Notes under the pieces: model-generated
What the model was told of the DNA's origin: nothing
What the model saw: the letters and a program-made list of their open reading frames with translations, nothing else
The model's database searches: none
Origin: a phage
DNA: 64,000 nucleotides
Strand: one strand, 5' to 3'
Assembly: GCA_024790105.1 (NCBI GenBank)
Contig: GCA_024790105.1_3053.1
Made by a program: the position numbers and the translations under genes
Shown: positions 1 through 64,000 of the stretch, one piece after another
Position numbering within the stretch: the stretch's first letter is position 1
How the letters are laid out: each line of letters starts with the position of its first letter

Positions 1-175
1 TCAAGCCAATCAATAACATCCAAAGCGTTATCAAAAGTTGAACCATCTACTCTGTCTTCTGTTTCATAATCAAGAACATCTAAGCCTACTCTTCCATCAA
101 CAATAGGCCATAAACAAAATAGATATTTCTTTTCTTTTTTCAATTTTATCACAAAGATGATAAATCTTTTCTAGG

Positions 176-1577
<1,402 letters not shown>

Positions 1578-1580
1578 TTA

Positions 1581-1805
1581 TTATTTCTCAACCAACGATT
1601 GAATATAATCATGTAGGTCTTTAGATGCTTTACCCCACTTATTTTGATATTCATTTTTGAGATTAGCGCGTGATTGAGCTAATAAAACATCATTAGTTGG
1701 AGGTAAAGATTCTAATCGCTGAATCTGGCGTCCATAAATCATTGCAGCCATCTCGGATTCATAAATTAATCCTTTTAGATGTTCAAATTGATACCATGAA
1801 ATCAT
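1581..1805 (-). CDS. hypothetical protein
   Basis: 74-aa ORF tightly packed between neighbours. Confidence 0.35.
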   Translation of the reverse strand: MISWYQFEHLKGLIYESEMAAMIYGRQIQRLESLPPTNDVLLAQSRANLKNEYQNKWGKASKDLHDYIQSLVEK

Positions 1806-2101
1806 TTACATTTATCCTCTTTTAGCTCTTGACGATAATAACATATCATAGTTTTCTGGTCATGTACATATCGTTTTACATCATTAAGCCAAATACGAAA
1901 TTCCTGAGAATCTTCAAATGGCATACCTACCCAAGCTTTACCATCAATAACTTTAACTTGCCAAGATAGTTTAGCTTCGTCATATAACTTTATTTGCACA
2001 GGCCAATTAGGATGAACTGTTTCTTTCTTTACTTCTAGAGGCTTTGTCGAACAACCAACTAGAAGACCAATAGATAATATTACTGCAGATAATTTAATCA
2101 T
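1802..2101 (-). CDS. putative o-spanin (outer membrane lipoprotein)
   Basis: 99 aa; signal sequence with lipobox LLVGC; immediately downstream of and overlapping the i-spanin-like ORF; matches T4 pseT.2/pseT.3 spanin arrangement. Confidence 0.6.
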   Translation of the reverse strand: MIKLSAVILSIGLLVGCSTKPLEVKKETVHPNWPVQIKLYDEAKLSWQVKVIDGKAWVGMPFEDSQEFRIWLNDVKRYVHDQKTMICYYRQELKEDKCK

Positions 2102-2451
2102 TTAGAAAGGTCCTGGATGTCTTCTGCGAACTTGTTGAAGGAGTTGTTGATTTGTTTTTCAACCAATCCTGGCTTACGAGCCACCACATCCGCCTTCTTT
2201 GCATCTTTGCGCAGTTTTTCATTTTCACGCTCAATAGCAGCAATCGCCTCACGATTTTTATTATTCATCGCATCAATATAATTATACTGAATTCGCAAAT
2301 TATTTAATGCTAAGGCGTTTTCATTGGCCGTTTTTGTAATTTCTACAACAGACGTTTCTAATCTTTCTACCTTATTTTTTAAAATAATAGATGTTCCGCC
2401 AAATGCTATTACAAGTAATAGCAATCCAGCTGTAAAATTACTTACATGCAT
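2098..2451 (-). CDS. putative i-spanin (N-terminal TM, coiled-coil periplasmic domain)
   Basis: 117 aa; hydrophobic N-terminus LLLLVIAFGG followed by charged helical region; paired with lipoprotein ORF. Confidence 0.6.
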   Translation of the reverse strand: MHVSNFTAGLLLLVIAFGGTSIILKNKVERLETSVVEITKTANENALALNNLRIQYNYIDAMNNKNREAIAAIERENEKLRKDAKKADVVARKPGLVEKQINNSFNKFAEDIQDLSK

Positions 2452-2948
2452 AAAGTTTTAATAACCTCTATAATATCGTCTTGAGCAAGCCCGTTAATTA
2501 AAATATGATGTTCAGCCGGAGATTTAGAAATTTTAAAGCACGCCGCGACATCTTCTGCCATATCCGATGCGCTACGATTTGGATTACTAATTCCAAGACG
2601 ATGCTTTCCTGTCAAAGGATTAACGATGATATAGCATTTGCAGCTATTGATATGAACATTAGGTTGAGTCTGATTAATAAACACTTCACAATCATACTTA
2701 GCGAGTTGATTTTCTAAAAAGACTTTCATCTCCTCAACCGCATCAGGAAGCATATCACGGGATTGCTCAAGACGACGATTTCGATATTCTTTAATGGTCG
2801 TTTTCCGCTTGACTTGCTTAGCTAAATCTTTCTTAAGATCGGTGATATATCCAACTCGACGATTTCCTTTGAATACAGAAATCCCATCTGTAGTATCACC
2901 GTATGCTTCAACGACCATTTCAGTAGTAATAAGCTGCAAATCCATCAT
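2442..2948 (-). CDS. alc: probable Alc (inhibitor of host transcription on cytosine DNA)
   Basis: 168 aa, located between the pseT cluster and rnlA as in T4; length matches remembered Alc (~167 aa); identity by position and length only. Confidence 0.5.
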   Translation of the reverse strand: MMDLQLITTEMVVEAYGDTTDGISVFKGNRRVGYITDLKKDLAKQVKRKTTIKEYRNRRLEQSRDMLPDAVEEMKVFLENQLAKYDCEVFINQTQPNVHINSCKCYIIVNPLTGKHRLGISNPNRSASDMAEDVAACFKISKSPAEHHILINGLAQDDIIEVIKTLCM

Positions 2949-2976
2949 AAAGTCCTCATGTTATGTCAGTAAGATT

Positions 2977-3005
2977 ACTATAACACAACACGAGGGACTT
3001 GTAAA
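2977..3005 (-). promoter_or_regulatory. early sigma70-type promoter (-35 TTTACA, 17-nt spacer, -10 TATAGT on minus strand)
   Basis: minus-strand GTTTACA at 3000-3006 and TATAGT at 2977-2982, directly upstream of the 2948 ORF start. Confidence 0.55.
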
Positions 3006-3009
3006 CAGC

Positions 3010-4597
<1,588 letters not shown>

Positions 4598-4624
4598 AAT
4601 AAAATGGGCCTTGCGGCCCACTCC

Positions 4625-5127
4625 TTAAAAGTATTTTTTAAAACTCATCATAACTTTATCATCAACATCATTATCAATCTGTGCAACAAGGTAAGATGAC
4701 AGTTCTACTTCTTGTGGCGCGGATTGAACATTATCAGAATTAAGGTATTCACGAATCCAAGGATATGGATGTTTAACCGGAGCATCGGTAATCGGGCATG
4801 GAAGACCGCACTGTTTCATACGAGACACAGTCAAGTAATCAATAAAGCTCCACATGCTATTTGTATTTAATCCAGGAACATCACCATCTTTAAATAAATG
4901 AACTGCCCAATCTTTTTCTTGGCGGTTAACTTCCATGAAAATATCAACTGCTTCTTGTTCACACTCTTGAGCAATTTTAACCCATTCATCACTATCAGTA
5001 CCAGATTGAAGTTGACGAATAATATATTGGGTGCCTTTAAGGTGAAGCTGCTCATCACGTGCAATGAACTTCATAATCTTGGCATTACCTTCCATGATTT
5101 CCATGTTCTTATGGAAGTTAAAGGTAC
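4625..5127 (-). CDS. nrdB: ribonucleotide reductase small subunit, exon 2
   Basis: C-terminal R2 sequence (MEGNAKIMKFIARDEQLH...) in frame from the inferred 3' splice site after an intron-terminal G at 5128. Confidence 0.8.
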
Positions 5128-5694
5128 CGTTATGTTCGATTGAGCTCGCTAATTCTCAACCCGTTCTCTTATGAACTGCTACATATTACTATGCAGACCA
5201 GACTATATCACAATCCCAGAGGGATTCTCCCCATTTCGAGTCGCTTGACCCTACGTCCGAAGACTAGTCGTTGAACCTTGCTTTGCAATTGTCGCCGTGC
5301 CATCGTTTATATGTTGATGGTGATAAATCTTTCTTATCACAATATGGACAATTCAATTGAATTCTATTTGGATTTAATTTACATCTGTCATTATGTTTTA
5401 GATAAAATCCAGAACCTTTACCAATGTGACCGCAGAAATCGCATGTGATTTCTTTTTGTGCAGGATGGGTCCCGTTCTTAACCATTTCTAATGTTTTTGC
5501 TGATGTCTTTTCTTATGGTCTTCCATCAGAATCTTTAGGTATAGTTCAATTGTGCATCCTCTTAAAAGTATAATCATATTTATGTTATACTAATTAAAAG
5601 TGCAAGCAAAACCTTGGCTGCTAGTTTTCCTATAAAGGACTTTCCAGCAATTAAAGGAGTTTTCGATAAACGTTACCGTTTAAAGGCGCATTTT
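5128..5694 (-). mobile_element. group I self-splicing intron in nrdB (boundaries approximate)
   Basis: interrupts conserved R2 sequence between FYVSFA and FNFHKNMEIMEG; exon 1 ends in U; intron ends ...GAACAUAACG, closely similar to the td intron 3' end ...GAACAUAAUG; carries a degenerate ORF. Confidence 0.75.
5264..5485 (-). CDS. intron-encoded ORF, probable truncated homing endonuclease remnant (I-TevIII-like zinc-finger region)
   Basis: 73-aa ORF inside the nrdB intron with CxxC...C and CxxC cysteine clusters; no HNH catalytic motif present. Confidence 0.45.
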   Translation of the reverse strand: MVKNGTHPAQKEITCDFCGHIGKGSGFYLKHNDRCKLNPNRIQLNCPYCDKKDLSPSTYKRWHGDNCKARFND

Positions 5695-6370
5695 ACGCAA
5701 AAGATACATAAAAACGAATAGCTTCTAAGGCATTAATAACGTGTAAACAGAGGTAAAGAGACTTCATTAAAGCACGTTTAGCTTCGGCTTCTTGTTTAAT
5801 AGCTCGGTTTAAACGAAAGTCGGCATCAGGAGATTCTTTAGCTAGTTCTACAAATTCTTTAGCATTTTCCCAATAACGAGTTTTAATCAGAACATCATCA
5901 TAATAGCGACCGATAGATTCAGCACGTTTCATGATAGCTTCGTCTAATACAATCTCGTCAAATACCTTAGCAGGGTCATTGAACAAGTTACGCATGATAT
6001 GAGTATATGAACGACTATGAATAGTTTCACTAAAAGTCCATGTAGCAACCCATGTATCAAGGCTTGGGTCTGAAAGCAATGGCATAAGTATCGCAGATGG
6101 TGCACGCCCCTGGATGGAGTCTAACAATGACTGGTATTTTAAGTTATTGATAAATATAGATTTTTGATGTTCTGGGAGCTTGTTAAATTGTGCAGCATCC
6201 ATCATCAAGTTTACTTCTTCAGGACGCCAGAAAAATGATAAAGATTTCTCAATAAGTTCTTCAAATACTCGATGCCGTTGAATATCATAACGCGCAATAC
6301 CAAGACCTGAACCAAAAAACATGGGTTCTTTTAAAACATCAACTGGATTTGTATTAAAAACTGTGCTCAT
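5695..6370 (-). CDS. nrdB: ribonucleotide reductase small subunit, exon 1
   Basis: N-terminal R2 sequence ending ...EAIRFYVSFA; ORF stop lies inside intron sequence. Confidence 0.8.
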
Positions 6371-6421
6371 AAATTTTCCGCTTAGTTAATAGTTGGTGAC
6401 TCGTCCGTGAGTCAAATTATA

Positions 6422-7411
6422 TCATAATTTACAGGATGAACAATCTTCAGCTTTTGGAGTTTCTATTTCGTAATCATCAGTGCCAGAACCATCACGGGTA
6501 TTATGATAATAGAAATTTTTAATGCCATAATACCATCCGTATAGCATGTCATCAATCATTATTGACATTGGAACCTTTCCTTTTGGAAAAATCTGCGGGT
6601 CATAGTATGTATTCGCTGAAGCTGATTGACATACCCATTTCAGCATAATAGCTACTTGCGTAAGATAAGGTTTATTACCTTTCTTAGCTAATTTCCATGT
6701 ATAATCATAGAGGTCTATGTTATGCTCAATATTGGGCACGACTTGATTAAAGGAGCCCTCTTTTGATTCTTTAACAGAGACTGGTCCACGTGGAGGCTCG
6801 ATACCGTTTGTACTGTTAGAAACTTGGGAAGATGACTCACATGGCATAAGTGCTGATAATGTGCTATTACGGATGCCAAATAGCTTAAGGTCTTCCCGCA
6901 GCGCCGACCAGTCACAAACGTATTTTGGAGCTGCGATTTGGTCAATCTTTTTATTGTACCAGTCGATAGGTAATTCGCCTCGAGACCAACGAGTGTCTGA
7001 ATAATATTCGCAAGGTCCTTTTTCTTTGGCGAGCTTAATGGATGCTTTAATGAGTCCATACTGTAATCTCTCAAATAGTTCATGTGTTAAATCGTTAGCA
7101 TCTTCATAAGAAGCAAAGTTACTTGCCAGCCAAGCTGCATAGTTAGTAACACCTACACCAAGGTTACGACGCTTTTTAGCTTTTTCTGCTTCAGGAACTG
7201 GATATCCTTGGTAATCCAAAAGATTATCAAGAGCACGAACTTGAACTTCTGCTAATTCATTAATTTTATCTTGGTCTTGCCAGTCAAAATTGTCTAATAC
7301 GAATGCAGAGAGAGTACAAAGGCCCACTTCACCTTTGTTTTCAATAACTTGTATTGTTGTATACTCATCATCTTCGTAAAATTCATCTACAAATTCATAA
7401 TCAATATTCAT
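6422..7411 (-). CDS. nrdA: ribonucleotide reductase large subunit, C-terminal fragment (NrdA-b)
   Basis: 329 aa with own ATG; from GEVGLCTLSAF onward matches class Ia R1 C-terminal half, ending with the CSSCKL cysteine tail. Confidence 0.85.
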   Translation of the reverse strand: MNIDYEFVDEFYEDDEYTTIQVIENKGEVGLCTLSAFVLDNFDWQDQDKINELAEVQVRALDNLLDYQGYPVPEAEKAKKRRNLGVGVTNYAAWLASNFASYEDANDLTHELFERLQYGLIKASIKLAKEKGPCEYYSDTRWSRGELPIDWYNKKIDQIAAPKYVCDWSALREDLKLFGIRNSTLSALMPCESSSQVSNSTNGIEPPRGPVSVKESKEGSFNQVVPNIEHNIDLYDYTWKLAKKGNKPYLTQVAIMLKWVCQSASANTYYDPQIFPKGKVPMSIMIDDMLYGWYYGIKNFYYHNTRDGSGTDDYEIETPKAEDCSSCKL

Positions 7412-8111
7412 TTAATTCTTCTACCTTTTTTCGAGATATTCCTAGAGCTTTAGATGCTCGATGTATTGATTGATATTCTATACCGTTTATTTTTACAGCA
7501 ATTAAGTTATGGGGTTTTAATCCCTTTGGATGAGGTTTACTGACGTATTCTTGATTATCGTTTTCAGAGATATTATCAAGCTTTCGACACTTAAAGCCTT
7601 TATGTTGAGACCTTTTGCCTTTGCATACGGCCGACATTGCCGAAGCATTGAGTGAATGTAGTTCGCAAAATTCTCTTAGGCCTTTATGGATTTCTTCATG
7701 ACCGTCCGGGAAAGTAAATACCCAAGTTGTTTGAAGTTTTTCTCTATGCTCGTCAGTTGCCGGAATACCTTTGTTCCAAGCTGGTTTGCCTTTATTATTT
7801 TCAGATACAGAAATAGCCAATTTTCTTCTAAGCCACCCATGGCGTTTATTGGTGTTCTTTCGTTCAATATTATCTTCAGAATAAACACACATCATATTAG
7901 CGGCAAATACCAATTTATGATTATCTGGATATATCTTTACTAATAATTGATGAGCTATGTAATGCTCTTCGGGTGTCAAATCTACCAGGTTTTCCTTTGT
8001 ATCAGAACCACCAATACACAGAGGTATAATATGGTGTGATTCGGTATAGCAATCTAATTTTCTGTTCTTAGCTTTAGAAATAAGGTTATTGTAAATTTTA
8101 GAATAATCCAT
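7401..8111 (-). CDS. HNH homing endonuclease, Mob family (mobE-like), inserted within nrdA
   Basis: 236 aa; HNH motif HHIIPLCIGGSDTKENLVDLTPEEHYIAH; N-terminus MDYSKIYNNLI paralogous to mobA N-terminus; AGGA RBS; stop overlaps NrdA-b start. Confidence 0.85.
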   Translation of the reverse strand: MDYSKIYNNLISKAKNRKLDCYTESHHIIPLCIGGSDTKENLVDLTPEEHYIAHQLLVKIYPDNHKLVFAANMMCVYSEDNIERKNTNKRHGWLRRKLAISVSENNKGKPAWNKGIPATDEHREKLQTTWVFTFPDGHEEIHKGLREFCELHSLNASAMSAVCKGKRSQHKGFKCRKLDNISENDNQEYVSKPHPKGLKPHNLIAVKINGIEYQSIHRASKALGISRKKVEELNEY

Positions 8112-8156
8112 AACTTTTCCTCTTGTTATGGATTATTTATTAACGGTCTGTGTACT

Positions 8157-9590
8157 TTATTTGCTTTGAATTATACCGCCAGGATTAGCTTCATAAAACT
8201 TAGCTACATCCGACTTCTTAATTTTGATTAAACGGGTTTGTTGGCTATTCACATCATTTGTTGGAATAGCAATTTCACAGCACAAGTTACTCTGACGAAT
8301 TGGAGCTTTTTCACGAATAAACGGAGTGTAGTTATTCGTATTATCAATGAACTGTACATAAATCCTTGCTGTTCCTGAGCGTTCAGTCATGAGCAATTCA
8401 AATAGTTCACGGGCTTTAATACGCTTTTTGCGAATATTAGGGTCTTTTTCTGCTGCTTCGTATAATTCACGGAAACGGTCTTGGTCTTTAAAATAAGAAT
8501 AATAAAGCTCTCCACCCATTTCATGCGGACTGAACAAAGTAATGTAATCGTTCTTTCCGAATCGTTCCATCATTAGGTCATTCAGCTGGACGCCATAATC
8601 CATATGACGAATGCGGTTTTCTTCTACACCTTTGTTATTTTTCAAAACGAGAAGATTTTCAACTTCCAAATGCCAAATAGGATAATAAGCAGTAGCAGCG
8701 CCGCCACGAATTCCACCCTGTGAGCATGATTTAACAGCAGTCTGAAAATGTTTCCAAAAAGGAATAACACCAGTATGACGTACTTCACCCGTACCAATCT
8801 TAGAACCTTCGGCACGAATCATACCAACGTTAATACCAATTCCAGCGCGTTTAGAGATATATTCAACAATTGAAGCGGAAGCCTTATTGATAGACTTTAA
8901 TGAATCACCTGCCTCAATAACAACACATGAACTAAACTGTCGAGTCGGAGTACGACAACCAGCCATAATAGGAGTTGGTAATGAAATCTGTCGAGTAGAT
9001 ACTGCTTCATAAAAACGGATAACGTGTTTTAATCTATCAACAGGTTCATCTTGATGCAATGCCATTCCGATAGTCATAAATGCAAACTGTGGAGTTTCAT
9101 AAATTTGACCAGTGGTTTTATCTTTAACTAGATATTTTTCTTTTAATTGCATCGCCCCGGAATAAGTAAATTCCATATCCCGCTCGTGCTTAATTTTTGA
9201 TTCTAAAAATGTAATTTCTTCTGCTGAATATTTTGACAATAATTCAGGGTCATATTTACCTTCATTTACACAATAAGAAATATGGTCAATAAATGAACGT
9301 GGTTCATACTGCCCATAAACATGCTTACGAAGAGCAAACATTAAACAGCGTGCAGCTACATATTGATAATCAGGCTCTTCAACTGAAATAGAATTCGCAG
9401 CAGCCTTAATTACAATGGTTTGAATGTCATCAGTGGTCATTCCATCACGGAGATATGATTTAATATTTTCATATAATTCATAAGGATCTACAGATGTTCC
9501 TTCAGCTGCCCAAGATAAAACTTTAATAATTTTTTGCGGGTCAAAGCTTTGAGAAACACCACTACTTTTGATAACATTAATTAATTGCAT
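8157..9590 (-). CDS. nrdA: ribonucleotide reductase large subunit, N-terminal fragment (NrdA-a)
   Basis: 477 aa from MQLINVIKSSG (AGAGGA RBS); ATP-cone and catalytic region through SNLCCEIAIPTNDVNS, then 28 unrelated codons and a stop. Confidence 0.85.
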   Translation of the reverse strand: MQLINVIKSSGVSQSFDPQKIIKVLSWAAEGTSVDPYELYENIKSYLRDGMTTDDIQTIVIKAAANSISVEEPDYQYVAARCLMFALRKHVYGQYEPRSFIDHISYCVNEGKYDPELLSKYSAEEITFLESKIKHERDMEFTYSGAMQLKEKYLVKDKTTGQIYETPQFAFMTIGMALHQDEPVDRLKHVIRFYEAVSTRQISLPTPIMAGCRTPTRQFSSCVVIEAGDSLKSINKASASIVEYISKRAGIGINVGMIRAEGSKIGTGEVRHTGVIPFWKHFQTAVKSCSQGGIRGGAATAYYPIWHLEVENLLVLKNNKGVEENRIRHMDYGVQLNDLMMERFGKNDYITLFSPHEMGGELYYSYFKDQDRFRELYEAAEKDPNIRKKRIKARELFELLMTERSGTARIYVQFIDNTNNYTPFIREKAPIRQSNLCCEIAIPTNDVNSQQTRLIKIKKSDVAKFYEANPGGIIQSK

Positions 9591-9615
9591 AAGTCCTCTG
9601 TAGTAAGTTACCCCA

Positions 9616-9623
9616 TATAAATA
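9616..9623 (+). promoter_or_regulatory. T4-type late promoter TATAAATA
   Basis: exact TATAAATA 22 nt upstream of the GIY-YIG ORF ATG, followed by an AGGAGA RBS. Confidence 0.7.
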
Positions 9624-9645
9624 TAATTTTATATAGGAGAATATA

Positions 9646-10377
9646 ATGAAATCTGGAATATATGCTATTATAAACACTAAAACTAATAAGCACTATATAG
9701 GAAGTGCAATTAATTTTGAAGAACGATGGAAACGACACTTTAAAGATTTAGATAATGGAAATCATCATTCAATAAAGCTGCAGCGTTCTTATAATAAGCA
9801 TGGTAAAGATGCTTTCGTATGTAAAATCATAGAAGAACTTCCATACGAAAAATCTATCATTATTGAACGTGAAAATTATTGGATGCATGAATATGACTCA
9901 AAGGAAAATGGGTATAATATAGCAGACGCATCGTTTGGGGATACCTTATCTCATCACCCAAGAAAGCAAGAAATCCTTAATAAAATTTCAAATGCAATTA
10001 AAAATAATAATTCAAAATTATCACCAGAAGAACTTAAGCAAAAACATGGTAGACCTAGAGACATCAAAGGTAAAACTATAGAAGAACACTATGGGTTAGA
10101 TCGTGCTATAGAAATAAGCAAAAAGTTCCAAGAAAGAAACGCTGCACTTAATATGAAAGGCATCAATAATCCATATTACGGTCAGACGCATACCAATGAA
10201 GTTAGAAAACGAATTTCTGACTCACAGAGAGGTAAAAAGAAACCCCATCTAAGAGTAAGTATAGATGGGGTAGAATATCCAACAATAGCAGAAGCTGTGC
10301 GTCAAACCGGAATAAGCAGAAAACTTATATCTAAAAGATGTGCTCTAGATTGCTGGGAATCATATTTATACTGCTAA
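9646..10377 (+). CDS. free-standing GIY-YIG homing endonuclease, I-TevI paralog
   Basis: 243 aa; N-terminal ~100 aa about 70% identical to the I-TevI catalytic domain encoded at 11094-11831 (MKSGIY...YIGSA...RWKRHFKDL...NGYNIADA); different C-terminal DNA-binding region. Confidence 0.85.
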
Positions 10378-10623
10378 AGTTCTACATTCGTCATATTGTT
10401 CTTCCGTTAAAACAGTAATATCGTAGTAACAGTCAGAAGAAGTTTTAACTGTGGAAATTTTATTATCAAAATACTCACGAGTCATTTTATGAGTATAATA
10501 TTTTTTGCCATAAATGGTAATAGGCTGTTCTGGTCCTGGAACTTCTAACTCACTTGGATTAGGAAGTGTAAAAAGAACTACACCAGAAGTATCTTTAAAT
10601 CGTAAAATCATATATCCTCGCAA
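10366..10623 (-). CDS. hypothetical protein
   Basis: 85-aa ORF between td and the GIY-YIG gene; 3' end converges on the GIY-YIG ORF. Confidence 0.4.
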
Positions 10624-10634
10624 TTAAATTAAAA

Positions 10635-10946
10635 TTATACCGCCATTTTCCCTTTCAAGACACCGTGGGACTGATAATCTTTGAGAACGAAATCTTTAGG
10701 CCTGAGTTTAAGAACATATTCCAATTGTTCTTTAGTAGAAAGATAGCGGAATTTATAAGGCAATCCGCCTATTACCAGTTCACAAAGCTCTTTAGGTTCA
10801 CGACGCAAAATTTCTTTACATTGTTCTACGTGATTCATATAGATATGAGTATTACCGCCAGAAAATATCAAATCTCCAGGAATAAGATTACACATCTTAG
10901 CTACAATATGAACTAACGCAGCATATGATGCAATATTAAATGGAAG
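10635..10946 (-). CDS. td: thymidylate synthase, exon 2
   Basis: LPFNIASYAALVH... C-terminal TS sequence; exon 1 (183 codons) + exon 2 (103 codons) = 286 aa. Confidence 0.9.
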   Translation of the reverse strand, partial: LPFNIASYAALVHIVAKMCNLIPGDLIFSGGNTHIYMNHVEQCKEILRREPKELCELVIGGLPYKFRYLSTKEQLEYVLKLRPKDFVLKDYQSHGVLKGKMAV

Positions 10947-11962
10947 CATTATGTTCAGATAAGGTCGTTAATCTTACCCCGGAATTATATCCAGCTGCAT
11001 GTCACCATGCAGATCAGACTATATCTCCAACTTGTTAAAGCAAGTTGTCTATCGTTTCGAGCCACTTGACCCTACTCCCCAAAGGGATAGTCGTTAGGCA
11101 TTTATGTAGAACCAATTCCATTTATCAGATTTTACACGATAAGTAACTAATCCAGACGAAATTTTAAAATGTCTAGCTGCATCTGCTGCACAATCAAAAA
11201 TAACCCCATCACATGAAATCTTTTTAATATTACTAGGCTTTTTACCTTTCATCTTTTCTGATATTTTAGATTTAGTTATGTCTGAATGCTTATGATTAAA
11301 GAATGAATTATTTTCACCTGAACGATTTCTGCATTTACTACAAGTATAAGCAGAAGTTTGTATGCGAACACCGCACTTACAAAACTTATGGGTTTCTGGA
11401 TTCCAACGCCCGTTTTTACTTCCGGGTTTACTGTAAAGAGCTTTCCGACCATCAGGTCCAAGTTTAAGCATCTTAGCTTTAACAGTTTCAGAACGTTTCT
11501 TAATAATTTCTTCTTTTAATGGATGCGTAGAACATGTATCACCAAACGTTGCATCAGCAATATTGTATCCATTAATTTTAGAATTAAGCTCTTTAATCCA
11601 AAAATTTTCTCGTTCAATAATCAAATCTTTCTCATATGGAATTTCTTCCAAAATAGAACATTCAAACACATTACCATGTTTGTTAAAAGACCTCTGAAGC
11701 TTTATAGAAGAATGACATCCTTTTTCTAAATCTTTAAAATGCCTCTTCCATCTCTTTTCAAAATCTTTAGCACTTCCTACATATACTTTATTGTTTAAAG
11801 TATTTTTAATCTGATAAATTCCGCTTTTCATAAATACCTCTTTAAATATAGAAGTATTTATTAAAGGGCAGTCCTACAATTTAGCACGGGATTGTCTACT
11901 AGAGAGGTTCCCCGTTTAGATAGATTACAAGTATAAGTCACCTTATACTCAGGCCTAAATTA
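10947..11962 (-). mobile_element. td group I self-splicing intron (1016 nt)
   Basis: 5' end UAAUUUAGGCCUGAGUAUAAGGUGACUUAUACUUG... and 3' end ...AACAUAAUG recognised as the T4 td intron; exon 1 ends in U, intron ends in G. Confidence 0.9.
11094..11831 (-). CDS. intron-encoded GIY-YIG homing endonuclease I-TevI
   Basis: 245 aa, MKSGIYQIKNTLNNKVYVGSA...; recognised as I-TevI; lies wholly inside the td intron. Confidence 0.9.
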   Translation of the reverse strand: MKSGIYQIKNTLNNKVYVGSAKDFEKRWKRHFKDLEKGCHSSIKLQRSFNKHGNVFECSILEEIPYEKDLIIERENFWIKELNSKINGYNIADATFGDTCSTHPLKEEIIKKRSETVKAKMLKLGPDGRKALYSKPGSKNGRWNPETHKFCKCGVRIQTSAYTCSKCRNRSGENNSFFNHKHSDITKSKISEKMKGKKPSNIKKISCDGVIFDCAADAARHFKISSGLVTYRVKSDKWNWFYINA

Positions 11963-12511
11963 ACCTAAGAAAACATCTACACTGCGTTGGTACCATTGTA
12001 AATCAAGATGTCCATTACGCACATTGAACTGATAGAACATGTGGCAAGGAGGAAGAGCCATTTGATTGATTTCAGCTGGATTCCACGCCGACACAATTTG
12101 ACGCCTATCACTTGGTAGTTTTTTAATACGATCAATAACTTCTACAATTTGGTCTACACCGCCAAAATCACGCCATTGTTTTCCATAAATTGGACCAAGT
12201 TCACCACTATGATATCCTAGGTCTTTAGCCTGGTTTTCATAGTTATCGTCCCAAATAGTTTTACCTTGAATAAGACTACCATGAGTGCGAAGACGTAAAT
12301 CATTAACATTGGTAGAACCGGAAATAAACCATAGAAGCTCAGCAATGCAAGCTTTCCAGGCGAGCTTTTTGGTTGTTACCGCAGGAAAACCTTTGGTTAA
12401 ATCCCAACGCAATTTAGTACCGAACAAAGCAATTGTTCCTGTGCCCGTTCGGTCATCGGTTTCGTAGCCATTTTCAAAAATGTCTTTAATTAAATCTTGG
12501 TATTGTTTCAT
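11963..12511 (-). CDS. td: thymidylate synthase, exon 1
   Basis: MKQYQDLIKDIFENGY...QRSVDVFLG; conserved TS N-terminal region with active-site PPCH. Confidence 0.9.
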
Positions 12512-12555
12512 TTAGTACCTTATATAAATTATAATACATTTTATGAAGCTAATAA

Positions 12556-13752
<1,197 letters not shown>

Positions 13753-13762
13753 ATTATTTTCC

Positions 13763-14062
13763 TTAAACAGACTTTTTCACAATTTTCCAATCAGCTTTAA
13801 ACTGTTCAACGTCAGAATGGTAAATCCAGAATCCTGCGCTTTCTCCGTCTTCATAAAGAGGACATCCATCGCATTCATCTTCCCATCCCATATCACGTAA
13901 AAGGTGTTCAGCTTTTTCAACAAGCTCAGAATCTTTACCGATGATATTAAAATACCATTTACCTCTAACTTCTGAATCTTTGATGCTCTGACGTTGTAAT
14001 CTCATTTTATTCTCCTTAGTTGATAAGGCTATAGTATCACTACCATAGCCTGTTGTAAACAA
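13763..14062 (-). CDS. hypothetical protein
   Basis: 99-aa ORF, tightly packed. Confidence 0.4.
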   Translation of the reverse strand: MFTTGYGSDTIALSTKENKMRLQRQSIKDSEVRGKWYFNIIGKDSELVEKAEHLLRDMGWEDECDGCPLYEDGESAGFWIYHSDVEQFKADWKIVKKSV

Positions 14063-14365
14063 TTATTTTTGAATTTTATCGAGCCACTTACCAAGCTTAA
14101 TCATTTCTTTAGTAGCCTTTTCCATACTTCTGAACTTAACCAATAGAGGATAGGTATCGACACCCATAACTAAATTGGTTACAAGACTGTGTTCACCCAC
14201 AAGCCATAACGAATACGTTTGAATATCGAGCCCGTAATTTCTGTCTTTATGGACCCGTACACCCATCACTTCAAATTTCTCACTAGCTTTTTCTACCGCA
14301 TCCAGGAAATCATCTTTAGTCATATTAGGCCTTAAAAGTTTTTCGCAAAAGTTCAATGATTTCAT
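14063..14365 (-). CDS. hypothetical protein
   Basis: 100-aa ORF. Confidence 0.4.
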   Translation of the reverse strand: MKSLNFCEKLLRPNMTKDDFLDAVEKASEKFEVMGVRVHKDRNYGLDIQTYSLWLVGEHSLVTNLVMGVDTYPLLVKFRSMEKATKEMIKLGKWLDKIQK

Positions 14366-14711
14366 CTACATTGTTTTCATCTACAATGCAGTGAATTTTT
14401 GTTACGCCAGAAACTATACCTTCATTAGCGGATTGAGGCTTTTCTAAAGTTACCTCAGTAAAGTATTTGAATTCTTCAGAGTAAATCTCAAAATACGTCT
14501 CAAGTGGGCCACCCGCCATGTATTCAGTGCCATCTTCCATAGTTACACGTACCACACAGTCACCAGCACAATCATCACTTTCCATTTCATCTACAACAAA
14601 ACTAGGTCCGTGCTTCTCTATTAAATTTAGCATCATTACATTGCAACGGCACTCGTTAGCAAAGTCATTTTTAAATAAAGGGTTAATGATATAAGTTTTT
14701 CCAACTTCCAC
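14325..14711 (-). CDS. hypothetical protein
   Basis: 128-aa ORF with CxC and DDCAGDC cysteine clusters. Confidence 0.4.
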   Translation of the reverse strand: MEVGKTYIINPLFKNDFANECRCNVMMLNLIEKHGPSFVVDEMESDDCAGDCVVRVTMEDGTEYMAGGPLETYFEIYSEEFKYFTEVTLEKPQSANEGIVSGVTKIHCIVDENNVDEIIELLRKTFKA

Positions 14712-14757
14712 TTTGATTTCCTCATTTTAACGGGGCTATCAAATAGCCCCTTGATAA

Positions 14758-14985
14758 TTATTGTTCAATCAGTCCCATGTAAAATTCTGCGTCTTCAGAA
14801 CCCATGTCATCACAATATTCATTAGCCATAAAGAGGGTGAGGTCTTCAAGAGGACCTTTAATAACGATTTGAATACTCCAAAACTTAGAATCTTGCACGC
14901 TTGTGATACTAAGTTCAGGATAACGATTACGAATAGTCTCTTCAATATATTCAAAATCAACGATGTCAATATCAACTTTAGCCAT
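14758..14985 (-). CDS. hypothetical protein
   Basis: 75 aa from MAKVDIDIV with strong RBS AAGAGGAAA; the longer ORF start at 15048 would lie upstream of the promoter. Confidence 0.4.
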
Positions 14986-15028
14986 ATTATTTTCCTCTTT
15001 AATCATCAGCAGTATTGCCGATAGTTGT

Positions 15029-15057
15029 ATAGTACCATGGAAGGACAAGGATGTAAA
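15029..15057 (-). promoter_or_regulatory. early sigma70-type promoter (-35 TTTACA, -10 TACTAT)
   Basis: minus-strand GTTTACA at 15052-15058, 17-nt spacer, TACTAT at 15029-15034; A/T-rich upstream block. Confidence 0.55.
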
Positions 15058-15080
15058 CCGTTTTGTGAAAAAATTTTTGA

Positions 15081-15108
15081 AATAAAAAAGGGGACCTCTA
15101 GGGTCCCC
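15081..15108 (-). terminator. rho-independent terminator downstream of gene 32
   Basis: minus-strand GC-rich hairpin GGGGACCCUAGAGGUCCCC followed by UUUUUUAUU. Confidence 0.6.
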
Positions 15109-15130
15109 AATTAATTAGTAATATAATTTA

Positions 15131-16036
15131 TTAAAGGTCATTCAAAAGGTCATCCAGGTCCGTGTCATCAGCACTAGATGAACTGCCAGAGCTTGAGCTC
15201 ATAAAATCATCTTCAGTTTTTGTATTGAAGTCATCAACATTGAATGCATCCAAATCATCAGCAACTTTATCAGCTTTCTTAGCGGCAGTTGCTGCGGCAC
15301 CGCCCATCACAGCAGTTCCCATAACTTGACCGAATTTAGTGCTCAGTTCTTCAAACGATTTGAATTTATCTTTAGAAGTCATTTCAGAAAGGTCAACCAT
15401 TTGTTCGAACAGTTCTTTCTGGAAAGATTCATCGTCAATGTTTGGAATCGCAGATTGATTCAGGAATTTAGATTCGTCGTAGTTACTAAATCCAGAAACC
15501 TGTTTAACTTTCAGTACAAAGTTAGCACCTTCCCACGGACAAGTTACATCAACCGGAGTTTCACCCATTTCAACATCAACCGCAATCATTGCATTGATTT
15601 TATCCCAGATTTTCTTACCGAAACGGTATTTAAATACTTTACCTTCATTTTCTGGAGCAGCTGGGTCTTTTACAACAAGAATGTTAGCCCAGTAAGAAGT
15701 TTTACGTTTAACAAGACTGTACTCTTTATTATCAGTGTTGTACAAATCATTTTTACTGATGTACTGACATACTGGGCAAGAATCGTAATCACCGTGGGTA
15801 GATGAACACGTTTCAATATACCATTTGCCATTTTTCTTGAAACCATGATTTACAAGAATTGCAAATGGTGCTTGTTCATCATTTTTAGACGGAAGAAAAC
15901 GAATTACTGCTTGACCGTTACCCGCATTATCGAGTTTCAGTTTCCACTCGCCTTTATCTTCAGAAGAAAAACCTTTATTGCCATTCAGTTTAGCCATTTG
16001 TGCAGCAAGTTCAGCAGTAGATTTACGTTTAAACAT
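15131..16036 (-). CDS. 32: single-stranded DNA-binding protein gp32
   Basis: 301 aa; [17 protein letters not shown]...; zinc-binding Cys/His cluster; acidic Ser-rich C-terminal tail; recognised as T4 gp32. Confidence 0.95.
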
Positions 16037-16085
16037 TTTATTTCCTTTTTAATTTAATTAACAGTTGGTGCTATGACACTTTACC

Positions 16086-16718
16086 TCATAGCTGGCATAA
16101 TTTGCAATACTCTGGGTCTTCGAGAGGTATCCAACCTGAGTTGAAATACTTTACCATCGATTTAGCAGTTGTATCAGTTATATTTATATTACCTTTAACT
16201 CTTCGCCATCCAGGAGTTTTACCGTACAGATTAGAAGATAATAATAACACATAATTCTCGTAAGCAATATGAGATAATTTCCAAGACTCTATATTAGCTC
16301 GTGATGTTTTCCAAGGTCTAAAATCGTCACGGTTCATATAATTAGCCAATCTCATATGCTCTCTAACTTCCGGGTCTTTGGCTGGATGAGTTTCACCACT
16401 CACACCAAATCCACCACCAGCATATACCAAATTAAAATAGTCTGGATTATCTCTGGCATTTACTTCAAGTTGGTATTTTCGTTCTGCTTCAATAACATCT
16501 AAGTCATCATCAATTTGAATTATTTTAACGCTCGGTTTTTGAAGCATTAGCGCATTCAAAAATCTTTTTTGTTTACATGAGCTCCAGTATTCCTTTCCGG
16601 AAGAGTCATATATTATTCCGTTCTCAAATGAGCAATTTAATTTACTACCGATATAGTAGTATGGTGGAGTCTTATTTTTGACACGGTCTTCAAATGTAAA
16701 CCAATATACTATATTCAT
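16086..16718 (-). CDS. probable GIY-YIG-type endonuclease (SegG-like, between genes 32 and 59)
   Basis: 210 aa; N-terminal YYYIGSKLN...GIIYDSSG resembling the Seg GIY-YIG motif; position matches T4 segG as recalled. Confidence 0.5.
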   Translation of the reverse strand: MNIVYWFTFEDRVKNKTPPYYYIGSKLNCSFENGIIYDSSGKEYWSSCKQKRFLNALMLQKPSVKIIQIDDDLDVIEAERKYQLEVNARDNPDYFNLVYAGGGFGVSGETHPAKDPEVREHMRLANYMNRDDFRPWKTSRANIESWKLSHIAYENYVLLLSSNLYGKTPGWRRVKGNINITDTTAKSMVKYFNSGWIPLEDPEYCKLCQL

Positions 16719-16719
16719 A

Positions 16720-17373
16720 TCAATACTTACAAGATTTCACAGTTTCAATAAAAACTTTTTTAGCTTCCTGTGAATCAATATTTAAAATTTTTCTATAAGC
16801 TTTTAACTTTATAGAATAATTATTCCAGACTAAATTATCAGTCTGTTCATCATGTTTATCGATTATATTTAAAAATGAATCAAGCAAGATAAACGTCTCA
16901 AACGAAATTATATTCGATTGAAGTAGTTTAAAAATATAACTTGATTGAACTTTTGGATTATACTCAAAGATTTCTTTAAAAGCAGAAACTTCAACTTTTT
17001 TACTAAAATAATAAATGTTGCGAATATCTTCTTCAAACTTAAACTTAATTTGCTTTAAGCGTCCGATATATTCACGATAAAACACAAGTGCATCAGCGTC
17101 AGAGATGTCACCAATCCAAGCATCTTGGTTAGCAACAAGATTGCTTATAAAGATTAAAGCAAGTTCCTTTAATTTATATTTTTCTGATAACTTCTGGAAA
17201 AAATACTTATCCCTTCGCTTTTGATAAGCGGCATCAGACACCCGCATGCACCAATTATACTTAATTACATCATACTTTCCATTCATGTGTTGTTTTATCA
17301 TTAAGTATAATTTATAAACTGATTTACCATCAATGTATCTTTCACCACCAGCAGGCATGCGGAGTTTAATCAT
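16720..17373 (-). CDS. 59: helicase loader gp59
   Basis: 217 aa, matches remembered gp59 length and sequence. Confidence 0.9.
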   Translation of the reverse strand: MIKLRMPAGGERYIDGKSVYKLYLMIKQHMNGKYDVIKYNWCMRVSDAAYQKRRDKYFFQKLSEKYKLKELALIFISNLVANQDAWIGDISDADALVFYREYIGRLKQIKFKFEEDIRNIYYFSKKVEVSAFKEIFEYNPKVQSSYIFKLLQSNIISFETFILLDSFLNIIDKHDEQTDNLVWNNYSIKLKAYRKILNIDSQEAKKVFIETVKSCKY

Positions 17374-17708
17374 AGTAGAAAATCTAATGTATTAGTTTTT
17401 TCACAACGAACAACAGAAGGACGTAAAAGATTTTCGTCAATAGCTTCTGACTGAATTTTTTCAATTATACCCGAAGGAATAAATTTAGCAAATTGAGTTT
17501 CAGGAATAGAATTTTCTTCCAAGAATGCTGTCGTAGCTTCAAGATAACTCATTCCAAACTCTTCTACCATTTTTTCAATAATAAATCCATTTTCTTGACG
17601 ATCAAGAAGCTTTGCTATTTCATCCTTTTCTTTCTTAATTGAAAGTTCTTTTTCTGAAAGACCGGTCTCATCGACCGGACGAATATCATTTAGAGAAAAC
17701 TGTGTCAT
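17370..17708 (-). CDS. 33: late transcription co-activator gp33
   Basis: 112 aa from MTQFSLNDIRP; position between 59 and dsbA. Confidence 0.85.
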   Translation of the reverse strand: MTQFSLNDIRPVDETGLSEKELSIKKEKDEIAKLLDRQENGFIIEKMVEEFGMSYLEATTAFLEENSIPETQFAKFIPSGIIEKIQSEAIDENLLRPSVVRCEKTNTLDFLL

Positions 17709-17955
17709 AAAGTTCAACTACCTCTTCAGTTTCAGCTTCAAACACATCACGATTATCTTTATGATACAAAGCTAATAGACGATTAAACATCTTACCATCA
17801 ACGCCAAGTTCATCTTTAGCACGAATTCGAATATCTTTAATCAGTTCATTATAACCGGAAATTTTCAGTTTATGATCAGATGCTTCTTTAATAAATTTAG
17901 CCAAGTCTTCGCCATGGATAGCTTCATCAAATTCAACCATTTCTTTTTTAGCCAT
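17686..17955 (-). CDS. dsbA: double-stranded DNA-binding protein DsbA
   Basis: 89 aa; position and length match T4 dsbA. Confidence 0.8.
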   Translation of the reverse strand: MAKKEMVEFDEAIHGEDLAKFIKEASDHKLKISGYNELIKDIRIRAKDELGVDGKMFNRLLALYHKDNRDVFEAETEEVVELYDTVFSK

Positions 17956-17963
17956 TATTCACC

Positions 17964-18881
17964 TCAAAATTCATTAATGCTATTAGTTAATTTAGAAAGA
18001 CCCGCTTTTACAAAATATGAATAAATTTTGCCACGCGGTGGTAATTTATATGAATTATAGTAATTCACAATGTTTGAAGCAATATTATCAGGAATATAAT
18101 CAAAATCAATTAGAACTAAATTTTCTTTATACCGATTATATTCAGATTCTGTGAGAAGCACCTTAGCTTGCTCACGGTCATTAGCAATAGCTTCAACGAT
18201 TGAAGTTTTCATTGAAGGAGTTCGTTCACCTTCAACTTTGGTAAACCAAAAGTCAGATCGTACTTTAACTGAAGCAACGTTATCCTTTTTATCGCCTTTA
18301 AGGATTTTAGTCATGCAATCAATTTCAGCAGAACCGCTTTTAATTTTAACCCATTTCTTGTGCATCGGTGACCATTGCTTAACATTTGGGTATTTGTGAA
18401 GTTGAGTAAAGTCACCATCCGATGAAATGATTAAAATCTTGTGTCCTTCTAAAGAGAACTTTTTAACAAGAACAGCAATGTGGTCATCTGCTTCATACTT
18501 ATCGATATCCATAACAATGTATGGCATATAAGCTTTCAATTCATCTATAACTTTATGGCTGGATTCAAAATAACCTTCCCAGTCCCAAGTAGATTCTTCT
18601 CGTGCTTTTCCACGGTTTTTCTTATAATAATACGCGAAATCACGACGCCAATATCCAGATTTCGCATTATCAATACACAGTACAATTTTAGTGTATCCAA
18701 GAGTTTTTGCTTTTTTGACATTAAACTTAATTGAGTTCAATATCAAATGACGAACCATTGATAAATTAATTTTTTCTTTATCTGGGAAGTTTACTAGAGC
18801 AGTCGAAAGCGCAATTTGACTAAAGTCAATTAAGCAAATTCCTTCTTTGTAATCTTCATCCAGCATCATTTCTAAATCCAT
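17964..18881 (-). CDS. rnh: RNase H (5'-3' exonuclease, FEN family)
   Basis: 305 aa from MDLEMMLDEDYKEGICLIDF; acidic active-site residues; recognised as T4 RNase H. Confidence 0.9.
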   Translation of the reverse strand: MDLEMMLDEDYKEGICLIDFSQIALSTALVNFPDKEKINLSMVRHLILNSIKFNVKKAKTLGYTKIVLCIDNAKSGYWRRDFAYYYKKNRGKAREESTWDWEGYFESSHKVIDELKAYMPYIVMDIDKYEADDHIAVLVKKFSLEGHKILIISSDGDFTQLHKYPNVKQWSPMHKKWVKIKSGSAEIDCMTKILKGDKKDNVASVKVRSDFWFTKVEGERTPSMKTSIVEAIANDREQAKVLLTESEYNRYKENLVLIDFDYIPDNIASNIVNYYNSYKLPPRGKIYSYFVKAGLSKLTNSINEF

Positions 18882-18944
18882 ATGAACCTCGTTCAATTAG
18901 TGAGATTTCTATTATATACCATCCAAATCTTAAAGTAAACAAGT

Positions 18945-18952
18945 ATAAATAC
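18945..18952 (+). promoter_or_regulatory. T4-type late promoter TATAAATA for gene 34
   Basis: exact TATAAATA 34 nt upstream of the gene 34 ATG. Confidence 0.7.
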
Positions 18953-18985
18953 TTATTATTGAAAACACAATAGGAGCCCGGGAGA

Positions 18986-21900
18986 ATGGCCGAGATTAAA
19001 AGAAAGTTCAGAGCAGAAGATGGTCTGGACGCAGGTGGCGATAAAATAATCAACGTAGCTTTAGCTGATCGTACCGTAGGAACTGACGGTGTTAACGTTG
19101 ATTACTTAATTCAAGAAAACACAGTTCAACAATATGATCCAACTCGTGGATATTTAAAAGATTTTGTAATCATTTATGATAACCGCTTTTGGGCTGCTAT
19201 AAATGATATTCCAAAACCAGCAGGAGCTTTTAATAGCGTACGCTGGAGAGCATTACGTACTGATGCTAATTGGACAACTGTTTCATCAGGACCTTATCAA
19301 TTAAAGTCAGGCGAATCAATTTCAGTTGATACTGCAGCCGGTAATGACATTACATTTACTTTACCATCTACCCCAATTGACGGTGATACTATCGTTCTCC
19401 AAGATATTGGAGGAAAACCTGGAGTTAATCAAGTTTTAATTACAGCTCCGGTACAAAGCATTGTAAATTTTAGAGGTCAGCAAGTACGTTCAGTACTAAT
19501 GACTCATCCAAAATCACAGATAGTTTTAATTTTTAGTAATCGTCTGTGGCAAATGTATGTCGCTGATTATAGTAGAGAAGCTGTAGTTGTAACGCCTGCG
19601 AGTCTCTATCAGGCGCAATCTAACGATTTTATCGTGCGTAGATTTACTTCCGCTGCGCCTATTAATATTAAACTTCCGAGATTTGCTAATCATGGCGATA
19701 TTATTAATTTCGTTGATTTAGATAAATTAAATCCACTTTATCATACAATTGTCACGACATATGATGAAACAACTTCAGTACAAGAAGTTGGAACTCATTC
19801 CATTGAAGGTCGTACATTGATTGACGGTTTCTTGATGTTTGATGATAATGAGAAATTGTGGAGATTGTTTGACGGGGATAGTAAAGCACGTTTACGCATT
19901 ATAACAACTAATTCTAATATTCGTCCAAATGAAGAAGTTATGGTATTTGGTGCGAATAACGGAACAGCCCAAACAATTGAACTTCAGCTTCCAACCGATA
20001 TTTCCGTTGGTGATACTGTTAAAATTTCCATGAATTACATGAGAAAAGGACAAACGATTAAAATCAAAGCTGCAGGTGAAGATAAAATTGCTTCTTCAGT
20101 TCAATTACTGCAATTCCCAAAACGCTCAGAATATCCGCCTGAAGCTGAGTGGGTTACAGTTCAAGAATTAGTTTTTAACGGTGAAACTAATTATGTTCCA
20201 GTTTTGGAGCTTGCTTATATAGAAGATTCTGATGGAAAATACTGGGTTGTACAACAAAACGTTCCAACAGTTGAAAGAGTTGATTCTTTAAATGATTCTA
20301 CTAGAGCAAGATTAGGCGTAATTGCTTTAGCTACACAAGCTCAAGCTAACGTCGATTTAGAAAATTCTCCACAAAAAGAATTAGCAATTACTCCAGAAAC
20401 ATTAGCTAACCGTACTGCTACTGAAACTCGTAGAGGTATCGCAAGAATAGCAACTACTGCTCAAGTTAACCAGGATACTACATTCTCTTTTGCTGATGAT
20501 ATTATCATCACTCCTAAAAAGCTGAATGAAAGAACAGCTACTGAAACTCGCAGAGGTGTTGCTGAAATTGCTACACAGCAAGAAACTAATGCAGGAACCG
20601 ATGATACTACAATCATCACTCCTAAAAAGCTTCAAGCTCGACAAGGTTCTGAATCATTATCCGGTATTGTAACTTTTGTATCTACTGCAGGTGCTACTCC
20701 AGCTTCTAGCCGTGAATTAAATGGTACGAATGTTTATAATAAAAACACTAATAATTTAGTTGTTTCACCTAAAGCTTTGGATCAGTATAAAGCTACTCCA
20801 ACACAACAAGGTGCAGTAATTTTAGCAGTTGAAAGTGAAGTAATTGCTGGACAGAGTCAAGAAGGATGGGCAAATGCGGTTGTAACACCAGAAACGTTAC
20901 ATAAAAAGACATCAACTGATGGAAGAATTGGTTTAATTGAAATTGCTACGCAAAGTGAAGTTAATACAGGAACTGATTATACTCGTGCAGTCACTCCTAA
21001 AACTTTAAATGACCGTAGAGCAACTGAAAGTTTAAGTGGTATAGCTGAAATTGCTACGCAAGTCGAATTCGACGCAGGCGTCGACGATACTCGTATCTCT
21101 ACACCATTAAAAATTAAAACCAGATTTAATAGTACTGATCGTACTTCTGTTGTTGCTCTATCTGGATTAGTTGAATCAGGAACTCTCTGGGACCATTATA
21201 CCCTTAATATTCTTGAAGCAAATGAGACACAGCGTGGTACACTTCGTGTAGCTACACAAGTTGAAGCTGCTGCAGGAACATTAGATAATGTTTTAATAAC
21301 TCCTAAAAAGCTTTTAGGTACTAAATCTACTGAAGCGCAAGAAGGTGTTATTAAAGTTGCAACTCAGTCTGAAACTGTGACTGGAACGTCAACAAATACT
21401 GCTGTATCTCCAAAAAATTTAAAATGGATTGTGCAGAGTGAACCTACTTGGGCAGCAACTACTCTGATAAGAGGTTTTGTTAAAACTTCATCTGGTTCAA
21501 TTACATTCGTTGGTAATGATACGGTAGGTTCAACACAGCCATTAGAATCATATGAGAAAAATAGCTATGCAGTATCACCATATGAATTAAACCGTGTATT
21601 AGCAAATTATTTACCGTTAAAAGCAAAAGCTGCTGATACAAATTTATTGGATGGTCTAGATTCATCTCAGTTCATTCGTAGGGACATTGCGCAGACAGTT
21701 AATGGTTCACTAACCTTAACCCAACAAACGAATCTGAGTGCCCCTCTTGTATCATCTAGTACTGCTACGTTTGGTGGTTCAGTTACAGCAAATAGTGTAC
21801 TAACTATTTCTAATACTGGAACAGAAACTCATCTGATTTTTGAGAAAGGACCTCAAACTGGAACTAACCAAGCACAGACTGTGACTATTAGAGTGTGGGG

Positions 21901-22855
21901 TAATCAATTTAGTGGTGAATCAGATGCAACGCGTTCTACTGTATTTGAAGTTAGTGATGAAACATCTTATCACTTTTATTCTCAACGCGATAAAGATGGT
22001 AATATAGCATTTAGCATTAATGGTACTGTAATGCCAATAAATGTGAATGCTTTAGGTTCTTTGAATGCGAACGGCGTTGCAACATTCGGTAGTTCAGTTA
22101 CTGCTAATGGCGAATTTATCAGTAAATCGTCGAATGCTTTTAGAGCAATAAACGGTGATTATGGATTCTTTATTCGTAATGATGCTGCTAACACCTATTT
22201 TATGCTTACTGCATCGGGTGATCAGACTGGTGGATTTAATGGATTACGTCCTTTAGCTATTAATAATGCATCTGGTCAAGTAACGATTGGTGAAAGCTTA
22301 ATCATTGCCAAAGGTGCTACTATAAATTCAGGCGGTTTGACTGTTAACTCGAGAATTCGTTCTCAGGGTACTAAAACACCTGATTTATATACCCGCGCAC
22401 CAACATCTGATACTGTAGGATTCTGGTCAATCGATATTAACGATTCAGCCACTTATAATCAATTCCCTGGTTATTTTAAAATGGTTGAAAAAACTAATGA
22501 AGTGACTGGACTTCCATACTTAGAACGTGGCGAAGAAGTTAAATCTCCTGGTACATTGACTCAGTTTGGTAATACACTTGATTCGCTTTACCAAGATTGG
22601 ATTACTTATCCAACAACACCAGAAGCGCGTACCACTCGCTGGACACGTACATGGCAGAAAACCAAAAACTCTTGGTCAAGTTTTGTTCAGGTATTTGATG
22701 GAGGTAACCCTCCTCAACCGTCTGATATTGGTGCTTTACCATCTGATAATGCTATAATGGGGAATCTTACTATTCGTGATTTCTTACGAATTGGTAATGT
22801 TCGCATTATTCCTGACCCAGTGAATAAAACGGTTAAATTTGAATGGGTTGAATAA
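18986..22855 (+). CDS. 34: long tail fibre proximal subunit gp34
   Basis: 1289 aa; contains about seven copies of the (I/V)(T/S)PKxL...ATQ repeat; recognised as T4 gp34. Confidence 0.95.
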   Translation: MAEIKRKFRAEDGLDAGGDKIINVALADRTVGTDGVNVDYLIQENTVQQYDPTRGYLKDFVIIYDNRFWAAINDIPKPAGAFNSVRWRALRTDANWTTVSSGPYQLKSGESISVDTAAGNDITFTLPSTPIDGDTIVLQDIGGKPGVNQVLITAPVQSIVNFRGQQVRSVLMTHPKSQIVLIFSNRLWQMYVADYSREAVVVTPASLYQAQSNDFIVRRFTSAAPINIKLPRFANHGDIINFVDLDKLNPLYHTIVTTYDETTSVQEVGTHSIEGRTLIDGFLMFDDNEKLWRLFDGDSKARLRIITTNSNIRPNEEVMVFGANNGTAQTIELQLPTDISVGDTVKISMNYMRKGQTIKIKAAGEDKIASSVQLLQFPKRSEYPPEAEWVTVQELVFNGETNYVPVLELAYIEDSDGKYWVVQQNVPTVERVDSLNDSTRARLGVIALATQAQANVDLENSPQKELAITPETLANRTATETRRGIARIATTAQVNQDTTFSFADDIIITPKKLNERTATETRRGVAEIATQQETNAGTDDTTIITPKKLQARQGSESLSGIVTFVSTAGATPASSRELNGTNVYNKNTNNLVVSPKALDQYKATPTQQGAVILAVESEVIAGQSQEGWANAVVTPETLHKKTSTDGRIGLIEIATQSEVNTGTDYTRAVTPKTLNDRRATESLSGIAEIATQVEFDAGVDDTRISTPLKIKTRFNSTDRTSVVALSGLVESGTLWDHYTLNILEANETQRGTLRVATQVEAAAGTLDNVLITPKKLLGTKSTEAQEGVIKVATQSETVTGTSTNTAVSPKNLKWIVQSEPTWAATTLIRGFVKTSSGSITFVGNDTVGSTQPLESYEKNSYAVSPYELNRVLANYLPLKAKAADTNLLDGLDSSQFIRRDIAQTVNGSLTLTQQTNLSAPLVSSSTATFGGSVTANSVLTISNTGTETHLIFEKGPQTGTNQAQTVTIRVWGNQFSGESDATRSTVFEVSDETSYHFYSQRDKDGNIAFSINGTVMPINVNALGSLNANGVATFGSSVTANGEFISKSSNAFRAINGDYGFFIRNDAANTYFMLTASGDQTGGFNGLRPLAINNASGQVTIGESLIIAKGATINSGGLTVNSRIRSQGTKTPDLYTRAPTSDTVGFWSIDINDSATYNQFPGYFKMVEKTNEVTGLPYLERGEEVKSPGTLTQFGNTLDSLYQDWITYPTTPEARTTRWTRTWQKTKNSWSSFVQVFDGGNPPQPSDIGALPSDNAIMGNLTIRDFLRIGNVRIIPDPVNKTVKFEWVE

Positions 22856-22863
22856 GAGGTATT

Positions 22864-23979
22864 ATGGAAAAATTTATGGCAAAGTTTGGACAAGGATATG
22901 TCCAAACGCCATTTTTATCGGAAAGTAATTCAGTAAGATATAAAATAAGTATAGCGGGTTCTTGCCCGCTTTCTACAGCAGGACCATATGTCAAATTTCA
23001 GGATAATCCTGTTGGAAGTCAAACATTTAGCGCAGGCCTTCATTTAAGAGTTTTTGACCCTTCTACGGGAGCATTAGTTGATAGTAAGTCATATGCTTTT
23101 TCGACTTCAAATGATACTACATCAGCTGCTTTTGTTAGCTTCATGAATTCTTTGACAAATAATAGAATTGTTGCTATATTAACTAATGGAAAGGTTAATT
23201 TTCCTCCTGAAGTAGTATCTTGGTTAAGAACCGCCGGAACGTCTGCTTTTCCATCTGACTCTATATTGTCAAGATTCGACGTATCATATGCTGCTTTTTA
23301 CACTTCTTCTAAAAGAGCTATTGCATTAGAACATGTTAAACTAAGTAATAGAAAAAGCACAGATGATTATCAAACTATTTTAGATGTTGTATTTGATAGT
23401 TTAGAAGACGTTGGAGCTACCGGGTTTCCAAGAAGAACGTATGAAAGTGTTGAGCAATTTATGTCAGCCATTGGTGGAACTAATAACGAAATTGCACGTT
23501 TACCAACTTCATCCGCGACAAGTAAATTATCTGATTATAATTTAATTCCTGGCGATGTTCTTTATCTTAAAGCGCAGCTATATGCTGATGCCGATTTACT
23601 TGCGCTTGGAACTACAAATATATCTATCCGTTTTTATGATGAATCGAATGGATATATTTCTTCAACACATGCTGAGTTTACTGGACAAGCTGAGTCATGG
23701 GAATTAAAGGAAGATTATGTAGTTATTCCAGAAAACGCGGTAGGATTTACGATATATGCACAAAGAACTGCACAAGCAGGTCAAGGTGGCATGAGGAATT
23801 TAAGTTTTTCTGAAGTATCAAGAAATGGCGGAATTTCAAAACCTGCTGAATTTGGCGTCAATGGTATTCGAGTTAATTATGTCTGTGAATCTGCTTCACC
23901 TCCGGATATAATGGTACTTCCTACACAAGCATCGTCTAAAACTGGTAAAGTGTTTGGGCAAGAATTTAGAGAAGTTTAA
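22864..23979 (+). CDS. 35: long tail fibre hinge protein gp35
   Basis: 371 aa, immediately downstream of gene 34 with RBS AAGAGG. Confidence 0.9.
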   Translation: MEKFMAKFGQGYVQTPFLSESNSVRYKISIAGSCPLSTAGPYVKFQDNPVGSQTFSAGLHLRVFDPSTGALVDSKSYAFSTSNDTTSAAFVSFMNSLTNNRIVAILTNGKVNFPPEVVSWLRTAGTSAFPSDSILSRFDVSYAAFYTSSKRAIALEHVKLSNRKSTDDYQTILDVVFDSLEDVGATGFPRRTYESVEQFMSAIGGTNNEIARLPTSSATSKLSDYNLIPGDVLYLKAQLYADADLLALGTTNISIRFYDESNGYISSTHAEFTGQAESWELKEDYVVIPENAVGFTIYAQRTAQAGQGGMRNLSFSEVSRNGGISKPAEFGVNGIRVNYVCESASPPDIMVLPTQASSKTGKVFGQEFREV

Positions 23980-23984
23980 ATTGA

Positions 23985-24010
23985 GGGAGCCTTCGGGTTC
24001 CCTTTTTCTT
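23985..24010 (+). terminator. rho-independent terminator after gene 35
   Basis: hairpin GGGAGCCUUCGGGUUCCC (UUCG loop) followed by UUUUUCUUU. Confidence 0.6.
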
Positions 24011-24018
24011 TATAAATA
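24011..24018 (+). promoter_or_regulatory. T4-type late promoter TATAAATA for gene 36
   Basis: exact TATAAATA 24 nt upstream of the gene 36 ATG. Confidence 0.7.
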
Positions 24019-24041
24019 CTATTAAAATAAAGGGGCATATA

Positions 24042-24698
24042 ATGGCTGATTTAAAAGTAGGTTCAACAACTGGAGGCTCTGTCATTTGGCATCAAGGAAA
24101 TTTTCCATTGAATCCAGCCGGTGACGATGTACTCTATAAATCATTTAAAATATATTCAGAATATAATAAGCCACAAGCTGCTGATAACGATTTTGTTTCT
24201 AAAGCTAATGGTGGTACTTATTTAAATAAAGTAATTTTTAATAAAGGAATGACTGTTCCTGGCGCAGGGTCAGGCGATAATGGTATTTTTGCTGGTCCTG
24301 GTGATAGTGCCACGTATGATACTACAAATATGGATATTGTTTCGTGGTATGGTATTGGTTTTAAATCATCACAAGGAACAGCAGGTAGAACTGTAGTAAT
24401 TAACACACGAAATGGAGATATTAGCTCAAAGGGCGTAATTGAAGCATCGCAAATCCGTGTAACTTCGTTATCACCAGTAAATAATTATGACCTTACGCGG
24501 AAAGATTATGTTGATGGAGCAATAAATATTGTTACAGCAAACGCAAACTCTAGGGTATTACGCTCTGGAGACACTATGACAGGAAATTTAACTGCGCCAA
24601 ACCTTTTTTCACAGAATCCTGCATCTCAACCCTCACATGTTCCACGATTTGACCAAATTGTTATTAAGGATTCTGTTCAAGATTTCGGCTATTATTAA
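24042..24698 (+). CDS. 36: long tail fibre distal connector gp36
   Basis: 218 aa; position between 35 and 37. Confidence 0.9.
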   Translation: MADLKVGSTTGGSVIWHQGNFPLNPAGDDVLYKSFKIYSEYNKPQAADNDFVSKANGGTYLNKVIFNKGMTVPGAGSGDNGIFAGPGDSATYDTTNMDIVSWYGIGFKSSQGTAGRTVVINTRNGDISSKGVIEASQIRVTSLSPVNNYDLTRKDYVDGAINIVTANANSRVLRSGDTMTGNLTAPNLFSQNPASQPSHVPRFDQIVIKDSVQDFGYY

Positions 24699-24706
24699 GA
24701 GGACTT

Positions 24707-27700
24707 ATGGCTACTTTAAAACAAATACAATTTAAAAGAAGCAAAACTGCAGGAGCACGTCCTGCCGCTTCAGTATTAGCCGAAGGTGAATTGGCTATAA
24801 ACTTAAAAGACCGTGTACTTTTTACTAAAGATGACCAAGGAAATATTATTGATCTGGGTTTTGCTAAAGGTGGTAGTATTGACGGGAATGTTATTCATAC
24901 AGGCAATTATAACCAAACTGGCGATTATACTTTAAATGGCGTCTTCACTCAGACTGGTAATTTTAATTTAACTGGTATTGCTAGAGTAACTCGCGATATT
25001 ATTGCCGCTGGGCAGATTATGACTGAAGGCGGAGAACTTATTACAAAAAGTTCAGGTACAGCACATGTTCGTTTTTTCGATAGCAATAGTCGCGAACGTG
25101 GAATCATTTATGCCCCGGCTAATGATGGTTTAACTACACAAGTACTTAATATCAGGGTTCAAGACTACGCCGCTGGTGATGAAAGCACCTATGCATTTTC
25201 GGGCAGTGGACTATTTACTTCACCTGAAGTATCAGCATGGAAATCTATTTCGTCTCCACAAATTCTGACCGACAAAGTTATTACAAATGGGAAGAAGACA
25301 GGCGATTATGATATCTATTCATTATCAAATAACACTCCAATGGCAGAAGGCGAAACGGCTATTAACCACCTCCGTGTTATGCGAAATGCTGTAGGAGCAG
25401 GTATTTTCCACGAAGTTAATGTTAATGACGGAATAACCTGGTATTCCGGAGATGGCTTAGACACTTATCTTTGGTCGTTTAACTGGGCCGGTGGATTGAA
25501 AGCGGGTCATTCTATTTCTATAGGTATCCCAGGCGGTCCAAAAGGATATTCTGAATTAGGAACTGCCTCAATTGCTCTTGGTGATAATGATACCGGGCTA
25601 AAATGGCATCAAGATGGATATTTCTATACAGTAAACAACGGAACAAAAACTTTCATCTATGGTCCAGGAGAAACGCAAAGCCTTAGAAAAATGGTTATGG
25701 CTTATTCTCCAGATGGGCTTCTTATGACAACGCCGCCGACAGAAAACTATGCATTAGCCACTGTCGTGACATATCACGATAATAACGCGTTTGGAGATGG
25801 TCAGACTCTTTTGGGATATTATCAAGGCGGTAACTATCATCATTATTTCCGCGGCAAGGGTACCACAAACATTAATACTCATGGCGGTTTGTTAGTTACT
25901 CCAGGTAATATTGATGTTATTGGCGGTTCTGTTAATATAGATGGTAGAAATAATTCTTCTACACTAATGTTTAGAGGCAACACAACAGGATACAGCTCGG
26001 TTGATAATATGGATATTAAAGTTTGGGGTAATACGTTTGTTGATCCAAGCGGTAATCGTAAAAACATCATGGAAATTTCTGATGCAACTAGTTGGATGAG
26101 TTATATTCAACGAACAACTGCAGGTAAAGTTGAATCGGTTATAAATGGCACCCAGATTGTTAATGAAAACTTGACCGTAGTAAAAAATGCTACATTTGAT
26201 GGTACAATCAGCGCAGCAGGAGAAATTTCATCTGGAGCAGTGAATGCGCTTCGCATTTGGAATAATGATTATGGAGCTATTTTTAGACGTTCAGAAGGCA
26301 GTCTTCATATTATTCCAACTGCTTATGGTGAAGGTAAACATGGTGATATCGGTCCACTTCGCCCGTTTAGTATGGCTTTAGATACCGGTAAAGTTACTAT
26401 TCCAGATTTACAATCAAGTTATAATACGTTTGCTGCTAACGGTTATATTAAATTTGTTGGTCATGGTGCGGGAGCCGGTGGTTATGACATTCAATATGTT
26501 CAAGCGGCTCCTATTTTCCAGGAAATCGATGATGATGCTGTAAGCAAATATTATCCTATTGTTAAACAGAAGTTTTTAAACGGTAAATCCGTTTGGTCTT
26601 TAGGTACTGAAATTAATTCGGGTACATTCGTTATTCATCATCTGAAAGAAGATGGTTCACAAGGCCATACGTCTCGTTTTAATCAAGACGGTACTGTTAA
26701 CTTCCCAGATAACGTTTCTGTTGGCGGCGGTGAAGCTACTATTGCTCGCAATGGTAATATCTGGTCTGATATCTGGAAAACGTTTACTTCTGCCGGTGAT
26801 ACTACAAATATTCGCGATGCTATTGCGACACGTGTTTCGAAAGAAGGCGACACGATGACCGGCAAGTTGATTATTAGAAGAGATTCTGATGCTATTAACT
26901 TAGCTGCGCCTTCAGCGACTGATGCAAGTTACCTTCTTTCTACCGGCGGTGGAGAAAATCAATGGTATATTGGTAAAGGCGGCGCTGATAATACTGTATC
27001 ATTCTACAACTATAAAACCAGTGGGGCTGTGCAAATTAACTCTATTGGTGAAATCGCACTGATTCCACAAGGTGCTGCAACATTTAACTTTAACCGCGAT
27101 CGTCTCCATATAAATGGGACTCAATGGACTGCGCATCAGGCCGGCGATTGGGGAAATCAATGGCGCCAGGAAGCTCCTGTATTTGTGGATTTTGGCTACG
27201 TCGGTAATGATAGTTATTATCCTATTATTAAAGGAAAATCTGTTATTACGAATGAAGGATACGTATCTGGTGTTGATTTTGGTATGCGCCGTACCACTAA
27301 CCAATGGGCTCAGGCTATTATCCGTGTTGGTAACCAGGAAAATGCTAGCGATCCACAAGCTATCTATGAATTCCACCACAACGGAGTTATGTATGCTCCT
27401 AACATGGTACAAACTGGAGCAAGATTATCGGCTGGCGGTGGTGACCCGGTGTGGACTGGACCATGTCTTGTTATTGGCGATAACGATACTGGATTAGTTC
27501 ATGGTGGTGACGGTCGAATCAATATGGTTGCCAATGGTATACATATTGCAAACTGGGGAGCAGGCTATCAATCTCATCCTGGGCTTTGGGATTCAACCGG
27601 TGCTTTTTGGACAGAAGTTGGAAGAGCTATCGTTTCTCATGGGCATCTCGTTCAGGCAAATGATAGTTATTCAACGTTTGTCCGTGATGTTTATGTCCGT

Positions 27701-28036
27701 TCTGATATTCGAGTTAAAAAAGACCTTGTTAAATTTGAAAATGCTTCTCAGAAGCTTTCTAAAATTAACGGTTACACTTATATGCAGAAAAGAGGCCTAG
27801 ACGAAGACGGTAATCAGAAATGGGAACCTAACGCTGGTTTGATAGCGCAAGAAGTTCAAGCTATTTTGCCAGAATTAGTTGAAGGTGACCCTGATGGCGA
27901 AGCTTTACTTCGTTTGAACTATAACGGTGTAATTGGTTTAAATACAGCTGCAATCAATGAGCATACTGCAGAAATTGCGGAACTTAAATCAGAGATTGAA
28001 GAGCTTAAAAAATTAGTTAAATCATTGTTAAAATAA
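24707..28036 (+). CDS. 37: long tail fibre distal subunit gp37 (T2-type, with C-terminal intramolecular chaperone-like domain)
   Basis: 1109 aa; C-terminal ~120 aa (…[17 protein letters not shown]…[16 protein letters not shown]… plus terminal coiled coil) resembles the self-cleaving chaperone domains of phage fibres and endosialidases. Confidence 0.9.
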
Positions 28037-28040
28037 TAAG

Positions 28041-28056
28041 AGGGGCTTCGGCCCCT
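28041..28056 (+). other. stable stem-loop (UUCG tetraloop) between gene 37 and gene 38
   Basis: AGGGGCUUCGGCCCCU directly upstream of the gene 38 GGAGG RBS; no U-run follows. Confidence 0.4.
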
Positions 28057-28067
28057 TGGAGGTTTAT

Positions 28068-28862
28068 ATGGCAGTTGAAGGACCGTGGGTAGGATGGTCT
28101 GCAGTAGTTAATACAGGACAAAATTGGATGGGCGGCGCGGCCCAACGATTAAGAATGGGCATTCCGTTCTGGATGAGTAATATGATAGGTCGATCTGTTG
28201 AAGTAATTCACACGCTTGGAGCAGACCATAACTTCAATGGTCAATGGTTCCGAGATAGATGTTTTGAGGCAGGTAGTGCACCTATAGTGTTTAATATCAC
28301 TGGAGATTTAGTATCATATTCTAGAGACGTTCCTTTATTCTTCATGTACGGAGATACACCGAATGAATATGTTCAGTTGAATATTAGCGGTGGAGCTCAT
28401 ATGTGGGGCAGAGGTGGACAAGGTGGATGGACTCATTCTGGTGGAGATGGTAATGGTCAACAGGGTGGACATTGTATTCAAAATGACATTGGTGGTCGGT
28501 TAAGAATTAATAATGGTGGAGTAATTTGTGGCGGAGGAGGCGGCGGCGGCGGTATCGCTTATCGTCCTCACTCTGGTGCAAACTGGCAAGATATTGGTGG
28601 CGGTGGAGGAAGACCGTTTGGCCCAGGAGGTGGCGGTGGTTATTCAGGAGGTGCTGCTTCTTATGATGGTCCAGGAGGTGGTTATAATTATGGTAATGCT
28701 CACTCTGGTCAAGGTGGCGATGCTGGAGGAAATGGACAAAATGCCTGGCATGATGGTGGTAAAGTTCTAAAAGTTGGCGCTGGCGGGGCGGCAGGTTATG
28801 CTGTAATAGGGTCTGCTCCAACATGGCAAAATGTTGGAATAATATATGGTCCAAGAGTATAA
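28068..28862 (+). CDS. 38: receptor-recognising adhesin gp38 (T2-type, glycine-rich motifs)
   Basis: 264 aa from ATG at 28068 (GGAGG RBS 5 nt upstream; ORF track used an upstream TTG); poly-Gly blocks GGGGGGGG and GGGGG separating short variable segments. Confidence 0.85.
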
Positions 28863-28893
28863 TTTTGAATAAATACCCTTAAAAGGAGGGTCT

Positions 28894-29550
28894 ATGACAG
28901 CACCTAGAATATCATTTTCGCCCTCTGGTATTCTGTTTGGTGTTCTAGATCGCTTGTTCAAAGATAACGCTACCGGGAAGGTTCTTGCTTCCCGGGTAGC
29001 TGTCGTAATTCTTTTATTTATGATGGCGATTGTTTGGTATAGGGGAGATAGTTTCTTTGAGTACTATAAGCAATCAAAGTATGAAACATACAGTGAAATT
29101 ATTGAAAAGGAAAGAAATGCACGCTTTGAATCTGTCGCCCTGGAACAACTCCAGATAGTTCATATATCATCTGAGGCAGACTTTAGTGCGGTGTATTCTT
29201 TCCGCCCTAAAAACTTAAACTATTTTGTTGATATTATAGCATATGAAGGAAAATTACCTTCAACAATAAGCGAAAAATCACTTGGAGGATATCCTGTTGA
29301 TAAAACTATGGATGAATATACAGTTCATTTAAATGGACGTCATTATTATTCCAACTCAAAATTTGCTTTTTTACCAACTAAAAAGCCTACTCCCGAAATA
29401 AACTACATGTACAGTTGTCCATATTTCAATTTGGATAATATCTATGCTGGAACAATAACCATGTACTGGTATAGAAATGATCATATAAGTAATGACCGCC
29501 TTGAATCAATATGTTCTCAGGCGGCCAGAATATTAGGAAGGGCTAAATAA
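28894..29550 (+). CDS. t: holin
   Basis: 218 aa; MTAPRISFSPSGILFGVLDRLFKDNATGKVLASRVAVVILLF... recognised as T4 holin T with single N-terminal TM. Confidence 0.9.
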   Translation: MTAPRISFSPSGILFGVLDRLFKDNATGKVLASRVAVVILLFMMAIVWYRGDSFFEYYKQSKYETYSEIIEKERNARFESVALEQLQIVHISSEADFSAVYSFRPKNLNYFVDIIAYEGKLPSTISEKSLGGYPVDKTMDEYTVHLNGRHYYSNSKFAFLPTKKPTPEINYMYSCPYFNLDNIYAGTITMYWYRNDHISNDRLESICSQAARILGRAK

Positions 29551-29823
29551 TTATTTGTTTGTATACATTTCTAAATATCTATATACACCCTCAAAACCCT
29601 CGTTGAATTCGTCGATGAGGGTTTTCTTATCTTCTTGAGTTAATTCAGAAACAATTTTACGGAATGAATTCTGATTTAATTTTCTACCTTCATGTGTTAC
29701 TCCAATCTCATTCAGAAATGCAATAAAATTAGCACGATTTTCAACAATATCTTCTCTGGAAAATTTAATCAAAATAGACGCAACAGTAATAATTTCACGA
29801 ACTGTATCAATATTTTTATTCAT
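29551..29823 (-). CDS. asiA: anti-sigma70 factor AsiA
   Basis: 90 aa; MNKNIDTVREIITVASILIKF... recognised as T4 AsiA. Confidence 0.9.
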   Translation of the reverse strand: MNKNIDTVREIITVASILIKFSREDIVENRANFIAFLNEIGVTHEGRKLNQNSFRKIVSELTQEDKKTLIDEFNEGFEGVYRYLEMYTNK

Positions 29824-29984
29824 TAACTATACCACTCAATTAGCTGACTTTGTTATAATATCATCAGACTCTTGATTTGTAAACTGGTCTGTGTTATTTT
29901 CTTCAAAAATTTTTTCTACGAATTCCTTGAACGACTCACGTTCCTGAGCTACATTGTGCTCGATTACCATTTCAAGATTATGAC

Positions 29985-30263
29985 TCATTCGAAATAATCT
30001 TCAATTTCATAATCATGGACATAAAACATTATAGTTTTTAATACATCATCAATACTTTTTCCTGGAGCTGGAATTACGTAGAAATATCCTGCTTTTGAGA
30101 GGTCTTTATAAGTTCCAATCAAGAAATCATTATTCTCAAGATGTAGTTCTTCAACTAATTCATTAACAATTGAGTGGTATAAATTTGGTAGAAACTTATA
30201 TAGCTTTTCTAGAATATCAATTTTGATTGTATATTGAACCACGGACTGAGAATCAATAATCAT
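29985..30263 (-). CDS. arn: anti-restriction nuclease (McrBC inhibitor) Arn
   Basis: 92 aa acidic protein; position after asiA; length matches T4 Arn. Confidence 0.75.
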   Translation of the reverse strand: MIIDSQSVVQYTIKIDILEKLYKFLPNLYHSIVNELVEELHLENNDFLIGTYKDLSKAGYFYVIPAPGKSIDDVLKTIMFYVHDYEIEDYFE

Positions 30264-30346
30264 AGACCTTCCCCTTATGTTTCTGTTTGCGATTAGATTC
30301 TTTAAACGCTTTCTTCTTATCTTTATGGACAGAAGCTTTATTAAAA

Positions 30347-30565
30347 TTATGTTTTGCGACTAAATTGTTCATAGTGCTGAATTACCTCTCTTAAACATTT
30401 GCATGTGAATGAAAACTTTTTAGCTACACCACATTCAAATATGTGTTCTCTTAAATCACGTGTATCAGTATATCCCATCTCAACAATAAAATGCCTTATT
30501 AGATTTTTATCTTTATCATTGAGAGAATTAAAATAATCAGATTTTGAATTAATTTCCCTGGCCAA
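30347..30565 (-). CDS. hypothetical protein (arn.x-like)
   Basis: 72-aa ORF. Confidence 0.35.
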   Translation of the reverse strand: MAREINSKSDYFNSLNDKDKNLIRHFIVEMGYTDTRDLREHIFECGVAKKFSFTCKCLREVIQHYEQFSRKT

Positions 30566-30845
30566 ATTGAATCACCTTCAGTTGACGTTTTAATTCTTTT
30601 ATCATTTCTTCGTTCATCGCAATATAAAGATCGCGTAAAGCAGGTTTTAGCATTCCATTTACTGGAGAACTAAATGGGCACACATAATCTTTTCCTACGA
30701 GCTTTTTAGTGAATTCCATATTACAGAACTGAAATGCCGGTTCATTGGCATAAATTCCCCATTTGGTTGACATCATTTTATTAGCATATTCCAGCGCCTG
30801 GATTTGATTCATAATTCCATCGATTTGAAACTTTTTAATATTCAT
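30549..30845 (-). CDS. hypothetical protein
   Basis: 98-aa ORF. Confidence 0.35.
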   Translation of the reverse strand: MNIKKFQIDGIMNQIQALEYANKMMSTKWGIYANEPAFQFCNMEFTKKLVGKDYVCPFSSPVNGMLKPALRDLYIAMNEEMIKELKRQLKVIQFGQGN

Positions 30846-31039
30846 TAGTAAAGGTCCTCAGAGTAAAGTTCTTTTTCACTACCACCGCGTTCAATACGTA
30901 CTTGTCCAGCGTAAGTTGCAATAATCATTGCTTCTTCACGTGTCCAATAATTACTATATTGGTCAATAAACCCTTGGTCATCATCACAAACTTGTTGAGT
31001 AACTAATTGAGATTTAACTACATCTAAAACTTCTGCCAT
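30845..31039 (-). CDS. hypothetical protein
   Basis: 64-aa ORF abutting upstream stop. Confidence 0.35.
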
Positions 31040-31123
31040 ATCTTTAGAATAATGACGAGCACCTGGAATAATAAGAGTTCGTCCATCTTTTAATTTAAAA
31101 CGGTTGGCTGCACAGACAATTCG

Positions 31124-31306
31124 TCATTGATACTTTTGGTTTTCATCCCAGTACGCAGTCTGCCAACAAATTTCAGGAACTTCTTTCAGAATATCTTCTT
31201 CTGTGCATTTATAACCATGCGCTTTAAATTTTTGAACAAGACTTTCTGGAGTTTCACGAGATAAAGGAACATTCAGCATTTTTAAACGATTGATAAATGG
31301 GTTCAT
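31124..31306 (-). CDS. hypothetical protein
   Basis: 60-aa ORF. Confidence 0.3.
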
Positions 31307-31632
31307 TTAAACCATCCTTTAATACGCTGCCACAAAGTTTTCTGTTGAGCTTTGTTAACACCAATTGAACGAATAACTGGTTGAGATTCCTGGAATTCTT
31401 TATAATCAGCAAGGTAAATTTCGTAAGCTGAATCCGTAAAGGAACTTATCGCTGCCATGAAATTATTGCGAATACCTACTGGAGCATCTTTACTTTCACG
31501 AATAATCATGTATTTGCCAGTCTTAATCTTTACGATAGTTCCAAGATAAGCTCCATGGTACCAAATATCCCAACCCTCTTGAGTAGGTTCTGCGCAACGA
31601 CGAAGTTCATTAACAATTTCTAACTTGTTCAT
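31303..31632 (-). CDS. hypothetical protein (motA.1-like position)
   Basis: 109-aa ORF. Confidence 0.4.
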
Positions 31633-31642
31633 TATTTATTCC

Positions 31643-32278
31643 TCACAGTTCAGATGCTACAGTGATTACAGCTTCAATGTTTTCTGCCGAGCGTTTAATG
31701 TCAAGATACACATTACCATTTTTAGCGATTTTACATGACATTCCGATATCAGTAAATTTCTGAATATGATGTTCCATCATTTTGTATCCAAAAATTCGCA
31801 TATTTCCGTTATTATTAATTTCAAAATTACGAATTCCGTGAGTGCGTTTTTCTAAAATAGCGAGATAATTACTGCGATAAGTTTCAACCTTTTTAAGAAC
31901 AAATCCATTTTCATCTAGCAGTTTTAACATGAAGTCTTTATCTTCTTCCATATCAGAAGTAATCTCACGAGCTTTACGAGTTGCTCGTTTTTTCAACAGT
32001 TCAGGAGCATTTTCCTGTGCATATAAAGTTGCTGCATTTGAAATAATATCCTGAGCTTCACCAGTAATGATTAATCCATCACCAGATTTCTCCACCAGGC
32101 CTTTTTTAATCAATACCCCAATATTACTATTAACTACTGCATTACCTAAATCTGGATGCACCTCACGAACTTCTGCAGCTGTAATGAAATCTTTCTTAGC
32201 AATAGTAATTAAAATTGCAGCGGTTTTTTCATTCAGAACATCGTTAGAAGCTTTGATGATGTAAGTTACTTTAGACAT
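31643..32278 (-). CDS. motA: middle-promoter transcription activator MotA
   Basis: 211 aa; MSKVTYIIKASNDVLNEKTAAILITIAKKDFITAAEV... recognised as T4 MotA. Confidence 0.9.
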   Translation of the reverse strand: MSKVTYIIKASNDVLNEKTAAILITIAKKDFITAAEVREVHPDLGNAVVNSNIGVLIKKGLVEKSGDGLIITGEAQDIISNAATLYAQENAPELLKKRATRKAREITSDMEEDKDFMLKLLDENGFVLKKVETYRSNYLAILEKRTHGIRNFEINNNGNMRIFGYKMMEHHIQKFTDIGMSCKIAKNGNVYLDIKRSAENIEAVITVASEL

Positions 32279-32319
32279 TTTCTAATCTCCGTAATTCTGT
32301 ATCAGTAGTTGATAGTTGT

Positions 32320-32348
32320 ATAGTACCACAGTATGCTTTGGTTGTAAA
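32320..32348 (-). promoter_or_regulatory. early sigma70-type promoter upstream of motA
   Basis: minus-strand GTTTACA (32343-32349), 17-nt spacer, TACTAT (32320-32325); block nearly identical to that at 15029-15090. Confidence 0.55.
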
Positions 32349-32370
32349 CCGTTTTGTGAAAAAATTTTTG

Positions 32371-32399
32371 AAATAAAAAGGGAGAGCCGAGGCTCTCCC
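32371..32399 (-). terminator. rho-independent terminator downstream of gene 52 region
   Basis: minus-strand hairpin GGGAGAGCC-UC-GGCUCUCCC followed by UUUUUAUUU. Confidence 0.6.
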
Positions 32400-32550
32400 T
32401 AAAATTACTGCATGACTGTGATAACTGTCATGATAACACGTTGAATTCCGAACGCAAGAAGACCTCCTGCTACGGCTGGAACGACACCTAAACCCGCCAG
32501 TAAAATGCTACCGGATACTAATGCAGCGCTTGTAATACCTATGAATGGAC

Positions 32551-33879
32551 TCATTTGATTTCCTCTAAATCTTTAGTGTATTCGGTAACTACATCAGTAG
32601 TTTTCCAATATTCGTTTTCTTCTTTCTTAGCTTTAGCTTCTTCAGCAAGTTTCTTTGCTTCATCAGAAGTCATGTGAAAAATATTCATTCCAATTAGTTT
32701 ATCAACATAAGAAGAATACATATCGATTTTCGAAAGTTCTTCGGTCAGTTCTTTACGAGTTTTACCCTGCACAACGATTTCACCTGAAATTACTTTCTTA
32801 ATGAAATGCGCCTTGGCAAAGGCTAAACGAAAAGCGGACTCAGTTTCTTTAATTTTGTTATCAATTCGTTTTTGGACATAAGTTTTACGAACTTCAACAA
32901 AGTCTTTAATTAAATCAACTACGTTATCGTAAACTTGTAGTTTTCCTTTCTCATTAATAACAGTAATATTCTGAGAACGACGCTCAATCAACCCGAAGTC
33001 TTTCATAATTTTCGCGTGGCGTTCTTCTTCATTATCGCTCAAAGAATATTCTTTACGGAATTTAACTTTAAAGCCAAAACCATGCTCACCACAAGCATCA
33101 TCCCATGTAATGAAGCCTTTATCTTCAAGTGGGTCTAAGATTTTACTCACATAAGTTTCACGATCATACTTATACGGAATCTCAGTGATATTCATTTGAG
33201 TTCGTGAAGTAAACTTATATGTTCCACGAATTTCATATTGGCCATCAATCTCAACGACTTCACCACGAAATTCTGGGAATTCTACCTTCGGTTTAGTTAC
33301 TTTCTTTCCTTGAAGAGCTTGTAGTACAGCTTTCTTGACAGAAGAAACACTATGAGGAAGAATGTAAGTTGCATAACCAGTTGCAATACCGGAGACACCA
33401 TTAAGAAGAACAGTAGGAATAATAGGCAAATAGAAAGCAGGCGGAATGTGTTCTTTATCTTGATGTACCGGAGCATATTCAGTATCTTTATATACGTTAT
33501 AGAAATTTTTACTTACACGAGCAAAAATATAACGACTTGCTGCTGCTTTTTGGACGGTACGAGAACCAAAGTTTCCTTGGCCATCTAACAAAGGAAAGTT
33601 ATTATTCCAAGTATTAGCCATCAAAGCACCTGCGTCTTGCGCAGAGATTTCACCATGATGATATCCAAGGTCCGCTACACCACCTGCAATAGAAGCGAGT
33701 TTGTGAAACTTATCTTTATTTCCTCGTGCCAAATCAAGAGCTCGAGCAATAACAAATCGTTGAACTGGCTTAAATCCATCAATCATATTTGGGATAGCAC
33801 GATTTTCAACCGTGTACATAGCATAAGCCAATGCTTCATTATCAATGATACTTTTTAAATCGCGATTATTCAGTTGCAT
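32551..33879 (-). CDS. 52: DNA topoisomerase II medium subunit gp52 (GyrA-like)
   Basis: 442 aa; MQLNNRDLKSIIDNEALAYAMYTVENRAIP... with active-site Tyr region; recognised as T4 gp52. Confidence 0.9.
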   Translation of the reverse strand: MQLNNRDLKSIIDNEALAYAMYTVENRAIPNMIDGFKPVQRFVIARALDLARGNKDKFHKLASIAGGVADLGYHHGEISAQDAGALMANTWNNNFPLLDGQGNFGSRTVQKAAASRYIFARVSKNFYNVYKDTEYAPVHQDKEHIPPAFYLPIIPTVLLNGVSGIATGYATYILPHSVSSVKKAVLQALQGKKVTKPKVEFPEFRGEVVEIDGQYEIRGTYKFTSRTQMNITEIPYKYDRETYVSKILDPLEDKGFITWDDACGEHGFGFKVKFRKEYSLSDNEEERHAKIMKDFGLIERRSQNITVINEKGKLQVYDNVVDLIKDFVEVRKTYVQKRIDNKIKETESAFRLAFAKAHFIKKVISGEIVVQGKTRKELTEELSKIDMYSSYVDKLIGMNIFHMTSDEAKKLAEEAKAKKEENEYWKTTDVVTEYTKDLEEIK

Positions 33880-33883
33880 AAAT

Positions 33884-34024
33884 TTACCATACTAGTGAAT
33901 GTAGTGCCATAATAACATCAGAAATGAAAAGCACGACTTGAATTAATCCGAACATTACTCCATAATATAGTGCTACTAATAAAGTAGCAAGGGCTAATGA
34001 ATAGCCCAAGATTTTCTTAATCAT
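33884..34024 (-). CDS. small hydrophobic protein (52.1-like)
   Basis: 46-aa ORF translated by hand; below the ORF-track size cutoff. Confidence 0.3.
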   Translation of the reverse strand: MIKKILGYSLALATLLVALYYGVMFGLIQVVLFISDVIMALHSLVW

Positions 34025-34175
34025 TAGTAGATAACAACACAAATGTTAAATATGCACACATACCCTGGGCTAAAGCTTGTGAAAACACGCTGCTGGCATC
34101 AATACAGATAGTTAAAACACATGCTACTATCCAACAAATAAATGAAATAACTCCTAATAATTTTGCGATATTCAT
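34017..34175 (-). CDS. small membrane protein, possibly Ac (acriflavine sensitivity)
   Basis: 52-aa hydrophobic ORF translated by hand; position between 52 and stp; assignment by position and size only. Confidence 0.3.
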   Translation of the reverse strand: MNIAKLLGVISFICWIVACVLTICIDASSVFSQALAQGMCAYLTFVLLSTND

Positions 34176-34182
34176 ATTTTTC

Positions 34183-34263
34183 TCATTGGCGTCCGAAGAC
34201 GCCTTTAGTTTTAAGATTGTTACGATAGAACTGCATCACATGTTCGTTATGGAAATTACTCAT
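34183..34263 (-). CDS. stp: Stp peptide (activator of host PrrC anticodon nuclease)
   Basis: 26-aa [29 protein letters not shown] translated by hand; matches remembered T4 Stp; start overlaps the ndd stop (TAATG). Confidence 0.7.
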
Positions 34264-34721
34264 TAATATGCCTGCAAAACGAATTTAAAGTTATCAGCCA
34301 GCATACGGTTCATTTCTTCAAGTGTTTGATACTCAGAATGATGATTACGAGTAAACGCTAAAGCTAACTGTCCTTTTCCAAATCCCGTCGTCAGAGGTTT
34401 CATCTTAGAAGCAGGCAGATAAAACACTGTGTATGGAACATTGTTATTTGCAATAGTACGTGCAAGCTGAGACCGACGTTGACGAATATGACTTAGAACT
34501 GCACTGAATCCTTGCTTAGAACGCTGATTACCTACATAAAATCGTGCTGACACACATGGATTACTAAATGGACGACCATCTAATTTACTTACTAAAAAGT
34601 AAAATCCAGGTTTAGATAAAATATCTTTATGCGGAGTTCCCAAAAACCATTCACCATTCTTGATTGTACCAATAACAGTAGCGCCTGCATTATTCAGATC
34701 AGTAACAGTCATATATTTCAT
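34263..34721 (-). CDS. ndd: nucleoid disruption protein Ndd
   Basis: 152 aa from [18 protein letters not shown]...; recognised as T4 Ndd. Confidence 0.85.
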
Positions 34722-34779
34722 ATTAATTTCCTCTAAATTATTTTCTACTCCAAGGCCGCATGAATACGCGGCCATTAAA

Positions 34780-34995
34780 TTAATCGTCGCAGTCGACGCT
34801 CAATTCCCAAAACTCTTCTACGGTATAAGTTTCAGTATCATTTTCAATACAGAAACGTTCATTACTATTGTTTGCTAAAGTAGCGTTAACTGTCATTTTT
34901 TCGCTAGTGCTCTTAAGAGGTGAAATACGAATTAACTGATCGCCGTTATCTAAACAAAAAATTTCACCAACTTTTACATCTTTAAAGATTTTCAT
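34780..34995 (-). CDS. hypothetical protein (ndd.1-like)
   Basis: 71-aa ORF. Confidence 0.4.
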
Positions 34996-35110
34996 AATTC
35001 ACCTCAAGGAGTATAAAATCCGAATGCAGTTGTTGACCATCCCATCCAATATGGAAAATTTGCACCAATGTAAAACATAAGAATATAAAACCAACCGCTC
35101 AACAAATTCA

Positions 35111-35329
35111 TCATTTTACACCATTCCAAATTGTTTCAACCACAGATTTTAAACCATTTTGATGAATATCAATTCCGACTACTGTCATCAAATAAATTCC
35201 AACTACAACTGAACCTAAGGCAAAAATCAGCATAAAAATGAATAAAGCCGGAAAAATATTATCGAAAAACCATTCAATAAATGTAAAAGCACTGCGTTTA
35301 CGCTTCATATTTTCCTCACATAAATCCAA
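35111..35329 (-). CDS. small membrane protein
   Basis: 72 aa with two predicted TM segments. Confidence 0.35.
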   Translation of the reverse strand: MDLCEENMKRKRSAFTFIEWFFDNIFPALFIFMLIFALGSVVVGIYLMTVVGIDIHQNGLKSVVETIWNGVK

Positions 35330-35525
35330 AGTAAACGTTTAATACATCAATCATTAAAACGATTGGGAATATACTCAAAACTATTAGTATTATAACTACA
35401 TTCCATATAGCTTTAACAATCTTTTTCATTTTCTGTTCCTCCGTAGTTGATAGTTGTATAGTACCACAGAGGAACAGTCTTGTAAACAACTTTTTAAAAA
35501 TATTCGTAATAAATGTGAATACCAA
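35316..35525 (-). CDS. small membrane protein
   Basis: 69 aa with hydrophobic stretches. Confidence 0.35.
   Translation of the reverse strand: MVFTFITNIFKKLFTRLFLCGTIQLSTTEEQKMKKIVKAIWNVVIILIVLSIFPIVLMIDVLNVYFGFM
35458..35486 (-). promoter_or_regulatory. early sigma70-type promoter
   Basis: minus-strand TTTACA (35481-35486), 17-nt spacer, TACTAT (35458-35463); conserved GTTGATAGTTGTATAGTACCACA element. Confidence 0.5.
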
Positions 35526-35671
35526 TCACCACTGCTGAAACCTGTGCAACCCACCACGCACAAGCAATAAGTACAGAATTCAAAATTTTCATAATAACCT
35601 CATCACAAAAGTAAATGTTAAACAAATTAATGGAATACTAATTAACCAAACGAAACACCACCATAATGAAC

Positions 35672-35935
35672 TCATAGCTCAATCTCAGCGATTTTCATTT
35701 CATTACTATTAATAGCCGCTTTAAGACTATCTGAAAGAATTACATTCCAATGGTCATTCATATGACCATTAACTAAGCGTGTAATTTCTTCGGGAGTTGA
35801 AAAATAAGGCGTATCAGACTCCCAATGCGATAATCCTAAGCGAGTATAAATCATACCTTCATCATCGCTAGAATATTCAACTGACATAAACTCATCAGTT
35901 ATTTTATGTTTAGCGTAATAAAATTTAAATTTCAT
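35672..35935 (-). CDS. hypothetical protein
   Basis: 87-aa ORF. Confidence 0.4.
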   Translation of the reverse strand: MKFKFYYAKHKITDEFMSVEYSSDDEGMIYTRLGLSHWESDTPYFSTPEEITRLVNGHMNDHWNVILSDSLKAAINSNEMKIAEIEL

Positions 35936-35963
35936 TTTCCGCTCCTCCGTAGTTGATAGTTGT

Positions 35964-35992
35964 ATAGTACCACAGTCCTTGTGGTATGTAAA
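35964..35992 (-). promoter_or_regulatory. early sigma70-type promoter
   Basis: minus-strand TTTACA (35987-35992), 17-nt spacer, TACTAT (35964-35969); same conserved element as other copies. Confidence 0.5.
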
Positions 35993-36010
35993 CCGTTTTG
36001 TGAAAATTTT

Positions 36011-36568
36011 TTAAATGGAAAGATACCATCCGTTGTAGTTGCTTTTTCTTACAACCTTACGAAGGTCTTCTCTATCACCGATGAACTTCGGAGTGTACTG
36101 GATGACACCTGGGTGAATTTCTTTAGTGTTGAATATAATTATACAGTCAGCGACCTGATGATTCAGAATGGGCCCTAGATTTATTCCAGAACCGTATGGA
36201 TACTCTCCGCTACATCCTGTTGTTACAGAAATCCAACGTGAGTCAGTTTGATGTGTCTTAACTTCTACACGAAGCCCGCAGTATCTTGGATGCGCCAATA
36301 CATCCCATGCGTATGTATACGGGTCATTAACGTCCTCTTGGCCTTTGTTAACATACCCGCTTAGCCAATCTGCTACAAAAAACTCTGCGTACACCGCGAT
36401 ACGGCATCTTTCGATAACTTCTGCCTTATCCTGATTTGGATTTTGTTTTAAAGAGTATCTTGCTGTATCAGCAATTTTGACCTTCATTTCACTAGTCAAG
36501 TCACTGTTAGATAGGGTAAATGATGGAATCTGAAATAGTCTCTGCAAACCCGGATTTGTTTTCTGCAT
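36011..36568 (-). CDS. denB: endonuclease IV (dC-specific ssDNA endonuclease)
   Basis: 185 aa; position next to rIIB; length matches T4 DenB. Confidence 0.8.
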   Translation of the reverse strand: MQKTNPGLQRLFQIPSFTLSNSDLTSEMKVKIADTARYSLKQNPNQDKAEVIERCRIAVYAEFFVADWLSGYVNKGQEDVNDPYTYAWDVLAHPRYCGLRVEVKTHQTDSRWISVTTGCSGEYPYGSGINLGPILNHQVADCIIIFNTKEIHPGVIQYTPKFIGDREDLRKVVRKSNYNGWYLSI

Positions 36569-36653
36569 TTAAACTTTCCTTTATGTCGGAATCACTGATA
36601 TTCATATAATAAATCATAATTTCTCTTAAAACAAAAGGGCCGAAGCCCTTATT

Positions 36654-36848
36654 TTATTTGAATTGTGCGATTCTTTTTTCTAAACACTCTGCGTAAGATT
36701 TCATTGAGATGAACTGTGAAAGCAGCAGTTCTTGCTCAACTGCACTAACCGTTAGAAACTTTGCGCTTTCTAAAAATTTGCTCAGTGCATTAATTTTGAG
36801 CATTAATTGATCGTATTCTTCTTTTACTCGTGCTTGATAACCTAACAT
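36654..36848 (-). CDS. hypothetical protein (denB.1-like)
   Basis: 64-aa ORF flanked by UUCG-loop hairpins. Confidence 0.4.
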   Translation of the reverse strand: MLGYQARVKEEYDQLMLKINALSKFLESAKFLTVSAVEQELLLSQFISMKSYAECLEKRIAQFK

Positions 36849-36876
36849 AATTTTCCTTAGTTAAGGGCCGAAGCCC

Positions 36877-37815
36877 TTATTTAAATTGTTCAGTAACGTC
36901 TTCAATTACTTCGTATTGGCAGGTACGCATTTTAGCGTCGTTGTAATCAATCGGAATTGATACTACATCACGAGGATGAACTTTAACTTTTACAACTCGG
37001 CTGGTTGAACCACCGAAGTGACGAATATAAGATTTAGAACACACATGCAGACCACGAGAACAAGTTTGTGTATCATCGTCATTTACACGAGTACGTGGCA
37101 TTTTAACTACTTTACCAGGACTGTTATCAAAGGTATTTGAGTGACAGTCAAAGTAATTGCTACGAACTACTTTCCAAGCATAGAAGTAACCATCTTCTGT
37201 AATTTCAATATCGTTTGCTACCAAGAAATCAAAAAGTCGAGATACCGCTTTCTGGCTTGGGTTTTCCAGCAGATTTTCCAAGAACGGAAAATAAAATTCA
37301 AAGTTTTCACCTTTTTCCATCGAATCGAGAATACGATCAACTAAACCAGACCGCAATTCAATATTTTGATAGAATAAGCTTCCACCTTCAATTCGAACAT
37401 CGCCGGAAATATATTTTTCAACAGCGCGACGAACGTTAATTTTTTGTGCCGCTTCTTCCAACTTATCTGCTACAAGCAGATTAAGAATTTCCTGGAAGTT
37501 TGAATGAGTATTAGGAGTTGCGTTATAAGTTACACCGTCAACAGTAATTGAAATGAATTTTTTAGATGCATTCCAAATAATGTCAGATTTAGCAACTGGA
37601 GCAATAACTGCATCGCTATTAACTTTAACTGTAATATCACCGCTAATAGTAACTTTAGAGCGTTTAGCTTCTTCAGAATTTTTCAAAACACGACGGATTG
37701 TGTCAACCGATACACCTTGCCAATCAGCCAATTCCTGTTGGGTGTAATTACCACTTGAATACAGCTTAACAATTTCAGCTTGTTCGTTTTTGGTCAGGCA
37801 TTTAATATTGTACAT
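36877..37815 (-). CDS. rIIB: rIIB protein
   Basis: 312 aa; MYNIKCLTKNEQAEIVKLYSSGNYTQQELA... recognised as T4 rIIB. Confidence 0.9.
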   Translation of the reverse strand: MYNIKCLTKNEQAEIVKLYSSGNYTQQELADWQGVSVDTIRRVLKNSEEAKRSKVTISGDITVKVNSDAVIAPVAKSDIIWNASKKFISITVDGVTYNATPNTHSNFQEILNLLVADKLEEAAQKINVRRAVEKYISGDVRIEGGSLFYQNIELRSGLVDRILDSMEKGENFEFYFPFLENLLENPSQKAVSRLFDFLVANDIEITEDGYFYAWKVVRSNYFDCHSNTFDNSPGKVVKMPRTRVNDDDTQTCSRGLHVCSKSYIRHFGGSTSRVVKVKVHPRDVVSIPIDYNDAKMRTCQYEVIEDVTEQFK

Positions 37816-37826
37816 AATTTTCCTTA

Positions 37827-40004
37827 TTAGGCCGCAAGGGCCTTCATAGTTTTAGCGATTTGAGAAACTTCATCATCGCTTAAAGAGTTGCGATAACCGA
37901 TGAAGTCGGAAACAATACGGAATTTCTTGGTAAACTCAGCAACCATTTTATCACTGTTTTTTGAAGCATTATTTGATAATACATCAAAAAGATTAGTTAC
38001 TGTCCAGATGTCATGACCGATGGTATCTTTTCCACCGTTGAAATATACACCCTGTAATGAACTAACCATATTAGCGAGTCGTGTATATTCTTCAGAAACT
38101 TCATCTACACTGAAGTACTTCATCATAAAATCTAATTCAGGATACTTGATAATTTTATCAATATATCGTTTAGCTGAACTTGAATAACCTACATACTTAT
38201 CATAATCTACATCATCAAAAGCATCTACATATAAATCACGCAAAGCTTCAAAAATACATTGGCACTGACCGAGTTCTTTTACCTTTTTCTGTAAAAGCGG
38301 ACGAATAACATAAAATTCATTAATGCCAATAAGATTAGCCATACGAGTCAAAATACTCGTAGATGGATGACAAAGCGATGTAGTACCATCCATAGAGAAA
38401 ATATCAGAACGATGCATGTATGCTACATAACCAGTAATTTCATCTGCTTCTGACGTAAGTGTAAACAATTCCTCTTTTTCCCAGCGCCCGTCTTTAATTT
38501 CAAACTTAAATGCAGTAGCAGCTTTAGGACGAGGAGCTGTACTTTTTACTGCCTTTGGAATATAACTTTTAACTAAAGCTTCAATTTCTGACAAATAATG
38601 AATGTTAACTTCATCACTTTCAAACATTGTCATAATATCAGGGAGCAAATCAATCTGTGATTCTACTTCTGGATTGATAAACAGAAGACGCTCATTGTGA
38701 TGAATATTTAAGGTGTTATTAAATTCACTATCATCTAATGCATGTGCTAATCCACGGACAATATTAACACGATTTTTAATATTATCAATAACAATATTAA
38801 TTTTTGTCGTATTAATACCAAACAGACGATAACTTGATGCAACGGCTGAAGTTTCATGACTTTGCTTAATGCGTTTCAGTCGAGGGTCAAGATTTACTTC
38901 ATACACAACCCCTGCATTACATAACTTACTATCAGGTTCAAACATACTCTGCATCTTCTTATATGACAGATTTTTAGTCGTGAATTTGACTGAATTACTA
39001 ATCATATAATCTCGAGCAGAATACCCCATCTTCATCAATTCACGATATGTATGACGGGGAGATGTAGATTCTTTAAATCGTTTTACATCTTCATTAAATG
39101 CTTTCTCACTGAGTTCTTTAACTCGTTCAATAATATTTTTACGAGTACGATCATCTAGTGAAAGAGCCTCACGCGATGGAGCAATATCAAGTGAACCCAT
39201 TGGAAACTTAATGTAATTCACTTCATTGCGAATGCTCAACCAGTTACGATCTCTAATAACACCATCGATAGGATAAACAATACCGCCGTAGATAGCATAT
39301 AATCCACCACGATCTGGCCAGTATCTTTCTGGATTTACACCGTAATAATCATCAAAATCCGGAAAATAATCAATTTCACGGTCAAGACCATTAATAATAG
39401 CCAAATCTTTGAACGGTCGCATGATATAAGAAACTTCATAAGCAAAGTTTCTAAAGTCTTTTTCTTCAACTGGAACTACGATTTCAATACCAGTTTTATC
39501 ATCTGGACCCATTTCTTTTACGAATGTAGGTTTAATCTGCGGACCGTCACCATCCATGTAAGCTACATAACCACGAATTTCGCCTTTATGATATGAAGTA
39601 ATACTAAATGTATCAGTATAACTAAACGGAGATTTAGAACCTAAACCAAATCCGCCAATGAAATCGTTGGATTCAGCCTTAGATGAACTGAAGTATGAAT
39701 TATATAACCCAGGAGAATTATCATCACCCTGAATATCAAAATCGCTCATACCCGGACCAAAATCTCGACAAACAAATCGCGGATCTAATCGTCCTGGAAC
39801 TTGAATGATAAATTTTTCAGGATTTCCATTGAGAGCATGGGCGTCAATCATGTTGGTAATCAATTCACGAACTACTGCGCGAATCTTGTTTGTATACAAA
39901 TCAGATGACAGAATTTTAAATACTTTAGGAGATGCTGTGATGCTAAATGCTTTTGATTTAGAACCATTACCAAGAATTGTTTCTTTTTCAGTGGTGATAA
40001 TCAT
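37827..40004 (-). CDS. rIIA: rIIA protein
   Basis: 725 aa; N-terminal GHKL-like ATPase-type region; recognised as T4 rIIA. Confidence 0.9.
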
Positions 40005-40014
40005 AATTTCCTCA

Positions 40015-40218
40015 TTAATTCATATTGCGTTTAATAACTTCAGCAACTTCTAGTAGTTCATCTTTAGTTGCGGTGTCGGATTGAATTTTATCTCTAATAT
40101 CCTTAAAGCGGTTTTTAAACTCTTCGGCTTCTCCCATATCGAAAAAGCGTTGAATGATTCTATATTCTCGGTGAACTGCTTTATCAAAAAGTTCTAAATT
40201 TACTTTATATGATTTCAT
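40015..40218 (-). CDS. hypothetical protein (rIIA.1-like)
   Basis: 67-aa ORF. Confidence 0.45.
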
Positions 40219-40272
40219 TTCAATATCCTTATTTGCCCAATTAATTATACCACATCCTTGTGGTAAAGTAAA

Positions 40273-40805
40273 CTACTGGCTCATCCATTCTTTACGAAGG
40301 TCAGCATTATCTCCCATGAGCATTTCAAAAAGCTCTTTCCAGTTCTCAGGAAGTTTAACAACATCATATACTGGGTTTTGAATCATTTCTTTATATTCAT
40401 CCCGCTGAAGTGAGCCCAATCCCTTGATGTATCGAATACTATGTTTAGGTAGAGCATCTTTAGCACTCTCATATTCAGCGACTGTATAAAACCATTCTTG
40501 TTTTTTACCTACCTGAGCGATGATTACAGGAGTTTTGACGAAGCGAATTCTTCCTTGTTCAAACAGTTCTGGCCAATTACTAAAAAATCCGAGCAGAGAA
40601 GGATAAATAGAACCTAATCCAATAATCTCTTAATTATGAGGTATTTCTATAGATAGCCCGAAGGCTATCCATCGTGATCTGCGTCTGTCATAATAGCGAC
40701 ATTCGCATAGTTCATTGAAGAGGATTTAATAGAACGACGAACATTGTTCTGCAATTTATATTTTTTCATATCAACGCTAGAAGAATCAATTTTTACAAAT
40801 TTCAT
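40273..40805 (-). CDS. 60: DNA topoisomerase II small subunit gp60, translated across a 50-nt bypass
   Basis: codons 1-46 (MKFVKIDSSS...TDADHDG) at 40668-40805, UAG stop, 50-nt gap, codons 47-160 (LGSIYP...RKEWMSQ) at 40276-40617; 46+114 = 160 aa. Confidence 0.85.
40618..40670 (-). promoter_or_regulatory. gene 60 translational bypass (hop) element
   Basis: minus strand GAU GGA UAG CCUUCGGGCUAUCUAUAGAAAUACCUCAUAAUUAAGAGAUUAUU GGA UUA: take-off GGA 40668-40670, UAG 40665-40667, UUCG-loop hairpin, landing GGA 40618-40620. Confidence 0.9.
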
Positions 40806-41604
40806 TATACACCTCATAGAACTTTTCATCAGGAATCCAACCGCGTTTAAATTCATTAAATGCTCGGCCGAATAATTTTGAATTCACAGTTATATTATTA
40901 ACTGATTTCCATTTAGCAACTCCCGTTCGTTTATAATGATCGGGGTCATATTTCGTGACGTACCATTCATATAAATTTGGTATTAATTTTACAGCCTCTG
41001 GATTTGTCGCTGATTTATTATACCATGGTTTCGCTTTTTCAAGTTCAGCTGCTTTTGCAGTAGCAGCAACAGTATTTCCAATACCAACTAATTTTTCAGT
41101 TTTAATGCGTGGATCATTAACATGAAGACGAAAAACTTCGCCCTTTTCATTTTTAAAGCATGTCATGCCTTTAATTCCAGGAAGCTTAACACCTTTATTA
41201 ACACCGCACCATTCCTTTGGGTTAAATGATCCTTTAATTAATAAGGCGCATTTACCCGATTTAATATTTCTCATTAAAACTTTATCTTTCATAAAGTTTT
41301 TTGACCATTCAGATACTGCTCTTTGATGGTAAATTCTAGCAATTTCATATAATTTACTAGAACGTAAATATTTTTCAGTGTTTAACATTCTATTCATCGC
41401 ATATGCCATTTCACGATTACGATGAATTTTATATAGTAGAAAATGTGCTAAAAAGTGTTCACGAAAAGTCAGTTTCACCAAATTTTCTTTATCATCAGAA
41501 CCTCCCATTGATCTTGGAAGGATATGATGAATTTCACCCTTAAATTTAGAAACGCGGGTTTTACCCCGCACTATTAAGTCATTATAGATTTTTTCGTAAT
41601 TCAC
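40786..41604 (-). CDS. mobA: HNH homing endonuclease MobA
   Basis: 272 aa; HNH motif EIHHILPRSMGGSDDKENLVKLTFREH; sits between genes 39 and 60. Confidence 0.8.
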   Translation of the reverse strand: MNYEKIYNDLIVRGKTRVSKFKGEIHHILPRSMGGSDDKENLVKLTFREHFLAHFLLYKIHRNREMAYAMNRMLNTEKYLRSSKLYEIARIYHQRAVSEWSKNFMKDKVLMRNIKSGKCALLIKGSFNPKEWCGVNKGVKLPGIKGMTCFKNEKGEVFRLHVNDPRIKTEKLVGIGNTVAATAKAAELEKAKPWYNKSATNPEAVKLIPNLYEWYVTKYDPDHYKRTGVAKWKSVNNITVNSKLFGRAFNEFKRGWIPDEKFYEVYNEICKN

Positions 41605-43132
41605 CTACTGTTATCCATTTACCATTAATCTGTACTTCATCATTTTCATTTACGATAATTGTATCGCCATTTAGCTCGAAAGTAAACCACTCGCCATCTT
41701 CTTTTTCTTCAAACGCTTTTTCACCAAGAACTAATCCAGTGATTGCGCAAATATCAAACAGTTCTTTGTTTTTAAGCATATCAGCATATGACATACCCCA
41801 ACTGTTGAGAACTTTACCACGCAATGGATAACCACCGTGAAGTTCTTTATCACGAACATCAATAAGATATCCGATAGCAGAATCACCCTCAGTCAAGAAA
41901 AGAGTAGTGTCAGCATCTTTACTACAAAGATTCGCTTTGATATGTTTATGAACCTTAGCTTTAGAAGCCTTTTTAGCTGCTTTAGTTTCTGCTGCTTTCT
42001 CTGCCGCCAATTTACGAGCCAAAGCAGCTTCAATAATCGGCATCAGAATTGCTTCATTATTTAGAATAGCGCGTGAAATCTTTTTAGCATCAAGTTGAAT
42101 ATGACTACGAATTTCACCGAATGGAGAAGTCAAACGCTCTTTAGTTTGAGAATCAAATCGCATGTTTTTCATATCACGAACAAACATAACGATAGTCAAA
42201 CATTCTTTAACGCGTGCTTTAGTTACATCAATTTTGAACTTACGTTTGATTTGTGGAATAAGGTCTTCACAAATATCATCCATAACACAGTCAATGTGAT
42301 GGCCACCATTCTTAGTGTGAATGTTATTCACGTAAGTTAATTGACGAAATCCATCCGGTGAACGACCAACCGCAATAGAGCAATTTTCCTGTTCTTGAAC
42401 GATAGCATGCTCATCATACTGGCGTGCATACTTCTTAAAATTGCCCTGAACCTTTTTACCGTTAAAGGTAAATTGAATATCAGGATAAACTACTGCAAGT
42501 GTCTGGAGACGATCTAGTGTAATGTCAAGATAAACTTGAGATAGCTCATTAGTTTCAAATGACATAAAATCAGGAATGAAAGTAACGCGAGTTCCTTTCC
42601 ATTTTCCAGGAATAGTTTCCCATGATTTATTTTCCATGCCGTTTGAACAACGAACTACAATATTATTTTGACCGTCGCCAGTTTCACCGACAAACATCAC
42701 AGAAAAAATGTTAGTTAAACTAGAACCAACACCGTTCATACCACCGGTGACACGTTCTTTATCATCACCAAAGTTACCACCCGCTTTTGGAATAGTCCAC
42801 GCAGCAACAGGACCAGGAATTTCTTCACCGGTAGGTGTTTTAACCATCGCCTGTGGAATACCGCGACCGTTATCTTCAACTGTTACTTGATTATTTTTAA
42901 TAGTAACATTAATTTTATTCGCGAATTTAAACTTAGTACGAATACCTTCATCTACCGAGTTATCGATAATTTCATCAATAAGCTTAACAAGACCAGGTAC
43001 ATACTGAACACTTTCCCATTTACCAAACAGAAAGCGCTCATGCATTTCATTAGCAGAAGAGCCAATATACATGCCGCTACGCTTTTTGATATGTTCAATA
43101 TCGCTCAGAATTTTAATTTCATTCTTAATCAT
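41582..43132 (-). CDS. 39: DNA topoisomerase II large (ATPase, GyrB-like) subunit gp39
   Basis: 516 aa from MIKNEIKILSD; GHKL ATPase motifs (DNGRGIP, GG.NGVGSS); recognised as T4 gp39. Confidence 0.9.
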   Translation of the reverse strand: MIKNEIKILSDIEHIKKRSGMYIGSSANEMHERFLFGKWESVQYVPGLVKLIDEIIDNSVDEGIRTKFKFANKINVTIKNNQVTVEDNGRGIPQAMVKTPTGEEIPGPVAAWTIPKAGGNFGDDKERVTGGMNGVGSSLTNIFSVMFVGETGDGQNNIVVRCSNGMENKSWETIPGKWKGTRVTFIPDFMSFETNELSQVYLDITLDRLQTLAVVYPDIQFTFNGKKVQGNFKKYARQYDEHAIVQEQENCSIAVGRSPDGFRQLTYVNNIHTKNGGHHIDCVMDDICEDLIPQIKRKFKIDVTKARVKECLTIVMFVRDMKNMRFDSQTKERLTSPFGEIRSHIQLDAKKISRAILNNEAILMPIIEAALARKLAAEKAAETKAAKKASKAKVHKHIKANLCSKDADTTLFLTEGDSAIGYLIDVRDKELHGGYPLRGKVLNSWGMSYADMLKNKELFDICAITGLVLGEKAFEEKEDGEWFTFELNGDTIIVNENDEVQINGKWITVGELRKNL

Positions 43133-43201
43133 CACTTATCCTCGTTTGGTTTCGGGAATATTATACTCCGGTAGTCATAAAGCTAAAGGCCCGAAGGCCT
43201 T

Positions 43202-43462
43202 TTATTTAAAGCGAATAGTCGAATCCTTGAAGAATAGTCCAGAACATACTGTTCCTTCTACTTTCTGTCCAGTAGGTCCAATAGCACGAAATCCAGTATG
43301 CTGGAAATCATTTTCAGAGCAACCGAACCAATTATATCCAGTGATTTCAATATTAGTAAAACCACTTGAAGACAAAACTTTGGTTGCATTATCAGCATCA
43401 GTACATCCTATTAAAGACACTGCTAATACTAATGCTGCAATAGAACGATTAATATATTTCAT
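43202..43462 (-). CDS. putative lipoprotein
   Basis: 86 aa; signal peptide with lipobox LIGC. Confidence 0.45.
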   Translation of the reverse strand: MKYINRSIAALVLAVSLIGCTDADNATKVLSSSGFTNIEITGYNWFGCSENDFQHTGFRAIGPTGQKVEGTVCSGLFFKDSTIRFK

Positions 43463-43464
43463 AA

Positions 43465-43641
43465 TTACCCTTTAAGCAAGTCGTAAAATCCGCCATTCAC
43501 ATGCTTAGGGGCAGAGACTAACCGAATAGCAATCCGATGACAATCAGGACATACATCAGTATCTCTTTCAGAAATTTTCTTGATTTTTTCGTATTCTTTT
43601 GCGCAATCTTCGGATTGGCATTTATAATCATAAAGCGGCAT
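43465..43641 (-). CDS. small zinc-ribbon protein
   Basis: 58-aa ORF translated by hand; CxxC...CxxC arrangement (KCQSEDC ... CPDCH); below the ORF-track cutoff. Confidence 0.3.
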   Translation of the reverse strand: MPLYDYKCQSEDCAKEYEKIKKISERDTDVCPDCHRIAIRLVSAPKHVNGGFYDLLKG

Positions 43642-43643
43642 AA

Positions 43644-44057
43644 TTATTCCTTAAAGTGAGCTTTCAACATCTGATACAAGGACCATGCTTGTTCATTATT
43701 TTCAATAGTAACTTTCATTACCGGGAATTCAGATGGTTCAGTTACTGGTGCAGGGTCTTCCTGCTCTTCAGCAGCCTGATATGGATTTTCCACTTCATTA
43801 AAGAACTCGGCTTCGTTGCTAGAAAGCCAGATAAAGTTTTCATCAAGGATATCACCGCCTGTTGCGTATCTAACCATGCCAGTAGATGTCACAATTTTAG
43901 TAGGACGCCCGTAATAGTCAACATCTAAAATTTTAAAAGGTTCCATACCTAAACGCCGCGCATAGATTCCGTTATCAGTATGGTCTTTAATAAAATTTTC
44001 TTGAGCTTGTTTATTTTTAAATTGATACCATTTATTAACTTCAAATTTAATAGCCAT
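43644..44057 (-). CDS. hypothetical protein, possibly GoF (position-based)
   Basis: 137-aa ORF; position upstream of cef as in T4. Confidence 0.3.
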
Positions 44058-44272
44058 TAATAAATTTCCTTCCAGTAAGTTGTGCCATCTTCAGTAATTT
44101 CACGAAATACGCCGTAAATTGGCTGTTTATCACCAACCTTTTCGTAAACATAAACCGAAGTCAAGTGAGTAAACTTAATGGTGTGTTCCTTTTGAACCAC
44201 TACCAAATCTGGATCGAATAATACATCTTCAAATTCGTCATTAGTGCATTTCTGAACAGTTTTACGTTTCAT
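44057..44272 (-). CDS. cef: possible Cef (modifier of suppressor tRNAs)
   Basis: 71 aa, matching remembered Cef length and position; no motif evidence. Confidence 0.4.
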
Positions 44273-44445
44273 TACAATTTCCTCATTAATTGAACAGTGG
44301 AGCGATGCGTTTCAGAAGAGTAGCAGCACCTTTGGCAAATTTTCCATTTTATTCTCCAAGTTGTTTTCTGTATCAGTAGTTGATATTGATATAGTACCAT
44401 AATCAACTACTGATGTATATAGTTTTATGAAAAAAAATTTAAACT

Positions 44446-44943
44446 TTATGCACAGCGAGCTTTGCTATAGTGTTTAATCCAACTTTCAGGAATGACTTTG
44501 TATGTTCCTAAAAATACCGCGTTGTACAACTTAACGCCATCTTCTACCCATTGATCGGTAATGTATGCACACATAGCACGAGTACGATGTTTTTGAACAA
44601 CCCCTTCCTCATCTTCGGTAAATTCGAATTCATAAGGAGCAATGAACTTAATAGCCTGACCGAGTTTCCACTTAAAGTCTACACCTACATGCGAAGTATC
44701 AATCGTTTCAATTCCTTTAGCAGGAACAGCTTTCAAAAACGCAGACTCAAGAAATTTCGCACGAACATAGCCAAACTGAGGTTTAGACTTTCCATCTTTA
44801 GGAATGATACGCACTTTTACTTCAGAATCTTCATCTTTAACACCGTGTTTAAGCTGAATGCTTACAATTTCAACCAATTTTCCTGCTGCTTTAGAACGGG
44901 ATTTATCAGATACACGAGCAATTTCACCAATATTAATAATCAT
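44446..44943 (-). CDS. motB: possible MotB
   Basis: 165 aa; position between cef and dexA; C-terminal domain shared with the adjacent ORF. Confidence 0.45.
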   Translation of the reverse strand: MIINIGEIARVSDKSRSKAAGKLVEIVSIQLKHGVKDEDSEVKVRIIPKDGKSKPQFGYVRAKFLESAFLKAVPAKGIETIDTSHVGVDFKWKLGQAIKFIAPYEFEFTEDEEGVVQKHRTRAMCAYITDQWVEDGVKLYNAVFLGTYKVIPESWIKHYSKARCA

Positions 44944-45019
44944 AGTTATCTCTCACTTGTTAAAAAGATTTTATACTCCACAGGACCATTATACTCTGGT
45001 CCCAAGAGTTTGTAAACTA

Positions 45020-45565
45020 TTAATTCAAAATAGCTACCACTGCACTACGAGGTACTACGCTAAAATCACCTGCATGAACCACGTTCAAAAGTTCAACACC
45101 ATCTTCAATCCACTGGTCTGTTACCCAACCACAGATAGGATTATCAAAAGGACGACGGATAGACACAGCAGCACACAACAGGTCTGTAGGGTCTTGTTCT
45201 TCAACTTCTTGGAACAGGATGAACTCTGCTTCATAAACCAGGATTTTCTCTATTTTGTTATTGTCTAAACGACGACCGTGGACAATATAAGATTTAGTAA
45301 ACCATTTACTTTTTTCAAAGTCTTCAACGGTAAATTCGCCTTCGCCAAAAACATCAGTCAGAATTTTATGGCCGGAAATCAAGGCATTAGTTTTAATTTC
45401 AGGTTCAACCAGTTTGTAGGTTTTGCCGATTTCAATAGCGGTAGTCATAGTAGGTTCCTTAATTTCCAGCGGTTTAACAGGGCATACATAAGTGCTTACA
45501 ACATCAAAATCAATCAGTTTAGCTACCGGATTTGGTGTGTATTCAGGATTATAATTAAATTTCAT
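45020..45565 (-). CDS. hypothetical protein, paralog of the preceding ORF
   Basis: 181 aa; C-terminal WVTDQWIEDGVELLNVV versus YITDQWVEDGVKLYNAV in the neighbouring ORF. Confidence 0.4.
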   Translation of the reverse strand: MKFNYNPEYTPNPVAKLIDFDVVSTYVCPVKPLEIKEPTMTTAIEIGKTYKLVEPEIKTNALISGHKILTDVFGEGEFTVEDFEKSKWFTKSYIVHGRRLDNNKIEKILVYEAEFILFQEVEEQDPTDLLCAAVSIRRPFDNPICGWVTDQWIEDGVELLNVVHAGDFSVVPRSAVVAILN

Positions 45566-45567
45566 AA

Positions 45568-46068
45568 TTATCTCATTTCAATAAAATCTACAAGTTCAGC
45601 ATGCGATTTGCGGAACATTACTTGGTGCCCGCCAATGATAACTTGATCATCTGGAACTTCGTATATAGCGAGATAAAATCCTTTAGAAGATAATTCTTCC
45701 CGCTCTTCTCGTGTGAACCATCTCATCATATCATATTCACTAGCGAAAGCAAAATGATAAAGAGCTATAAACCATCCTGGAATATGATATTCTACTCCAA
45801 CATAATCTTTCTTGAACTTAGTATTAATTACTATATTAGCGTTTTTAACTAATAGCTTATCTTCGTGTGGTAAAGGAATTCTTTTATTATTATCGCTATG
45901 GTGCATAAAATTAGGTCTGTCATAACCTACGTGTAATAACCACTCTTCGCTCCATGAATCTATTATACTCCTGTACGGCGTTATTTGAACACAAAGATTT
46001 CGACGTATTGTTATAGCATCTTCATAATTAAGAATACTAAAAGATGATTCAACACGATAAATTTTCAT
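45568..46068 (-). CDS. hypothetical protein
   Basis: 166-aa ORF. Confidence 0.4.
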   Translation of the reverse strand: MKIYRVESSFSILNYEDAITIRRNLCVQITPYRSIIDSWSEEWLLHVGYDRPNFMHHSDNNKRIPLPHEDKLLVKNANIVINTKFKKDYVGVEYHIPGWFIALYHFAFASEYDMMRWFTREEREELSSKGFYLAIYEVPDDQVIIGGHQVMFRKSHAELVDFIEMR

Positions 46069-46095
46069 TTTATTATCCTCAGTAGCTATGGTGTT

Positions 46096-46124
46096 ATAAT
46101 ACCATAACTAACCGAGGAAGTAAA
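46096..46124 (-). promoter_or_regulatory. early sigma70-type promoter
   Basis: minus-strand TTTACT (46119-46124), 17-nt spacer, TATTAT (46096-46101). Confidence 0.45.
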
Positions 46125-46131
46125 CAACTTT

Positions 46132-46815
46132 TTATCGTTTTGTTGGAAGAGACAGAGGATCGCATTCTTCCTCTGATGGAGCATCTTCAAGACCCATGGC
46201 ATAGCGCAAAGCATACTTCATCATCAGGATGTCTTTCGCACAGTCATGAATAGAATCATGTGCAACGAATCCATCTAAAGTTCCCTTTGGAAGAGGACAC
46301 GTGGTCATATCACGAACAAGGAGAAGTGCTTCAATTCTGGTACGAATATCACGCTGATTCCAGAATTTACATGGTTCTAACTTAAATGTGTCAAGTTCAT
46401 TCTCAGAAACGCCGTTAAGACGTTGAATATCGCGAATGAGATCGACTAAAATTGGAAAATCAAATGACATTCCACGGCACCAGCCATGAGATTTCCAAGG
46501 ATCGATGTTATGTGCATTGATGTAATCATTAAATTTTACAATACCATCGATAGTGCTTACATCTTCATCTGACGGCGCAATATTTTTTCGAGCTTCAGGA
46601 GACTGATTTTTCCACCATTCGATAGTGCTTTTAGTAAAAAGACGTTGTCCTTTTTGGCTTTTTAAATCAAATTTGATTTTAATGCCGCGTGAAACTAATT
46701 CATCAAATGTTTCAACTACTTCTGGGTTAGGGTCAAAGGCAATAACAGCCAAATCAATAACAGCTGCTTTTTCACCGCTTCCCATTGTTTCAAAATCTAT
46801 AATAAAATCAAACAT
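46132..46815 (-). CDS. dexA: exonuclease A (DnaQ-like 3'-5' exonuclease)
   Basis: 227 aa from MFDFIIDFETMG (DEDD exo motif I); recognised as T4 DexA. Confidence 0.85.
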   Translation of the reverse strand: MFDFIIDFETMGSGEKAAVIDLAVIAFDPNPEVVETFDELVSRGIKIKFDLKSQKGQRLFTKSTIEWWKNQSPEARKNIAPSDEDVSTIDGIVKFNDYINAHNIDPWKSHGWCRGMSFDFPILVDLIRDIQRLNGVSENELDTFKLEPCKFWNQRDIRTRIEALLLVRDMTTCPLPKGTLDGFVAHDSIHDCAKDILMMKYALRYAMGLEDAPSEEECDPLSLPTKR

Positions 46816-47090
46816 TAAATTTTCCTCGCTAAATCGCAAATTTGACCTACAGTATAATCTTGGATATAAACTTTATTAATAGGCTCATCAATAAATTTTG
46901 CCATAGATTCAATATCTTTTTGTATCTCTTCAAGACTGTATACTATCTTTGAAGCTTTTTCGCGAATAGTAACATTATCAGGTCCTGGATTTTCCTCAAT
47001 GACAGCTTTAACATTTGTCATAAGAGATTTAAATTGGTGTAAACTTAATTCAATCATTAATAACCGCCTTATAAAGATGGCTAATTTCAC
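46815..47090 (-). CDS. hypothetical protein (dexA.1-like)
   Basis: 91 aa; paralogous to the adjacent 86-aa ORF (shared LEEIxxD...DY..G.I..L pattern). Confidence 0.4.
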   Translation of the reverse strand: MKLAIFIRRLLMIELSLHQFKSLMTNVKAVIEENPGPDNVTIREKASKIVYSLEEIQKDIESMAKFIDEPINKVYIQDYTVGQICDLARKI

Positions 47091-47310
47091 CTAAAATATA
47101 ATCACTTATTGTAACAGTTTTCACTTCACCACAAAAGAATTCTAACGCAATCAAATCTCGTTCAATTTCTTCCAATTGAAGCATTAACTTGCCTGATTCA
47201 ATTTTCACGTTTTTGCGATTTTTACTATAAGCTATTTCATAAATTTCGCTCACTTTATCTTGAAGTAGATAAAACTGGTCTTTAGTTATTTCCACGAATA
47301 GCTTCCTCAA
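47050..47310 (-). CDS. hypothetical protein (dexA.2-like)
   Basis: 86 aa; paralog of the preceding ORF. Confidence 0.4.
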   Translation of the reverse strand: MRKLFVEITKDQFYLLQDKVSEIYEIAYSKNRKNVKIESGKLMLQLEEIERDLIALEFFCGEVKTVTISDYILGEISHLYKAVIND

Positions 47311-47316
47311 ATTTAA

Positions 47317-48636
47317 TCATACATAAAACACATCATAACGACCACGTGTTACACCAACATAAAGAAGCTGCTGTGCTAGTTCAGCATCTGCATAATGAAT
47401 ACAAGGCGTATAGATGAAAGCACGGTCTACAGACATACCTTGCGTCTTATGGATTGTTGATGCAGGAAGTGCTTTCACTTTACTAAATTGTGATTTAGCA
47501 TCCCAAAAATCACTCCACGGAGCTTTTCCACCTTTATTCCAATTTTTGTAAGTTTCTGCCGTTTTACCTAAAAATAAGTTAAACTTATACAGCTCTTCAT
47601 CAGATGAAATTATTTTAATCTTTTCACGATAATATTCATCATCGCCGTAAGTTTCTACTGTTAAATCCCAATGACGAATTAAGTATTCTCCAGAAACACC
47701 ACGAGCTTTAACAAAGGTTGATGTATACTCTGCTTCTATAATACGAACTAATTGTCCGTTATTAAAAATAATTTCTGACACAGGCTTTCCATCAATTTTA
47801 TATGTTTTAATTAATGGTTCCTGCATTACAATAATTTCACCGACAATAAAATCTTTATCAGTTTCAAAAATCTTTTTACGAATAATGCTATTTAACTTGT
47901 CAACAGATTTATTCGTAAATGCCATTACGCGATTTTCAAATAAATCATCTAGTGATTTGACGATTGAAAAATAATTTACCATAAAATCGCGTAAAGCGGT
48001 ATCACCGGTAAATCCACGTACTCCATGCCCGTCAACAACTTTATCATAAATCCACTTACCGTTGCGAACATCAGTAGCTACATCAATAATAGGAGCATTA
48101 CTGCGTTTAACTTCAGTAAGTTCACACTGATAAAAATCTTTGTGTGTAAAGAATGGACTGATATAAGCAGTATTTTCTCCTGGATCAACAGGTCTAATTT
48201 GCTTATTATCACCTATTCCAATTATAGTACACCAGGGTGGAATAGTTGAAAGCAGAATTTTAAATAGCTTTCTATCATACATTGACACTTCGTCGCAGAT
48301 TAATACCCTGCATTTAGCTAAATCTGGTACTTCCTTCTGTTCAAAAAGAACATTTTCTTCATATGTTACTGGGTTAATTTTAAGAATACTATGAATAGTA
48401 CTCGCTTCTTTCCCCGACAGTTTTGAAAGAATCTTTTTAGCTGCATGTGTAGGAGCTGCTAAAATAATACCAGTTTCACCCGTAGATATTAAAGCTTCAA
48501 TGATGAACTTGGTAAGAGTAGTCTTACCAGTACCAGCAGGTCCATTAATAGTTACATGATGTTTCTTTTCTTTAATAGCCCTCATAACAATGTTAAAGGC
48601 ATTTTTCTGGCCTTCGGTCAAATCATCAAATGTCAT
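47317..48636 (-). CDS. dda: Dda DNA helicase (SF1B)
   Basis: 439 aa; Walker A GPAGTGKT; recognised as T4 Dda. Confidence 0.9.
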   Translation of the reverse strand: MTFDDLTEGQKNAFNIVMRAIKEKKHHVTINGPAGTGKTTLTKFIIEALISTGETGIILAAPTHAAKKILSKLSGKEASTIHSILKINPVTYEENVLFEQKEVPDLAKCRVLICDEVSMYDRKLFKILLSTIPPWCTIIGIGDNKQIRPVDPGENTAYISPFFTHKDFYQCELTEVKRSNAPIIDVATDVRNGKWIYDKVVDGHGVRGFTGDTALRDFMVNYFSIVKSLDDLFENRVMAFTNKSVDKLNSIIRKKIFETDKDFIVGEIIVMQEPLIKTYKIDGKPVSEIIFNNGQLVRIIEAEYTSTFVKARGVSGEYLIRHWDLTVETYGDDEYYREKIKIISSDEELYKFNLFLGKTAETYKNWNKGGKAPWSDFWDAKSQFSKVKALPASTIHKTQGMSVDRAFIYTPCIHYADAELAQQLLYVGVTRGRYDVFYV

Positions 48637-48944
48637 CGTAAATTCCCTGCAATTGGTATACTAACAATACGCCCAGTATCTAAAATTCGCTGATATAATC
48701 TTTGTGTGTCTACATCAGGCTTAACATGTTTAACTTCTATTTTATTAAACCAAAATTTACGTGGAGTCTCAACTAATCTTGGAATTCCCTTACCTAAAGC
48801 TAGTTGATACTGCTCTTTAAGAGTGGTAAATACTTTATCAGCAATCTCCCTTTCAAAAAATACAGCAGGACGATGTTCATCAAGCGGAACTGGCGCCGTA
48901 AATCCGTCTTTGTCTCGGTAAACTATCGCATATACATAAACCAT
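48633..48944 (-). CDS. hypothetical protein (dda.1-like)
   Basis: 103-aa ORF overlapping the dda start. Confidence 0.4.
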   Translation of the reverse strand: MVYVYAIVYRDKDGFTAPVPLDEHRPAVFFEREIADKVFTTLKEQYQLALGKGIPRLVETPRKFWFNKIEVKHVKPDVDTQRLYQRILDTGRIVSIPIAGNLR

Positions 48945-48945
48945 A

Positions 48946-49692
48946 TTATCCTCGGATAAGTTTAAAAATTGAACAATTCAGCGGGTATCCTCTTTTCAGT
49001 TTAAGTTTATCAATAAAAGACAAGTTTTGATACCGCTCTACACCTTGAATAATTTTATCACACATGTCATATTGCATTTCTGCTTCTGACAACTTTTTCA
49101 CAGTTTTCCAATCCGAGCCTTTAAGAAGAACGTTCAATTTAACAACTTCAGCGCCTTCTGCTATACGAGAACCATCAATACGAGCTTTAAGTGCTATAAT
49201 CGTTAGCTTAACGTCAGAAGTTTGTTTTGATTTAGAAAGCTGAGAAATGTGTTCAATTCGATTTTCACGTTTTTTCTGTATAGCTTTAATTTGATTATAA
49301 GTCTTTTTGATTTTAGCCCATTTCTTTTCATCTAAATTTAGTTTATGAACTTTTTTCGCAGATGAACGACCAATTCGCAAAGCAAATAAATCACGCTTTT
49401 CAATCAACTCTTCTAAAGTATAATCAGAACGAAATGTATTATACTTTTTCTTTACTGCAATAACATTCCCTTTAATGTATCCAACGTTATTATCAAAACG
49501 TTCTAATGATAATTTCTCTCCTTCAATACGATTATCAAAAGGTTCTCCCGAGTAAGCACAAACTTTTTGGTCTAAAATATTCTTAATGTAATTGAAGTCT
49601 AAGTTAAAATCTTTAGAACGTCTTTTTGCAGATGCCTGAGTATGCTCTAGACGACGTTTAATTTTACGAATTTGGTTATTAGACAGCTTCAT
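48946..49692 (-). CDS. hypothetical basic protein, possibly Srd
   Basis: 248 aa, Lys/Arg-rich; position between dda.1 and modA. Confidence 0.35.
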   Translation of the reverse strand: MKLSNNQIRKIKRRLEHTQASAKRRSKDFNLDFNYIKNILDQKVCAYSGEPFDNRIEGEKLSLERFDNNVGYIKGNVIAVKKKYNTFRSDYTLEELIEKRDLFALRIGRSSAKKVHKLNLDEKKWAKIKKTYNQIKAIQKKRENRIEHISQLSKSKQTSDVKLTIIALKARIDGSRIAEGAEVVKLNVLLKGSDWKTVKKLSEAEMQYDMCDKIIQGVERYQNLSFIDKLKLKRGYPLNCSIFKLIRG

Positions 49693-49817
49693 ATTTTTCT
49701 CACATCTTACGGACGATTTAATACTTTATTACTATAACATTTTTACCTTAACTTGTAAACAACTTTATGTAAAAATGCTTTAAAAATTTCATGGTATAAT
49801 GAATCTAAGTCCTTCCA

Positions 49818-50420
49818 TTATAGATTAAATCTTTCAAAATCAAGAGTATAGATAGTGTATGTTGAATACTTTTTGTACTCATATCTATCTGCAATTCTAA
49901 ATACACTTCCAGCTGGTATCATTACTTCTTGTTCATCTGAAACTAATTCCATATTACGATAACGATGGCTATCCGGAAACTTAAAGTTTGGATTGTATTC
50001 TTTACAGCGTAGAGCTTTTATAGCATACTCCTGGAAATTGAATACCATAGGAGCTTTGAATTCAAAAATAACTTGTGTGTTATACTCTAAACCGGAAGCA
50101 AAATGTAGAGCTATATTTTTATCATATGAAGCTGATACGACTTTATCAAATATAATAATATCAATTCCTTGATTTAACACTTGCTTAGTCTCGACTGGAA
50201 CACCTCTCCAAAGAGGTTTATCGTTTGGAACCAAACGAGATTTGATTATTTCATTTAACCAAGTATGGTCATCTGGCTTATTGGTAATACAATGAATTAA
50301 AAGTTCAATTTCAGATAAATTAAACCCTTCAGAAAGCAATTCTTCACGAATAGAAGCACGCACCGATGCATCCATTGATTTTATTTTAAAATCTTTTAGT
50401 TGCATTACTGAGTATTTCAT
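49818..50420 (-). CDS. modA: ADP-ribosyltransferase ModA
   Basis: 200 aa; R-S-E type ART pattern; length and position match T4 ModA. Confidence 0.8.
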   Translation of the reverse strand: MKYSVMQLKDFKIKSMDASVRASIREELLSEGFNLSEIELLIHCITNKPDDHTWLNEIIKSRLVPNDKPLWRGVPVETKQVLNQGIDIIIFDKVVSASYDKNIALHFASGLEYNTQVIFEFKAPMVFNFQEYAIKALRCKEYNPNFKFPDSHRYRNMELVSDEQEVMIPAGSVFRIADRYEYKKYSTYTIYTLDFERFNL

Positions 50421-51040
50421 TCAACTACCTCAATATCATAAACTTTAAATGTTCCAAATGAATCGTGTAATTTTTCTTTTGAAATAGAAGTTATTTTATA
50501 CTTTCCAATTGGAATCATCCATTCTTGTTCACGCACAATCATCATTAAGTTATCAGTACGCTCTGAATCTAGCCCATCAGTATCTTCATACGTGTACTTG
50601 AACTCAGTATTAGGAGAAGAAAGTATAATATCGCTGATATGGTCAGAGTAATTAAAAGCTTTATCAGTTTTTAAACGAAATATTATTTCAGTGAAATACT
50701 CAACATAAGAAAAAGAACATGCTGTGTGCAAACTAGTAGTAAATGAATCTACCCTGTTCGTTGAAAACACTTCTCCAACTTGTAAATCTTTAATGAGCTC
50801 TTTTGTCGATTTTGATATACCACGATATAACTGATAAGGCGATTTAGTTAAATGCTTTTTAATGATTTTATTCAACTGTCTGTGAAGAGCTTCATTCTTT
50901 TTGGCTTCCATACATTGCCAAAGAATTGACTGTTCAAAGTCAGTAAATTTTTCACAAACCTTTTTATACATATCATATTGAAAATCAACGCTTTCAGCTT
51001 TTATAGATAACTGTTCAACATCTGCAAGATTAATAATCAT
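50417..51040 (-). CDS. modB: ADP-ribosyltransferase ModB
   Basis: 207 aa; paralog of ModA directly upstream. Confidence 0.8.
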   Translation of the reverse strand: MIINLADVEQLSIKAESVDFQYDMYKKVCEKFTDFEQSILWQCMEAKKNEALHRQLNKIIKKHLTKSPYQLYRGISKSTKELIKDLQVGEVFSTNRVDSFTTSLHTACSFSYVEYFTEIIFRLKTDKAFNYSDHISDIILSSPNTEFKYTYEDTDGLDSERTDNLMMIVREQEWMIPIGKYKITSISKEKLHDSFGTFKVYDIEVVE

Positions 51041-51107
51041 GATAGCCTCCGTATACTTCAGAAGCTATCATATCATCGTTAAAAAGGAAAGTAAACAACT
51101 TTTTGAA

Positions 51108-51290
51108 TTATTTTGCCCAGGGAGCCCAAGGCGGAGGGTCAAGATGGTATGAAGCTAGTTCTTCTAGAAGAGCATCTGGGGCTTCAATTCCATAATTCTG
51201 TAATACTATACGGTACTCTTTCTTATAATCACTAGAATCATTCTGGATATTCGTAGAATGATTATTTTCTAACATCTCAAATAAATCCAT
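51108..51290 (-). CDS. hypothetical protein
   Basis: 60-aa ORF. Confidence 0.3.
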   Translation of the reverse strand: MDLFEMLENNHSTNIQNDSSDYKKEYRIVLQNYGIEAPDALLEELASYHLDPPPWAPWAK

Positions 51291-51298
51291 ATTAATTC

Positions 51299-51769
51299 CT
51301 AGCGATAAAAACCAAAGTGACGATTAGCTTCAACAATCTTTCTTTCTTCTTCAGACATTCTCCAGCGTAGTCCAACATCAAAATGAGCCCAGACCATCCT
51401 AACAAATGCATTTATATCTTTAATATCTTCAATAATGAATGTTTTACTTTTAGAAGGTTGACTCGCTAATTTAACTTTATCGTCTTCAAACATGTCAAAA
51501 AGACCATATTCATGAGCTCTTTTATAGCCTTTAATAGTTAAAGCTTCAGAAGAAGAAAACGGTGAATCAGTATTCTGCAAAATATCTTCAGTATGCTTTA
51601 TAATTAGAATAATATTTTCTGGATATTTTCTTTCTTTTATATCTTTAATTAAAATATCCGGATTTTCTGCTAAAGGAATAATTAACGAGCATTTTTTATC
51701 AAGTGTATTTACTGATTTACCTTCTTTGGACATAAATTCTATTGAATAGTGTTTTGCTACTTCAATCAT
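51299..51769 (-). CDS. hypothetical protein
   Basis: 156-aa ORF. Confidence 0.4.
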
Positions 51770-51922
51770 GGGATTTCCTTTTGCCTACTAATGGACCATC
51801 AGGAATTTTGTTTTCCTGGATATATTTCTCATTTTCTTCCATCATTTTACTACCGATTTTAAGAAGCAAATCCAACGCTTCATTTGCTTTAACCTTAGCT
51901 TCTTCTAATGTCATATCTTTGT

Positions 51923-52126
51923 TCACGATTTATCCCCATAGATGTCTCTCATCAATTTAAGCGCTGAGCGTTCTAGTTTCTTTTCTTTCTCAGCACTAAT
52001 CATTGATTTCATCCATTCTTCTGATTCATTCTGCATTTCTTTATTTGCTTGTTCAACCCAACCATCGTCAATGTACATTGAGTTTGGTCTATTGAACCAT
52101 TCAAACATTTTCTTCAGAACTTTCAT
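51923..52126 (-). CDS. hypothetical protein
   Basis: 67-aa ORF. Confidence 0.3.
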
Positions 52127-52619
52127 TTGTTTTACCTAAAACAACAGTAGGAGCATCATCAAATTCATGAATTTTTAGCAAATTTGGATGTAAACTATTC
52201 CATACAGAAGAAATAAAGTATGATAACGCATCTTCACTCGCAATTATAAATTTGTTTCCTTTGTCTATTTTCCAGTTATATACTGAATCGTACGAATAAA
52301 AAGATAAGGGTTTATCATTATATTGTTCTGCGCTAACATTAATGTATTCGGATTTAGTAAATGCTTCAATTGCTCTAAATGGAATATTTGGTACAGTTTC
52401 AATAATACCAATCTTTTTAAGTTTTATTTCAGCATCTTCTGGAACTGGCATTGAAACGAAATTTTCTACGAGATACATTGGGTCACAATAACCCTTATCA
52501 ATCATTACGGCTACAGTAATTGGAACATCTTTAGCAAACGACATGCTATTACTGCTAATATACATTTCAAACAAAATCGCTTCCATAATTTTCCTCAATC
52601 GCAAGATGTAGATGAACAA
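52101..52619 (-). CDS. hypothetical protein
   Basis: 172-aa ORF. Confidence 0.4.
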
Positions 52620-53098
52620 CCAGAATCACAAGAACTTCCACATGAATCACCAGTCCAAGAACTAACAGCCGTGGCTGTTATAATAGGAGCGGTATCGATA
52701 TAGCTTTCTGAACGTCTTGAATCTAAATGTTCTTTTAACTTTTTAGAATTCAATGGAAGCGCACCTGCACCAACATTACCAGCTTTTTCTGGTTGACGAA
52801 TAATTTCTTCCATCGTATCGTCGCTCGCATAAACATTAGTATCATATGAATCAGAACTAGACTGTGTATTCTGTGTGTTAGATGATGTAGTAGGTGTTGA
52901 CCAGCGCCAAGGATTTTTATAATATTCTTGGGCTTCTTCATAAGTCATAGTAACTGCTTCTACTGTTCCATCTCCCATATAAACATATTCAACTACAGTT
53001 AAAGGAAGGTAGTCATTTGAAATAGGAACTACACCTTCCCCAGGAGTCGTAGAGAAAAAATCCGTAAAGAAACTTTTAAACCAATTAAAGATAAACAT
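52595..53098 (-). CDS. hypothetical protein with Cys-rich C-terminal tail
   Basis: 167 aa; hydrophobic N-terminus; Ser/Thr-rich middle; terminal [18 protein letters not shown]. Confidence 0.4.
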
Positions 53099-53310
53099 TA
53101 CAAAAAGCCTCTTTGAAATTCGACTCTTTGAAATCCACCCCAGTCAGTATATCGCATTTCAGCATTGAACTCGACTGAACCATCTGCATGCATCATGAAT
53201 GAATGCGTGACGACATCGCAATCCCAGCTTTTCATACCCCATTTATCAGCGATAGCTTTATCAAGAACCTTCTGGAGGTCTTCATTTGGTTTAATCCAAC
53301 GATTTAACAT
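53098..53310 (-). CDS. hypothetical protein
   Basis: 70-aa ORF. Confidence 0.35.
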   Translation of the reverse strand: MLNRWIKPNEDLQKVLDKAIADKWGMKSWDCDVVTHSFMMHADGSVEFNAEMRYTDWGGFQRVEFQRGFL

Positions 53311-53407
53311 AGTGCTCTCCTCTATAAGATAATTCTATTATACCACACTCATTTTGGAAAGTAAACCATAAAATGAAAAAAGGACTCCCGAAGGAGTCCT
53401 TGAATTA

Positions 53408-53644
53408 TTAACCACCTATTGCTGTAGGCGTAAACATTGCAGCATTCTTAGTTTTCCAAGTTGCTGCATCAGAAACTACAGTAGAATATGCCGCCTTTTC
53501 AGAAGGAAAGGTCTGATAATGAGAATCTGCAATACGGTGTTCATTTGAATATACATCAAATGCTACAGAAACTTCCATACCTTTAACTTCTTTGCCTTCA
53601 CCTGCTGGATGAGTAAAGGTCTTGATGTTAACGAAACCACCCAT
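53408..53644 (-). CDS. soc: small outer capsid protein Soc
   Basis: 78 aa; motif HYQTFPSEKAAYSTV shared with T4 Soc; hairpin plus T-run just downstream. Confidence 0.7.
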   Translation of the reverse strand: MGGFVNIKTFTHPAGEGKEVKGMEVSVAFDVYSNEHRIADSHYQTFPSEKAAYSTVVSDAATWKTKNAAMFTPTAIGG

Positions 53645-53853
53645 AATAAACTCCTTTGTTGTTTAATTACAAGTGTATTTATATCAGTCTTCAATGAAAA
53701 CTTGTGCCAGGAATTCGTGTTCATCTTGAATTTGTTTATATAAAGCCATTACAGCATTTATATTAGAGCTATCTACTTTAAGTTGATAAGCATACCACTC
53801 GTATAAATTAATTAAAGCTTTTTGACGTCTAATAAATTCTTCTTTGGATATTT

Positions 53854-54066
53854 TCATTTTGAATGCTCTATAATTAATTTTAAGGCTTCTTCGCTGACAA
53901 AAATTTCATCAGGACCTTCTTCTACAACCCAATCAACCCAATCAACCGTACGAAGCTGATTAGATAAGAGCTCACATACGAGCTCTTTGTCATAATCTTT
54001 AAATAGCTGGTTAATACGTTTCTTGCGGGCTTTCTTAAGCTGGCGTTTATTTAAACGAGCCATCAA
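53854..54066 (-). CDS. hypothetical protein
   Basis: 70-aa ORF between soc and gene 56. Confidence 0.35.
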   Translation of the reverse strand: MMARLNKRQLKKARKKRINQLFKDYDKELVCELLSNQLRTVDWVDWVVEEGPDEIFVSEEALKLIIEHSK

Positions 54067-54581
54067 TAACCTCGGTCTTGACGTGCGAAATTTTCGGCAT
54101 TTTTCAGATAATAAAGTTTAAAGATTTCTTCAGCTGTAAGACCAAGACCCTGGAACATATTCAGAACGAAATGAAGAATATCAATCATTTCAAATTTAAT
54201 TTCTAATTGGTCTTGCGGAGACAGTTCATCGATACGACGATTTCGATATTCAGCATGTTGTGCTTTCCATGGCTTCCATACACTGCTAGCGGCTTTTTCG
54301 CCATTGCTCATACCACCAAGAGAAGTCAGAAGTTCGCGGAATTCATCATCAATATAGTCTTTCTGATTGCGCAGCCAATCAACAACTTCACCTGCGGTAG
54401 CCAAATCATCAGGATGACGGTTATATTCAGGTTTATCTTTAGCTAAACGAATCTGCAGAGATTTCTGCATGTCAAGCATTACCTGCAGCGGGTCTTTTTC
54501 ATCACCGAGAATATCCCAATATTCATTTTGAGCTTTATCAGCGCCTTCGATCAGTTGACTACATTCGTTAAAGTAAGCCAT
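54063..54581 (-). CDS. 56: dCTPase/dUTPase gp56 (MazG-like)
   Basis: about 172 aa from MAYFNECSQLIEG; position and sequence match T4 gp56. Confidence 0.85.
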   Translation of the reverse strand: MAYFNECSQLIEGADKAQNEYWDILGDEKDPLQVMLDMQKSLQIRLAKDKPEYNRHPDDLATAGEVVDWLRNQKDYIDDEFRELLTSLGGMSNGEKAASSVWKPWKAQHAEYRNRRIDELSPQDQLEIKFEMIDILHFVLNMFQGLGLTAEEIFKLYYLKNAENFARQDRGY

Positions 54582-54641
54582 TATTTTTCCTTTCAATTCA
54601 TCAATAAGTTAAATAATTATATCATTTGAGTATGTAAGCAA

Positions 54642-55981
<1,340 letters not shown>

Positions 55982-56071
55982 TATATCATCCTCAGCAATT
56001 TATTTTATAATACCATAACAAGCTGAGAAAGTAAACAAATTTATGATAAATATTAATTTAAAGGAGGACAT

Positions 56072-56272
56072 ATGGTACAAAAATTAATGGCACTTGTTAA
56101 TGCCATCAAAGGTAATAAAAAGCGTATAGCTTTTACTATTTCTGCTATGATAGGAATTTTACTTTGGAATTTTGTTTTATCGCCAGTTGCTATTGCTCAT
56201 GGCGTTAGTATTCCAGTAGTTACTCTTGATACATTCGTAGATTTAGCATTTGCTTTAGTTGGGTTAATTTAA
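56072..56272 (+). CDS. small membrane protein (two predicted TM helices)
   Basis: 66 aa; strong RBS AAAGGAGG 5 nt upstream; near-consensus late promoter GATAAATA at 56046-56053; converges on gene 61 3' end. Confidence 0.45.
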   Translation: MVQKLMALVNAIKGNKKRIAFTISAMIGILLWNFVLSPVAIAHGVSIPVVTLDTFVDLAFALVGLI

Positions 56273-57297
56273 ATCTTAGCATATTTAGATAACCGCATTT
56301 TAGCCATTAACCCCTGGGCAATATTATTTTTCATATATTCCATAATTTGTTCAGGGGTTGCACCTTCCTTTCTAATCATATCATTAACATCTTTTGATTT
56401 CCAGGGAGATTTATCCCAAAACATAACCCTTTCTCCTGCATCAACTAATTTAGTCATTCGTTTAATAGTGTCAGGGTGACGAGGTTCATTATCTAAGACC
56501 CACACTCGTCTATCTTTAAATGGAACAACTTCTAGGTCTAATTGACCACCCGTAATAGCTATACCATTTTCAATAAAAAGTGAATCTATAGGTCCTTCTA
56601 GAACATATACATCACCATCTTTAACTCGTTCGACTCCATAGATTTTTGTTGCCTCAGGATAAGCTTTGATGGTGATATATTTTTGAGGAGCATCTTTCTT
56701 TAATGCACGTCCTTGAAAAGACTCAGCTTTTCCATTAGCATTATAAATTGGAATAACAAGACGAGGCTCAGAAATTTCCTTTTTATATGTTCCCGGTACT
56801 ATGCTATTAACCAATTTAGGCCATTCGGTTGTAAACCAAAGATATTTCCATTTATCCTTTGGAATACAACGAGCTTTTACATATTTTATAATTGGATGGT
56901 CTTCCGCCAGTTTATCTAATCTAACACATGACGGAAGAGATTTAATTATTTTCTTCTCAGGTTGTTTAGGAAGTTCTTTAGGTTTTTCTACTGGACGACT
57001 TTTACCTTTTTCTTTTCTTATTTCAAAGATATACTCACGATATAAATCAGGTTCAAACTCCTTTAAATATATTCCGATTGGTGCATGATAGTTACAGTTA
57101 TAACAATGAATATTTCCTTCATTATTATCACCATAATACCATCCACGGGCTTTATTTTGGTCGGTTTTTGAATCTCCACACACTGGGCATCTAAACCGTA
57201 ATTTAAAAGTTGAACTATTATTTACTTGTGTGAATTTAGGTAAATGAGCTAATGCACGGTATGCAAACTCATTATCAATCCAAGGTATTGATGACAT
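56269..57297 (-). CDS. 61: DNA primase gp61
   Basis: 342 aa; N-terminal zinc ribbon CPVCGDS...CYNC and TOPRIM region; recognised as T4 gp61. Confidence 0.9.
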   Translation of the reverse strand: MSSIPWIDNEFAYRALAHLPKFTQVNNSSTFKLRFRCPVCGDSKTDQNKARGWYYGDNNEGNIHCYNCNYHAPIGIYLKEFEPDLYREYIFEIRKEKGKSRPVEKPKELPKQPEKKIIKSLPSCVRLDKLAEDHPIIKYVKARCIPKDKWKYLWFTTEWPKLVNSIVPGTYKKEISEPRLVIPIYNANGKAESFQGRALKKDAPQKYITIKAYPEATKIYGVERVKDGDVYVLEGPIDSLFIENGIAITGGQLDLEVVPFKDRRVWVLDNEPRHPDTIKRMTKLVDAGERVMFWDKSPWKSKDVNDMIRKEGATPEQIMEYMKNNIAQGLMAKMRLSKYAKI

Positions 57298-57465
57298 TTT
57301 TACTCTTCTTTTTCTTTAGATTCCTCTTTTTTCTTTTTAGGAATCTGTTCAGGACCTTTATTTACTACAGCGCCTGATGTTGTTCCAGTAGAGATATTTT
57401 CAGGACTACCACCTGAATCTCCAGCGACCATATCTTCTTTGATAAATTCTTTAAATGTTTTCATA

Positions 57466-57822
57466 TTAACCTCTATTCATAAAAGCATTAAAAATTTGGT
57501 CATCAATAGATGGTACAGTAATATTTTCTGCATCATTTAGCAAATCGTTAATTTCATCAGATAGCATAACACATGTACCTTTATTTCCTGTAATTGTTAC
57601 TGCGCAATTACGAACGTTTTCTTTATTAAATTTTAGGTTAATATTTTCGTAATGAAAATCCTTTAATGCTGAATATACTTTTAAAATAAAATTGTCTTTT
57701 ACTACAATAAACCCAACCTCACTATTAAAACGTGGTTCATGGAAACTGTAATAAACCTTTTCATCTATAAAATCGTATGAAATTTTTTCCATTTTTAAAT
57801 ATGAAAATTCAGAACTATACAT
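57466..57822 (-). CDS. hypothetical protein (61.1-like)
   Basis: 118-aa ORF. Confidence 0.4.
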   Translation of the reverse strand: MYSSEFSYLKMEKISYDFIDEKVYYSFHEPRFNSEVGFIVVKDNFILKVYSALKDFHYENINLKFNKENVRNCAVTITGNKGTCVMLSDEINDLLNDAENITVPSIDDQIFNAFMNRG

Positions 57823-57834
57823 ATTAACCTCTAA

Positions 57835-58128
57835 TTACTCACCTACCACTTCAGCGATGATATTTTTATTATTAAAGTTTTTATCGCAATACAGAACATA
57901 ATTATACTGCATTACACCACCAGACTTAAGCTGTTTTTGCACTTCAGCTTTCATTTCAGGACGATCACGCTTAACGATATTCATAATATCTGCTTCAATT
58001 TGAGTTTCAACCTCAGTCTGATCCGCAGTCATAGACCATTCGCACAAATCTTTATCATAACCTGCCATAGCAGGCTGAGCAGCACAAGAAGCCAAAGCAA
58101 AAATTGTAGCAAAGATAAATTTTTTCAT
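57835..58128 (-). CDS. sp: Spackle periplasmic protein
   Basis: 97 aa from MKKFIFATIFALASCAAQPAMA (signal peptide); recognised as T4 Sp. Confidence 0.8.
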   Translation of the reverse strand: MKKFIFATIFALASCAAQPAMAGYDKDLCEWSMTADQTEVETQIEADIMNIVKRDRPEMKAEVQKQLKSGGVMQYNYVLYCDKNFNNKNIIAEVVGE

Positions 58129-58189
58129 GATTAATCTCCTCAGTAGTTTATGTTTATATAGTATCTCAATTTCCAACAAAAGTAAACAG

Positions 58190-58489
58190 TTATTTTAAAA
58201 CTTTTGCGTAATCACATGTTACAAACTGTTTCTCTAGCTTAACGATCTTACGAAAGTATCTTTTGCATTGGCGAATCTGCCGCTTCGTAGGGCGAACAGC
58301 AAACTTAATAAATTCTACTCGACCAGATGGAGGACTTTCTTCTGGTGGAATATCTAACACCAATTCCCACGTATCTGCAATAAGTGCTTTGAATTGCGTA
58401 TTTTTCCTGACATTATACGGAGTAGGTTTAAATAAAACAATATGCATATTATCCTCGGCAATCCACTTCACATACTTTCTTGTCATCAA
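58190..58489 (-). CDS. hypothetical protein
   Basis: 99-aa basic ORF. Confidence 0.4.
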   Translation of the reverse strand: MMTRKYVKWIAEDNMHIVLFKPTPYNVRKNTQFKALIADTWELVLDIPPEESPPSGRVEFIKFAVRPTKRQIRQCKRYFRKIVKLEKQFVTCDYAKVLK

Positions 58490-58631
58490 TGAAAGCTTTA
58501 ACTAATGCTTTATTAACTTCAGCATATTGAGTAGTAGCCCATTGAACGTCATCTTTCATCATTGTGGTTTCTTTAGTAAACATGCTTTCATTCTTAAACC
58601 ACCCCATAAAAACTACCTTTACCAATTCCAT
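58449..58631 (-). CDS. dmd: Dmd antitoxin (inhibitor of host RnlA/LsoA RNases)
   Basis: 60 aa; MELVKVVFMGWFKNESMFTKE... recognised as T4 Dmd. Confidence 0.8.
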   Translation of the reverse strand: MELVKVVFMGWFKNESMFTKETTMMKDDVQWATTQYAEVNKALVKAFIDDKKVCEVDCRG

Positions 58632-58689
58632 AACAATCTCCTTATTTAACCAACAAGACTACTATACCATAGTCTTGTCAGCTTGTAAA

Positions 58690-60117
58690 CTAAAATTTTA
58701 ATTCATTTGCCAAAGCATCTAACTGAGCTCGAGTGGATTCATTTCTTTGATAGCGATTCTGCTCAGCCTGAATCTGTTGTGAACCTGCTACTTCACTCAC
58801 TTCTGTTGGAGTAGAATCTTGTTCAATTTCTACCCATTTTTGATTTCCCTTTTGAACACCCATCAAAAACTTATTCCACTTATTCTTATCGCCATATCGT
58901 GATTTGATTTGCTTAATGAGTTGTTGTTCAGCAGCTGCTAGCTCCTCGGTTTCAATGACCGCAAGCATAAAATCAGCTGTTGCTGGAAGACCAGCAGATT
59001 CTGCAATATCGCTCATGTTAACATCGGAAGAGTCCCAAGCTTGTTTACCAACCTGTGCTGCAGTCCAAAGAACAGTTTCGGTTTCAACAGCCAGAGCACG
59101 CAATTCCTCTGCAATAGCTTTAACAGTTGTGTAACTGTTTTCTGAATAAACTCTAATGCGGCAAGATTTACAAATACCTAGATAGTCGACAATAATGATT
59201 GTTGGAACAAAATTCTTTTTAAGCTTCAATTCATTCAAGAGAGACCTGAATGTATTAGCATCTGCTCCACCAGTAGGGTACTGTTTAACGATTAAACGAC
59301 CAAGAGTAGATTTCTCACGCCATTTTTCCATTTTTCCTTTATACTCAGCGTAAGAAATATGTCCATCATCAATATCGTCAAGAGAAACGTCAAGCATATT
59401 AGCATCAATACGTTTAGCACAGACTTCTTCTGCCATTTCCATGGAAATGTAAAGAACATTATGTCCGAGCTGCAAATAATCTGCTGCCAATGAACACAGA
59501 CCTAATGACTTACCAACGTTAACACCAGCCATTAAAACGTTCAGTGTTCCAGTTTCAGCTCCGCCTTTAGTAATTTTGTTTAGAATTCTGAGTTTAAATG
59601 GAACCTTACGAGCTTTATTCATATAAGATAGCCAGCGTGCTTCGTAGTCATCCATCCAATCATGACCAACATAACTATCAAATGAAATTGATAATGCTTG
59701 ACGCATGATGTCAGGAATAGCACCAACATCCGGCATTTTCTTATTTCGTTTTTCTGGAGGAAGCTCAGCATTAGTTTGAATTTCGATTATTTTAGACGTA
59801 GCATTAAACATCGCCCTTTGCTGAACATATTTTTCTGTTTCTTTTATTAACCAACTGTGGTCTTCCGGAGAATCAGCTAGTTTTGAAATAAGTGTTTTTA
59901 CACCAGAATATTCTGTTTCAGTAAATGAACTATTTTCTAATGCAACATTTAACGCATTAATAGATGGAACGCTATGGTACTCATTAACATGAGATTTAAT
60001 TAATTTGAATGTATTTTTAGCTGGACCACTTTCAAAATATTCTGAATCCATATATGGCCAAACTTTTGAAAAATAAGCTTGATCAAATATGAGATGAGAA
60101 AGAATAATTTCTACCAC
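58690..60117 (-). CDS. 41: replicative DNA helicase gp41 (DnaB-like)
   Basis: 475 aa; Walker A GVNVGKS; recognised as T4 gp41. Confidence 0.95.
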   Translation of the reverse strand: MVEIILSHLIFDQAYFSKVWPYMDSEYFESGPAKNTFKLIKSHVNEYHSVPSINALNVALENSSFTETEYSGVKTLISKLADSPEDHSWLIKETEKYVQQRAMFNATSKIIEIQTNAELPPEKRNKKMPDVGAIPDIMRQALSISFDSYVGHDWMDDYEARWLSYMNKARKVPFKLRILNKITKGGAETGTLNVLMAGVNVGKSLGLCSLAADYLQLGHNVLYISMEMAEEVCAKRIDANMLDVSLDDIDDGHISYAEYKGKMEKWREKSTLGRLIVKQYPTGGADANTFRSLLNELKLKKNFVPTIIIVDYLGICKSCRIRVYSENSYTTVKAIAEELRALAVETETVLWTAAQVGKQAWDSSDVNMSDIAESAGLPATADFMLAVIETEELAAAEQQLIKQIKSRYGDKNKWNKFLMGVQKGNQKWVEIEQDSTPTEVSEVAGSQQIQAEQNRYQRNESTRAQLDALANELKF

Positions 60118-60126
60118 ACTTACTCC

Positions 60127-60489
60127 TTAAAAGAATTTAAACTTTTTCTTTGACCTTTTATTAAATGCATCTTGTAGTTGCATTGTAATACATTTTTCTA
60201 CATGAGGAGCTAACTCAGCTTTTCTTTCTTGGTCAAGAACAGCAAAGTCCATTACGACTTTTCCATCAACCCAATCTAATTTTGTCACATACACAATGTG
60301 TGTAGAACCATCTTCTAGTTTAATGACAATCTCCTGGATAACATTTTCCATGGCAGATTTAATTATCTTAAGAGATTCATTAAAAAGACGTTCTTTTCTT
60401 TCTTCTTCCCCCTCCGAAGAGGGGGATTCATCGATAATTTCTAGATCTAAGTCTAAATCATCTTTATTCATTAAATTCTTCCATATCAC
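60127..60489 (-). CDS. 40: head vertex assembly chaperone gp40
   Basis: 120-aa acidic ORF between 41 and uvsX. Confidence 0.6.
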   Translation of the reverse strand: MIWKNLMNKDDLDLDLEIIDESPSSEGEEERKERLFNESLKIIKSAMENVIQEIVIKLEDGSTHIVYVTKLDWVDGKVVMDFAVLDQERKAELAPHVEKCITMQLQDAFNKRSKKKFKFF

Positions 60490-61639
60490 TTAACTGTTCG
60501 AGGTCAGTTTCTAAATCAGCTGCTGATTTACTTTTACTTTCTGGGGATTTAAATTTTTCAACCTTTGAGTTAATCAATTCATCAACTTCAGCTTCAACAA
60601 TTTCATTACTATCAATAGCACCTAACTGATAAGCACGTTTAATAGCATCTCGGAATGGTTGATGCTTAAATAAAGGACCCCAGAATGTAGTGCAGTTAGT
60701 ATCTTTTGCACGCCAAGATTTTTCTTCGCGAATCATCTCGCCGGTTTCTTCATCAAGAAATTCACGAGCATACCAGCCATTTTTAGGTTTTACCACGAAT
60801 CCTAATTCTAGAGCCATATCTAACAATCCAGAATAAGGATCGATACCACCGTCAAATTTAACATCAATAAAGAATTTACTTTTTTCTTTAACGGTACGAG
60901 ATTTTTCTACATTTAGAACAAATTGATACCCCTGAAGATCAGAACCATCTTTAATCTGGCGCTTACCAATAATGAATACGGTATCAGCCGAATACATCGG
61001 TCCAGTACCACCTCCCATAACTGTTTTACTAAACATTTCTTGTGTTTCGTATGTATGATTAATAGCAATACATGGAATATTTTTAGTACTAAAATAGGGA
61101 GTTACGATACGAAATAAGCTTTTCATTGTTTTAGCTCTAGTCATATCACTAACAACTTTTTCATTTAAAGCATCTTCAGTTTCTTTCTTAGAAGCTAAGT
61201 TACCAAGTGAATCGATAAAAACGACTACCTTTTCGCCGCGTTCAATTGCATCCAATTGATTAACCATGTCAATACGTAATTGCTCAAGTGATTGAACCGG
61301 AGTATGAATTACTCGTTCTGGATCGACTCCCATAGACCGCAAATAAGCAGGAGTAATACCAAATTCACTATCATAAAACAAACATACTGCATCAGGATAT
61401 TGACGCATGTAAGATGACACCATTGTTAATCCAAAGTTTGATTTAAATGATTTTGATGGACCTGCCAAAATTAACAGACCAGATTGCATACCACCAGTAA
61501 TTTCACCAGAAAGTGCAATATTCATCATAGGAATTTTTGTTCGAACTACATCCTTTTCATTAAAGAATTTAGATGCTGTTAATTCTGCAGTCAATTTAGA
61601 AGTAGAAGCTTTAATCAAACGAGATTTTAAATCAGACAT
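60464..61639 (-). CDS. uvsX: recombinase UvsX (RecA-like)
   Basis: 391 aa; Walker A GPSKSFKS; recognised as T4 UvsX. Confidence 0.95.
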   Translation of the reverse strand: MSDLKSRLIKASTSKLTAELTASKFFNEKDVVRTKIPMMNIALSGEITGGMQSGLLILAGPSKSFKSNFGLTMVSSYMRQYPDAVCLFYDSEFGITPAYLRSMGVDPERVIHTPVQSLEQLRIDMVNQLDAIERGEKVVVFIDSLGNLASKKETEDALNEKVVSDMTRAKTMKSLFRIVTPYFSTKNIPCIAINHTYETQEMFSKTVMGGGTGPMYSADTVFIIGKRQIKDGSDLQGYQFVLNVEKSRTVKEKSKFFIDVKFDGGIDPYSGLLDMALELGFVVKPKNGWYAREFLDEETGEMIREEKSWRAKDTNCTTFWGPLFKHQPFRDAIKRAYQLGAIDSNEIVEAEVDELINSKVEKFKSPESKSKSAADLETDLEQLSDMEEFNE

Positions 61640-61647
61640 ATAATACC

Positions 61648-62313
61648 TTATAGTAGTGTTCTTGTTCCACGAAATACTTCGAGCATTCTTGCATAAGATT
61701 TATTTGGAAATCCAGCTTCAATTGCTAATTTTTTAAGCTTAATAGCACCGGGTTTTCCAGAGTTTTCCCATATTTCTTTAATCTTTTCAATGTTATCCCA
61801 CATTATTGGGTCACGTTTATGTGATGGTTTATTTCTATTATAACCATATGGATTATTAAGCAAAGCTTCTTTTCGTTTTGCTTTAGTTTCTTCTGACTGC
61901 TTTTTGCCTAGCTGGGCTTTCCGGCAAACATCACTAAATCCAAGATGTTTTGGTTTTCCTTTTTGAGCTTTTGAAATTTTTTCTTTGGTTTCTGATGAAA
62001 CTCTATAACCAATTCTTCTACCACCCTCTCCACCAATTTTTAAATTATAAGTCATAGGATCATTTACCACATCTATTGTTACTAATTCTCTTTCAGCATC
62101 ACGGGCTGATTTAAAATCTTTATAAAACCCAAGAATGCTTAAATTAAAATTTTTCTTACCATACTTTTTCTTGGCTTGTGCTAATAAAGTTCCTGATCCC
62201 ATATAACCATCATTTAAATCATCGGTTGAATGAGTTCCATAGTAAATTTTATTATTAACTAAATTAGTTATAACATAAGTATAATTATATTTCTTTTCTT
62301 TATGTCTTTTCAT
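61648..62313 (-). CDS. segA: GIY-YIG homing endonuclease SegA
   Basis: 221 aa from MKRHKEKKYNYTYVITNLVNNKIYYGTHS; position between uvsX and the glycosyltransferase locus. Confidence 0.8.
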   Translation of the reverse strand: MKRHKEKKYNYTYVITNLVNNKIYYGTHSTDDLNDGYMGSGTLLAQAKKKYGKKNFNLSILGFYKDFKSARDAERELVTIDVVNDPMTYNLKIGGEGGRRIGYRVSSETKEKISKAQKGKPKHLGFSDVCRKAQLGKKQSEETKAKRKEALLNNPYGYNRNKPSHKRDPIMWDNIEKIKEIWENSGKPGAIKLKKLAIEAGFPNKSYARMLEVFRGTRTLL

Positions 62314-62317
62314 GTCA

Positions 62318-63166
62318 TTAATCAACTGCTATTGGATGAATAGCATTAAACTTATGAAATGCTTCTGATTTTTCTTTACGCGAAACACACATGCGAAGAA
62401 CCTTTAATGGCTCGTCTTCTTCACCCAATGATTTTCGTTTTTCAATATTCGATGTTTTCCAACGAGCTTGCTCTGGAAACTCTCTATTGATTTGCTCAAG
62501 CGCTCTATTATGTTTAGAATTACTACGAATTGAACTACACCCACCGGGAGCCTGTGATTTTCCAGATACAACTAGATATTTGAACAAGGCCAAATGCGGA
62601 TAACCTTGATTAATTAAATTGAGAAATGCATACATATCTTCACATAAATCAATTTTTCCATACCCAATTTGTTCTGTCGTAAGTTTTCCGAGGTCATACC
62701 ATGTATTCGTGAATCCATATGAGTTTTCACGATAATTACCCCAAGATGAAGTAATTTTAAAAATTGGTAGACGAGCATGACCGTGATAATACCCGCAATC
62801 CATGGCATCTTCAACGTATTGAATTAATTCATAGAACTGTTCACGAGTTAATTGATTAATTTTATCTACACGCCGTTTATCGTCTCTCTTTCGTATTGAA
62901 CTCATACGAATAGTAGTATCATCATCAATCATCCAGATTCGTTGACCTGCATACATATCAGTAATTGCTTTACGAGTACCGGAAATTCCATTAACATCAT
63001 CAGGAATAGTTACAATTTTAGCTCTAGACCCATAAGCGTCATGATAAGCTTTTTCTTCATGTTCACGCACTACAATATGGGGTTCATAATCAGTCGGAAA
63101 CATATTAAGGGCAGAAACTGCCCCTACACGTTGATAGCTCGGAATTACGAATTGAATCATTTCCAC
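62318..63166 (-). CDS. putative GT-A fold glycosyltransferase (not T4-type beta-glucosyltransferase)
   Basis: 282 aa; candidate DxD motif WMIDDDTT; occupies the locus of the 351-aa beta-gt in T4 but is unrelated to the beta-gt sequence as I recall it. Confidence 0.5.
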   Translation of the reverse strand: MEMIQFVIPSYQRVGAVSALNMFPTDYEPHIVVREHEEKAYHDAYGSRAKIVTIPDDVNGISGTRKAITDMYAGQRIWMIDDDTTIRMSSIRKRDDKRRVDKINQLTREQFYELIQYVEDAMDCGYYHGHARLPIFKITSSWGNYRENSYGFTNTWYDLGKLTTEQIGYGKIDLCEDMYAFLNLINQGYPHLALFKYLVVSGKSQAPGGCSSIRSNSKHNRALEQINREFPEQARWKTSNIEKRKSLGEEDEPLKVLRMCVSRKEKSEAFHKFNAIHPIAVD

Positions 63167-63897
63167 TCACCGTTATAATCTTTTTTCATAATATGAGTTT
63201 CGCCAGTATTCCACCAATGATCAACCAAGTAAAAATGACGAGAATATACATGAAGACTTCCAACATTCCATATAATAGAACCTGCTTTATACTGACGAGT
63301 TGAATCGCCTGCATTCAAATCAGATACTAATTTATCTAATACGTATTTTTGCCATGCATAGTCATTACGATAGCCTGCCCAACAGTCATTGCTTCTCATA
63401 TTAACAACCGCATTGACTTTCTTATCACGAATCAGGTACTGTACTGTATTAGTACACATGAAATCTGACATACCATCTTTATTGTAGTCAAATTGCATGG
63501 ATGGACGAGTATAAATCATGATACCACGTCGAGAATCAGGATTTTGACCAAGTTCAGCTAAACACATATCATACTGGGCATAGTTATCTTCTGACCAGAT
63601 AGCCCAACCATAATTCGAGTTAATTTCACCTTTAGAAGATGCTACCTGCTGCCAAATCTTCGGTGTTTCACCCGGAATATCTTTAACGAACAAGCTCTTA
63701 GATTTATACCATTCAAGTTCACGCTGAATGTATTCATCATTAAGAGCGCCAAAAATAAACGGTTCATCTGCTACAAATGATGCGCCAATAATTTCAATAG
63801 TTTTAACACCAGTTTTATCAACTACGAAATCTTTTTCTTTTAATGCAAGCCCCAAATGAAGACGGATTTCTTCAACTGTCATAGAGTCACTAATCAT
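63157..63897 (-). CDS. 42: dCMP hydroxymethylase gp42
   Basis: 246 aa; thymidylate-synthase-like fold; recognised as T4 gp42. Confidence 0.9.
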   Translation of the reverse strand: MISDSMTVEEIRLHLGLALKEKDFVVDKTGVKTIEIIGASFVADEPFIFGALNDEYIQRELEWYKSKSLFVKDIPGETPKIWQQVASSKGEINSNYGWAIWSEDNYAQYDMCLAELGQNPDSRRGIMIYTRPSMQFDYNKDGMSDFMCTNTVQYLIRDKKVNAVVNMRSNDCWAGYRNDYAWQKYVLDKLVSDLNAGDSTRQYKAGSIIWNVGSLHVYSRHFYLVDHWWNTGETHIMKKDYNGEWK

Positions 63898-63902
63898 TTA
63901 AA

Positions 63903-64000
63903 CCTCAATTGATACATTCATATTTAACTTGTAACAGTAATAAACCCCAACCTAAAATAATAGTTGGAATCATAAGAGGAACCGTTACACTATAGTATAT
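63903..64000 (-). CDS. partial ORF (3' end only), possibly Imm membrane protein
   Basis: hydrophobic C-terminal peptide ...IPTIILGWGLLLLQVKYECIN running off the window end; position after gene 42. Confidence 0.35.

Follow-up and report, generated by a model that had tools for sequence, protein, structure and literature searches.

The nrdB gene of the phage DNA analysed in this study, a stretch of 64,000 nucleotides that we refer to as the window, is interrupted on its minus strand by a segment of 567 nt, and the locus raises the question of what this segment is, whether it is removed from the transcript, and what has become of the endonuclease gene of which it keeps a part. Our analysis identifies it, almost certainly, as the self-splicing group I intron of T4-family nrdB genes, in a form that combines an RB3-type ribozyme with a further decayed version of the I-TevIII gene bearing the T4-type deletion. 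The nrdB intron is an already known element, and like the decay of its endonuclease, it belongs to the textbook account of the selfish-intron life cycle; the exact 567-nt allele is slightly new, one step further on a known path of decay, and it matters little beyond that.

The nrdB locus and the boundaries of its intron

The genomic context is that of a T4-like phage (Tequatrovirus), in which the minus-strand genes rnlA (3010-4170), denA (4187-4621), nrdB (4625-6370), nrdA, td and frd follow one another in the same order as in T4. The phage collection held no close match to the window, the best one being 95-96% identical over approximately 90% of the first 20 kb. Exon 1 of nrdB (6370..5695, minus strand, 676 nt), delimited from the list of open reading frames and its translation, is 96-98% identical to T4-family nrdB and ends in TTT GCG T, that is, in the codons for FYVSFA followed by the initial base of a Cys codon. 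The intron occupies 5694..5128 of the minus strand, starting with AAAATGCGCC (also given as AAAAUGCGCC) and finishing with GAACATAACG, whose terminal base is the G at 5128; exon 2 (5127..4625, minus strand, 503 nt including the stop codon) opens with GT ACC TTT AAC TTC CAT AAG. The assignment of the intron to the T4/RB3 nrdB type rests on the alignment of alleles from T4, RB3, Manna, PD112 and other phages, on the spliced junction and on the Rfam model RF00028.

Joined in silico, the two exons encode a NrdB of 392 aa that reads FYVSFA-C-TFNFHKNMEIMEG across the junction and aligns with T4 NrdB from end to end, a variable stretch of exon 1 accounting for a net 4 extra residues. A 300-nt segment spanning this in-silico junction was compared with the intronless nrdB genes of RB32, RB33, ECML-134, NBG2 and other phages and produced a single ungapped alignment with 97% identity, so that removal of the segment restores the host gene, as is characteristic of group I introns. 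Because the spliced junction is contiguous in the intronless alleles, the boundaries of the intron are exact to the base, and it is these alleles that place the terminal guanosine at 5128. A first-pass annotation, made from the sequence alone, had proposed that the conserved R2 sequence is broken after FYVSFA, with exon 1 ending in U and the intron ending in G; translation of the minus strand and the intronless junction confirm both points, the U being at 5695 and the G at 5128. It had also proposed a length of 567 nt with approximate boundaries, of which the length is real, while the boundaries proved to be exact by the alignment with intronless alleles. The alignment with the T4 and RB3 nrdB introns, which it had recommended, confirmed this length. 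An intein, a group II intron and a frameshift were also considered as the cause of the interruption, and they were rejected on account of the group I core and of the spliced junction, which is exactly that of the intronless genes.

In public annotations, among them those of ESh36, PD112 and other phage records, each nrdB exon is often a 'ribonucleotide reductase' gene of its own, and the intron either has its dead I-TevIII remnant named a 'homing endonuclease' or is occupied by short antisense ORFs called 'hypothetical proteins'. The nrdB of this phage is best annotated as one spliced gene, with neither a division into two fragments nor a separate 'homing endonuclease'.

The ribozyme core

Positions within the intron are given below as nt, the window coordinate being 5695 minus the intron position. 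A scan of the whole window with Rfam at gathering thresholds gave no match, since the ORF insertions of the nrdB and td introns leave both phage introns under the threshold, which for RF00028 is 50 bits. Below it, RF00028 matches the minus strand at 5179-5419 with 37.1 bits (E = 1.2e-7 for the local search and 7.5e-6 for the whole window). The score is this low because the ORF remnant (~320 nt) in the loop of P6a breaks the alignment: its 3' half (J6/7, P7, P3', P8, P7' and P9) is correct, and its 5' half is a spurious alignment to the ORF; the actual 5' half of the ribozyme is located at 5604-5694. The intron of PD112, which has no ORF, reaches 68.6 bits (E = 2e-17) with a full P1-P9 alignment, and where both introns have sequence, nt 96 and 111 are the sole positions at which it departs from ours. 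Over the core (nt 1-91 and 412-567), identity with RB3 and with PD112 is 100%. The initial assignment to the group I introns is supported by the RF00028 match of the window, which is beyond chance although under the gathering threshold, and by this closely related intron.

Failure of the segment to fold into the P3-P9 core helices had been named beforehand as a reason to abandon the intron reading; a check by script found all core helices fully paired, as is every helix from P2 to P9.2. The internal guide sequence GCGC (nt 6-9; 5686..5689, minus strand), read from the sequence, forms P1 with the exon GCGU that ends in U5695 through the pairs U-G, G-C, C-G and G-C, the first of which is the wobble between the terminal U of exon 1 and intron G6. 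P2 is the hairpin UAAACG-GUAA-CGUUUA (nt 13-28, with 13-18 paired to 23-28 around a GUAA loop; 5667..5682, minus strand; 6/6 pairs), located through the Rfam alignment of PD112. The 5' strand of P3, CUCCUU (nt 36-41; 5654..5659, minus strand), was likewise found from the Rfam alignment and pairs with GGGGAG at nt 463-468 (6/6 pairs). These two helices correct the first-pass annotation, which had taken UUUAAACGG for a P3-like element and considered P2 absent: that string (nt 11-19) belongs to the P2 hairpin, of which it forms the 5' strand and the loop, P3 lies further on, and P2 of the td intron has the same position. P4 (nt 45-51/71-77, 7/7 pairs) and P5 (nt 56-59/64-67, 4/4 pairs) follow at 5618..5650 on the minus strand, and the 5' strands of P6 and P6a (nt 77-79 and 86-91; 5604..5618, minus strand) pair with nt 418-420 and 412-417, respectively, enclosing the ORF region as a loop.

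The 3' half of the catalytic core (5201..5283, minus strand), with its helices fully paired, comprises P6a'/P6' (nt 412-420) followed by J6/7, P7 (nt 426-430, paired with P7' at nt 490-494), P7.1 (nt 431-440, GUC-UUCG-GAC), P7.2 (nt 444-457, GGGUC-AAGC-GACUC), P3' (nt 463-468) and P8 (nt 469-483, with 469-474 paired to 478-483) followed by J8/7. The peripheral 3' helices (5139..5196, minus strand) are P9 (nt 499-516, with 499-505 paired to 510-516 around a GUAA loop), P9.1 (nt 519-532) and P9.2 (nt 535-556). The core of a group I intron is thereby complete, with P3-P8, the guanosine-binding helix P7, J6/7 and J8/7 all in place, and GGUUCAACGACUA and GAUAUAGUCU fit the RF00028 consensus. Subgroup IA2 is defined by additional helices, namely P7.1 and P7.2, which lie between P7 and P3', and P9.1 and P9.2; all four are present here and have counterparts in td, and we take the nrdB intron to be a member of this subgroup together with the other T4 phage introns td and nrdD.

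Natural variation touches the helices as well. In P9, T4 and the window differ by a compensatory change from G-C to A-U and by a change from G-C to G-U, and G50A in phage F26 turns a G-U pair of P4 into A-U. The minimum-energy fold of the whole intron, obtained by a method in which the P3/P7 pseudoknot cannot appear, surpasses those of shuffled sequences by a modest margin only (z = -2.3), and it recovers P2, P4-P5, P8, P9, P9.1 and P9.2. This modest margin and the sub-threshold RF00028 score count against the ribozyme reading, as does the shortness of P1, with only 4 bp, and of P10, with about 2 bp.

We also observed that the two bases before the terminal G (AC, nt 565-566; 5129-5130) are complementary to GU at nt 497-498 (5197-5198) in the segment that joins P7' to P9. 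In the td intron, the AU before the terminal G (10948-10949) is likewise complementary to an AU in the corresponding joining segment. Such complementarity between joining segment and tail is as expected for a P9.0 pairing, and T4 and Manna alter both sites together (U498A plus the loss of one A of the tail).

Relationship with the td intron

The window contains a second group I intron, that of td (11962..10947, minus strand, 1016 nt), with an intact I-TevI gene at 11094-11831. The 3' tail of the nrdB intron, GAACAUAACG including the terminal G (5128..5137, minus strand), agrees with the td tail, GAACAUAAUG (10956..10947), at 9/10 positions, just as the near match of the last 10 nt had been described in the first reading of the sequence. 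The motif GAACATAAYG occurs on both strands of the 64 kb at exactly 2 sites, 5128-5137 and 10947-10956, which are the 3' ends of the two introns, with 0.34 matches expected by chance in a window of this size. The tail string first proposed is the RB3 form, the T4 nrdB tail being without one A. Over their 3' parts the nrdB and td introns are identical at 110/156 aligned positions, which are arranged in conserved blocks.

The architecture of the two introns is paralogous: both have P2, P7.1, P7.2, P9.1 and P9.2 and an ORF looped from the P6 region, and they have in common the blocks AACGACUA, GUAGGGUCAAG, GAUAUAGUCUG and GAACAUAA-G. The td intron differs in its host gene, in its helix sequences and in its intact GIY-YIG endonuclease. 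It forms the same set of helices with different sequences in P2, P3, P4, P7.1, P8 and P9.2, differences that, in a comparison made helix by helix, amount to natural covariation between paralogues. The RF00028 score of the td intron is 42.6 bits, below gathering owing to its ORF. At the P1 position of td exon 1 the window has an A-U pair, where T4 td presumably has G-U.

The I-TevIII remnant and its expression signals

The ORF enclosed by P6/P6a (5264..5485, minus strand, 73 aa) corresponds to residues 197-269 of I-TevIII, with 72/73 residues identical to those of RB3. It matches PHROG 12324 at positions 197-269 and PHROG 27406, the T4-type 97-aa family, at positions 25-97, and a Pfam search with it gave no match. 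It has been reported that the zinc fingers of I-TevIII, with the motif CX2CX12-13HX3C, are its DNA-binding and dimerisation part (PMC1865063); a motif count found both of them in the 73-aa ORF, as is proper to the C-terminal part of I-TevIII. The catalytic domain is absent, Pfam HNH_3 covering residues 4-48 of RB3 I-TevIII, a segment that is deleted in the window. The 73-aa ORF is, by its sequence, a remnant and not a member enzyme. It had been described from the start as zinc-finger-like and lacking HNH, which the identity with I-TevIII residues 197-269 and the HNH deletion bear out, and as probably a defunct endonuclease, which is supported by the loss of the HNH domain, the start codon and the late promoter.

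The decay of the gene can be followed through its lesions. The largest is the T4-type deletion of 491 nt that removed the HNH catalytic domain; its junction (5523..5524, minus strand), where GATTCTGATG is joined to GAAGACC, is common to T4, Manna, F26, FL12, ESh36 and others, and all decayed alleles but PD112 share it as GATTCTGATG followed by GAAGA. According to previous reports, this deletion is what made I-TevIII of T4 defective (PMC2988022, PMC2790892). The second is a deletion of 32 nt with its junction inside the direct repeat CTATA (5540..5544, minus strand), after which the original frame stops after 4 codons (TTG AAC TAT ACC TAA) and which also takes out the ATG of the 97-aa ORF of T4. 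The third, a deletion of 1 nt (AAAAG-ACATC, in AAAAGAACATC; 5506..5507, minus strand) that is also present in ESh36, frameshifts the T4-type 97-aa frame.

The signals that govern expression have eroded in part. A hairpin that sequesters the ribosome-binding site of I-TevIII is preserved (5550..5603, minus strand; z = -3.2), with -13.8 kcal/mol in the window vs -14.9 kcal/mol in RB3. Of the elements contained in it, the Shine-Dalgarno sequence (AAGAGGA, 5557-5563, minus strand) and the TTG at which I-TevIII originally started (5547-5549, minus strand) survive as well. The late promoter TATAAATA, present in RB3 and T4, is absent from the nrdB intron of the window, where the hairpin has CATAAATA in its place (5577-5584, minus strand); the role of this hairpin and promoter in I-TevIII has been reported (PMC2988022). 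With the promoter mutated and the Shine-Dalgarno-linked TTG frame ending after 4 codons, the set of signals proper to I-TevIII expression is no longer complete. The last codons of the ORF (~20 nt) and its UAG stop overlap P6a', P6', J6/7 and P7, and it is because of this overlap that the ORF-less intron of PD112 keeps the 3' stretch of the ORF.

Alleles of the nrdB intron

The intron of the window is 97-99% identical to the nrdB introns of T4-family phages, and about 125 records of the phage collection carry it. Its length varies from 1091 nt in RB3, with the full 269-aa I-TevIII, through 599 nt in Manna, 598 nt in T4, 596 nt in T4_583L (a lab mutant clone), 595 nt in Lv5cm, 592 nt in F26 and G8, 591 nt in 215Ecol030PP, 590 nt in FL12 and 587 nt in ESh36 to the 567 nt of the window and the 304 nt of PD112, which has no ORF; RB33 is intronless (0 nt). 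The decay series of 1091, 599, 587 or 567, 304 and 0 nt is one in which erosion affects the endonuclease gene and its expression signals and leaves the ribozyme unchanged. The search for related loci with the 73-aa ORF returned only one close relative, phage G8; its other matches were distant zinc fingers with 31-67% identity (92% over one 12-residue piece), useless for a census of alleles. Searches of 50,697 phage records, IMG/VR and the JGI metagenomes gave no match to the exact junction of the 32-nt deletion, and as a positive control a query with the T4-type junction found one IMG/VR contig.

The T4 intron (NC_000866, 598 nt) is approximately 98% identical to that of the window and has the same insertion site, helices and 491-nt deletion junction. 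The window lacks 32 nt of it, including the ATG of the 97-aa ORF, and differs from T4 in the 1-nt frameshift, in the mutated late promoter, in having no adjacent mobE and in its RB3-type bases in L5, L8, J7/9, P9 and the 3' tail (AUAACG vs AU-ACG in T4). The difference of 567 vs 598 nt is due to real extra deletions in the allele of the window: relative to T4 there are -32 (between the CTATA direct repeats), -1, +1 in L5 and +1 in the 3' tail, a net change of -31 nt, and the two insertions correspond to the RB3 state. The core of the RB3 intron (KM606994, 1091 nt) is base for base that of the window, and across all the sequence that both have there are 4 substitutions (nt 96, 111, 254 and 282), which together with the deletions all fall within nt 92-411 and none in the core. 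RB3 differs in encoding a 269-aa HNH and zinc-finger endonuclease with an intact late promoter and a working start, and its intron is mobile (PMC1865063). The closest allele is that of the Shigella phage ESh36 (ON528746, 587 nt), which also combines an RB3-type ribozyme with the T4-type deletion and shares with the window the change from TATAAATA to CATAAATA and the 1-nt deletion; unlike the window, it is without the 32-nt deletion and the substitutions at nt 96, 254 and 282, and it has a 12-nt in-frame deletion of its own in the remnant ORF. In PD112 (vB_vPM_PD112, MH837626, 304 nt) the ribozyme is the same, but the whole ORF has been lost between ACAATTG direct repeats and no zinc-finger remnant is left.

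Probable splicing and persistence of the intron

Guanosine-dependent self-splicing of the T4 intron was reportedly established in primary papers of 1986. For the window, the RNA once transcribed would fold into P1 to P9.2, and free guanosine would attack the phosphate after U5695 of exon 1, which P1 keeps in place through its U-G wobble with intron G6; the 3' end of exon 1 thus released would then attack after the terminal G at 5128, joining the exons. Ligation would create the Cys codon UGU and yield an intact NrdB of 392 aa, the expected junction of the ligated exons being UUUGCGU followed directly by GUACCUUU. That the intron of the window actually splices is what we infer, as probable, from the identity of its core with those of introns reported to do so. 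The ORF looped out of P6a was formerly the HNH homing endonuclease I-TevIII, dead here through the 491-nt loss of HNH, the 32-nt and 1-nt deletions and the promoter change, with only 73 C-terminal codons left open. Previous studies have reported that the RB3 intron is mobile and that I-TevIII of T4 is defunct (PMC1865063, PMC2790892, PMC2988022). The intron of the window is unable to home alone, and it would persist by vertical inheritance, possibly also through co-conversion by neighbouring endonucleases.

Other explanations of the locus differ in what they ask of the intron and of its remnant. It is highly improbable that nrdB is not spliced at all, being either a pseudogene or a two-piece gene like the nrdA of the same window. 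Exon 1 does read directly into a TAA stop (5695-5693), an ATG-initiated ORF (4625-5104) spans most of exon 2, and nrdA in the window is truly split with no intron signal; however, the exon-2 ORF alone would be without the conserved CTFNFHKN segment, nrdB shows neither the tails nor the translational coupling of the nrdA split, the complete group I core remains 100% identical to RB3 while the ORF part gathers changes, and the homologous introns of T4 and RB3 are known to splice. More is to be said for a self-splicing intron that still spreads in trans, although we consider it rather unlikely. The MobE-like HNH gene inserted in nrdA would cut or nick endonuclease-free phages, and repair would co-convert the intron, much as MobE of T4 mobilises its defunct nrdB intron in trans (PMC2790892). 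The candidate gene (7401-8111) lies ~1.6 kb upstream, its N-terminus being 49% identical to RB3 MobE, and the nrdA insertion and the nrdB intron are found together in Manna, F26, FL23, FL44, vB_EcoM_112 and fPS-2, an association that shared ancestry would confound; co-conversion, moreover, drops with distance (PMC2790892).

A reading related to trans-homing by the MobE-like HNH concerns the remnant itself, whose two-zinc-finger domain may have been domesticated, so that selection would maintain the production of a dimeric DNA-binding protein of 73 aa, which might, for example, repress an operator-like site or bind intronless nrdB target DNA; we regard this as improbable. Both zinc fingers are intact in 9/9 sampled alleles with the T4-type deletion, and there are at least 8 small indels in the ~150 nt upstream of the zinc-finger part compared with 1, in frame, in its 202 nt, a skew for which a post hoc estimate gives P of about 0.007 under uniform spread. 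In addition, the near-identical fragment 194C has been reported to dimerise in vitro and to bind two zinc ions (PMC1865063), and I-TevIII has been proposed to have an operator that overlaps its late promoter (PMC2988022). The intact fingers with indels upstream could reflect selection on a mini-protein or mutational hot spots, given that the indel bias could stem from homopolymers and short repeats and that the final ~20 nt also have to serve the ribozyme; substitutions, at approximately 3 synonymous to 3 non-synonymous, are too few to test. The ATG at 5485 has no Shine-Dalgarno before it, the late promoter carries a mutation in the window and is lost in 7/10 decayed alleles, and the start codon varies among alleles (ORFs of 97, 88, 87, 73 and 69 aa), a loss of promoter and start that argues against expression of the remnant. 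Finger 1 in the window, furthermore, carries a Pro-to-Ser change, and PD112-type alleles have the zinc-finger region wholly deleted.

The split nrdA gene and other neighbours

The window also contains other departures from the T4 arrangement. Only 51 nt (6371-6421) separate nrdA from nrdB, with no mobE in between; in T4 this place is taken by mobE and nrdB.1 (approximately 700 nt), through which its intron is mobilised in trans, and both are missing here. The nrdA gene is split in two (8157-9590 and 6422-7411, minus strand) by an insertion of 924 nt (7319-8242, minus strand) that replaces 20 nt of T4 nrdA, contains the gene for the 236-aa HNH endonuclease (7401-8111, minus strand) and is common to 35 phage records. 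Both fragments are extended, the N-fragment by a tail of 28 aa and the C-fragment by a head of ~29 aa, with the ATG of the latter overlapping the end of the HNH gene. The split falls between the equivalents of the active-site Cys residues C439 and C462 of E. coli, the C462 equivalent being Cys-32 in the window vs Cys-31 in NrdA-b of Aeh1, whose 'genes-in-pieces' reductase has this same arrangement (PMC3045599). A group I intron was tried as an explanation for the nrdA interruption and gave no signal at E <= 1, so that a split gene is favoured instead.

Between nrdA and td, a GIY-YIG endonuclease of 243 aa, similar to I-TevI, is encoded on the plus strand (9646-10377), opposite to all its neighbours. 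It stands in the place of nrdA.1 of T4, is common to 9 phage records and has an exact T4 late-promoter motif, TATAAATA, 23 nt upstream (9616-9623, plus strand). Finally, an ORF of 119 aa (PHROG 1928; 12556-12915, minus strand) lies between frd and td, which in T4 overlap directly.

Follow-up and report, generated by a model that had tools for sequence, protein, structure and literature searches.

The closest described counterpart of the locus reported here is the nrdA-a/mobE/nrdA-b locus of the Aeromonas phage Aeh1 (Friedrich et al. 2007 PNAS; Crona et al. 2010/2011 NAR, PMC3045599; Gibb & Edgell 2007, 2009 J Bacteriol). The split ribonucleotide reductase (RNR) of Aeh1 has the composition (aa/ab)2b2 and was reported to be fully active (946 U/mg), and in its mature proteins mass spectrometry detected peptides of the two short tails that flank the break; removal of both tails lowered RNR activity approximately 2000-fold and abolished formation of both (aa/ab)2 and the holoenzyme (PMC3045599). 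Crona et al. presented this reductase as unique, with no further split among 1,200 nrdA sequences and with tails that had no database matches; they raised a degenerate intein as a possible source of the tails, but left their origin open (PMC3045599).

[quoted passage not shown] 2011; bioRxiv 10.1101/2022.08.31.505936); it differs in its target, the topoisomerase large subunit, in having a 50-nt translational bypass element and in its tails, which are ~44 aa long and unrelated. T4 mobE, by contrast, is intergenic, lying between an nrdA that is whole and an intact nrdB, and has no tails; the target of its product is nrdB (Table 1 of PMC2988022). Free-standing endonuclease genes have also been found between the halves of metagenomic 'fractured' nrdA genes broken near the active site, where split intein halves religate the fragments covalently (Dassa et al. 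2009, PMC2677866).

The window, i.e., the whole 64,000-nt stretch of phage DNA analysed here, derives from a Tequatrovirus of E. coli. We conclude that it very probably contains an Aeh1-type 'genes-in-pieces' nrdA that bears a homing cassette of ~913 nt (window 8243-7331), located in the loop-coding sequence of nrdA (Table 1).

Table 1. Features of the split nrdA locus, in window coordinates
Feature	Position	Strand	Description
nrdA-a	9590..8157	-	477-aa ORF
nrdA-a, homologous part	8244..9590	-	intact NrdA residues 1-449; ATP-cone, all-alpha domain, first barrel half
CTE of nrdA-a	8157..8243	-	28 codons QQTRLIKIKKSDVAKFYEANPGGIIQSK and TAA; left cassette end
Spacer nrdA-a/HNH	8156-8112	-	45 nt; contains AATAAATA and GAGG
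Late-promoter-like motif AATAAATA	8134..8141	-	7/8 matches to T4 late consensus TATAAATA
RNA hairpin, predicted, 13 bp	8102..8137	-	5' arm 8137-8125 AAUAAUCCAUAAC; loop 8124-8115; 3' arm 8114-8102 GUUAUGGAUUAUU
HNH homing endonuclease gene	8111..7401	-	236 aa
NTE of nrdA-b	7334..7411	-	26 codons MNIDYEFVDEFYEDDEYTTIQVIENK; right cassette end
nrdA-b	7411..6422	-	329 aa; 11-nt overlap with HNH ORF
nrdA-b, homologous part	6422..7333	-	intact NrdA residues 452-754

The cassette consists, in this order, of the CTE codons with their stop, the spacer, the HNH gene, a new start followed by the NTE codons, and a single Gly codon as replacement. While nrdA-a runs to ...SNLCCEIAIPTNDVNS before entering the CTE and its TAA, nrdA-b starts at its own ATG, which overlaps the HNH stop, begins MNIDYEFVDEF, resumes with GEVGLCTLSAF... 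after the extra codons and ends in CSSCKL. Phage Ozark has an uninterrupted nrdA (754 aa), and alignment to it defined the insertion point, with a net insertion of 904 nt in place of three codons, PDA, that separate ...NDVNS from EIGLC there; the intact allele at this site is ...AATGATGTGAACAGTCCTGATGCTGAAATTGGATTGTGT.... The break thus falls after ...CCEIAIPTNDVNS and before GEVGLCTL, between the equivalents of C439/E441 and C462, with 752 NrdA residues (449 + 303) retained. All catalytic residues are present across the two fragments: C222, N435, C437 and E439 of NrdA-a occupy the invariant columns of E. coli C225, N437, C439 and E441, and C462, the Y730/Y731 pair and the C-terminal CxxC have their counterparts in NrdA-b. 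Pfam matches in NrdA-a comprise ATP-cone, all-alpha domain and positions 1-221 of the barrel (E=1e-67), and those in NrdA-b positions 219-523 of the barrel (E=3e-65). ORF anatomy and Pfam matches together support the central proposal of the initial annotation, namely that a Mob-type HNH gene divides nrdA into two separately translated ORFs, both with R1 homology; the coordinates, ORF lengths and residue counts given there all hold, as do the 45-nt gap, the overlap of HNH stop and nrdA-b start, and the position of the break beside the catalytic cysteine region, such that the fragments would have to assemble.

The correspondence with Aeh1 extends over the whole locus. Both phages have the same gene order, the break in the same loop, a full-length homologous HNH protein, a homologous basic CTE and acidic NTE, an HNH stop that overlaps the nrdA-b start, and a spacer, 46 nt long in Aeh1 and 45 nt in the window, with a late-promoter-like motif and a hairpin that blocks (in the window, is predicted to block) HNH translation. 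The two differ in that Aeh1 is a Cinqassovirus of Aeromonas, in NrdA identity, which is only 52-59% without the tails, in the element that the hairpin occludes (see below) and in the clear recent spread of the window cassette between genera.

The HNH protein has an N-terminal HNH nuclease domain, whose motif ESHHIIPLCIGGSDTKENLVDLTPEEHYIAH can be aligned to that of McrA (6ghc), a central I-HmuI NUMOD-like domain (Pfam PF22083) and a putative C-terminal helix-turn-helix; it also matches the homing endonuclease family phrog_655 (E=5.5e-60). Its orthologue is Aeh1 MobE (47.6% identity, 96% coverage, E=9e-50), with 49% identity in the C-terminal half. Resemblance to the T4 mobE product is confined to the N-terminal nuclease domain (aa 1-105, 47% identical), which belongs to the same Mob HNH family and is encoded in the same nrd neighbourhood; the C-terminal regions are unrelated. 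The window has no T4-type intergenic mobE, nrdA-b being separated from nrdB by 51 nt; phage IME537 has both a T4-type mobE and the cassette HNH gene. Among metagenomic homologues of the HNH protein, those at 51-67% identity are all (6/6) located inside a split nrdA, while the two at 39-44% identity are both outside nrdA splits.

Since td and nrdB of the same window are interrupted by group I introns that contain endonuclease ORFs, it has to be considered whether the insert in nrdA is likewise a group I intron, possibly degenerate, with the HNH ORF inside it and the two halves spliced into a 752-codon mRNA. The td/I-TevI and nrdB/I-TevIII introns resemble the nrdA insert in that a homing endonuclease gene (HEG) sits within the conserved active-site sequence of a gene for nucleotide metabolism and has its translation restricted (in nrdA, by prediction) to late times by a hairpin and a late promoter, and joining ...AATAGC to GGTGAA... 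in nrdA would maintain the frame. The initial annotation argued from the spacing that there was no room for a ribozyme; that argument is only suggestive, as the insert has ~200 nt beyond the HNH ORF, even though its conclusion stands. Stronger evidence comes from a covariance-model control and from protein-level selection on the tails. An Rfam search of the whole window at the gathering threshold found nothing, the td and nrdB introns included; a scan by E-value with RF00028, however, recovered these two introns (E=2e-8 and 1e-6; 42.6 and 37.1 bits), which thus serve as positive controls, and, at a cutoff of E<=10, matched nothing in 6300-9700. RNA-level repair by a ribozyme hence sets the td and nrdB introns apart from the nrdA insert. 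In addition, the sequences that flank the HNH gene are conserved as peptides while synonymous sites are saturated, the in-frame stop and the new ATG are kept in ten lineages, and the Aeh1 tails occur in mature proteins, as described above. We thus regard an intron as very improbable.

The same applies to the possibility that the tails are halves of a split (mini) intein, with the fragments ligated by protein trans-splicing. Split-intein nrdA fragments have been described, and several of the ~350-aa NrdA C-fragments that we recovered start with an intein C-half (...ILVHN/C, the slash marking the junction); a search with NrdA-b in a library clustered at 50% identity returned such split-intein fragments as well as two further splits at the same loop, the close family not being listed. 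The degenerate intein mooted by Crona et al. is also in keeping with this possibility. However, at 28 and 26 aa the tails are much shorter than intein halves, the CTE starts with QQT rather than Cys or Ser, and the junction of NTE and extein, ENK/G, does not show HN followed by Cys, Ser or Thr. A Pfam search detected no Hint/intein domain at the locus, and only RNR domains in the NrdA fragments. In the split-intein genes the break is at C439 and not at the position seen here, and in Aeh1 the tails are retained in the mature enzyme rather than removed. Trans-splicing by a split intein is therefore highly improbable, and the two fragments in the window would associate non-covalently through short tails, as opposed to the covalent religation described by Dassa et al. 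The earlier proposal of a split gene rather than an intron or intein thus agrees with the lack of an RF00028 match at nrdA, the lack of an intein domain, and the stop and start codons.

The 28 and 26 flanking codons had been counted correctly but described as unrelated or non-homologous, which is not the case, as they are homologous to the tails of Aeh1 NrdA-a and NrdA-b. The CTE is basic (pI 10.0) and the NTE acidic (pI 4.1), very similar to the Aeh1 tails (9.8 and 4.1); across the eight lineages for which pI was computed, values were 9.8-10.6 for the CTE and ~4.1 for the NTE. The window and Aeh1 tails have in common the motifs LxKxKKS[DE]VxKF (CTE; peptide segment FYEANPGGIIQSK) and YED[DE]EYTT (NTE). 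A CTE motif L[IVF]K[IV][KR]K[SK][DE][VI]xxF is conserved in Aeh1 and in seven of the eight other lineages compared, lineage L013 departing from it by a C at the [SK] position; the NTE core YED[DE]EYTT is conserved in Aeh1 and in 7/8 as well, with VEDDEYTT in lineage L014. The tails are conserved in ten lineages overall. In every pair of lineages, the tail cores, segments picked for amino-acid conservation and hence subject to ascertainment bias, showed pS of 0.50-0.93 and pN of 0.08-0.28, which indicates that selection is acting on the tail peptide and not on the DNA or RNA. A separate idea, that the NTE partly duplicates the nrdA loop which the insertion replaced (TTIQVIENKGEV vs PTNDVNSPDAEI), gained no support, as the register fails against E. 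coli-type sequences.

Purifying selection on the tails also bears on whether the insertion simply inactivated nrdA, with the ORFs as decaying remnants and the phage dependent on host or anaerobic (NrdD) reduction. T4 nrdA is dispensable under laboratory conditions, so a non-functional split might persist for a while. On the other hand, the fused NrdA of seven full-length lineages, 54-88% identical to that of the window, has both ORFs and every catalytic residue intact, and the homologous Aeh1 enzyme is the fully active one described above; we thus consider inactivation unlikely. For the preferred reading, a working enzyme in pieces, the Aeh1 data provide the model, with the limitation that the proteins are only 48-59% identical: by extrapolation, NrdA-a and NrdA-b would associate as a heterodimer, and the oppositely charged tails would allow formation of an (aa/ab)2 dimer and of a holoenzyme with NrdB. 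As the fragments would assemble into the holoenzyme through the tails, the insertion would be phenotypically neutral.

The spacer supports the earlier proposal that the HNH gene has its own ribosome binding site (GAGG) and a near-consensus late promoter motif. In the predicted hairpin, the Shine-Dalgarno sequence GAGG (8122-8119) is located in the loop and the HNH AUG (8111-8109) in the 3' arm, such that the AUG is occluded, while the Aeh1 hairpin occludes the Shine-Dalgarno sequence. The fold has a z of -2.2, and 98% of hairpin cells are paired, as compared to 26-46% in slid controls; compensatory double changes affect three of the base pairs when four lineages are compared, a set of only four distinct sequences. 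ATAAATA, which overlaps the 5' arm, is invariant in four diverged lineages, and Aeh1 and lineages L011 and L013 have different, larger hairpins. A scan for sigma-70 promoters and terminators yielded background levels only. The arrangement of hairpin and late promoter is as published for Aeh1 mobE and I-TevI. In early and middle read-through transcripts, the hairpin would occlude the HNH AUG and block translation; late transcription would probably start at AATAAATA, inside the 5' arm, and the resulting transcripts would permit HNH translation.

The cassette is present in 35 GenBank/RefSeq records (~28 phages), and T-even carriers include HY01, PEC04 and fPS-2 in addition to the window phage. 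The statement in the initial annotation that a split nrdA had been described only for a distant Aeromonas phage is thus incorrect: the split is annotated in 35 T-even records, and a 2022 preprint mentions such nrdA insertions as unpublished (bioRxiv 10.1101/2022.08.31.505936), a remark beyond which our literature searches found no formal description of the T-even nrdA split. In a phage collection, the split region is mostly present in 33 of the 827 records that match the locus, a sporadic distribution; as these 33 records cover at least 80% of the region, the locus is not an assembly artefact. This architecture recurs in six more diverged metagenomic lineages, in which the basic and acidic tails are conserved, and in one metagenomic carrier nrdA-a is 98-99% identical to the intact nrdA of a Klebsiella phage up to the insertion point.

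The cassettes of the window (Tequatrovirus) and of AV111 (Mosigvirus), including the tails, are 99-100% identical, while the flanking nrdA is 67-85% identical; together with flanking tracts that vary among carriers, these data point to recent homing of the cassette. The first 15-18 nt of the homologous part of nrdA-b (GGTGAAGTGGGCCTTTGT) are recoded as compared to all intact alleles inspected; beside the NTE, carriers all share GAAGTGGG[CG]CT[TC]TG (recoded stretch at the junction, GAAGTGGGCCTTTGT), as opposed to GAAATTGG[AT]TT[GA]TG in the intact alleles of both genera. A Mosigvirus-type patch is found in the window 55-85 nt upstream; since it is not contiguous with the cassette, it represents mosaicism rather than a clean co-conversion tract. 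In a mixed infection, the endonuclease would be expected to nick or cut cassette-free nrdA at its target site, and repair would copy the complete cassette with its tails, co-converting the flanks to a variable extent.

In one metagenomic contig (L019), it is a GIY-YIG/NUMOD3 gene that divides nrdA, again within this loop, and the basic and acidic tails show faint similarity to those of the HNH cassettes. It is conceivable, although we regard this as doubtful, that the basic and acidic tails constitute a portable, endonuclease-independent 'protein-level splice' module, spread over many Straboviridae lineages and maybe served by different nuclease classes, which would make it a third general vehicle for HEGs beside introns and inteins.

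The split principle itself was already published between 2007 and 2011, and the window extends this known biology. New contributions are the identity of the cassette across genera, six additional lineages, the compensatory changes in the hairpin and the controls with the intron model. The tails emerge as a conserved and selected part of a cassette that is still moving between phage genera, in support of the idea that a homing endonuclease may carry with it a peptide-based remedy for the gene that it has broken. The T-even coliphage carriers provide a tractable system in E. coli for homing, for the cleavage site and for tail function; if the tails do form a portable module, these carriers would make that module directly testable.

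[quoted passage not shown] The Pfam ribonucleotide reductase barrel is divided cleanly between the two products, with model positions 1-221 in nrdA-a (E=1e-67) and 219-523 in nrdA-b (E=3e-65), and equivalents of all catalytic residues (C225, N437, C439, E441 and C462), of the Y730/Y731 pair and of the C-terminal CxxC are kept across the two. The insertion point, for which the initial annotation had proposed an alignment, was defined against the intact nrdA of phage Ozark (754 aa; flanks 97% identical); relative to it, the split locus has a net 904-nt insertion in place of the three codons for Pro, Asp and Ala that separate PTNDVNS from EIGLCTLSAF. The region is spanned to 80% or more by 33 records, so the split locus is not an assembly error. 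Homology suggests that the T-even split NrdA is probably an active reductase.

Features of the split nrdA locus and the surrounding td-nrdA-nrdB stretch
Feature	Position	Strand	Description
nrdB	4625-6370	-	interrupted by group I intron (RF00028 5179-5419, 37.1 bits); intron ORF 5264-5485
nrdA-b	7411-6422	-	329 aa; 11-nt overlap with HNH ORF
HNH ORF	8111-7401	-	236 aa
Hairpin 3' arm	8114-8102	-	predicted fold; contains HNH AUG
Hairpin 5' arm	8137-8125	-	predicted fold of spacer
Late-promoter-like AATAAATA	8141-8134	-	overlaps hairpin 5' arm
Spacer nrdA-a / HNH		-	45 nt
nrdA-a	9590-8157	-	477 aa
Free-standing GIY-YIG gene	9646-10377	+	243 aa; 46% identical to I-TevI, full length
td	10635-12400	-	group I intron (RF00028 10995-11225, 42.6 bits); intron ORF 11094-11831, 245-aa I-TevI-type GIY-YIG

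[quoted passage not shown] At the Rfam gathering threshold no match was reported in the entire window, but the cut-off is 50 bits, so that the td and nrdB introns were both missed; an E-value threshold scan with RF00028 detected both (E=2.3e-8 and E=1e-6, respectively) and gave no match in 6300-9700 even at E<=10, a negative that is meaningful because the two introns serve as positive controls. For an intein, all Pfam matches in the two products are to reductase domains and none is to a Hint/intein domain, and intein signatures are absent from both nrdA junctions. The initial reading of a gene split, rather than an intron or intein, is thus supported. True split-intein NrdA fragments in a representative library start ...ILVHN/C(A)EI..., which places their break at the C439 equivalent and not where the nrdA described here is split. 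Many metagenomic NrdA C-terminal fragments of ~350 aa (P0122, P0130, P0139, P0168, P0185, P0218, P0234, P0251 and P0222) open with such a split-intein C-half (...VYDI.V......F.AN.ILVHN/C) and represent a second, distinct recurrent nrdA break point, at the catalytic Cys439 equivalent.

The HNH protein is homologous along its full length to the MobE protein of Aeromonas phage Aeh1 (47.6% identity, 96% coverage, E=9e-50), whereas its likeness to the intergenic MobE of T4 is limited to the nuclease domain (47% identity over aa 1-105), the C-terminal halves being unrelated. From homology, we infer the nuclease activity and target site of the protein. A T4-type mobE is absent between nrdA-b and nrdB in the window, where the spacer (6371-6421) measures 51 nt; phage IME537 (571-1302) carries both the intragenic HNH gene and a 243-aa T4-type MobE in this spacer, and in 236Ecol005PP (607-1398) it holds a gene annotated as DNA adenine methylase. 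The extra codons at the break, a C-terminal extension of nrdA-a (CTE) and an N-terminal extension of nrdA-b (NTE), had been considered unrelated sequence, which proved incorrect, as both are homologous to the Aeh1 tails (CTE, ...RLIKIKKSDVAKF... in the window and ...MLFKVKKSEVDKF... in Aeh1; NTE, ...EFYEDDEYTTIQV... and ...EVYEDEEYTTVEI...). Aeh1 has a basic CTE and an acidic NTE, and without these tails specific activity falls from 946 U/mg to 0.4 U/mg, (aa/ab)2 no longer forms in response to dATP and the holoenzyme does not assemble (Crona et al., PMC3045599); the window has the same charge pattern (pI 10.0 and 4.1).

In the phage collection, an HNH gene at least 88% identical was found in 35 records (~28 distinct phages after RefSeq duplicates were dropped), always inside nrdA; the next match was Aeh1, and lower ones were unrelated loci adjoining uvsW. 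Full-length homologues form a graded series in a metagenome-scale protein database, where all six inspected at 51-67% identity lie between a ~475-aa nrdA-a and an overlapping ~325-aa nrdA-b, and two at 39-44% identity are located elsewhere. Among lineages, the CTE motif L[IVF]K[IV][KR]K[SK][DE][VI]xxF and the NTE core YED[DE]EYTT are near-invariant (one substitution each, in L013 and L014, respectively), with pI values of 9.8-10.6 and ~4.1 in the eight lineages computed. Because pS is near saturation (0.50-0.93) while pN is low (0.08-0.28) in every lineage pair, the tail cores, albeit picked for conservation, which qualifies the selection estimate, argue for selection on the tail peptides rather than on RNA structure. 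On two metagenomic contigs, a different gene interrupts nrdA at this loop: a 281-aa GIY-YIG-like/NUMOD3 gene (phrog_314; L019, 420-3762) and a 146-aa ORF without family match (L018, 1572-4520). In each, the CTE leans basic and the NTE is acidic, and the L019 tails faintly resemble MobE-type tails (VAVKKERTREF; TQTTEEIV).

Comparison with the Mosigvirus carrier AV111 indicates that the cassette (CTE codons, spacer, HNH gene and NTE codons) is mobile, tails included: identity in the nrdA flanks is 67-85% (100-nt windows), and gene positions ~1300-2270, which span the cassette, are 99-100% identical. Carriage is sporadic in either background: 827 records match the locus and 33 of them contain most of the split region, and 5 phages have the cassette among ~136 records with AV111-type nrdA (>=95% identity). 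In one metagenomic carrier, nrdA-a is 98-99% identical to intact Klebsiella-phage nrdA up to nt 1335 of 1425, the start of tail-coding cassette sequence. Directly after the NTE, all carriers read G[TA]GAAGTGGG[CG]CT[TC]TG, and intact alleles of both genera read GCTGAAATTGG[AT]TT[GA]TG (6 substitutions in 18 nt, 2 amino-acid changes); this recoded junction could mark the true right cassette end or reflect immunising target changes. Farther out, a ~50-nt tract of a third type is present in three carriers (RPN226, F2 and IME537), and 55-85 nt upstream the window contains a patch of Mosigvirus type, differences that would represent the variable, patchy co-conversion expected of break-repair homing. 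In deeper comparisons, the divergence of HNH proteins follows a rank order similar to that of NrdA, and therefore both long-term within-clade association and recent lateral moves occur. T-even carriers have two HNH alleles that differ in the C-terminal half (window 7500-7800): the fPS-2 type is 71-82% identical to the window at gene positions 1800-2100 and 98-100% elsewhere in the cassette, and F2 differs only at 1800-1900, a pattern indicating that the putative DNA-binding region has undergone mosaic recombination.

The spacer is predicted to fold into a perfect 13-bp hairpin with GAGG in the loop. Because the late-promoter-like motif extends into the 5' arm, any late transcript begun a few nt downstream, a start that we infer by homology, would lack this arm. 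ATAAATA and the helix are kept in four diverged lineages; in this small sample 98% of cells are paired (slid partners, 26-46%), and compensatory double changes occur at three pairs. In Aeh1, a comparable hairpin covers the Shine-Dalgarno, and the same logic of late promoter and inhibitory structure applies to I-TevI, I-TevII, I-TevIII, segB and Aeh1 mobE (review PMC2988022).

With the td, nrdA and nrdB insertions and the free-standing GIY-YIG gene, the ~8-kb td-nrdA-nrdB stretch contains four endonuclease genes or remnants. All neighbours of the GIY-YIG gene are on the other strand; the gene is separated by 56 nt from the start of nrdA-a and shares 12 nt with the 3' end of an 85-aa ORF (10366-10623). 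A gene at this position is also present in Ozark, RPN226 and metagenomic contig L008 and absent from T4_ev151. The nrdB intron ORF retains just the C-terminal 73 aa, at 99% identity, of a 269-aa I-TevIII-like protein of relatives, e.g., Ozark, and is presumably a truncated, defunct endonuclease; the T4 nrdB intron also carries a truncated one.

The initial annotation had a split nrdA described only for a distant Aeromonas phage; through 2013 this type was indeed described for Aeh1 only, but the 35 carrier records show that it is not confined to that phage. Our literature search found no paper describing a T-even split nrdA, and GenBank annotation of T-even carriers already lists two NrdA CDSs and a homing endonuclease. 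The locus is thus a well-supported member of the already known Aeh1-type arrangement, to which this analysis adds evidence that the tails travel with the nuclease gene, a signature of horizontal transfer, conservation of the regulatory hairpin and the extent of the family.

Follow-up and report, generated by a model that had tools for sequence, protein, structure and literature searches.

A predicted free-standing homing endonuclease gene of the I-TevI type between nrdA and td in phage DNA

An antisense cassette between nrdA and td

The 64,000-nucleotide stretch of phage DNA analyzed here (NCBI GenBank assembly GCA_024790105.1, contig GCA_024790105.1_3053.1; hereafter the window) carries, between nrdA and td, a plus-strand open reading frame (ORF) of 243 amino acids. 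An initial annotation, made from the letters alone, had called it a free-standing GIY-YIG endonuclease gene, the only plus-strand gene in a minus-strand block, starting 55 bp from the divergent nrdA start and converging on a small minus-strand ORF. This description of the locus holds: among ORFs of at least 75 amino acids, no other non-shadow plus-strand ORF is found in 176-18896, the ATGs at 9646 and 9590-9588 are 55 nucleotides apart, and the small ORF is nrdA.2, whose end overlaps that of the endonuclease ORF by 12 nucleotides. The only group I introns detected by Rfam are those of td and nrdB, with none near the endonuclease ORF, which is intergenic and antisense to its neighbors rather than placed inside a self-splicing group I intron. 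The features of the interval and its surroundings are as follows.

5179-5419: group I intron of nrdB (Rfam)
9577..9598, minus strand: nrdA start codon (9590-9588) and its ribosome-binding site, GAGGACTT, with the left cassette junction directly beyond
9597-10378, plus strand: mobile cassette of 782 bp, delimited by junction alignments and sliding identity
9616..9623, plus strand: T4-type late promoter motif TATAAATA, exact, 30 nucleotides upstream of the ATG
9635..9640, plus strand: AGGAGA ribosome-binding site, 5 nucleotides before the ATG
9646-10377, plus strand: predicted homing endonuclease ORF, 243 amino acids, 729 coding nucleotides
10366-10611, minus strand: nrdA.2 (DUF5496), convergent with the endonuclease ORF
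10379..10385, no strand assigned: junction filler GTTCTAC, separating the cassette from the renewed T4-homologous nrdA.2 sequence ATTCGTCAT
10995-11225: group I intron of td (Rfam)
11094-11831, minus strand: the window's own I-TevI, in the td intron, used as the reference for identities

An HNH gene splits nrdA in the same window, and a hidden intron around this insert or around the endonuclease gene was rejected for want of any Rfam match. A truncated I-TevIII remnant lies at 5264-5485. No public record matches positions 4500-13500 of the window end to end, the best coverage being 91%.

At the position of the cassette, T4, RB3, RB27 and others carry nrdA.1 (DUF4326) and a full-length nrdA.2. 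The earlier impression that T4 has no endonuclease here is thereby borne out, with nrdA.1 occupying the place in both T4 and RB3. In Tequatrovirus, the cassette stands in place of 300 bp of T4 DNA comprising nrdA.1 and the last codons of nrdA.2. On the left, homology to T4 ends directly after the nrdA ribosome-binding site, CATAAGTCCTC; on the right, it restarts within the 3' end of nrdA.2, at ATTCGTCAT, and the insertion has rewritten the NrdA.2 C-terminus, which ends in DECRTLAV before the stop as compared with DELFQRGPSMPGSE in T4. The left junction falls at the same nucleotide in Tequatrovirus and in the Klebsiella phages of Jiaodavirus, whereas the right junction differs, lying inside nrdA.2 in the former and at the td stop codon in the latter. 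In endonuclease-free Jiaodavirus genomes, the interval holds an nrdA.1 homolog (72% amino acid identity to that of T4) and a 68-amino-acid ORF. For annotation, the cassette explains both the missing nrdA.1 (DUF4326) and the altered nrdA.2 C-terminus of carrier phages.

The exact late-promoter motif and the AGGAGA ribosome-binding site reported in the initial annotation are both present. Taken alone, TATAAATA is not over-represented: it occurs 7 times in the window, where shuffled sequences give 11 +/- 3, so it is no commoner than chance and the weight rests on its placement before the ATG. This placement is conserved. An exact TATAAATA is found 30-35 nucleotides before the ATG here and in five free-standing homologs of 47-76% identity (P0004, 76%; P0007, 56%; phiR1-RT, 54%; AbTZA1, 51%; Octan, 47%), and at the same distance in the intron-encoded relative P0052; Acj133 has seven of its eight bases. 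The upstream DNA of the homologs that share the placed motif is otherwise unalignable. Positions 9616-9623 show the arrangement of a T4 late gene, with TATAAATA upstream of the gene and about -10 relative to the predicted transcript start, and the endonuclease would be transcribed late from this motif by RNA polymerase modified by gp55 and gp33.

Two other features of I-TevI expression were considered for this gene and rejected. I-TevI is under translational control by an RNA hairpin over its ribosome-binding site; here, no significant fold was obtained for 9625-9700 (z = -0.48). The I-TevI operator resembles its target; when all 20-mers of the promoter region (9592-9660) were set against the T4 and KP185 alleles that lack the endonuclease, the best match was 15/20, within the range of the shuffled controls (14-17), and no clue to the target emerged.

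Protein architecture and relation to I-TevI

I-TevI serves as the model for GIY-YIG homing endonucleases and has lent its nuclease domain to genome editors. The present protein resembles it in length (243 as against 245 amino acids) and in plan, and is divided into three parts.

9646..9939, plus strand: GIY-YIG catalytic domain, amino acids 1-98 (Pfam PF01541, 7e-15; PDB 1mk0, 1e-39; Foldseek)
9940..10155, plus strand: helical, NUMOD3-containing linker, amino acids 99-170, occupying the place of the I-TevI zinc finger, with no CxC...CxxC motif
10156..10359, plus strand: DNA-binding module, amino acids 171-238 (NUMOD3, 2e-6; I-TevI_DNA-bd, 2.3e-4; 1i3j, 2.8e-7; AlphaFold2 model)

As in I-TevI (structures 1mk0/1ln0 and 1i3j), the catalytic domain is combined with a NUMOD3 minor-groove helix and a C-terminal helix-turn-helix, a late promoter stands just upstream of the gene, and the gene is physically associated with td. 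Unlike that of I-TevI, the present gene lies outside an intron, on the opposite strand and downstream of td, and its product has no zinc finger.

Within the catalytic domain, the earlier estimate of about 70% identity to I-TevI over some 100 amino acids proved accurate: amino acids 1-100 match the window's I-TevI at 70 of 100 positions, with 45.5% identity overall. Loss of the catalytic residues would have spoken against an endonuclease, but mapping onto I-TevI finds all of them intact (Y6, Y17, R27, H31, H40, E76 and N91). Across 46 homologs, Y6 is nearly invariant and the other six are invariant. An AlphaFold2 model of the protein (pLDDT 86.8) superposes on 1mk0 at 0.6 Å with a TM score of 0.98 (Foldseek), and the NCBIfam model TIGR01453, "group I intron endonuclease", covers amino acids 2-240 at 128.5 bits against a cut-off of 56.05. 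By sequence, then, the protein is assigned to the I-TevI subfamily of GIY-YIG homing endonucleases defined by TIGR01453.

A second member of this subfamily offers a further comparison. I-BmoI, encoded in the thyA intron of Bacillus mojavensis, has NUMOD3 repeats and no zinc finger. It too targets a thymidylate synthase gene; it differs from the present enzyme in being intron-encoded and in coming from a Gram-positive bacterium, and the likeness is one of description. Substitutions at K26, C39, I86 and T95 of I-TevI modulate cleavage preference (PMC5009752), and the aligned residues here are E, N, E and S, the last being the residue that I-BmoI naturally has at the position equivalent to T95 (PMC5009752). 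The cleavage motif is probably CNNNG-like, and because all four of these preference-tuning positions differ from I-TevI, the preference within it has probably been altered.

The C-terminal half is where the initial annotation has to be corrected, since it had described this part as NUMOD-like and helix-turn-helix-like but unrelated to I-TevI. Amino acids 156-239 match the I-TevI DNA-binding domain 1i3j (E=2.8e-7), and the same structure is retrieved by the AlphaFold2 model with a probability of 1.0 (Foldseek). Pfam recognizes two NUMOD3 stretches (2e-6) together with I-TevI_DNA-bd, the latter at E=2.3e-4 and 21.4 bits, below its cut-off of 27. In the model, the NUMOD3 minor-groove helix spans amino acids 184-194 and the helix-turn-helix comprises helices at 214-221 and 225-233, both elements having homologous counterparts in I-TevI. 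Sequence identity to the window's I-TevI is low throughout: 20% in the linker stretch of amino acids 116-170, 31% in amino acids 171-243, and 26% over the DNA-binding half. The zinc-finger model PF22635, which matches the window's I-TevI at 1.3e-20, has no match in the endonuclease. By profile and model comparison, the C-terminal half is thus a diverged homolog of the I-TevI DNA-binding domain from which only the zinc finger is missing. In an unbootstrapped neighbor-joining tree, the zinc-finger-containing I-TevI clade forms a single branch nested among zinc-finger-less relatives. The zinc finger sets the cleavage distance of I-TevI (PMC10448857), and a natural variant with 70% catalytic identity, four changed tuning positions and no zinc-finger "ruler" would lend itself to the study of both cleavage motif and distance.

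Distribution, transfer and selection

The gene was at first supposed to be unusual. It is indeed absent from T4, but it is already present in about 27 public phage genomes, annotated as "homing endonuclease", "endonuclease I-TevI" or "GIY-YIG nuclease family protein", and is better described as uncharacterized. The "I-TevI-like" gene of Acinetobacter phages 133 and Ac42 is mentioned in the literature as an annotation (PMC4177764); in a search that covered few subscription journals, only annotations were found, and no functional study, cleavage assay or homing assay of the protein or its close relatives.

Within Tequatrovirus, 9 of about 524 records that match the flanks carry the gene (~2%), namely N2, ECO07P5, TB004, CJY920, sutha, RPN226, LH2 and two records of Ozark, with 96.3-98.8% nucleotide identity over a 1.3-kb query. 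In Klebsiella Jiaodavirus, it is found in 18 of about 155 records with the flanks, at 89-93% amino acid identity. Comparison between the two genera reveals a marked discrepancy between the gene and its neighbor: the endonuclease gene retains 84-99% nucleotide identity as compared with 63-79% for the adjacent nrdA, and dS is 0.32-0.48 in the former and about 1.8 in the latter. Such high identity and low dS relative to nrdA indicate horizontal transfer long after the genera split, the gene having moved between them, on this sequence evidence, much more recently than their core genes diverged.

Throughout this history the reading frame has been maintained. All 12 copies examined are intact, with exactly 729 coding nucleotides, and dN/dS is 0.02-0.10 in both halves of the protein; by these measures the protein is under strong purifying selection. 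The two halves need not always have traveled together, as the window and KP179 are separated by a dS of 0.05 over the N-terminal half but of 0.65 over the C-terminal half, a difference that suggests recombination near the domain boundary.

Carrier status is independent of the type of td intron. Among carriers, td is intron-less in ECO07P5 and Ozark, contains the I-TevI intron in sutha, RPN226, LH2 and the window, and contains an intron lacking an ORF in N2 and CJY920. A specific link to the ORF-less intron was rejected, as at least 35 other records have such an intron in td without the endonuclease gene. The haplotypes of the flanks are completely reassorted with respect to the gene and are unlinked from it up to the junctions, so that its spread within the genus could be due to ordinary recombination, and a frequency of ~2% among Tequatrovirus records is unlike that of a very efficient drive.

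Predicted mode of action and target

We consider it probable (roughly 0.75) that this free-standing ORF encodes a functional homing endonuclease from the I-TevI branch of the GIY-YIG family. The NUMOD3 helix and helix-turn-helix would anchor the enzyme on an extended DNA site in a co-infecting genome without the gene, and the tethered N-terminal GIY-YIG domain would nick both strands at a distance, leaving a staggered double-strand break. In a mixed infection, repair of the break from the carrier genome would copy the cassette and delete nrdA.1, a case of intronless homing or localized marker exclusion.

Enzymes with such a mode of life are familiar from T4, whose SegA-G are likewise encoded by free-standing GIY-YIG genes. 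These lie between conserved genes, have a patchy distribution among the T-even phages and are passed on through repair after the adjacent conserved gene has been cut. By sequence, the present protein falls in the intron-endonuclease subfamily TIGR01453; the window's SegG-like protein (16086-16718), the one Seg-type protein compared, matches it with a BLASTP E of 0.12, too weakly to be of use, and both match the broad family phrog_314. Some seg genes are antisense to their neighbors (segD) and some have embedded promoters, and seven of the free-standing endonuclease genes of T4 lack a promoter of their own (PMC2988022), whereas the present gene has its own late promoter. MobE and I-TevIII, with their trans-homing, and the Aeh1 mobE split of nrdA similarly place free-standing endonucleases in the nrd-td neighborhood of T-even phages, although those enzymes belong to the HNH rather than the GIY-YIG family and target nrdB or nrdA.

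As for the target, the genomic placement of the whole family is informative. Relatives with as little as 42% identity stand at the td 3' end, and most of them are preceded by a conserved TATAAATA. Those of KpV477, KP179, Nispero, phiR1-RT, Octan and Acj133, along with P0004, P0007 and P0011, are convergent with the td 3' end and adjoin or overlap td, except in AbTZA1/P0011, where a 54-amino-acid ORF lies between. Two relatives, P0043 and P0054, are found downstream of td on the same strand, and the zinc-finger-less P0052 is located inside a td intron. The genes called "I-TevI-like" in Acinetobacter phages 133/Ac42, Kimel/Octan, Yersinia phage phiR1-RT (g234) and Klebsiella Jiaodavirus belong to the same family, convergent at the td 3' end and mostly with the same promoter placement; they differ from the present gene in identity (42-54% for the Acinetobacter and Yersinia genes, 89-92% for those of Klebsiella phages) and in adjoining the td stop, where nrdA.2 intervenes here. 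In Acj133, the other neighbor is not nrdA, and nrdA.1 is intact elsewhere in the genome. As the only constant neighbor of the family, td is pointed to as its target gene, and this tethering is the most interesting by-product of the analysis.

A site in td would accordingly have about an even chance of being the target of the present enzyme, since the whole family is tethered to what is also I-TevI's own target gene. In intron-less td, I-TevI proper cuts at CAACG, 23-25 bp upstream of the point where the intron inserts. The present enzyme may plausibly recognize another site, given that its DNA-binding half is only 26% identical to that of I-TevI. For most free-standing endonucleases of T4, the gene that is cut is a conserved neighbor (Table 1, PMC2988022). 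For a target in a flanking gene, however, no self-immunity polymorphism is visible: in a small sample of nine carriers and four to six non-carrier genomes, the two groups show no fixed difference across 600 bp of nrdA, nrdA.2 and the full coding sequence of td. The absence of immunity is not decisive, since several Seg enzymes are able to cut the allele of their own genome as well.

The strongest competitor to a site in td, though a distinctly less probable one, is the displaced allele itself, with a site inside nrdA.1 or the nrdA.1/nrdA.2 overlap and with carriers immune by deletion. The nrdA.1 gene is the only element lost in both genera, between which 72% of its amino acids are conserved, and, with no fixed differences in the flanks, immunity would have to come from the deletion. 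Haplotypes that are unlinked up to the junctions would also fit a cut in the heterologous segment followed by short conversion tracts. The best conserved stretch between endonuclease-free alleles lies here as well, with 28/30 matches including an exact run of 24 nucleotides, TGGGGAAATTACGTCGGTAAAGAT, but the difference from the 5' region of nrdA and the 3' region of td (26/30) is slight, and ranking of target regions by cross-genus conservation was rejected as too close to decide. Against this reading, Acinetobacter phage 133 has a 42%-identical homolog coexisting with an intact nrdA.1 elsewhere, and the constant neighbor across the family is td, not nrdA.1. The remaining, smaller share of probability falls to a target in nrdA or elsewhere.

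A domesticated role that does not involve homing seems improbable. The protein might, for example, be a late transcriptional repressor or a nuclease that attacks the DNA of the host or of competing or superinfecting phages, its gene spreading only through ordinary recombination. Strong purifying selection does imply that it is useful to something, the low gene frequency and shuffled flanks would be accommodated, and I-TevI itself doubles as an autorepressor (PMC2988022). Yet operator-like similarity of the promoter region to endonuclease-free alleles is no greater than in shuffled controls, no catalytic residue has been lost, and the combination of cross-genus transfer with allele replacement is the classic signature of a homing endonuclease gene.

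It is also quite unlikely that the enzyme, directed to td, acts in trans on the td intron by "collaborative homing", cutting intron-less td near the insertion site and so mobilizing td introns, including ORF-less ones, together with itself. One precedent is the cyanophage psbA case. Another is MobE with the defunct I-TevIII intron (PMC2790892). Among non-intron relatives, the present protein stands closest to I-TevI, and its DNA-binding module is homologous; all of the family is associated with td, and N2 and CJY920 pair the gene with an ORF-less td intron. However, td is intron-less in most carriers (ECO07P5, Ozark, all Jiaodavirus examined, phiR1-RT, Octan and Acj133), which would mean self-cutting; the 35 or more records with an ORF-less intron and no endonuclease gene leave no association between the two; and identity to I-TevI in the DNA-binding half is no more than 26%. 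The possibility that the gene is a decaying, inactive relic of a former homing endonuclease, as might be imagined from the I-TevIII remnant at 5264-5485 and from the many phage homing endonuclease genes that degenerate, is contradicted by the full length of all 12 copies and their dN/dS of 0.02-0.10, in keeping with the (nearly) invariant catalytic residues of the 46 homologs and the conserved promoter and ribosome-binding site.

A more far-reaching interpretation of the td-tethered family, which we regard as a long shot, is that it displays the steps by which I-TevI became intron-encoded, and that the present gene cuts td and drives td alleles, ORF-less introns among them, into naive genomes in trans. 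Its basis is the occurrence of free-standing relatives downstream of td in either orientation and of zinc-finger-less relatives in td introns, with the zinc-finger I-TevI clade as a derived branch; the ORF-less introns would be of the kind seen in N2 and CJY920. With members of one family found at td as an intron passenger, downstream on the same strand and downstream in convergent orientation, the way in which free-standing endonucleases and introns unite becomes open to experimental test.

The two halves of the endonuclease gene and possible signals within it

Comparison of the free-standing GIY-YIG endonuclease gene (9646-10377, plus strand) with its counterparts in the Klebsiella Jiaodavirus phages KP179 (L012) and Nispero (L013) showed it to be a mosaic. 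The catalytic half is near-identical across the genera (dS 0.05-0.10 between the window and either phage), whereas divergence of the DNA-binding half is far older (dS about 0.65). This contrast in synonymous divergence suggests that the coding sequences recombined at the domain boundary. KP179 has, between nrdA and the mobile cassette holding the endonuclease gene, an unrelated segment of 301 bp (L012, 3250-3550) that contains a small ORF (about 76 aa), so the left junction of the cassette differs in that phage.

The gene also carries candidate signals on the strand opposite to its own. A second exact copy of the T4-type late promoter motif, TATAAATA, occurs within the final codons at 10370-10363 (minus strand) and is preserved in the Jiaodavirus copies of the gene; it could be a source of late antisense transcripts running across the endonuclease gene toward nrdA. 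In the 5' part of the coding sequence, TGCTTAT followed after 13 nucleotides by TATAAT (9692-9667, minus strand) is identical in another carrier phage, KpV477. This stretch is a possible MotA-type middle promoter of nrdA, comparable to the embedded promoters described in other T4 endonuclease genes; it came from a permissive search pattern applied to AT-rich DNA. A weak palindromic hairpin (5-bp stem, 8-nucleotide loop) at 9690-9707, codons 15-21, is followed by a T-run on both strands and resembles a terminator, but terminator-like hairpins were not above chance (2 observed versus 0.6 +/- 0.8 expected).

Mobile elements in and around nrdA and nrdB

Features of the nrdA, nrdB and gene 32 regions
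6422-9590, minus strand: nrdA, in two ORFs (8157-9590 and 6422-7411), interrupted by an HNH gene
7401-8111, minus strand: HNH endonuclease gene, 236 aa, between the two nrdA ORFs
5105-5692, minus strand: nrdB group I intron region (Rfam match at 5179-5419 with 37 bits, under the gathering score)
5264-5485, minus strand: I-TevIII remnant, an ORF of 73 aa inside the nrdB intron
16086-16718, minus strand: SegG-like homing endonuclease gene (phrog_7504, 8.5e-134), upstream of gene 32

The break in nrdA falls directly 3' of the active-site motif NLCCEIAIPTNDVNS. Because no group I intron was detected at the split with Rfam, the enzyme appears to be a ribonucleotide reductase of the 'genes-in-pieces' type known from Aeromonas phage Aeh1. 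The Tequatrovirus RPN226 and a metagenome locus (L024) share this nrdA/HNH arrangement.

Only 51 nucleotides (window 6370-6422) separate nrdB exon 1 from the C-terminal piece of nrdA; unlike T4, the window lacks mobE and nrdB.1 here. The I-TevIII remnant in the nrdB intron is shared with T4. The SegG-like gene has TATAAATA embedded at 16188-16181 (minus strand), and both gene and motif agree with the arrangement published for T4.

Variation in td and its intron

In phage N2 (L001, 5551-5798), in CJY920 and in at least 35 other records, td holds an ORF-less intron (about 248 nucleotides) that keeps the intron core but cleanly lacks the I-TevI ORF. This form is fairly frequent in Tequatrovirus, with 37 records spanning the query in one piece. 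Across 13 Tequatroviruses (the window, at 10635-10949 plus 11960-12511, and 12 related loci), the coding sequence of td is highly polymorphic: 343 of 870 alignment columns vary, and exon 1 identity ranges from 78 to 92%. A stretch of low variation, with 5 of 60 columns variable, lies immediately 3' of the point where the intron inserts.

Follow-up and report, generated by a model that had tools for sequence, protein, structure and literature searches.

Among the described systems closest to the locus analysed here is the distal long tail fibre of Salmonella phage S16, a phage which is placed in another genus. In the fibre tip of S16 (PDB 6F45; Dunne et al. 2018) the C-terminal chaperone of gp37 (about 111-113 aa, as in our locus) is removed by autocleavage, and gp38 consists of an N-terminal attachment domain bearing tryptophans, a beta-helix and a polyglycine sandwich. 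The cleavage of S16 gp37, the docking of gp38 and the role of the N-terminal tryptophans have been described in this phage (PMC7917993). In T-even phages an adhesin gp38 predominates, with T4 as the exception, since the 3' end of g37 together with g38 was replaced there by lambda-like sequence (Trojet 2011, PMC3157838). The receptors of the relevant phages differ: T2 uses FadL/OmpF, T6 uses Tsx, PP01 binds OmpC of O157:H7 (PDB 9V85; PMC12892980), and FL08 and AV119 were shown by experiment to depend on OmpA, type 1 (Lutz et al. 2025, PMC12032242). Publications dating from the 1980s through 2026 have already covered the architecture of these tips, the way in which cleavage and docking proceed, the GRM/HVS layout of gp38, the modular shuffling and the atypical position of T4.

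Organisation of the locus

The stretch of DNA that was analysed, 64,000 nucleotides in length and called here the window, carries g37 at 24707-28036 and g38 at 28068-28862, and every feature which the first-pass annotation had ascribed to this region was found there. It is very likely that a phage of the genus Tequatrovirus (T-even) has here its distal long-tail-fibre module in the common adhesin-type ('T2-type') form, and that this module arose and works in the way proposed below. Its tip, a self-cleaving gp37 fibre with a glycine-rich gp38 adhesin as the cap, is an ordinary one and is standard among most T4-like coliphages. The module is present at a coverage of at least 80% in 116 phage records. 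The g37 stop codon at 28036 is followed by g38 and then by t at 28894, and this order is the same in 8 relatives, PP01 having the same locus order. The features of the region are the following.

18944-18951: putative late promoter, a second copy of TATAAATA, upstream of g34
24011-24018, + strand: putative late promoter, T4-type consensus TATAAATA, upstream of g36, assigned by its position relative to the gene start only
24042-24698, + strand: g36, small distal half-fibre subunit or hinge connector, 218 aa (Pfam PF03903, E 1.5e-28)
24505-24875, + strand: left homology anchor, a conserved island running from the 3' end of g36 into g37 for ~56 codons; divergence from T4, T2 and T6 starts from about 24876
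24707-28036, + strand: g37, large distal half-fibre subunit, 1109-aa precursor (PHROG 1699 'long tail fiber protein distal subunit', full length)
26039-26371, + strand: gp37 shaft domain, aa 445-555, homologous to the C-terminal trimerisation domain of gp34 (Pfam PF21446, E 3.5e-8; gp34 in PDB 4UXE/5NXF, E 3e-14)
27464-27700, + strand: distal tip of gp37, aa 920-998, ending in ...RDVYVR998, the predicted gp38 docking surface once cleaved (alignment to S16 gp37, 6F45_A)
27701-28036, + strand: predicted C-terminal intramolecular chaperone of gp37 (Peptidase_S74, PF13884), aa 999-1109, containing the dyad Ser999/Lys1004 and, at the C-terminal end, an amphipathic helix; the cleavage site of S16 aligns here
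28040-28057, + strand: hairpin GAGGGGC-UUCG-GCCCCUU in the intercistronic gap, after the stop codon of g37 and before the ribosome-binding site of g38 (MFE -14.1 kcal/mol)
28068-28862, + strand: g38, receptor-recognising adhesin, 264 aa (Pfam PF05268 and PF21721; PDB 9V85 and 6F45_D)
28136-28324, + strand: strongest recombination breakpoint interval, in the conserved 5' part of g38 (max-chi2)
28782-28893, + strand: right homology anchor, formed by the conserved C-terminal segment of gp38, which T2/T6 share from about 28781, and by the intergenic region between g38 and t, which T4 shares from 28869

The promoter consensus TATAAATA occurs 7 times in the window against 11 expected, without enrichment, and its positions before g34 and g36 are suggestive. 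The g36 protein is 80-82% identical in amino acids to those of T4 and T2 and 60% identical to that of T6; in base-level alignment the central part of the gene (about 24226-24500) has diverged from all three and matches the PP01 group, and the exact protein was found on 84 public contigs. The start codon of g38 is the ATG at 28068, preceded at a distance of 5 nt by a GGAGG ribosome-binding site (28058-28062); the ORF finder lists a TTG at 28056, which sits inside the hairpin. The stability of this hairpin was not significant when compared with shuffled sequences (z = -1.44). An Rfam scan of the whole window at the gathering threshold, td intron region included, returned 0 matches, and no NCBIfam model matched gp37 or gp38.

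The gp37 fibre and its C-terminal chaperone

The gp37 precursor, with its 1109 aa, is longer than T4 gp37 (1026 aa), and it had been noticed earlier that its end resembles the self-cleaving intramolecular chaperones. The Pfam search agrees with this observation: Peptidase_S74 (PF13884) was detected at the extreme C-terminus (aa 999-1058, E 2e-12, 47.6 bits with a cut-off of 22), positions 1-57 of the 58 in the model being covered, together with the autocleavage motif S999-D-I-R-V-K1004, which has the form of a Ser-Lys dyad (S-D-x-R-x-K) with S-x4-K spacing. SDIRVK is conserved in all 8 relatives, and the S-D-x-R-x-K motif is also found near the gp37 C-terminus of T2 (S1243) and T6 (S882), phages of the same architecture, whereas T4 gp37, which itself bears the receptor-binding tip, has neither the S74 domain nor the motif. 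Furthermore, aa 920-1109 align with the C-terminus of S16 gp37 (PDB 6F45_A, E 6e-44), and the S16 cleavage motif DLNVS^SDRRIKK corresponds to DVYVR^SDIRVKK in the window; the shaft of S16 gp37 is different. The S74 chaperones of endosialidases and other phage fibres (PF13884) resemble this domain in the near-full model match and the S-x4-K pair; however, in the window the domain is on a T-even long-tail-fibre shaft and not on a tailspike, and the predicted cleavage would also unmask the docking site of a separate adhesin.

T4 has its own genes in the same slot between g36 and t, and the ~56 N-terminal codons of its gp37 are conserved in the window, but the shaft is weakly homologous. With blastp the T4 protein is ~34% identical over aa 1-685, the alignment stops at aa 685 of the window protein (T4 aa 788), and no homology was detected between the gp37 C-terminus and the T4 receptor-binding domain (T4 gp37 aa ~785-1026), so the C-terminal part has no alignable counterpart in T4 gp37, in line with the first-pass annotation. 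The identity of gp37 to its counterparts in T2, T4 and T6 is about 33% in each case (for T2, 33.7% across aa 1-685, and 29.5% across aa 814-1097). Much closer are the 8 relatives, with 85-92% amino acid identity, and PP01 gp37 has the same length of 1109 aa and 89.8% identity.

The gp38 adhesin

The 264-aa gp38 had been described as an adhesin of the T2 type in which poly-glycine blocks separate variable segments, rather than an assembly chaperone of the T4 type. Five glycine blocks (GRM1-5) and four variable segments (HVS1-4) could indeed be mapped. The protein begins with an N-terminal attachment domain (aa 1-40, with W7, W20 and W35) and a beta-helix (aa 41-106), which are followed by the polyglycine sandwich carrying GRM1-5 and HVS1-4 (aa 113-238, nt 28404-28781) and by a conserved C-terminus (aa 239-264). 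Glycine makes up 27% of the whole protein and 37% of aa 110-264. GRM3 is 100% conserved in 10 of the 10 comparators, and the identity of the HVSs spans 0-100%. The protein is a clear adhesin homolog, matching the Pfam families GP38 (PF05268, E 7e-68, 229.2 bits) and Gp38_N (PF21721, E 6e-21, 74.6 bits), both with a cut-off of 25 bits, PHROG 2056 (E 3.8e-110), the receptor-binding domain of PP01 gp38 (PDB 9V85, E 1.9e-73) and S16 gp38 (6F45_D, E 2.6e-51). W7, W20 and W35 align with the tryptophans of S16 gp38 in the latter structure; the hypervariable loops of S16, a phage that binds Salmonella OmpC, are different. The exact gp38 protein is already in NCBI (EJP8998543.1) under the name "receptor-recognizing protein".

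The gp38 of PP01 is 100% identical over aa 41-106 and 80% identical over aa 1-40, which suggests, by the published lock-and-key subtype rule, that the window has the same subtype of attachment between the gp37 tip and gp38. The gp38 proteins of T2 and T6 (44.4% and 63% identical overall) share the five GRMs, the four HVSs and the C-terminus ...WQNVGxIYGxRV, yet their attachment domains are 45-52% identical to that of the window and thus represent a different attachment subtype. The N-terminal subtype of the window gp38 may be the 'K3-like' one of Trojet 2011.

In the mechanism we propose, the 1109-aa gp37 precursor is made (its open reading frame is observed), and, if it acts like its homologs in S16 gp37 and the endosialidases, the 111-aa C-terminal S74 chaperone would drive the folding of the gp37 trimer and then cut itself off between Arg998 and Ser999 by means of the Ser999/Lys1004 dyad, so that the last 111 aa are predicted to be absent from the virion. 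By analogy with the S16 complex (6F45), the tip ...DVYVR exposed by the cleavage would receive the tryptophan-bearing N-terminal attachment domain of gp38. The four hypervariable loops on the C-terminal polyglycine sandwich of gp38 may then bind an outer-membrane protein, predicted to be OmpA.

Recombination and origin of the module

In g37, segments resembling those of PP01, CE1 and ESh32/RB27 are combined into an intragenic mosaic, the best match switching from segment to segment. In the max-chi2 tests of the module the observed value was reached in 0 of 500 permutations. The strongest interval lies in the conserved 5' part of g38, with values of 231.5 at 28136 (ESh32 vs ELT1) and 106.9 at 28324 (ESh32 vs Jbel), neither attained in any of the 500 permutations; upstream of it the sequence follows phages of the ESh32/RB27 type, which have a T6/Tsx-like gp38, and downstream it follows the OmpA-type specificity domain of ELT1, Jbel, CE1 and FL08. 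By sequence, the alleles belong to the PP01/RB27/ESh32 group of gp37 and to the FL08/AV119/ELT1 group of gp38. The name T2-type, given to the module earlier, is therefore appropriate for the architecture (self-cleaving gp37 end, separate glycine-rich gp38) and not for the alleles, and a literal T2 module was rejected, as gp37 is only ~33% and gp38 44% identical to the alleles of T2 itself.

The T4 markers which had been cited as the sign of a T4-type phage, namely the gene 60 bypass, mobA, I-TevI and a segG-like gene, are all present in the window.

11094-11831, - strand: I-TevI
16086-16718, - strand: segG
40647-40670, - strand: gene 60 bypass, exact 24-nt match
40786-41604, - strand: mobA-like HNH open reading frame

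These markers are mobile homing-endonuclease cassettes. They are 99.2-99.7% identical to the T4 copies (mobA/gene 60 bypass, segG and I-TevI), compared with 92-97% for the backbone, and the phage records that contain them number 41, 142 and 187. T6 itself has I-TevI, and the markers co-occur with the same module in the adhesin-type phages CE1, ELT1, HY03, PD112, Manna, PEC04 and JEP6, while EC128 carries all of them. The contrast between a T2-type tip and an otherwise T4-type gene set proved to be a false one, as the flanks to the left and right of the module are about equally close to T4 (93.6/96.9% nucleotide identity), T2 (91.8/95.8%) and T6 (93.2/95.7%).

It might still be supposed that a phage of the T4 lineage, with a needle-tip gp37 and a chaperone gp38, has recently swapped its receptor-binding tip for a T2-type module. 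This would fit the sharp break of T4 homology at 24873 and its return at 28869, with no nucleotide homology to T4 from 24874 to 28868, as well as the high identity of the cassettes to T4 and a right flank marginally nearer to T4 (96.9%) than to T2 and T6 (about 95.8%). We regard such a recent import as very improbable. The breaks against T6 and T2, where homology on the left ends at 24861 and 24939, are equally sharp, therefore the locus is hypervariable and the replacement is not specific to T4. The flanks have no specific T4 likeness, and the markers are self-mobile, far closer to T4 than the backbone around them and common in adhesin-type phages, while the closest relatives over the whole flanks (ESh32, EC128, PEC04, AV119 and others) are adhesin-type. 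Moreover, adhesin-type gp38 was found in 846 phage records and T4-type gp38 in about 200 (91 at ≥80% identity and 116 at 60-80%); the adhesin form is the majority and presumably ancestral one, with T4 as the lambda-derived exception (PMC3157838). Since the adhesin type is predominant and the T4 arrangement is derived, no import into a T4-type phage is required.

Thus, from the modular exchange of the tip suggested in the first-pass annotation, the recombination at the locus is real, but the import of a T2-type tip into a T4-type phage is very improbable in view of an equidistant backbone and an adhesin form that is in the majority. We propose that the module was reshuffled by homologous recombination among adhesin-type phages, for which the junction of g36 with g37, internal patches of g37 and, in g38, both the conserved 5' part and the 3' end would serve as anchors, and that the genome gained the T4-like homing-endonuclease cassettes separately; the direction and timing of these exchanges were deduced from how prevalent the forms are and how high the identities are. 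The genome would be a natural example of two textbook processes, the swapping of a gp38 specificity domain by anchor recombination and the independent spread of homing-endonuclease cassettes.

Predicted receptor

The primary receptor is probably OmpA (type 1, broad range), because the gp38 loops hardly differ from the loops of FL08 and AV119, two phages whose dependence on OmpA is experimental, and because R166 and D218, residues specific to type 1, are retained in them. The gp38 proteins of these two phages are 95.5% and 94.7% identical to that of the window, and the identity of the segments is 100% for HVS1, 86-93% for HVS2, 89% for HVS3 and 94% for HVS4, compared with only 0-39% for HVS1-4 of T6 (Tsx), PP01 (OmpC) and T2 (FadL/OmpF). 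Their R165, D217, R181 and R262 are kept as R166, D218, R182 and R263, and T6, PP01 and T2 differ at the first two of these positions. FL08 and AV119 are nevertheless distinguished from the window by 12-14 substitutions in gp38, of which 5-6 fall in the HVSs (P167V, Q174K in FL08 only, D200V, G201A, N207Q, H228S), and by a gp37 which is only 87.6-88.5% identical and consists of other mosaic blocks. The HVSs are identical in Jbel and nearly identical in ELT1 and CE1, phages for which no receptor data were found.

That gp38 might serve in assembly only, as a chaperone comparable to T4 gp38 or lambda Tfa, the receptor site being on gp37 itself, could be thought of from its place at the genomic position of T4 g38 and from the label 'distal long tail fiber assembly catalyst' on some homologs (e.g. 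in HY03 and wV7). However, the 183-aa T4 gp38, an unrelated lambda-Tfa-like chaperone (PMC3157838), has no sequence similarity to the window gp38 (no blastp match at E 1e-3), the latter strongly matches the Pfam GP38 adhesin families and two receptor-binding gp38 crystal structures, an intramolecular chaperone is already contained in gp37, and the labels are T4 annotation transferred by gene position; the probability of this function is negligible. More weight can be given to the same architecture with a primary receptor other than OmpA (Tsx, OmpC, OmpF or FadL) or with a dual requirement for OmpA and LPS as in RB32, although we consider this unlikely as well. HVS similarity is an imperfect predictor of the receptor: a few substitutions can change or add receptors, as in PST vs T6 and SV76 vs T2 (Trojet 2011, PMC3157838), several HVS positions differ from FL08 and AV119, and the gp38 of RB32, 89.8% identical, requires OmpA and is also LPS-sensitive. 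Against this stand the 86-100% identity of HVS1-4 to the OmpA type 1 loops with 0-39% to those of the Tsx, OmpC and FadL/OmpF types, the retained contact residues R166 and D218, and the finding that the receptor is predictable from Gp38 phylogeny (Lutz 2025).

With OmpA as the probable receptor, the practical use of these results is in annotation and host-range prediction, as the phage can now be classed with the adhesin-type members of Tequatrovirus, OmpA (type 1, broad-range) being its predicted receptor and its gp37 being predicted to undergo processing. There is also a slim chance that the gp37 patches which recombine independently of gp38 (about aa 201-350, 401-500, 701-800 and 951-998) aid secondary host recognition, through lateral contacts with LPS or glycans or by tuning the presentation of gp38. 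If so, the joining of a distal shaft of the ESh32/RB27 type to a gp38 specificity domain of OmpA type 1 would make the host range unpredictable from gp38 alone.

Organization of the tail fibre operon

The distal long tail fibre locus (g37 and g38, 24707-28862) is best described as a common Tequatrovirus fibre-tip module of the adhesin type, whose gp37 belongs to the PP01/RB27 group and whose gp38 is putatively of the type 1, OmpA class. This module was reshuffled through intragenic recombination, and T4-like homing cassettes were gained separately by the genome. According to the ORF list, the T-even long tail fibre operon lies on the plus strand of the window:

18986-22855, +, g34
22864-23979, +, g35
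24042-24698, +, g36
24707-28036, +, g37 (1109 aa)
28068-28862, +, g38 (264 aa, counted from ATG)
28894-29550, +, t holin
next after t holin, - (opposite strand), asiA

The g38 start is likely the ATG, because the TTG at 28056 chosen by the ORF finder sits within a hairpin, upstream of the GGAGG ribosome-binding site. g37 ends with tandem stops (TAATAA); next come a tetraloop hairpin, GGGGC-UUCG-GCCCC, and then the ribosome-binding site of g38 (28034-28062). This intercistronic hairpin might serve to stabilise the mRNA or to couple translation, but had no significance against shuffled sequences. Within 24750-29000 the G+C content is 0.40-0.48 across g37-g38 versus about 0.31-0.37 in the flanks, and the GC skew is strongly positive (up to +0.38, maximum over g38); the GGN (glycine) codon load of g38 would shift both values in this direction there.

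Domains and proposed maturation of the fibre tip

The first-pass annotation had described a 1109-aa gp37 with a C-terminus like self-cleaving chaperones and a 264-aa, glycine-rich gp38 of the T2 (adhesin) type, and both descriptions agreed with the Pfam matches. In gp37 these are Peptidase_S74 (aa 999-1058, E 2e-12; "chaperone of endosialidase") and a trimerisation domain like that of gp34 (aa 445-555). gp38 was matched by two families, GP38 at E 7e-68 and Gp38_N at E 6e-21, and has 27% glycine in the whole protein and 37% in aa 110-264. Residues 920-1109 of gp37 align with 6F45_A (E 6e-44), the S16 gp37 fragment co-crystallised with gp38; gp38 matches 9V85, the crystal structure of the PP01 gp38 receptor-binding domain (E 1.9e-73), and 6F45_D, S16 gp38 (E 2.6e-51).

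The S74 catalytic motif S-D-x-R-x-K, here S999-D-I-R-V-K1004, is also found in gp37 of T2 (S1243), T6 (S882) and 8/8 close relatives, and is missing from T4 gp37. In the alignment it corresponds to DLNVS^SDRRIKK, the site defined by experiment in S16, where the last 113 residues of gp37 are autocleaved after trimerisation, exposing the gp38 docking surface (PMC7917993). By homology to S16, gp37 would be cut between R998 and S999, shedding 111 aa, and the gp38 attachment domain, whose W7, W20 and W35 have aligned tryptophan counterparts in S16 gp38, would then dock onto the ...DVYVR tip. The C-terminal half of gp38 consists of five glycine-rich motifs and four hypervariable segments (HVS1-4), a design described by Trojet 2011 (PMC3157838) and resolved in S16 as a polyglycine sandwich; the third glycine-rich motif is conserved 100% in all comparators.

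Mosaic structure of the module

Amino-acid identities were compared with T4, T2 and T6 from GenBank. gp34, gp35 and holin are 92-98% identical to all three, gp36 80-82% to T4 and T2 and 60% to T6, and gp37 about 33% to each, its alignment to T4 gp37 (1026 aa, in line with the first-pass annotation) ending at aa 685. gp38 is 63% identical to that of T6 and 44% to that of T2, and no match to T4 gp38 was found. The architecture is thus T2-type, as had been proposed, yet with alleles that differ from T2's own.

Identity to T4, T2 and T6 drops first in mid-g36 (about 24226-24500) and returns in a conserved island (24505-24875) that covers the 3' end of g36 and runs ~56 codons into g37. Past 24875 it is lost until 28781 (the conserved gp38 C-terminus) for T2 and T6, and until 28869, directly after the g38 stop, for T4; the breaks occur against all three phages and not only T4. 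In comparison with nearer relatives the module is made of patches: g37 resembles PP01 or CE1 at codons ~201-300 and ESh32/RB27/AV119 at codons 701-800 and 951-1000 (96-100% vs 52-78% for others), and the g38 specificity domain is ELT1/Jbel/CE1/FL08-like. Recombination at this locus was confirmed by triplet max-chi-square tests, with chi2 of 90-231 and the observed value reached in 0/500 shuffles; the strongest switch is at 28136-28324, within the conserved 5' part of g38. In this module an OmpA-type specificity domain is thus combined with a distal shaft that most resembles the shafts of phages with T6 (Tsx)-type gp38. Swaps at conserved motifs of the same kind were reportedly described by Tétart in 1998. 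They were also described by Trojet 2011 (PMC3157838).

The kind of system, its mechanism and its genomic context are all already known, and the novelty is at most a new mosaic allele. The exact gp38 is in NCBI (EJP8998543.1, annotated as "receptor-recognizing protein [Escherichia coli]", from a contig of 171,081 bp) and the exact gp36 on 84 contigs. Contig look-up placed the exact gp37 allele in one Logan assembly (SRR21296878, 17,266-bp contig), together with the exact gp38 in the same gene order; at 90%, gp37 clusters with NiC89 and ESH35 proteins.

Predicted receptor

HVS1-4 are 100%, 86-93%, 89% and 94% identical to those of FL08 and AV119, and 0-39% to those of T6 (Tsx), RB27/ESh32 (probably Tsx-type, being T6-like), PP01 (OmpC) and T2 (FadL/OmpF). 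FL08 and AV119 were OmpA-dependent in deletion-mutant plating and define the "type 1" group, which is of broad range and has R165 and D217 as key contacts (PMC12032242); the equivalents R166 and D218 are kept here and differ in T6, PP01 and T2. RB32, whose gp38 is 89.8% identical, also requires OmpA. Because of these likenesses OmpA is the most likely predicted receptor, with the caveat that a few HVS substitutions are enough to alter specificity (Trojet 2011, PMC3157838).

Is this a T2-type module in a T4-type gene set?

The supposed T4 markers were all found in the window, including the gene 60 take-off site with its hairpin (exact 24-nt match, 0 expected by chance):

40647-40670, -, gene 60 take-off site and hairpin
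40786-41604, -, mobA-like HNH endonuclease
11094-11831, -, I-TevI
16086-16718, -, segG

These markers are homing-endonuclease cassettes: mobA/gene 60 is 99.5% identical to T4 isolates (41 records), segG 99.2% to T4 (142 records) and I-TevI 99.7% to T4 (187 records, T6 among these). All are closer to T4 than the surrounding backbone, as expected since such elements spread by homing. They co-occur with the same tail fibre module in CE1, ELT1, HY03, PD112, Manna, PEC04 and JEP6, and EC128 (ON210139.1) has the module and all three cassettes. The flanks are not specifically T4-like, with left/right nucleotide identities of 93.6/96.9% to T4, 91.8/95.8% to T2 and 93.2/95.7% to T6; the nearest whole-flank relatives are other field isolates (about 95-96%).

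The module itself is widespread. Region 24000-29600 is present in 116 phage records at >=80% coverage, with 86-94% nucleotide identity among the 40 matches listed, and gp37 has exactly 1109 aa in Jbel, ELT1, PP01 and FL08. By tblastn, adhesin-type gp38 occurs in 846 phage records and T4-type gp38 in 91 at >=80% identity and 116 at 60-80%, other matches being lambda-Tfa-like. Adhesin gp38 is the predominant form and T4 the exception, its g37 C-terminus and g38 having been replaced by lambda-derived sequence (Trojet 2011, PMC3157838); a 2026 paper treats T4-type and T2-type as the established classes. Because of this prevalence, the literature, the flanks, the mobility of the markers and their co-occurrence with the module, the suggested transfer of a T2-type module into an otherwise T4-type gene set is not upheld.

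The mobA/gene 60 cassette (40500-41650) was present in only 41 of 477 matching records, the match in the others being confined to ~109 nt of flanking topoisomerase gene sequence, and the backbone around it is about 95-96% identical to the best relatives, versus 99.5% to T4 isolates for the cassette; this pattern is consistent with recent spread by homing. An Rfam scan of the whole window at gathering thresholds returned zero families, and the td intron housing I-TevI was not called as group I either.

Other features of the window

nrdA is in two pieces (6422-9677, -), and nrdB is apparently interrupted too (3010-6370, -):

8157-9677, -, nrdA piece, 506 aa (ATP-cone, all-alpha domain, barrel positions 1-221)
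7401-8111, -, ORF between the nrdA pieces, 236 aa (I-HmuI NUMOD-like, HNH-type homing endonuclease domain)
6422-7411, -, nrdA piece, 329 aa (barrel positions 219-523)
5693-6370, -, nrdB part, whose match to the small-subunit model is confined to positions 9-141

The split nrdA resembles the 'genes-in-pieces' nrdA of Aeromonas phage Aeh1 and might be of that kind, or alternatively contain an intron; the RNR alpha subunit is annotated twice in several related records. More ORFs (4187-5104) lie between the nrdB ORF and an ORF at 3010-4170, and 3010-6370 may be an nrdB intron/endonuclease region. A free-standing GIY-YIG/NUMOD3 endonuclease ORF (9616-10377, +, 243 aa, TIGR01453 E 3.5e-37) lies on the other strand from all of the genes around it, and ~30 nt of it overlap the start of nrdA; T4 is not known to have a gene in this orientation at this site. 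The late-promoter consensus TATAAATA is found ahead of this ORF at 9616-9623.

Follow-up and report, generated by a model that had tools for sequence, protein, structure and literature searches.

The hop within gene 60 of bacteriophage T4 is a classic exception to collinear decoding and has been described in a series of studies (Huang et al. 1988; Weiss et al. 1990; Samatova et al. 2014; Agirrezabala et al. 2017, PMC5462505; Klimova et al. 2019, PMC6551183). The feature is by now textbook knowledge and is annotated in the GenBank records of T4 and its relatives; in the T4 records, the 50-nt region is labelled as a 'non-coding translational bypass region'. The MobA elements that carry the bypass cassette measure 1097-1106 nt and encode an endonuclease of 269-279 amino acids that overlaps, out of frame, both ORFs of the split gene; clade 1 of these elements is characterized by 9 extra nt past the gap and by an invariant GGA/GGA codon pair, UAG, and UUCG, and the mobA gene is considered a pseudogene in laboratory T4 (Manning & Atkins 2022, bioRxiv 10.1101/2022.08.31.505936). 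For T4 and T2, MobA reportedly cuts target genes that lack the cassette, whereas genes with the 50-nt insert are protected (Bonocora et al. 2011, PNAS 108:16351). As of 2022, 14 close T4 relatives with the cassette were known, compared with 42 records in the phage collection searched here.

Homologous cassettes occupy the same position of the topoisomerase gene in the Proteus phages PM2/Pm5461, Salmonella phage S16, and Shewanella phage Thanatos-1. These are described in the literature with the codon pairs GGG/GGA, GGU/GGC, and GGU together with other loop variants, whereas the locus presented here carries the exact T4 clade 1 version; over the 131 nt of its bypass region, the nucleotide identity to the Proteus, Salmonella S16-like, and Shewanella cassettes is 73-81%. 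The byp elements in the mitochondria of Magnusiomyces capitatus, on the other hand, are unrelated in sequence, lack the Shine-Dalgarno element, and belong to another organelle and translation system; they are best regarded as analogous only.

The locus was found in a phage-derived stretch of 64,000 nt (NCBI GenBank assembly GCA_024790105.1, contig GCA_024790105.1_3053.1), hereafter called the window. Its backbone is that of another Tequatrovirus and not of T4 itself, with about 96% identity to the best phage record over 22 kb. We read the locus, with a probability of about 0.95, as a programmed translational bypass of the T4 gene 60 type. It would lie within a MobA homing-endonuclease element by which the gene for the large subunit of topoisomerase II is divided into genes 39 and 60. 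The features of gene 60 and its bypass signals are the following:

40812-40815, minus strand: Shine-Dalgarno sequence GAGG, 6 nt 5' of the gene 60 ATG (direct reading)
40665-40805, minus strand: first piece of gene 60, codons 1-46 and UAG (translation; identical to PDB 5NP6 chain C)
40716-40763, minus strand: core of the nascent-peptide signal, codons 15-30, including Y16, Q19, V22, R24, and S28 (residue roles from the literature)
40680-40707, minus strand: predicted 5' stem-loop, GCGAAUGUCGCUAUUAUGACAGACGC (minimum free energy and centroid structures; sequence identical to T4)
40650-40671, minus strand: take-off stem-loop of 9 bp with a UUCG tetraloop (folding)
40668-40670, minus strand: take-off codon GGA, Gly46 (direct reading and translation)
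40618-40667, minus strand: coding gap of 50 untranslated nt, starting with UAG and including the landing GGA (direct reading; insertion relative to T2)
40627-40629, minus strand: mini Shine-Dalgarno GAG, 6 nt (AUUAUU) 5' of the landing codon (direct reading; role from the literature)
40618-40620, minus strand: landing codon GGA (direct reading)
40537-40619, minus strand: predicted host-phage structure, a candidate for the published 3' stem-loop (forward slippage barrier) (folding; weaker than in T4)
40273-40617, minus strand: second piece of gene 60, codons 47-160 and stop, TOPRIM C-terminal region (translation; Pfam TOPRIM_C)

Both the anatomy of the locus and its reading-frame logic can be read directly from the window. 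Gene 60 opens with the ATG at 40805-40803 on the minus strand, and its first 46 codons translate to MKFVKIDSSSVDMKKYKLQNNVRRSIKSSSMNYANVAIMTDADHDG, ending at the UAG at 40667-40665 that directly follows the take-off GGA. The order on the minus strand is GAU GGA UAG, CCUUCGGG...AUUAUU, GGA (40620-40618), and UUA GGU. The codons for take-off and for landing match, so that the same peptidyl-tRNA can read both. The second piece resumes at the UUA at 40617, runs for 114 codons (40617-40276), and closes with a stop codon at 40275-40273; its frame differs from that of the first piece. The sequence-only reading that drew attention to this locus had placed the GAU GGA UAG take-off and AUUAUU GGA UUA GGU landing sites on the minus strand, spaced the GGA codons 47 nt apart with a gap of 50 nt when the landing codon is counted, and summed the two coding pieces to 160 codons. 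All of this holds true, with the two GGA codons at 40670-40668 and 40620-40618 and a total of 46 + 114 codons. A single copy of the 19-nt take-off motif was found in the window, where 0.01 would be expected, and in the alignment with T2-type genes the 50 nt form a clean insertion.

None of the signals encoded by the cassette is missing: the locus has the nascent peptide, both the 5' and the UUCG take-off stem-loops, the GAG, and the AU-rich stretch at the 3' side of the gap. The residues that published work on T4 gene 60 lists for the nascent-peptide signal (Y16, Q19, V22, R24, S28, Y33, M39, T40, H44, and D45, T4 numbering) are found in the first piece, whose 46 residues are those of the nascent chain (chain C) in the 70S cryo-EM take-off complex 5NP6. 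The earlier statement that the nascent-peptide region is conserved was correct in that the region is present as KYKLQNNVRRSIKSSS (residues 15-30), but understated, because it is identical to T4. The same reading had described a UUCG-loop hairpin behind the UAG. Such a hairpin is present, but it is not confined to the string after the stop codon: the take-off GGA and the UAG both lie within the 5' arm of the stem, which has the form UGGAUAGCC-UUCG-GGCUAUCUA. The hairpin is real, with a folding energy of -12.8 kcal/mol and a z-score of -4.85, and 0 of 200 shuffled sequences folded as stably. Upstream of the take-off site, the hairpin predicted at 40707-40680 takes the location of the T4 5' stem-loop. 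In its 3' part, the gap is AU-rich and contains no premature landing triplet; the sole other GGN in the gap is a GGG inside the take-off stem, and according to the literature this part of the gap is not scanned.

The identity to T4 is a matter of observation. The 3' end of mobA, the first ORF of gene 60, the gap, and the first 17 post-landing codons are 100% identical to T4, and the neighbour order rIIA, rIIA.1, 60, mobA, 39 is the same. In the phage GenBank collection, in which the distribution of the cassette was counted, the 131 nt around the gap match T4 at 131 of 131 positions (E = 7e-61). The same 131 nt are 100% identical in 29 records in all (including T4, T4T, RB55, and RB59), and the bypass region is at least 98.5% identical across all 42 carriers. 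The match to T4 and 28 further records means that the bypass region is not a chance occurrence. A sequencing error was also considered and is ruled out by the letter-for-letter identity to 29 independent records. A query of 651 nt around the locus matches 561 phage records, 42 of which cover it fully, mobA and gap included, while the remaining records (T2, T6, RB18, RB27, and others) align only from just past the landing site. When IMG/VR was scanned for exact matches to the 61-nt bypass string, 0 contigs were found. The locus is orthologous to T4 gene 60, and its orthology, its neighbours, the 100% identical cassette and first ORF, and the product alignment described below support the earlier claim that the programmed 50-nt bypass of T4 gene 60 is present and intact.

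Joining both pieces restores a conserved protein at the TOPRIM Asp-x-Asp-x-Asp-Gly site. The conceptual product of 160 residues aligns from 1 to 160 with T4 gp60 in the T4 topoisomerase II structure (PDB 8YO3), from which it differs in 4 residues (LQRDEYKE instead of LEKSEYRE). Its junction, DADHDG-LGSIYPS, is continuous with that of T4 gp60 and also with that of the uninterrupted homologue from a cassette-free relative (8YLU). Furthermore, the joined protein is matched by Pfam TOPRIM_C and spanned end to end by PHROG 7229 (E = 5.9e-81). The expected tryptic junction peptide is SSSMNYANVAIMTDADHDGLGSIYPSLLGFFSNWPELFEQGR.

An in-frame UAG after codon 46 and a downstream piece in another frame could also be expected of a broken gene, in which translation would stop for good at the UAG and leave the 114 codons behind as a decaying remnant; several database records indeed annotate the pieces as separate 'hypothetical proteins'. 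This explanation is nevertheless very improbable. The second piece stays open for 114 codons without a stop, and it differs from T4T by 15 synonymous and 4 non-synonymous codons, a pattern that points to purifying selection; the synonymous excess and the absence of a stop support translation of the second piece in that frame. In addition, the second piece codes for the conserved TOPRIM C-terminal region, its alignment with functional T4 gp60 is complete, and the arrangement is kept letter for letter in the 29 records. A conserved second piece might also be made separately, by internal initiation or by re-initiation after the UAG, which would yield two polypeptides. The GAG mini Shine-Dalgarno lies 6 nt before the landing codon, and 70S ribosomes are reported to be capable of sliding and re-initiation on polycistronic mRNAs (PMC11194080). 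The codons that follow the mini Shine-Dalgarno are, however, AUU AUU GGA UUA. Four codons 5' of the landing GGA, a UAA (40632-40630) closes the frame to which the second piece belongs, and between this UAA and the TTG at 40419 the frame contains no ATG, GTG, or TTG. The TTG, the earliest of these triplets in frame, lies 66 codons downstream, so that most of the second piece is unreachable by ordinary initiation. For the identical T4 sequence, moreover, the literature reports the GGA landing as the sole in vivo product detected by mass spectrometry. Separate initiation has an even smaller chance of being correct than a broken gene.

Two further explanations concern the RNA, and each of them is as implausible as separate initiation. 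In one, the 50 nt would be removed as a small intron to leave a continuous mature mRNA. Self-splicing group I introns are indeed carried by other genes of T4-like phages, but no Rfam family, intron or other, matched the region 40200-41700 at E <= 1, and 50 nt are far too short for a self-splicing intron. Nor does Rfam have a curated family for the bypass itself. According to the literature, the T4 insert persists in the mRNA and is bypassed by ribosomes, also in reconstituted in vitro translation. In the other, the UUCG hairpin would merely be a transcription terminator or an RNA stabilizer unrelated to recoding, roles in which CC-UUCG-GG hairpins recur in T4 transcripts (literature). The terminator scan of 40150-41000, however, returned no site, no T-run follows the take-off stem, and the hairpin lies inside the coding region, where it holds both the take-off codon and the stop codon. 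Programmed bypassing of the T4 type is therefore retained as the reading of the locus.

For the bypassing itself, its efficiency, and its mechanistic steps, we infer from published work on the identical T4 sequence, and we take the trans-acting components (tRNA2-Gly and ribosome) to resemble those of E. coli. Translation would begin at the ATG at 40805 and proceed for 46 codons, after which the nascent peptide would anchor the peptidyl-tRNA-Gly and inactivate the peptidyl-transferase centre. The top of the take-off hairpin would then form in the A site and block RF1 as well as read-through, and the peptidyl-tRNA would unpair from the mRNA while remaining in the ribosome. Powered by EF-G and GTP, a pseudo-translocation would be followed by sliding over the gap, with about 2 GTP spent per nucleotide. 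Pairing of the anti-Shine-Dalgarno with the GAG and re-pairing of the anticodon with the landing GGA (40620-40618) would capture the ribosome, and decoding would resume at the UUA (40617) to deliver a single gp60 of 160 residues. For the identical T4 sequence, the literature gives a bypass efficiency of roughly 50-60%. gp60 would finally join gp39 and gp52 to form topoisomerase II. As gene 52 is also present in the window (33879-32551), together with genes 39 and 60, all three topoisomerase subunits are encoded.

The mobile element around the cassette comprises the following features:

40609-41714, minus strand: MobA mobile element, about 1,106 nt (alignment with the cassette-free T2 and SholemSchwarzbard)
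40786-41604, minus strand: mobA, intact ORF for an HNH-type homing endonuclease of 272 amino acids (ORF; overlapping with the gene 39 end and the gene 60 start)
41582-43132, minus strand: gene 39, N-terminal part of the topoisomerase II large subunit (ORF; Pfam HATPase_c and DNA_gyraseB; aligns with T4 and T4T gene 39)

Within its boundaries, which follow directly from the alignment, the element contains the extra tail of gene 39 and mobA, then gene 60 up to codon 46, the 50-nt gap, and a further 9 nt. Gene 39 ends in an element-encoded C-terminal extension (FEEKEDGEW...GELRKNL*), which the mobA ORF overlaps by 20 nt and the stop codon; the overlap with the start of gene 60 is 20 nt as well. 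The window shares the block with T4T and PD112, whereas T2 and SholemSchwarzbard lack it. It is the already known MobA element of clade 1 (Bonocora et al. 2011; Manning & Atkins 2022): size and insertion site in the topoisomerase large-subunit gene are the same, the GGA/GGA pair, the UAG, and the UUCG loop are found, and the 9 extra nt past the gap read UUAGGUUCU where T2 has CUAGGAAGC. Nothing of substance sets it apart. MobA is identical to its T4T counterpart at 271 of 272 residues, the single change being S113N. This change corresponds to AGT to AAT at window position 41267 (mobA codon 113) and is the sole difference from T4T in the whole block (1 mismatch in 1,159 bp across 41726-40566). 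The assignment of MobA is based on its match to PHROG 655 'homing endonuclease' (E = 3e-57), because the Pfam HNH match is below threshold (20.1 bits vs a cut-off of 21.4). At the DNA level, the 50-nt insert would shield the element's own genome from cleavage by MobA.

Unlike in the T4 reference NC_000866.4, where mobA is annotated as fragments, the mobA of the window is an intact ORF. Compared with the window (41265-41472) and with T4T, the mobA of the T4 reference (locus 2319-3115) contains 11 additional bases, mostly G, and these split the gene into a 'defective' mobA fragment and 'gp60.1'. The extra bases may reflect either a real T4 pseudogene or old sequencing errors.

Outside the element, the window departs from T4 almost at once. 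The identity to T4 continues outside the element for only about 12 nt on the 5' side and about 43 nt on the 3' side, and the flanks differ from T4T by 26 mismatches in 675 nt upstream and by 27 mismatches in the 342 nt of the second piece (about 4-8% diverged). Because the backbone diverges this abruptly, a recent homing event of MobA can be envisaged.

The divergence also touches the region downstream of the landing site, where positions 40566, 40558, and 40551 carry substitutions relative to T4. These weaken the helix predicted at this place, for which -13.3 kcal/mol was calculated in the window vs -20.0 kcal/mol in T4T; this helix may be the published 3' stem-loop. PD112, which also carries the cassette, has the same bases as the window at all three positions and departs from it downstream only from 40540 on. 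The 3' stem-loop was reportedly defined in the 2014 paper of Samatova and coworkers. As a forward slippage barrier that helps the ribosome to land correctly, this 3' element is described in the literature as poorly conserved, encoded by the host phage, and possibly not sequence-specific. Since the post-landing sequence belongs to the host phage and not to the cassette, the term 'intact' applies to the cassette-encoded signals, and the fidelity or efficiency of landing could differ somewhat from T4.

Several other observations were made in and around gene 60. Codons of about 123-140 (40387-40438, minus strand) are densely substituted relative to T4, PD112, T2, and SholemSchwarzbard, giving rise to the LQRDEYKE string. 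This patch is 100% identical in CJY920 (PQ349265), which is also a cassette carrier, and about 94-99% identical in the cassette-free T-even phages BYEP01, vB_EcoM_F1, phiE142, and fPS-90, and it resembles a small tract of mosaic recombination. CJY920 furthermore has an insertion of ~900 nt right after the end of gene 60 (about 1850-2780), which the window lacks. By eye, this insertion encodes a second mob-like HNH protein (...HHILPKSMGGSNAKSNLV...), behind which the 3' end of gene 60 and the promoter region are repeated, and it would be another homing endonuclease beside the same gene. A promoter-like site (TTTACT-17-TATAAT with an extended-minus-10 TG) is located at 40272-40244 on the minus strand, directly after the stop codon of gene 60 and upstream of rIIA.1 (40218-40015), and is identical in T4, T2, and the other aligned relatives.

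Automatic annotation pipelines often split gene 60 into two 'hypothetical proteins'. In MH837626 (PD112, locus 3096-3628), for example, the gene is annotated in this way instead of as one joined CDS, with the notes 'Chain C, 70S structure prior to bypassing' and 'gene 60, partial' on the pieces. Several other records split gene 60 likewise, which makes this a recurrent annotation error. As an exception of this kind, the gene is worth annotating correctly, as one joined CDS.

The locus does not reveal new biology: it presents the T4 cassette verbatim in another Tequatrovirus, and such relatives as well as the mobile-element context have already been published. Its value is modest and consists of a further example of the MobA element in a diverged backbone and of a natural variant of the host-encoded post-landing region. 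It is possible, albeit rather doubtful, that MobA homing reached the phage only recently and that the phage is a natural variant in which the fidelity of landing or the efficiency of bypassing is altered. If this were true, the phage might help to test the importance of the 3' stem-loop in vivo.
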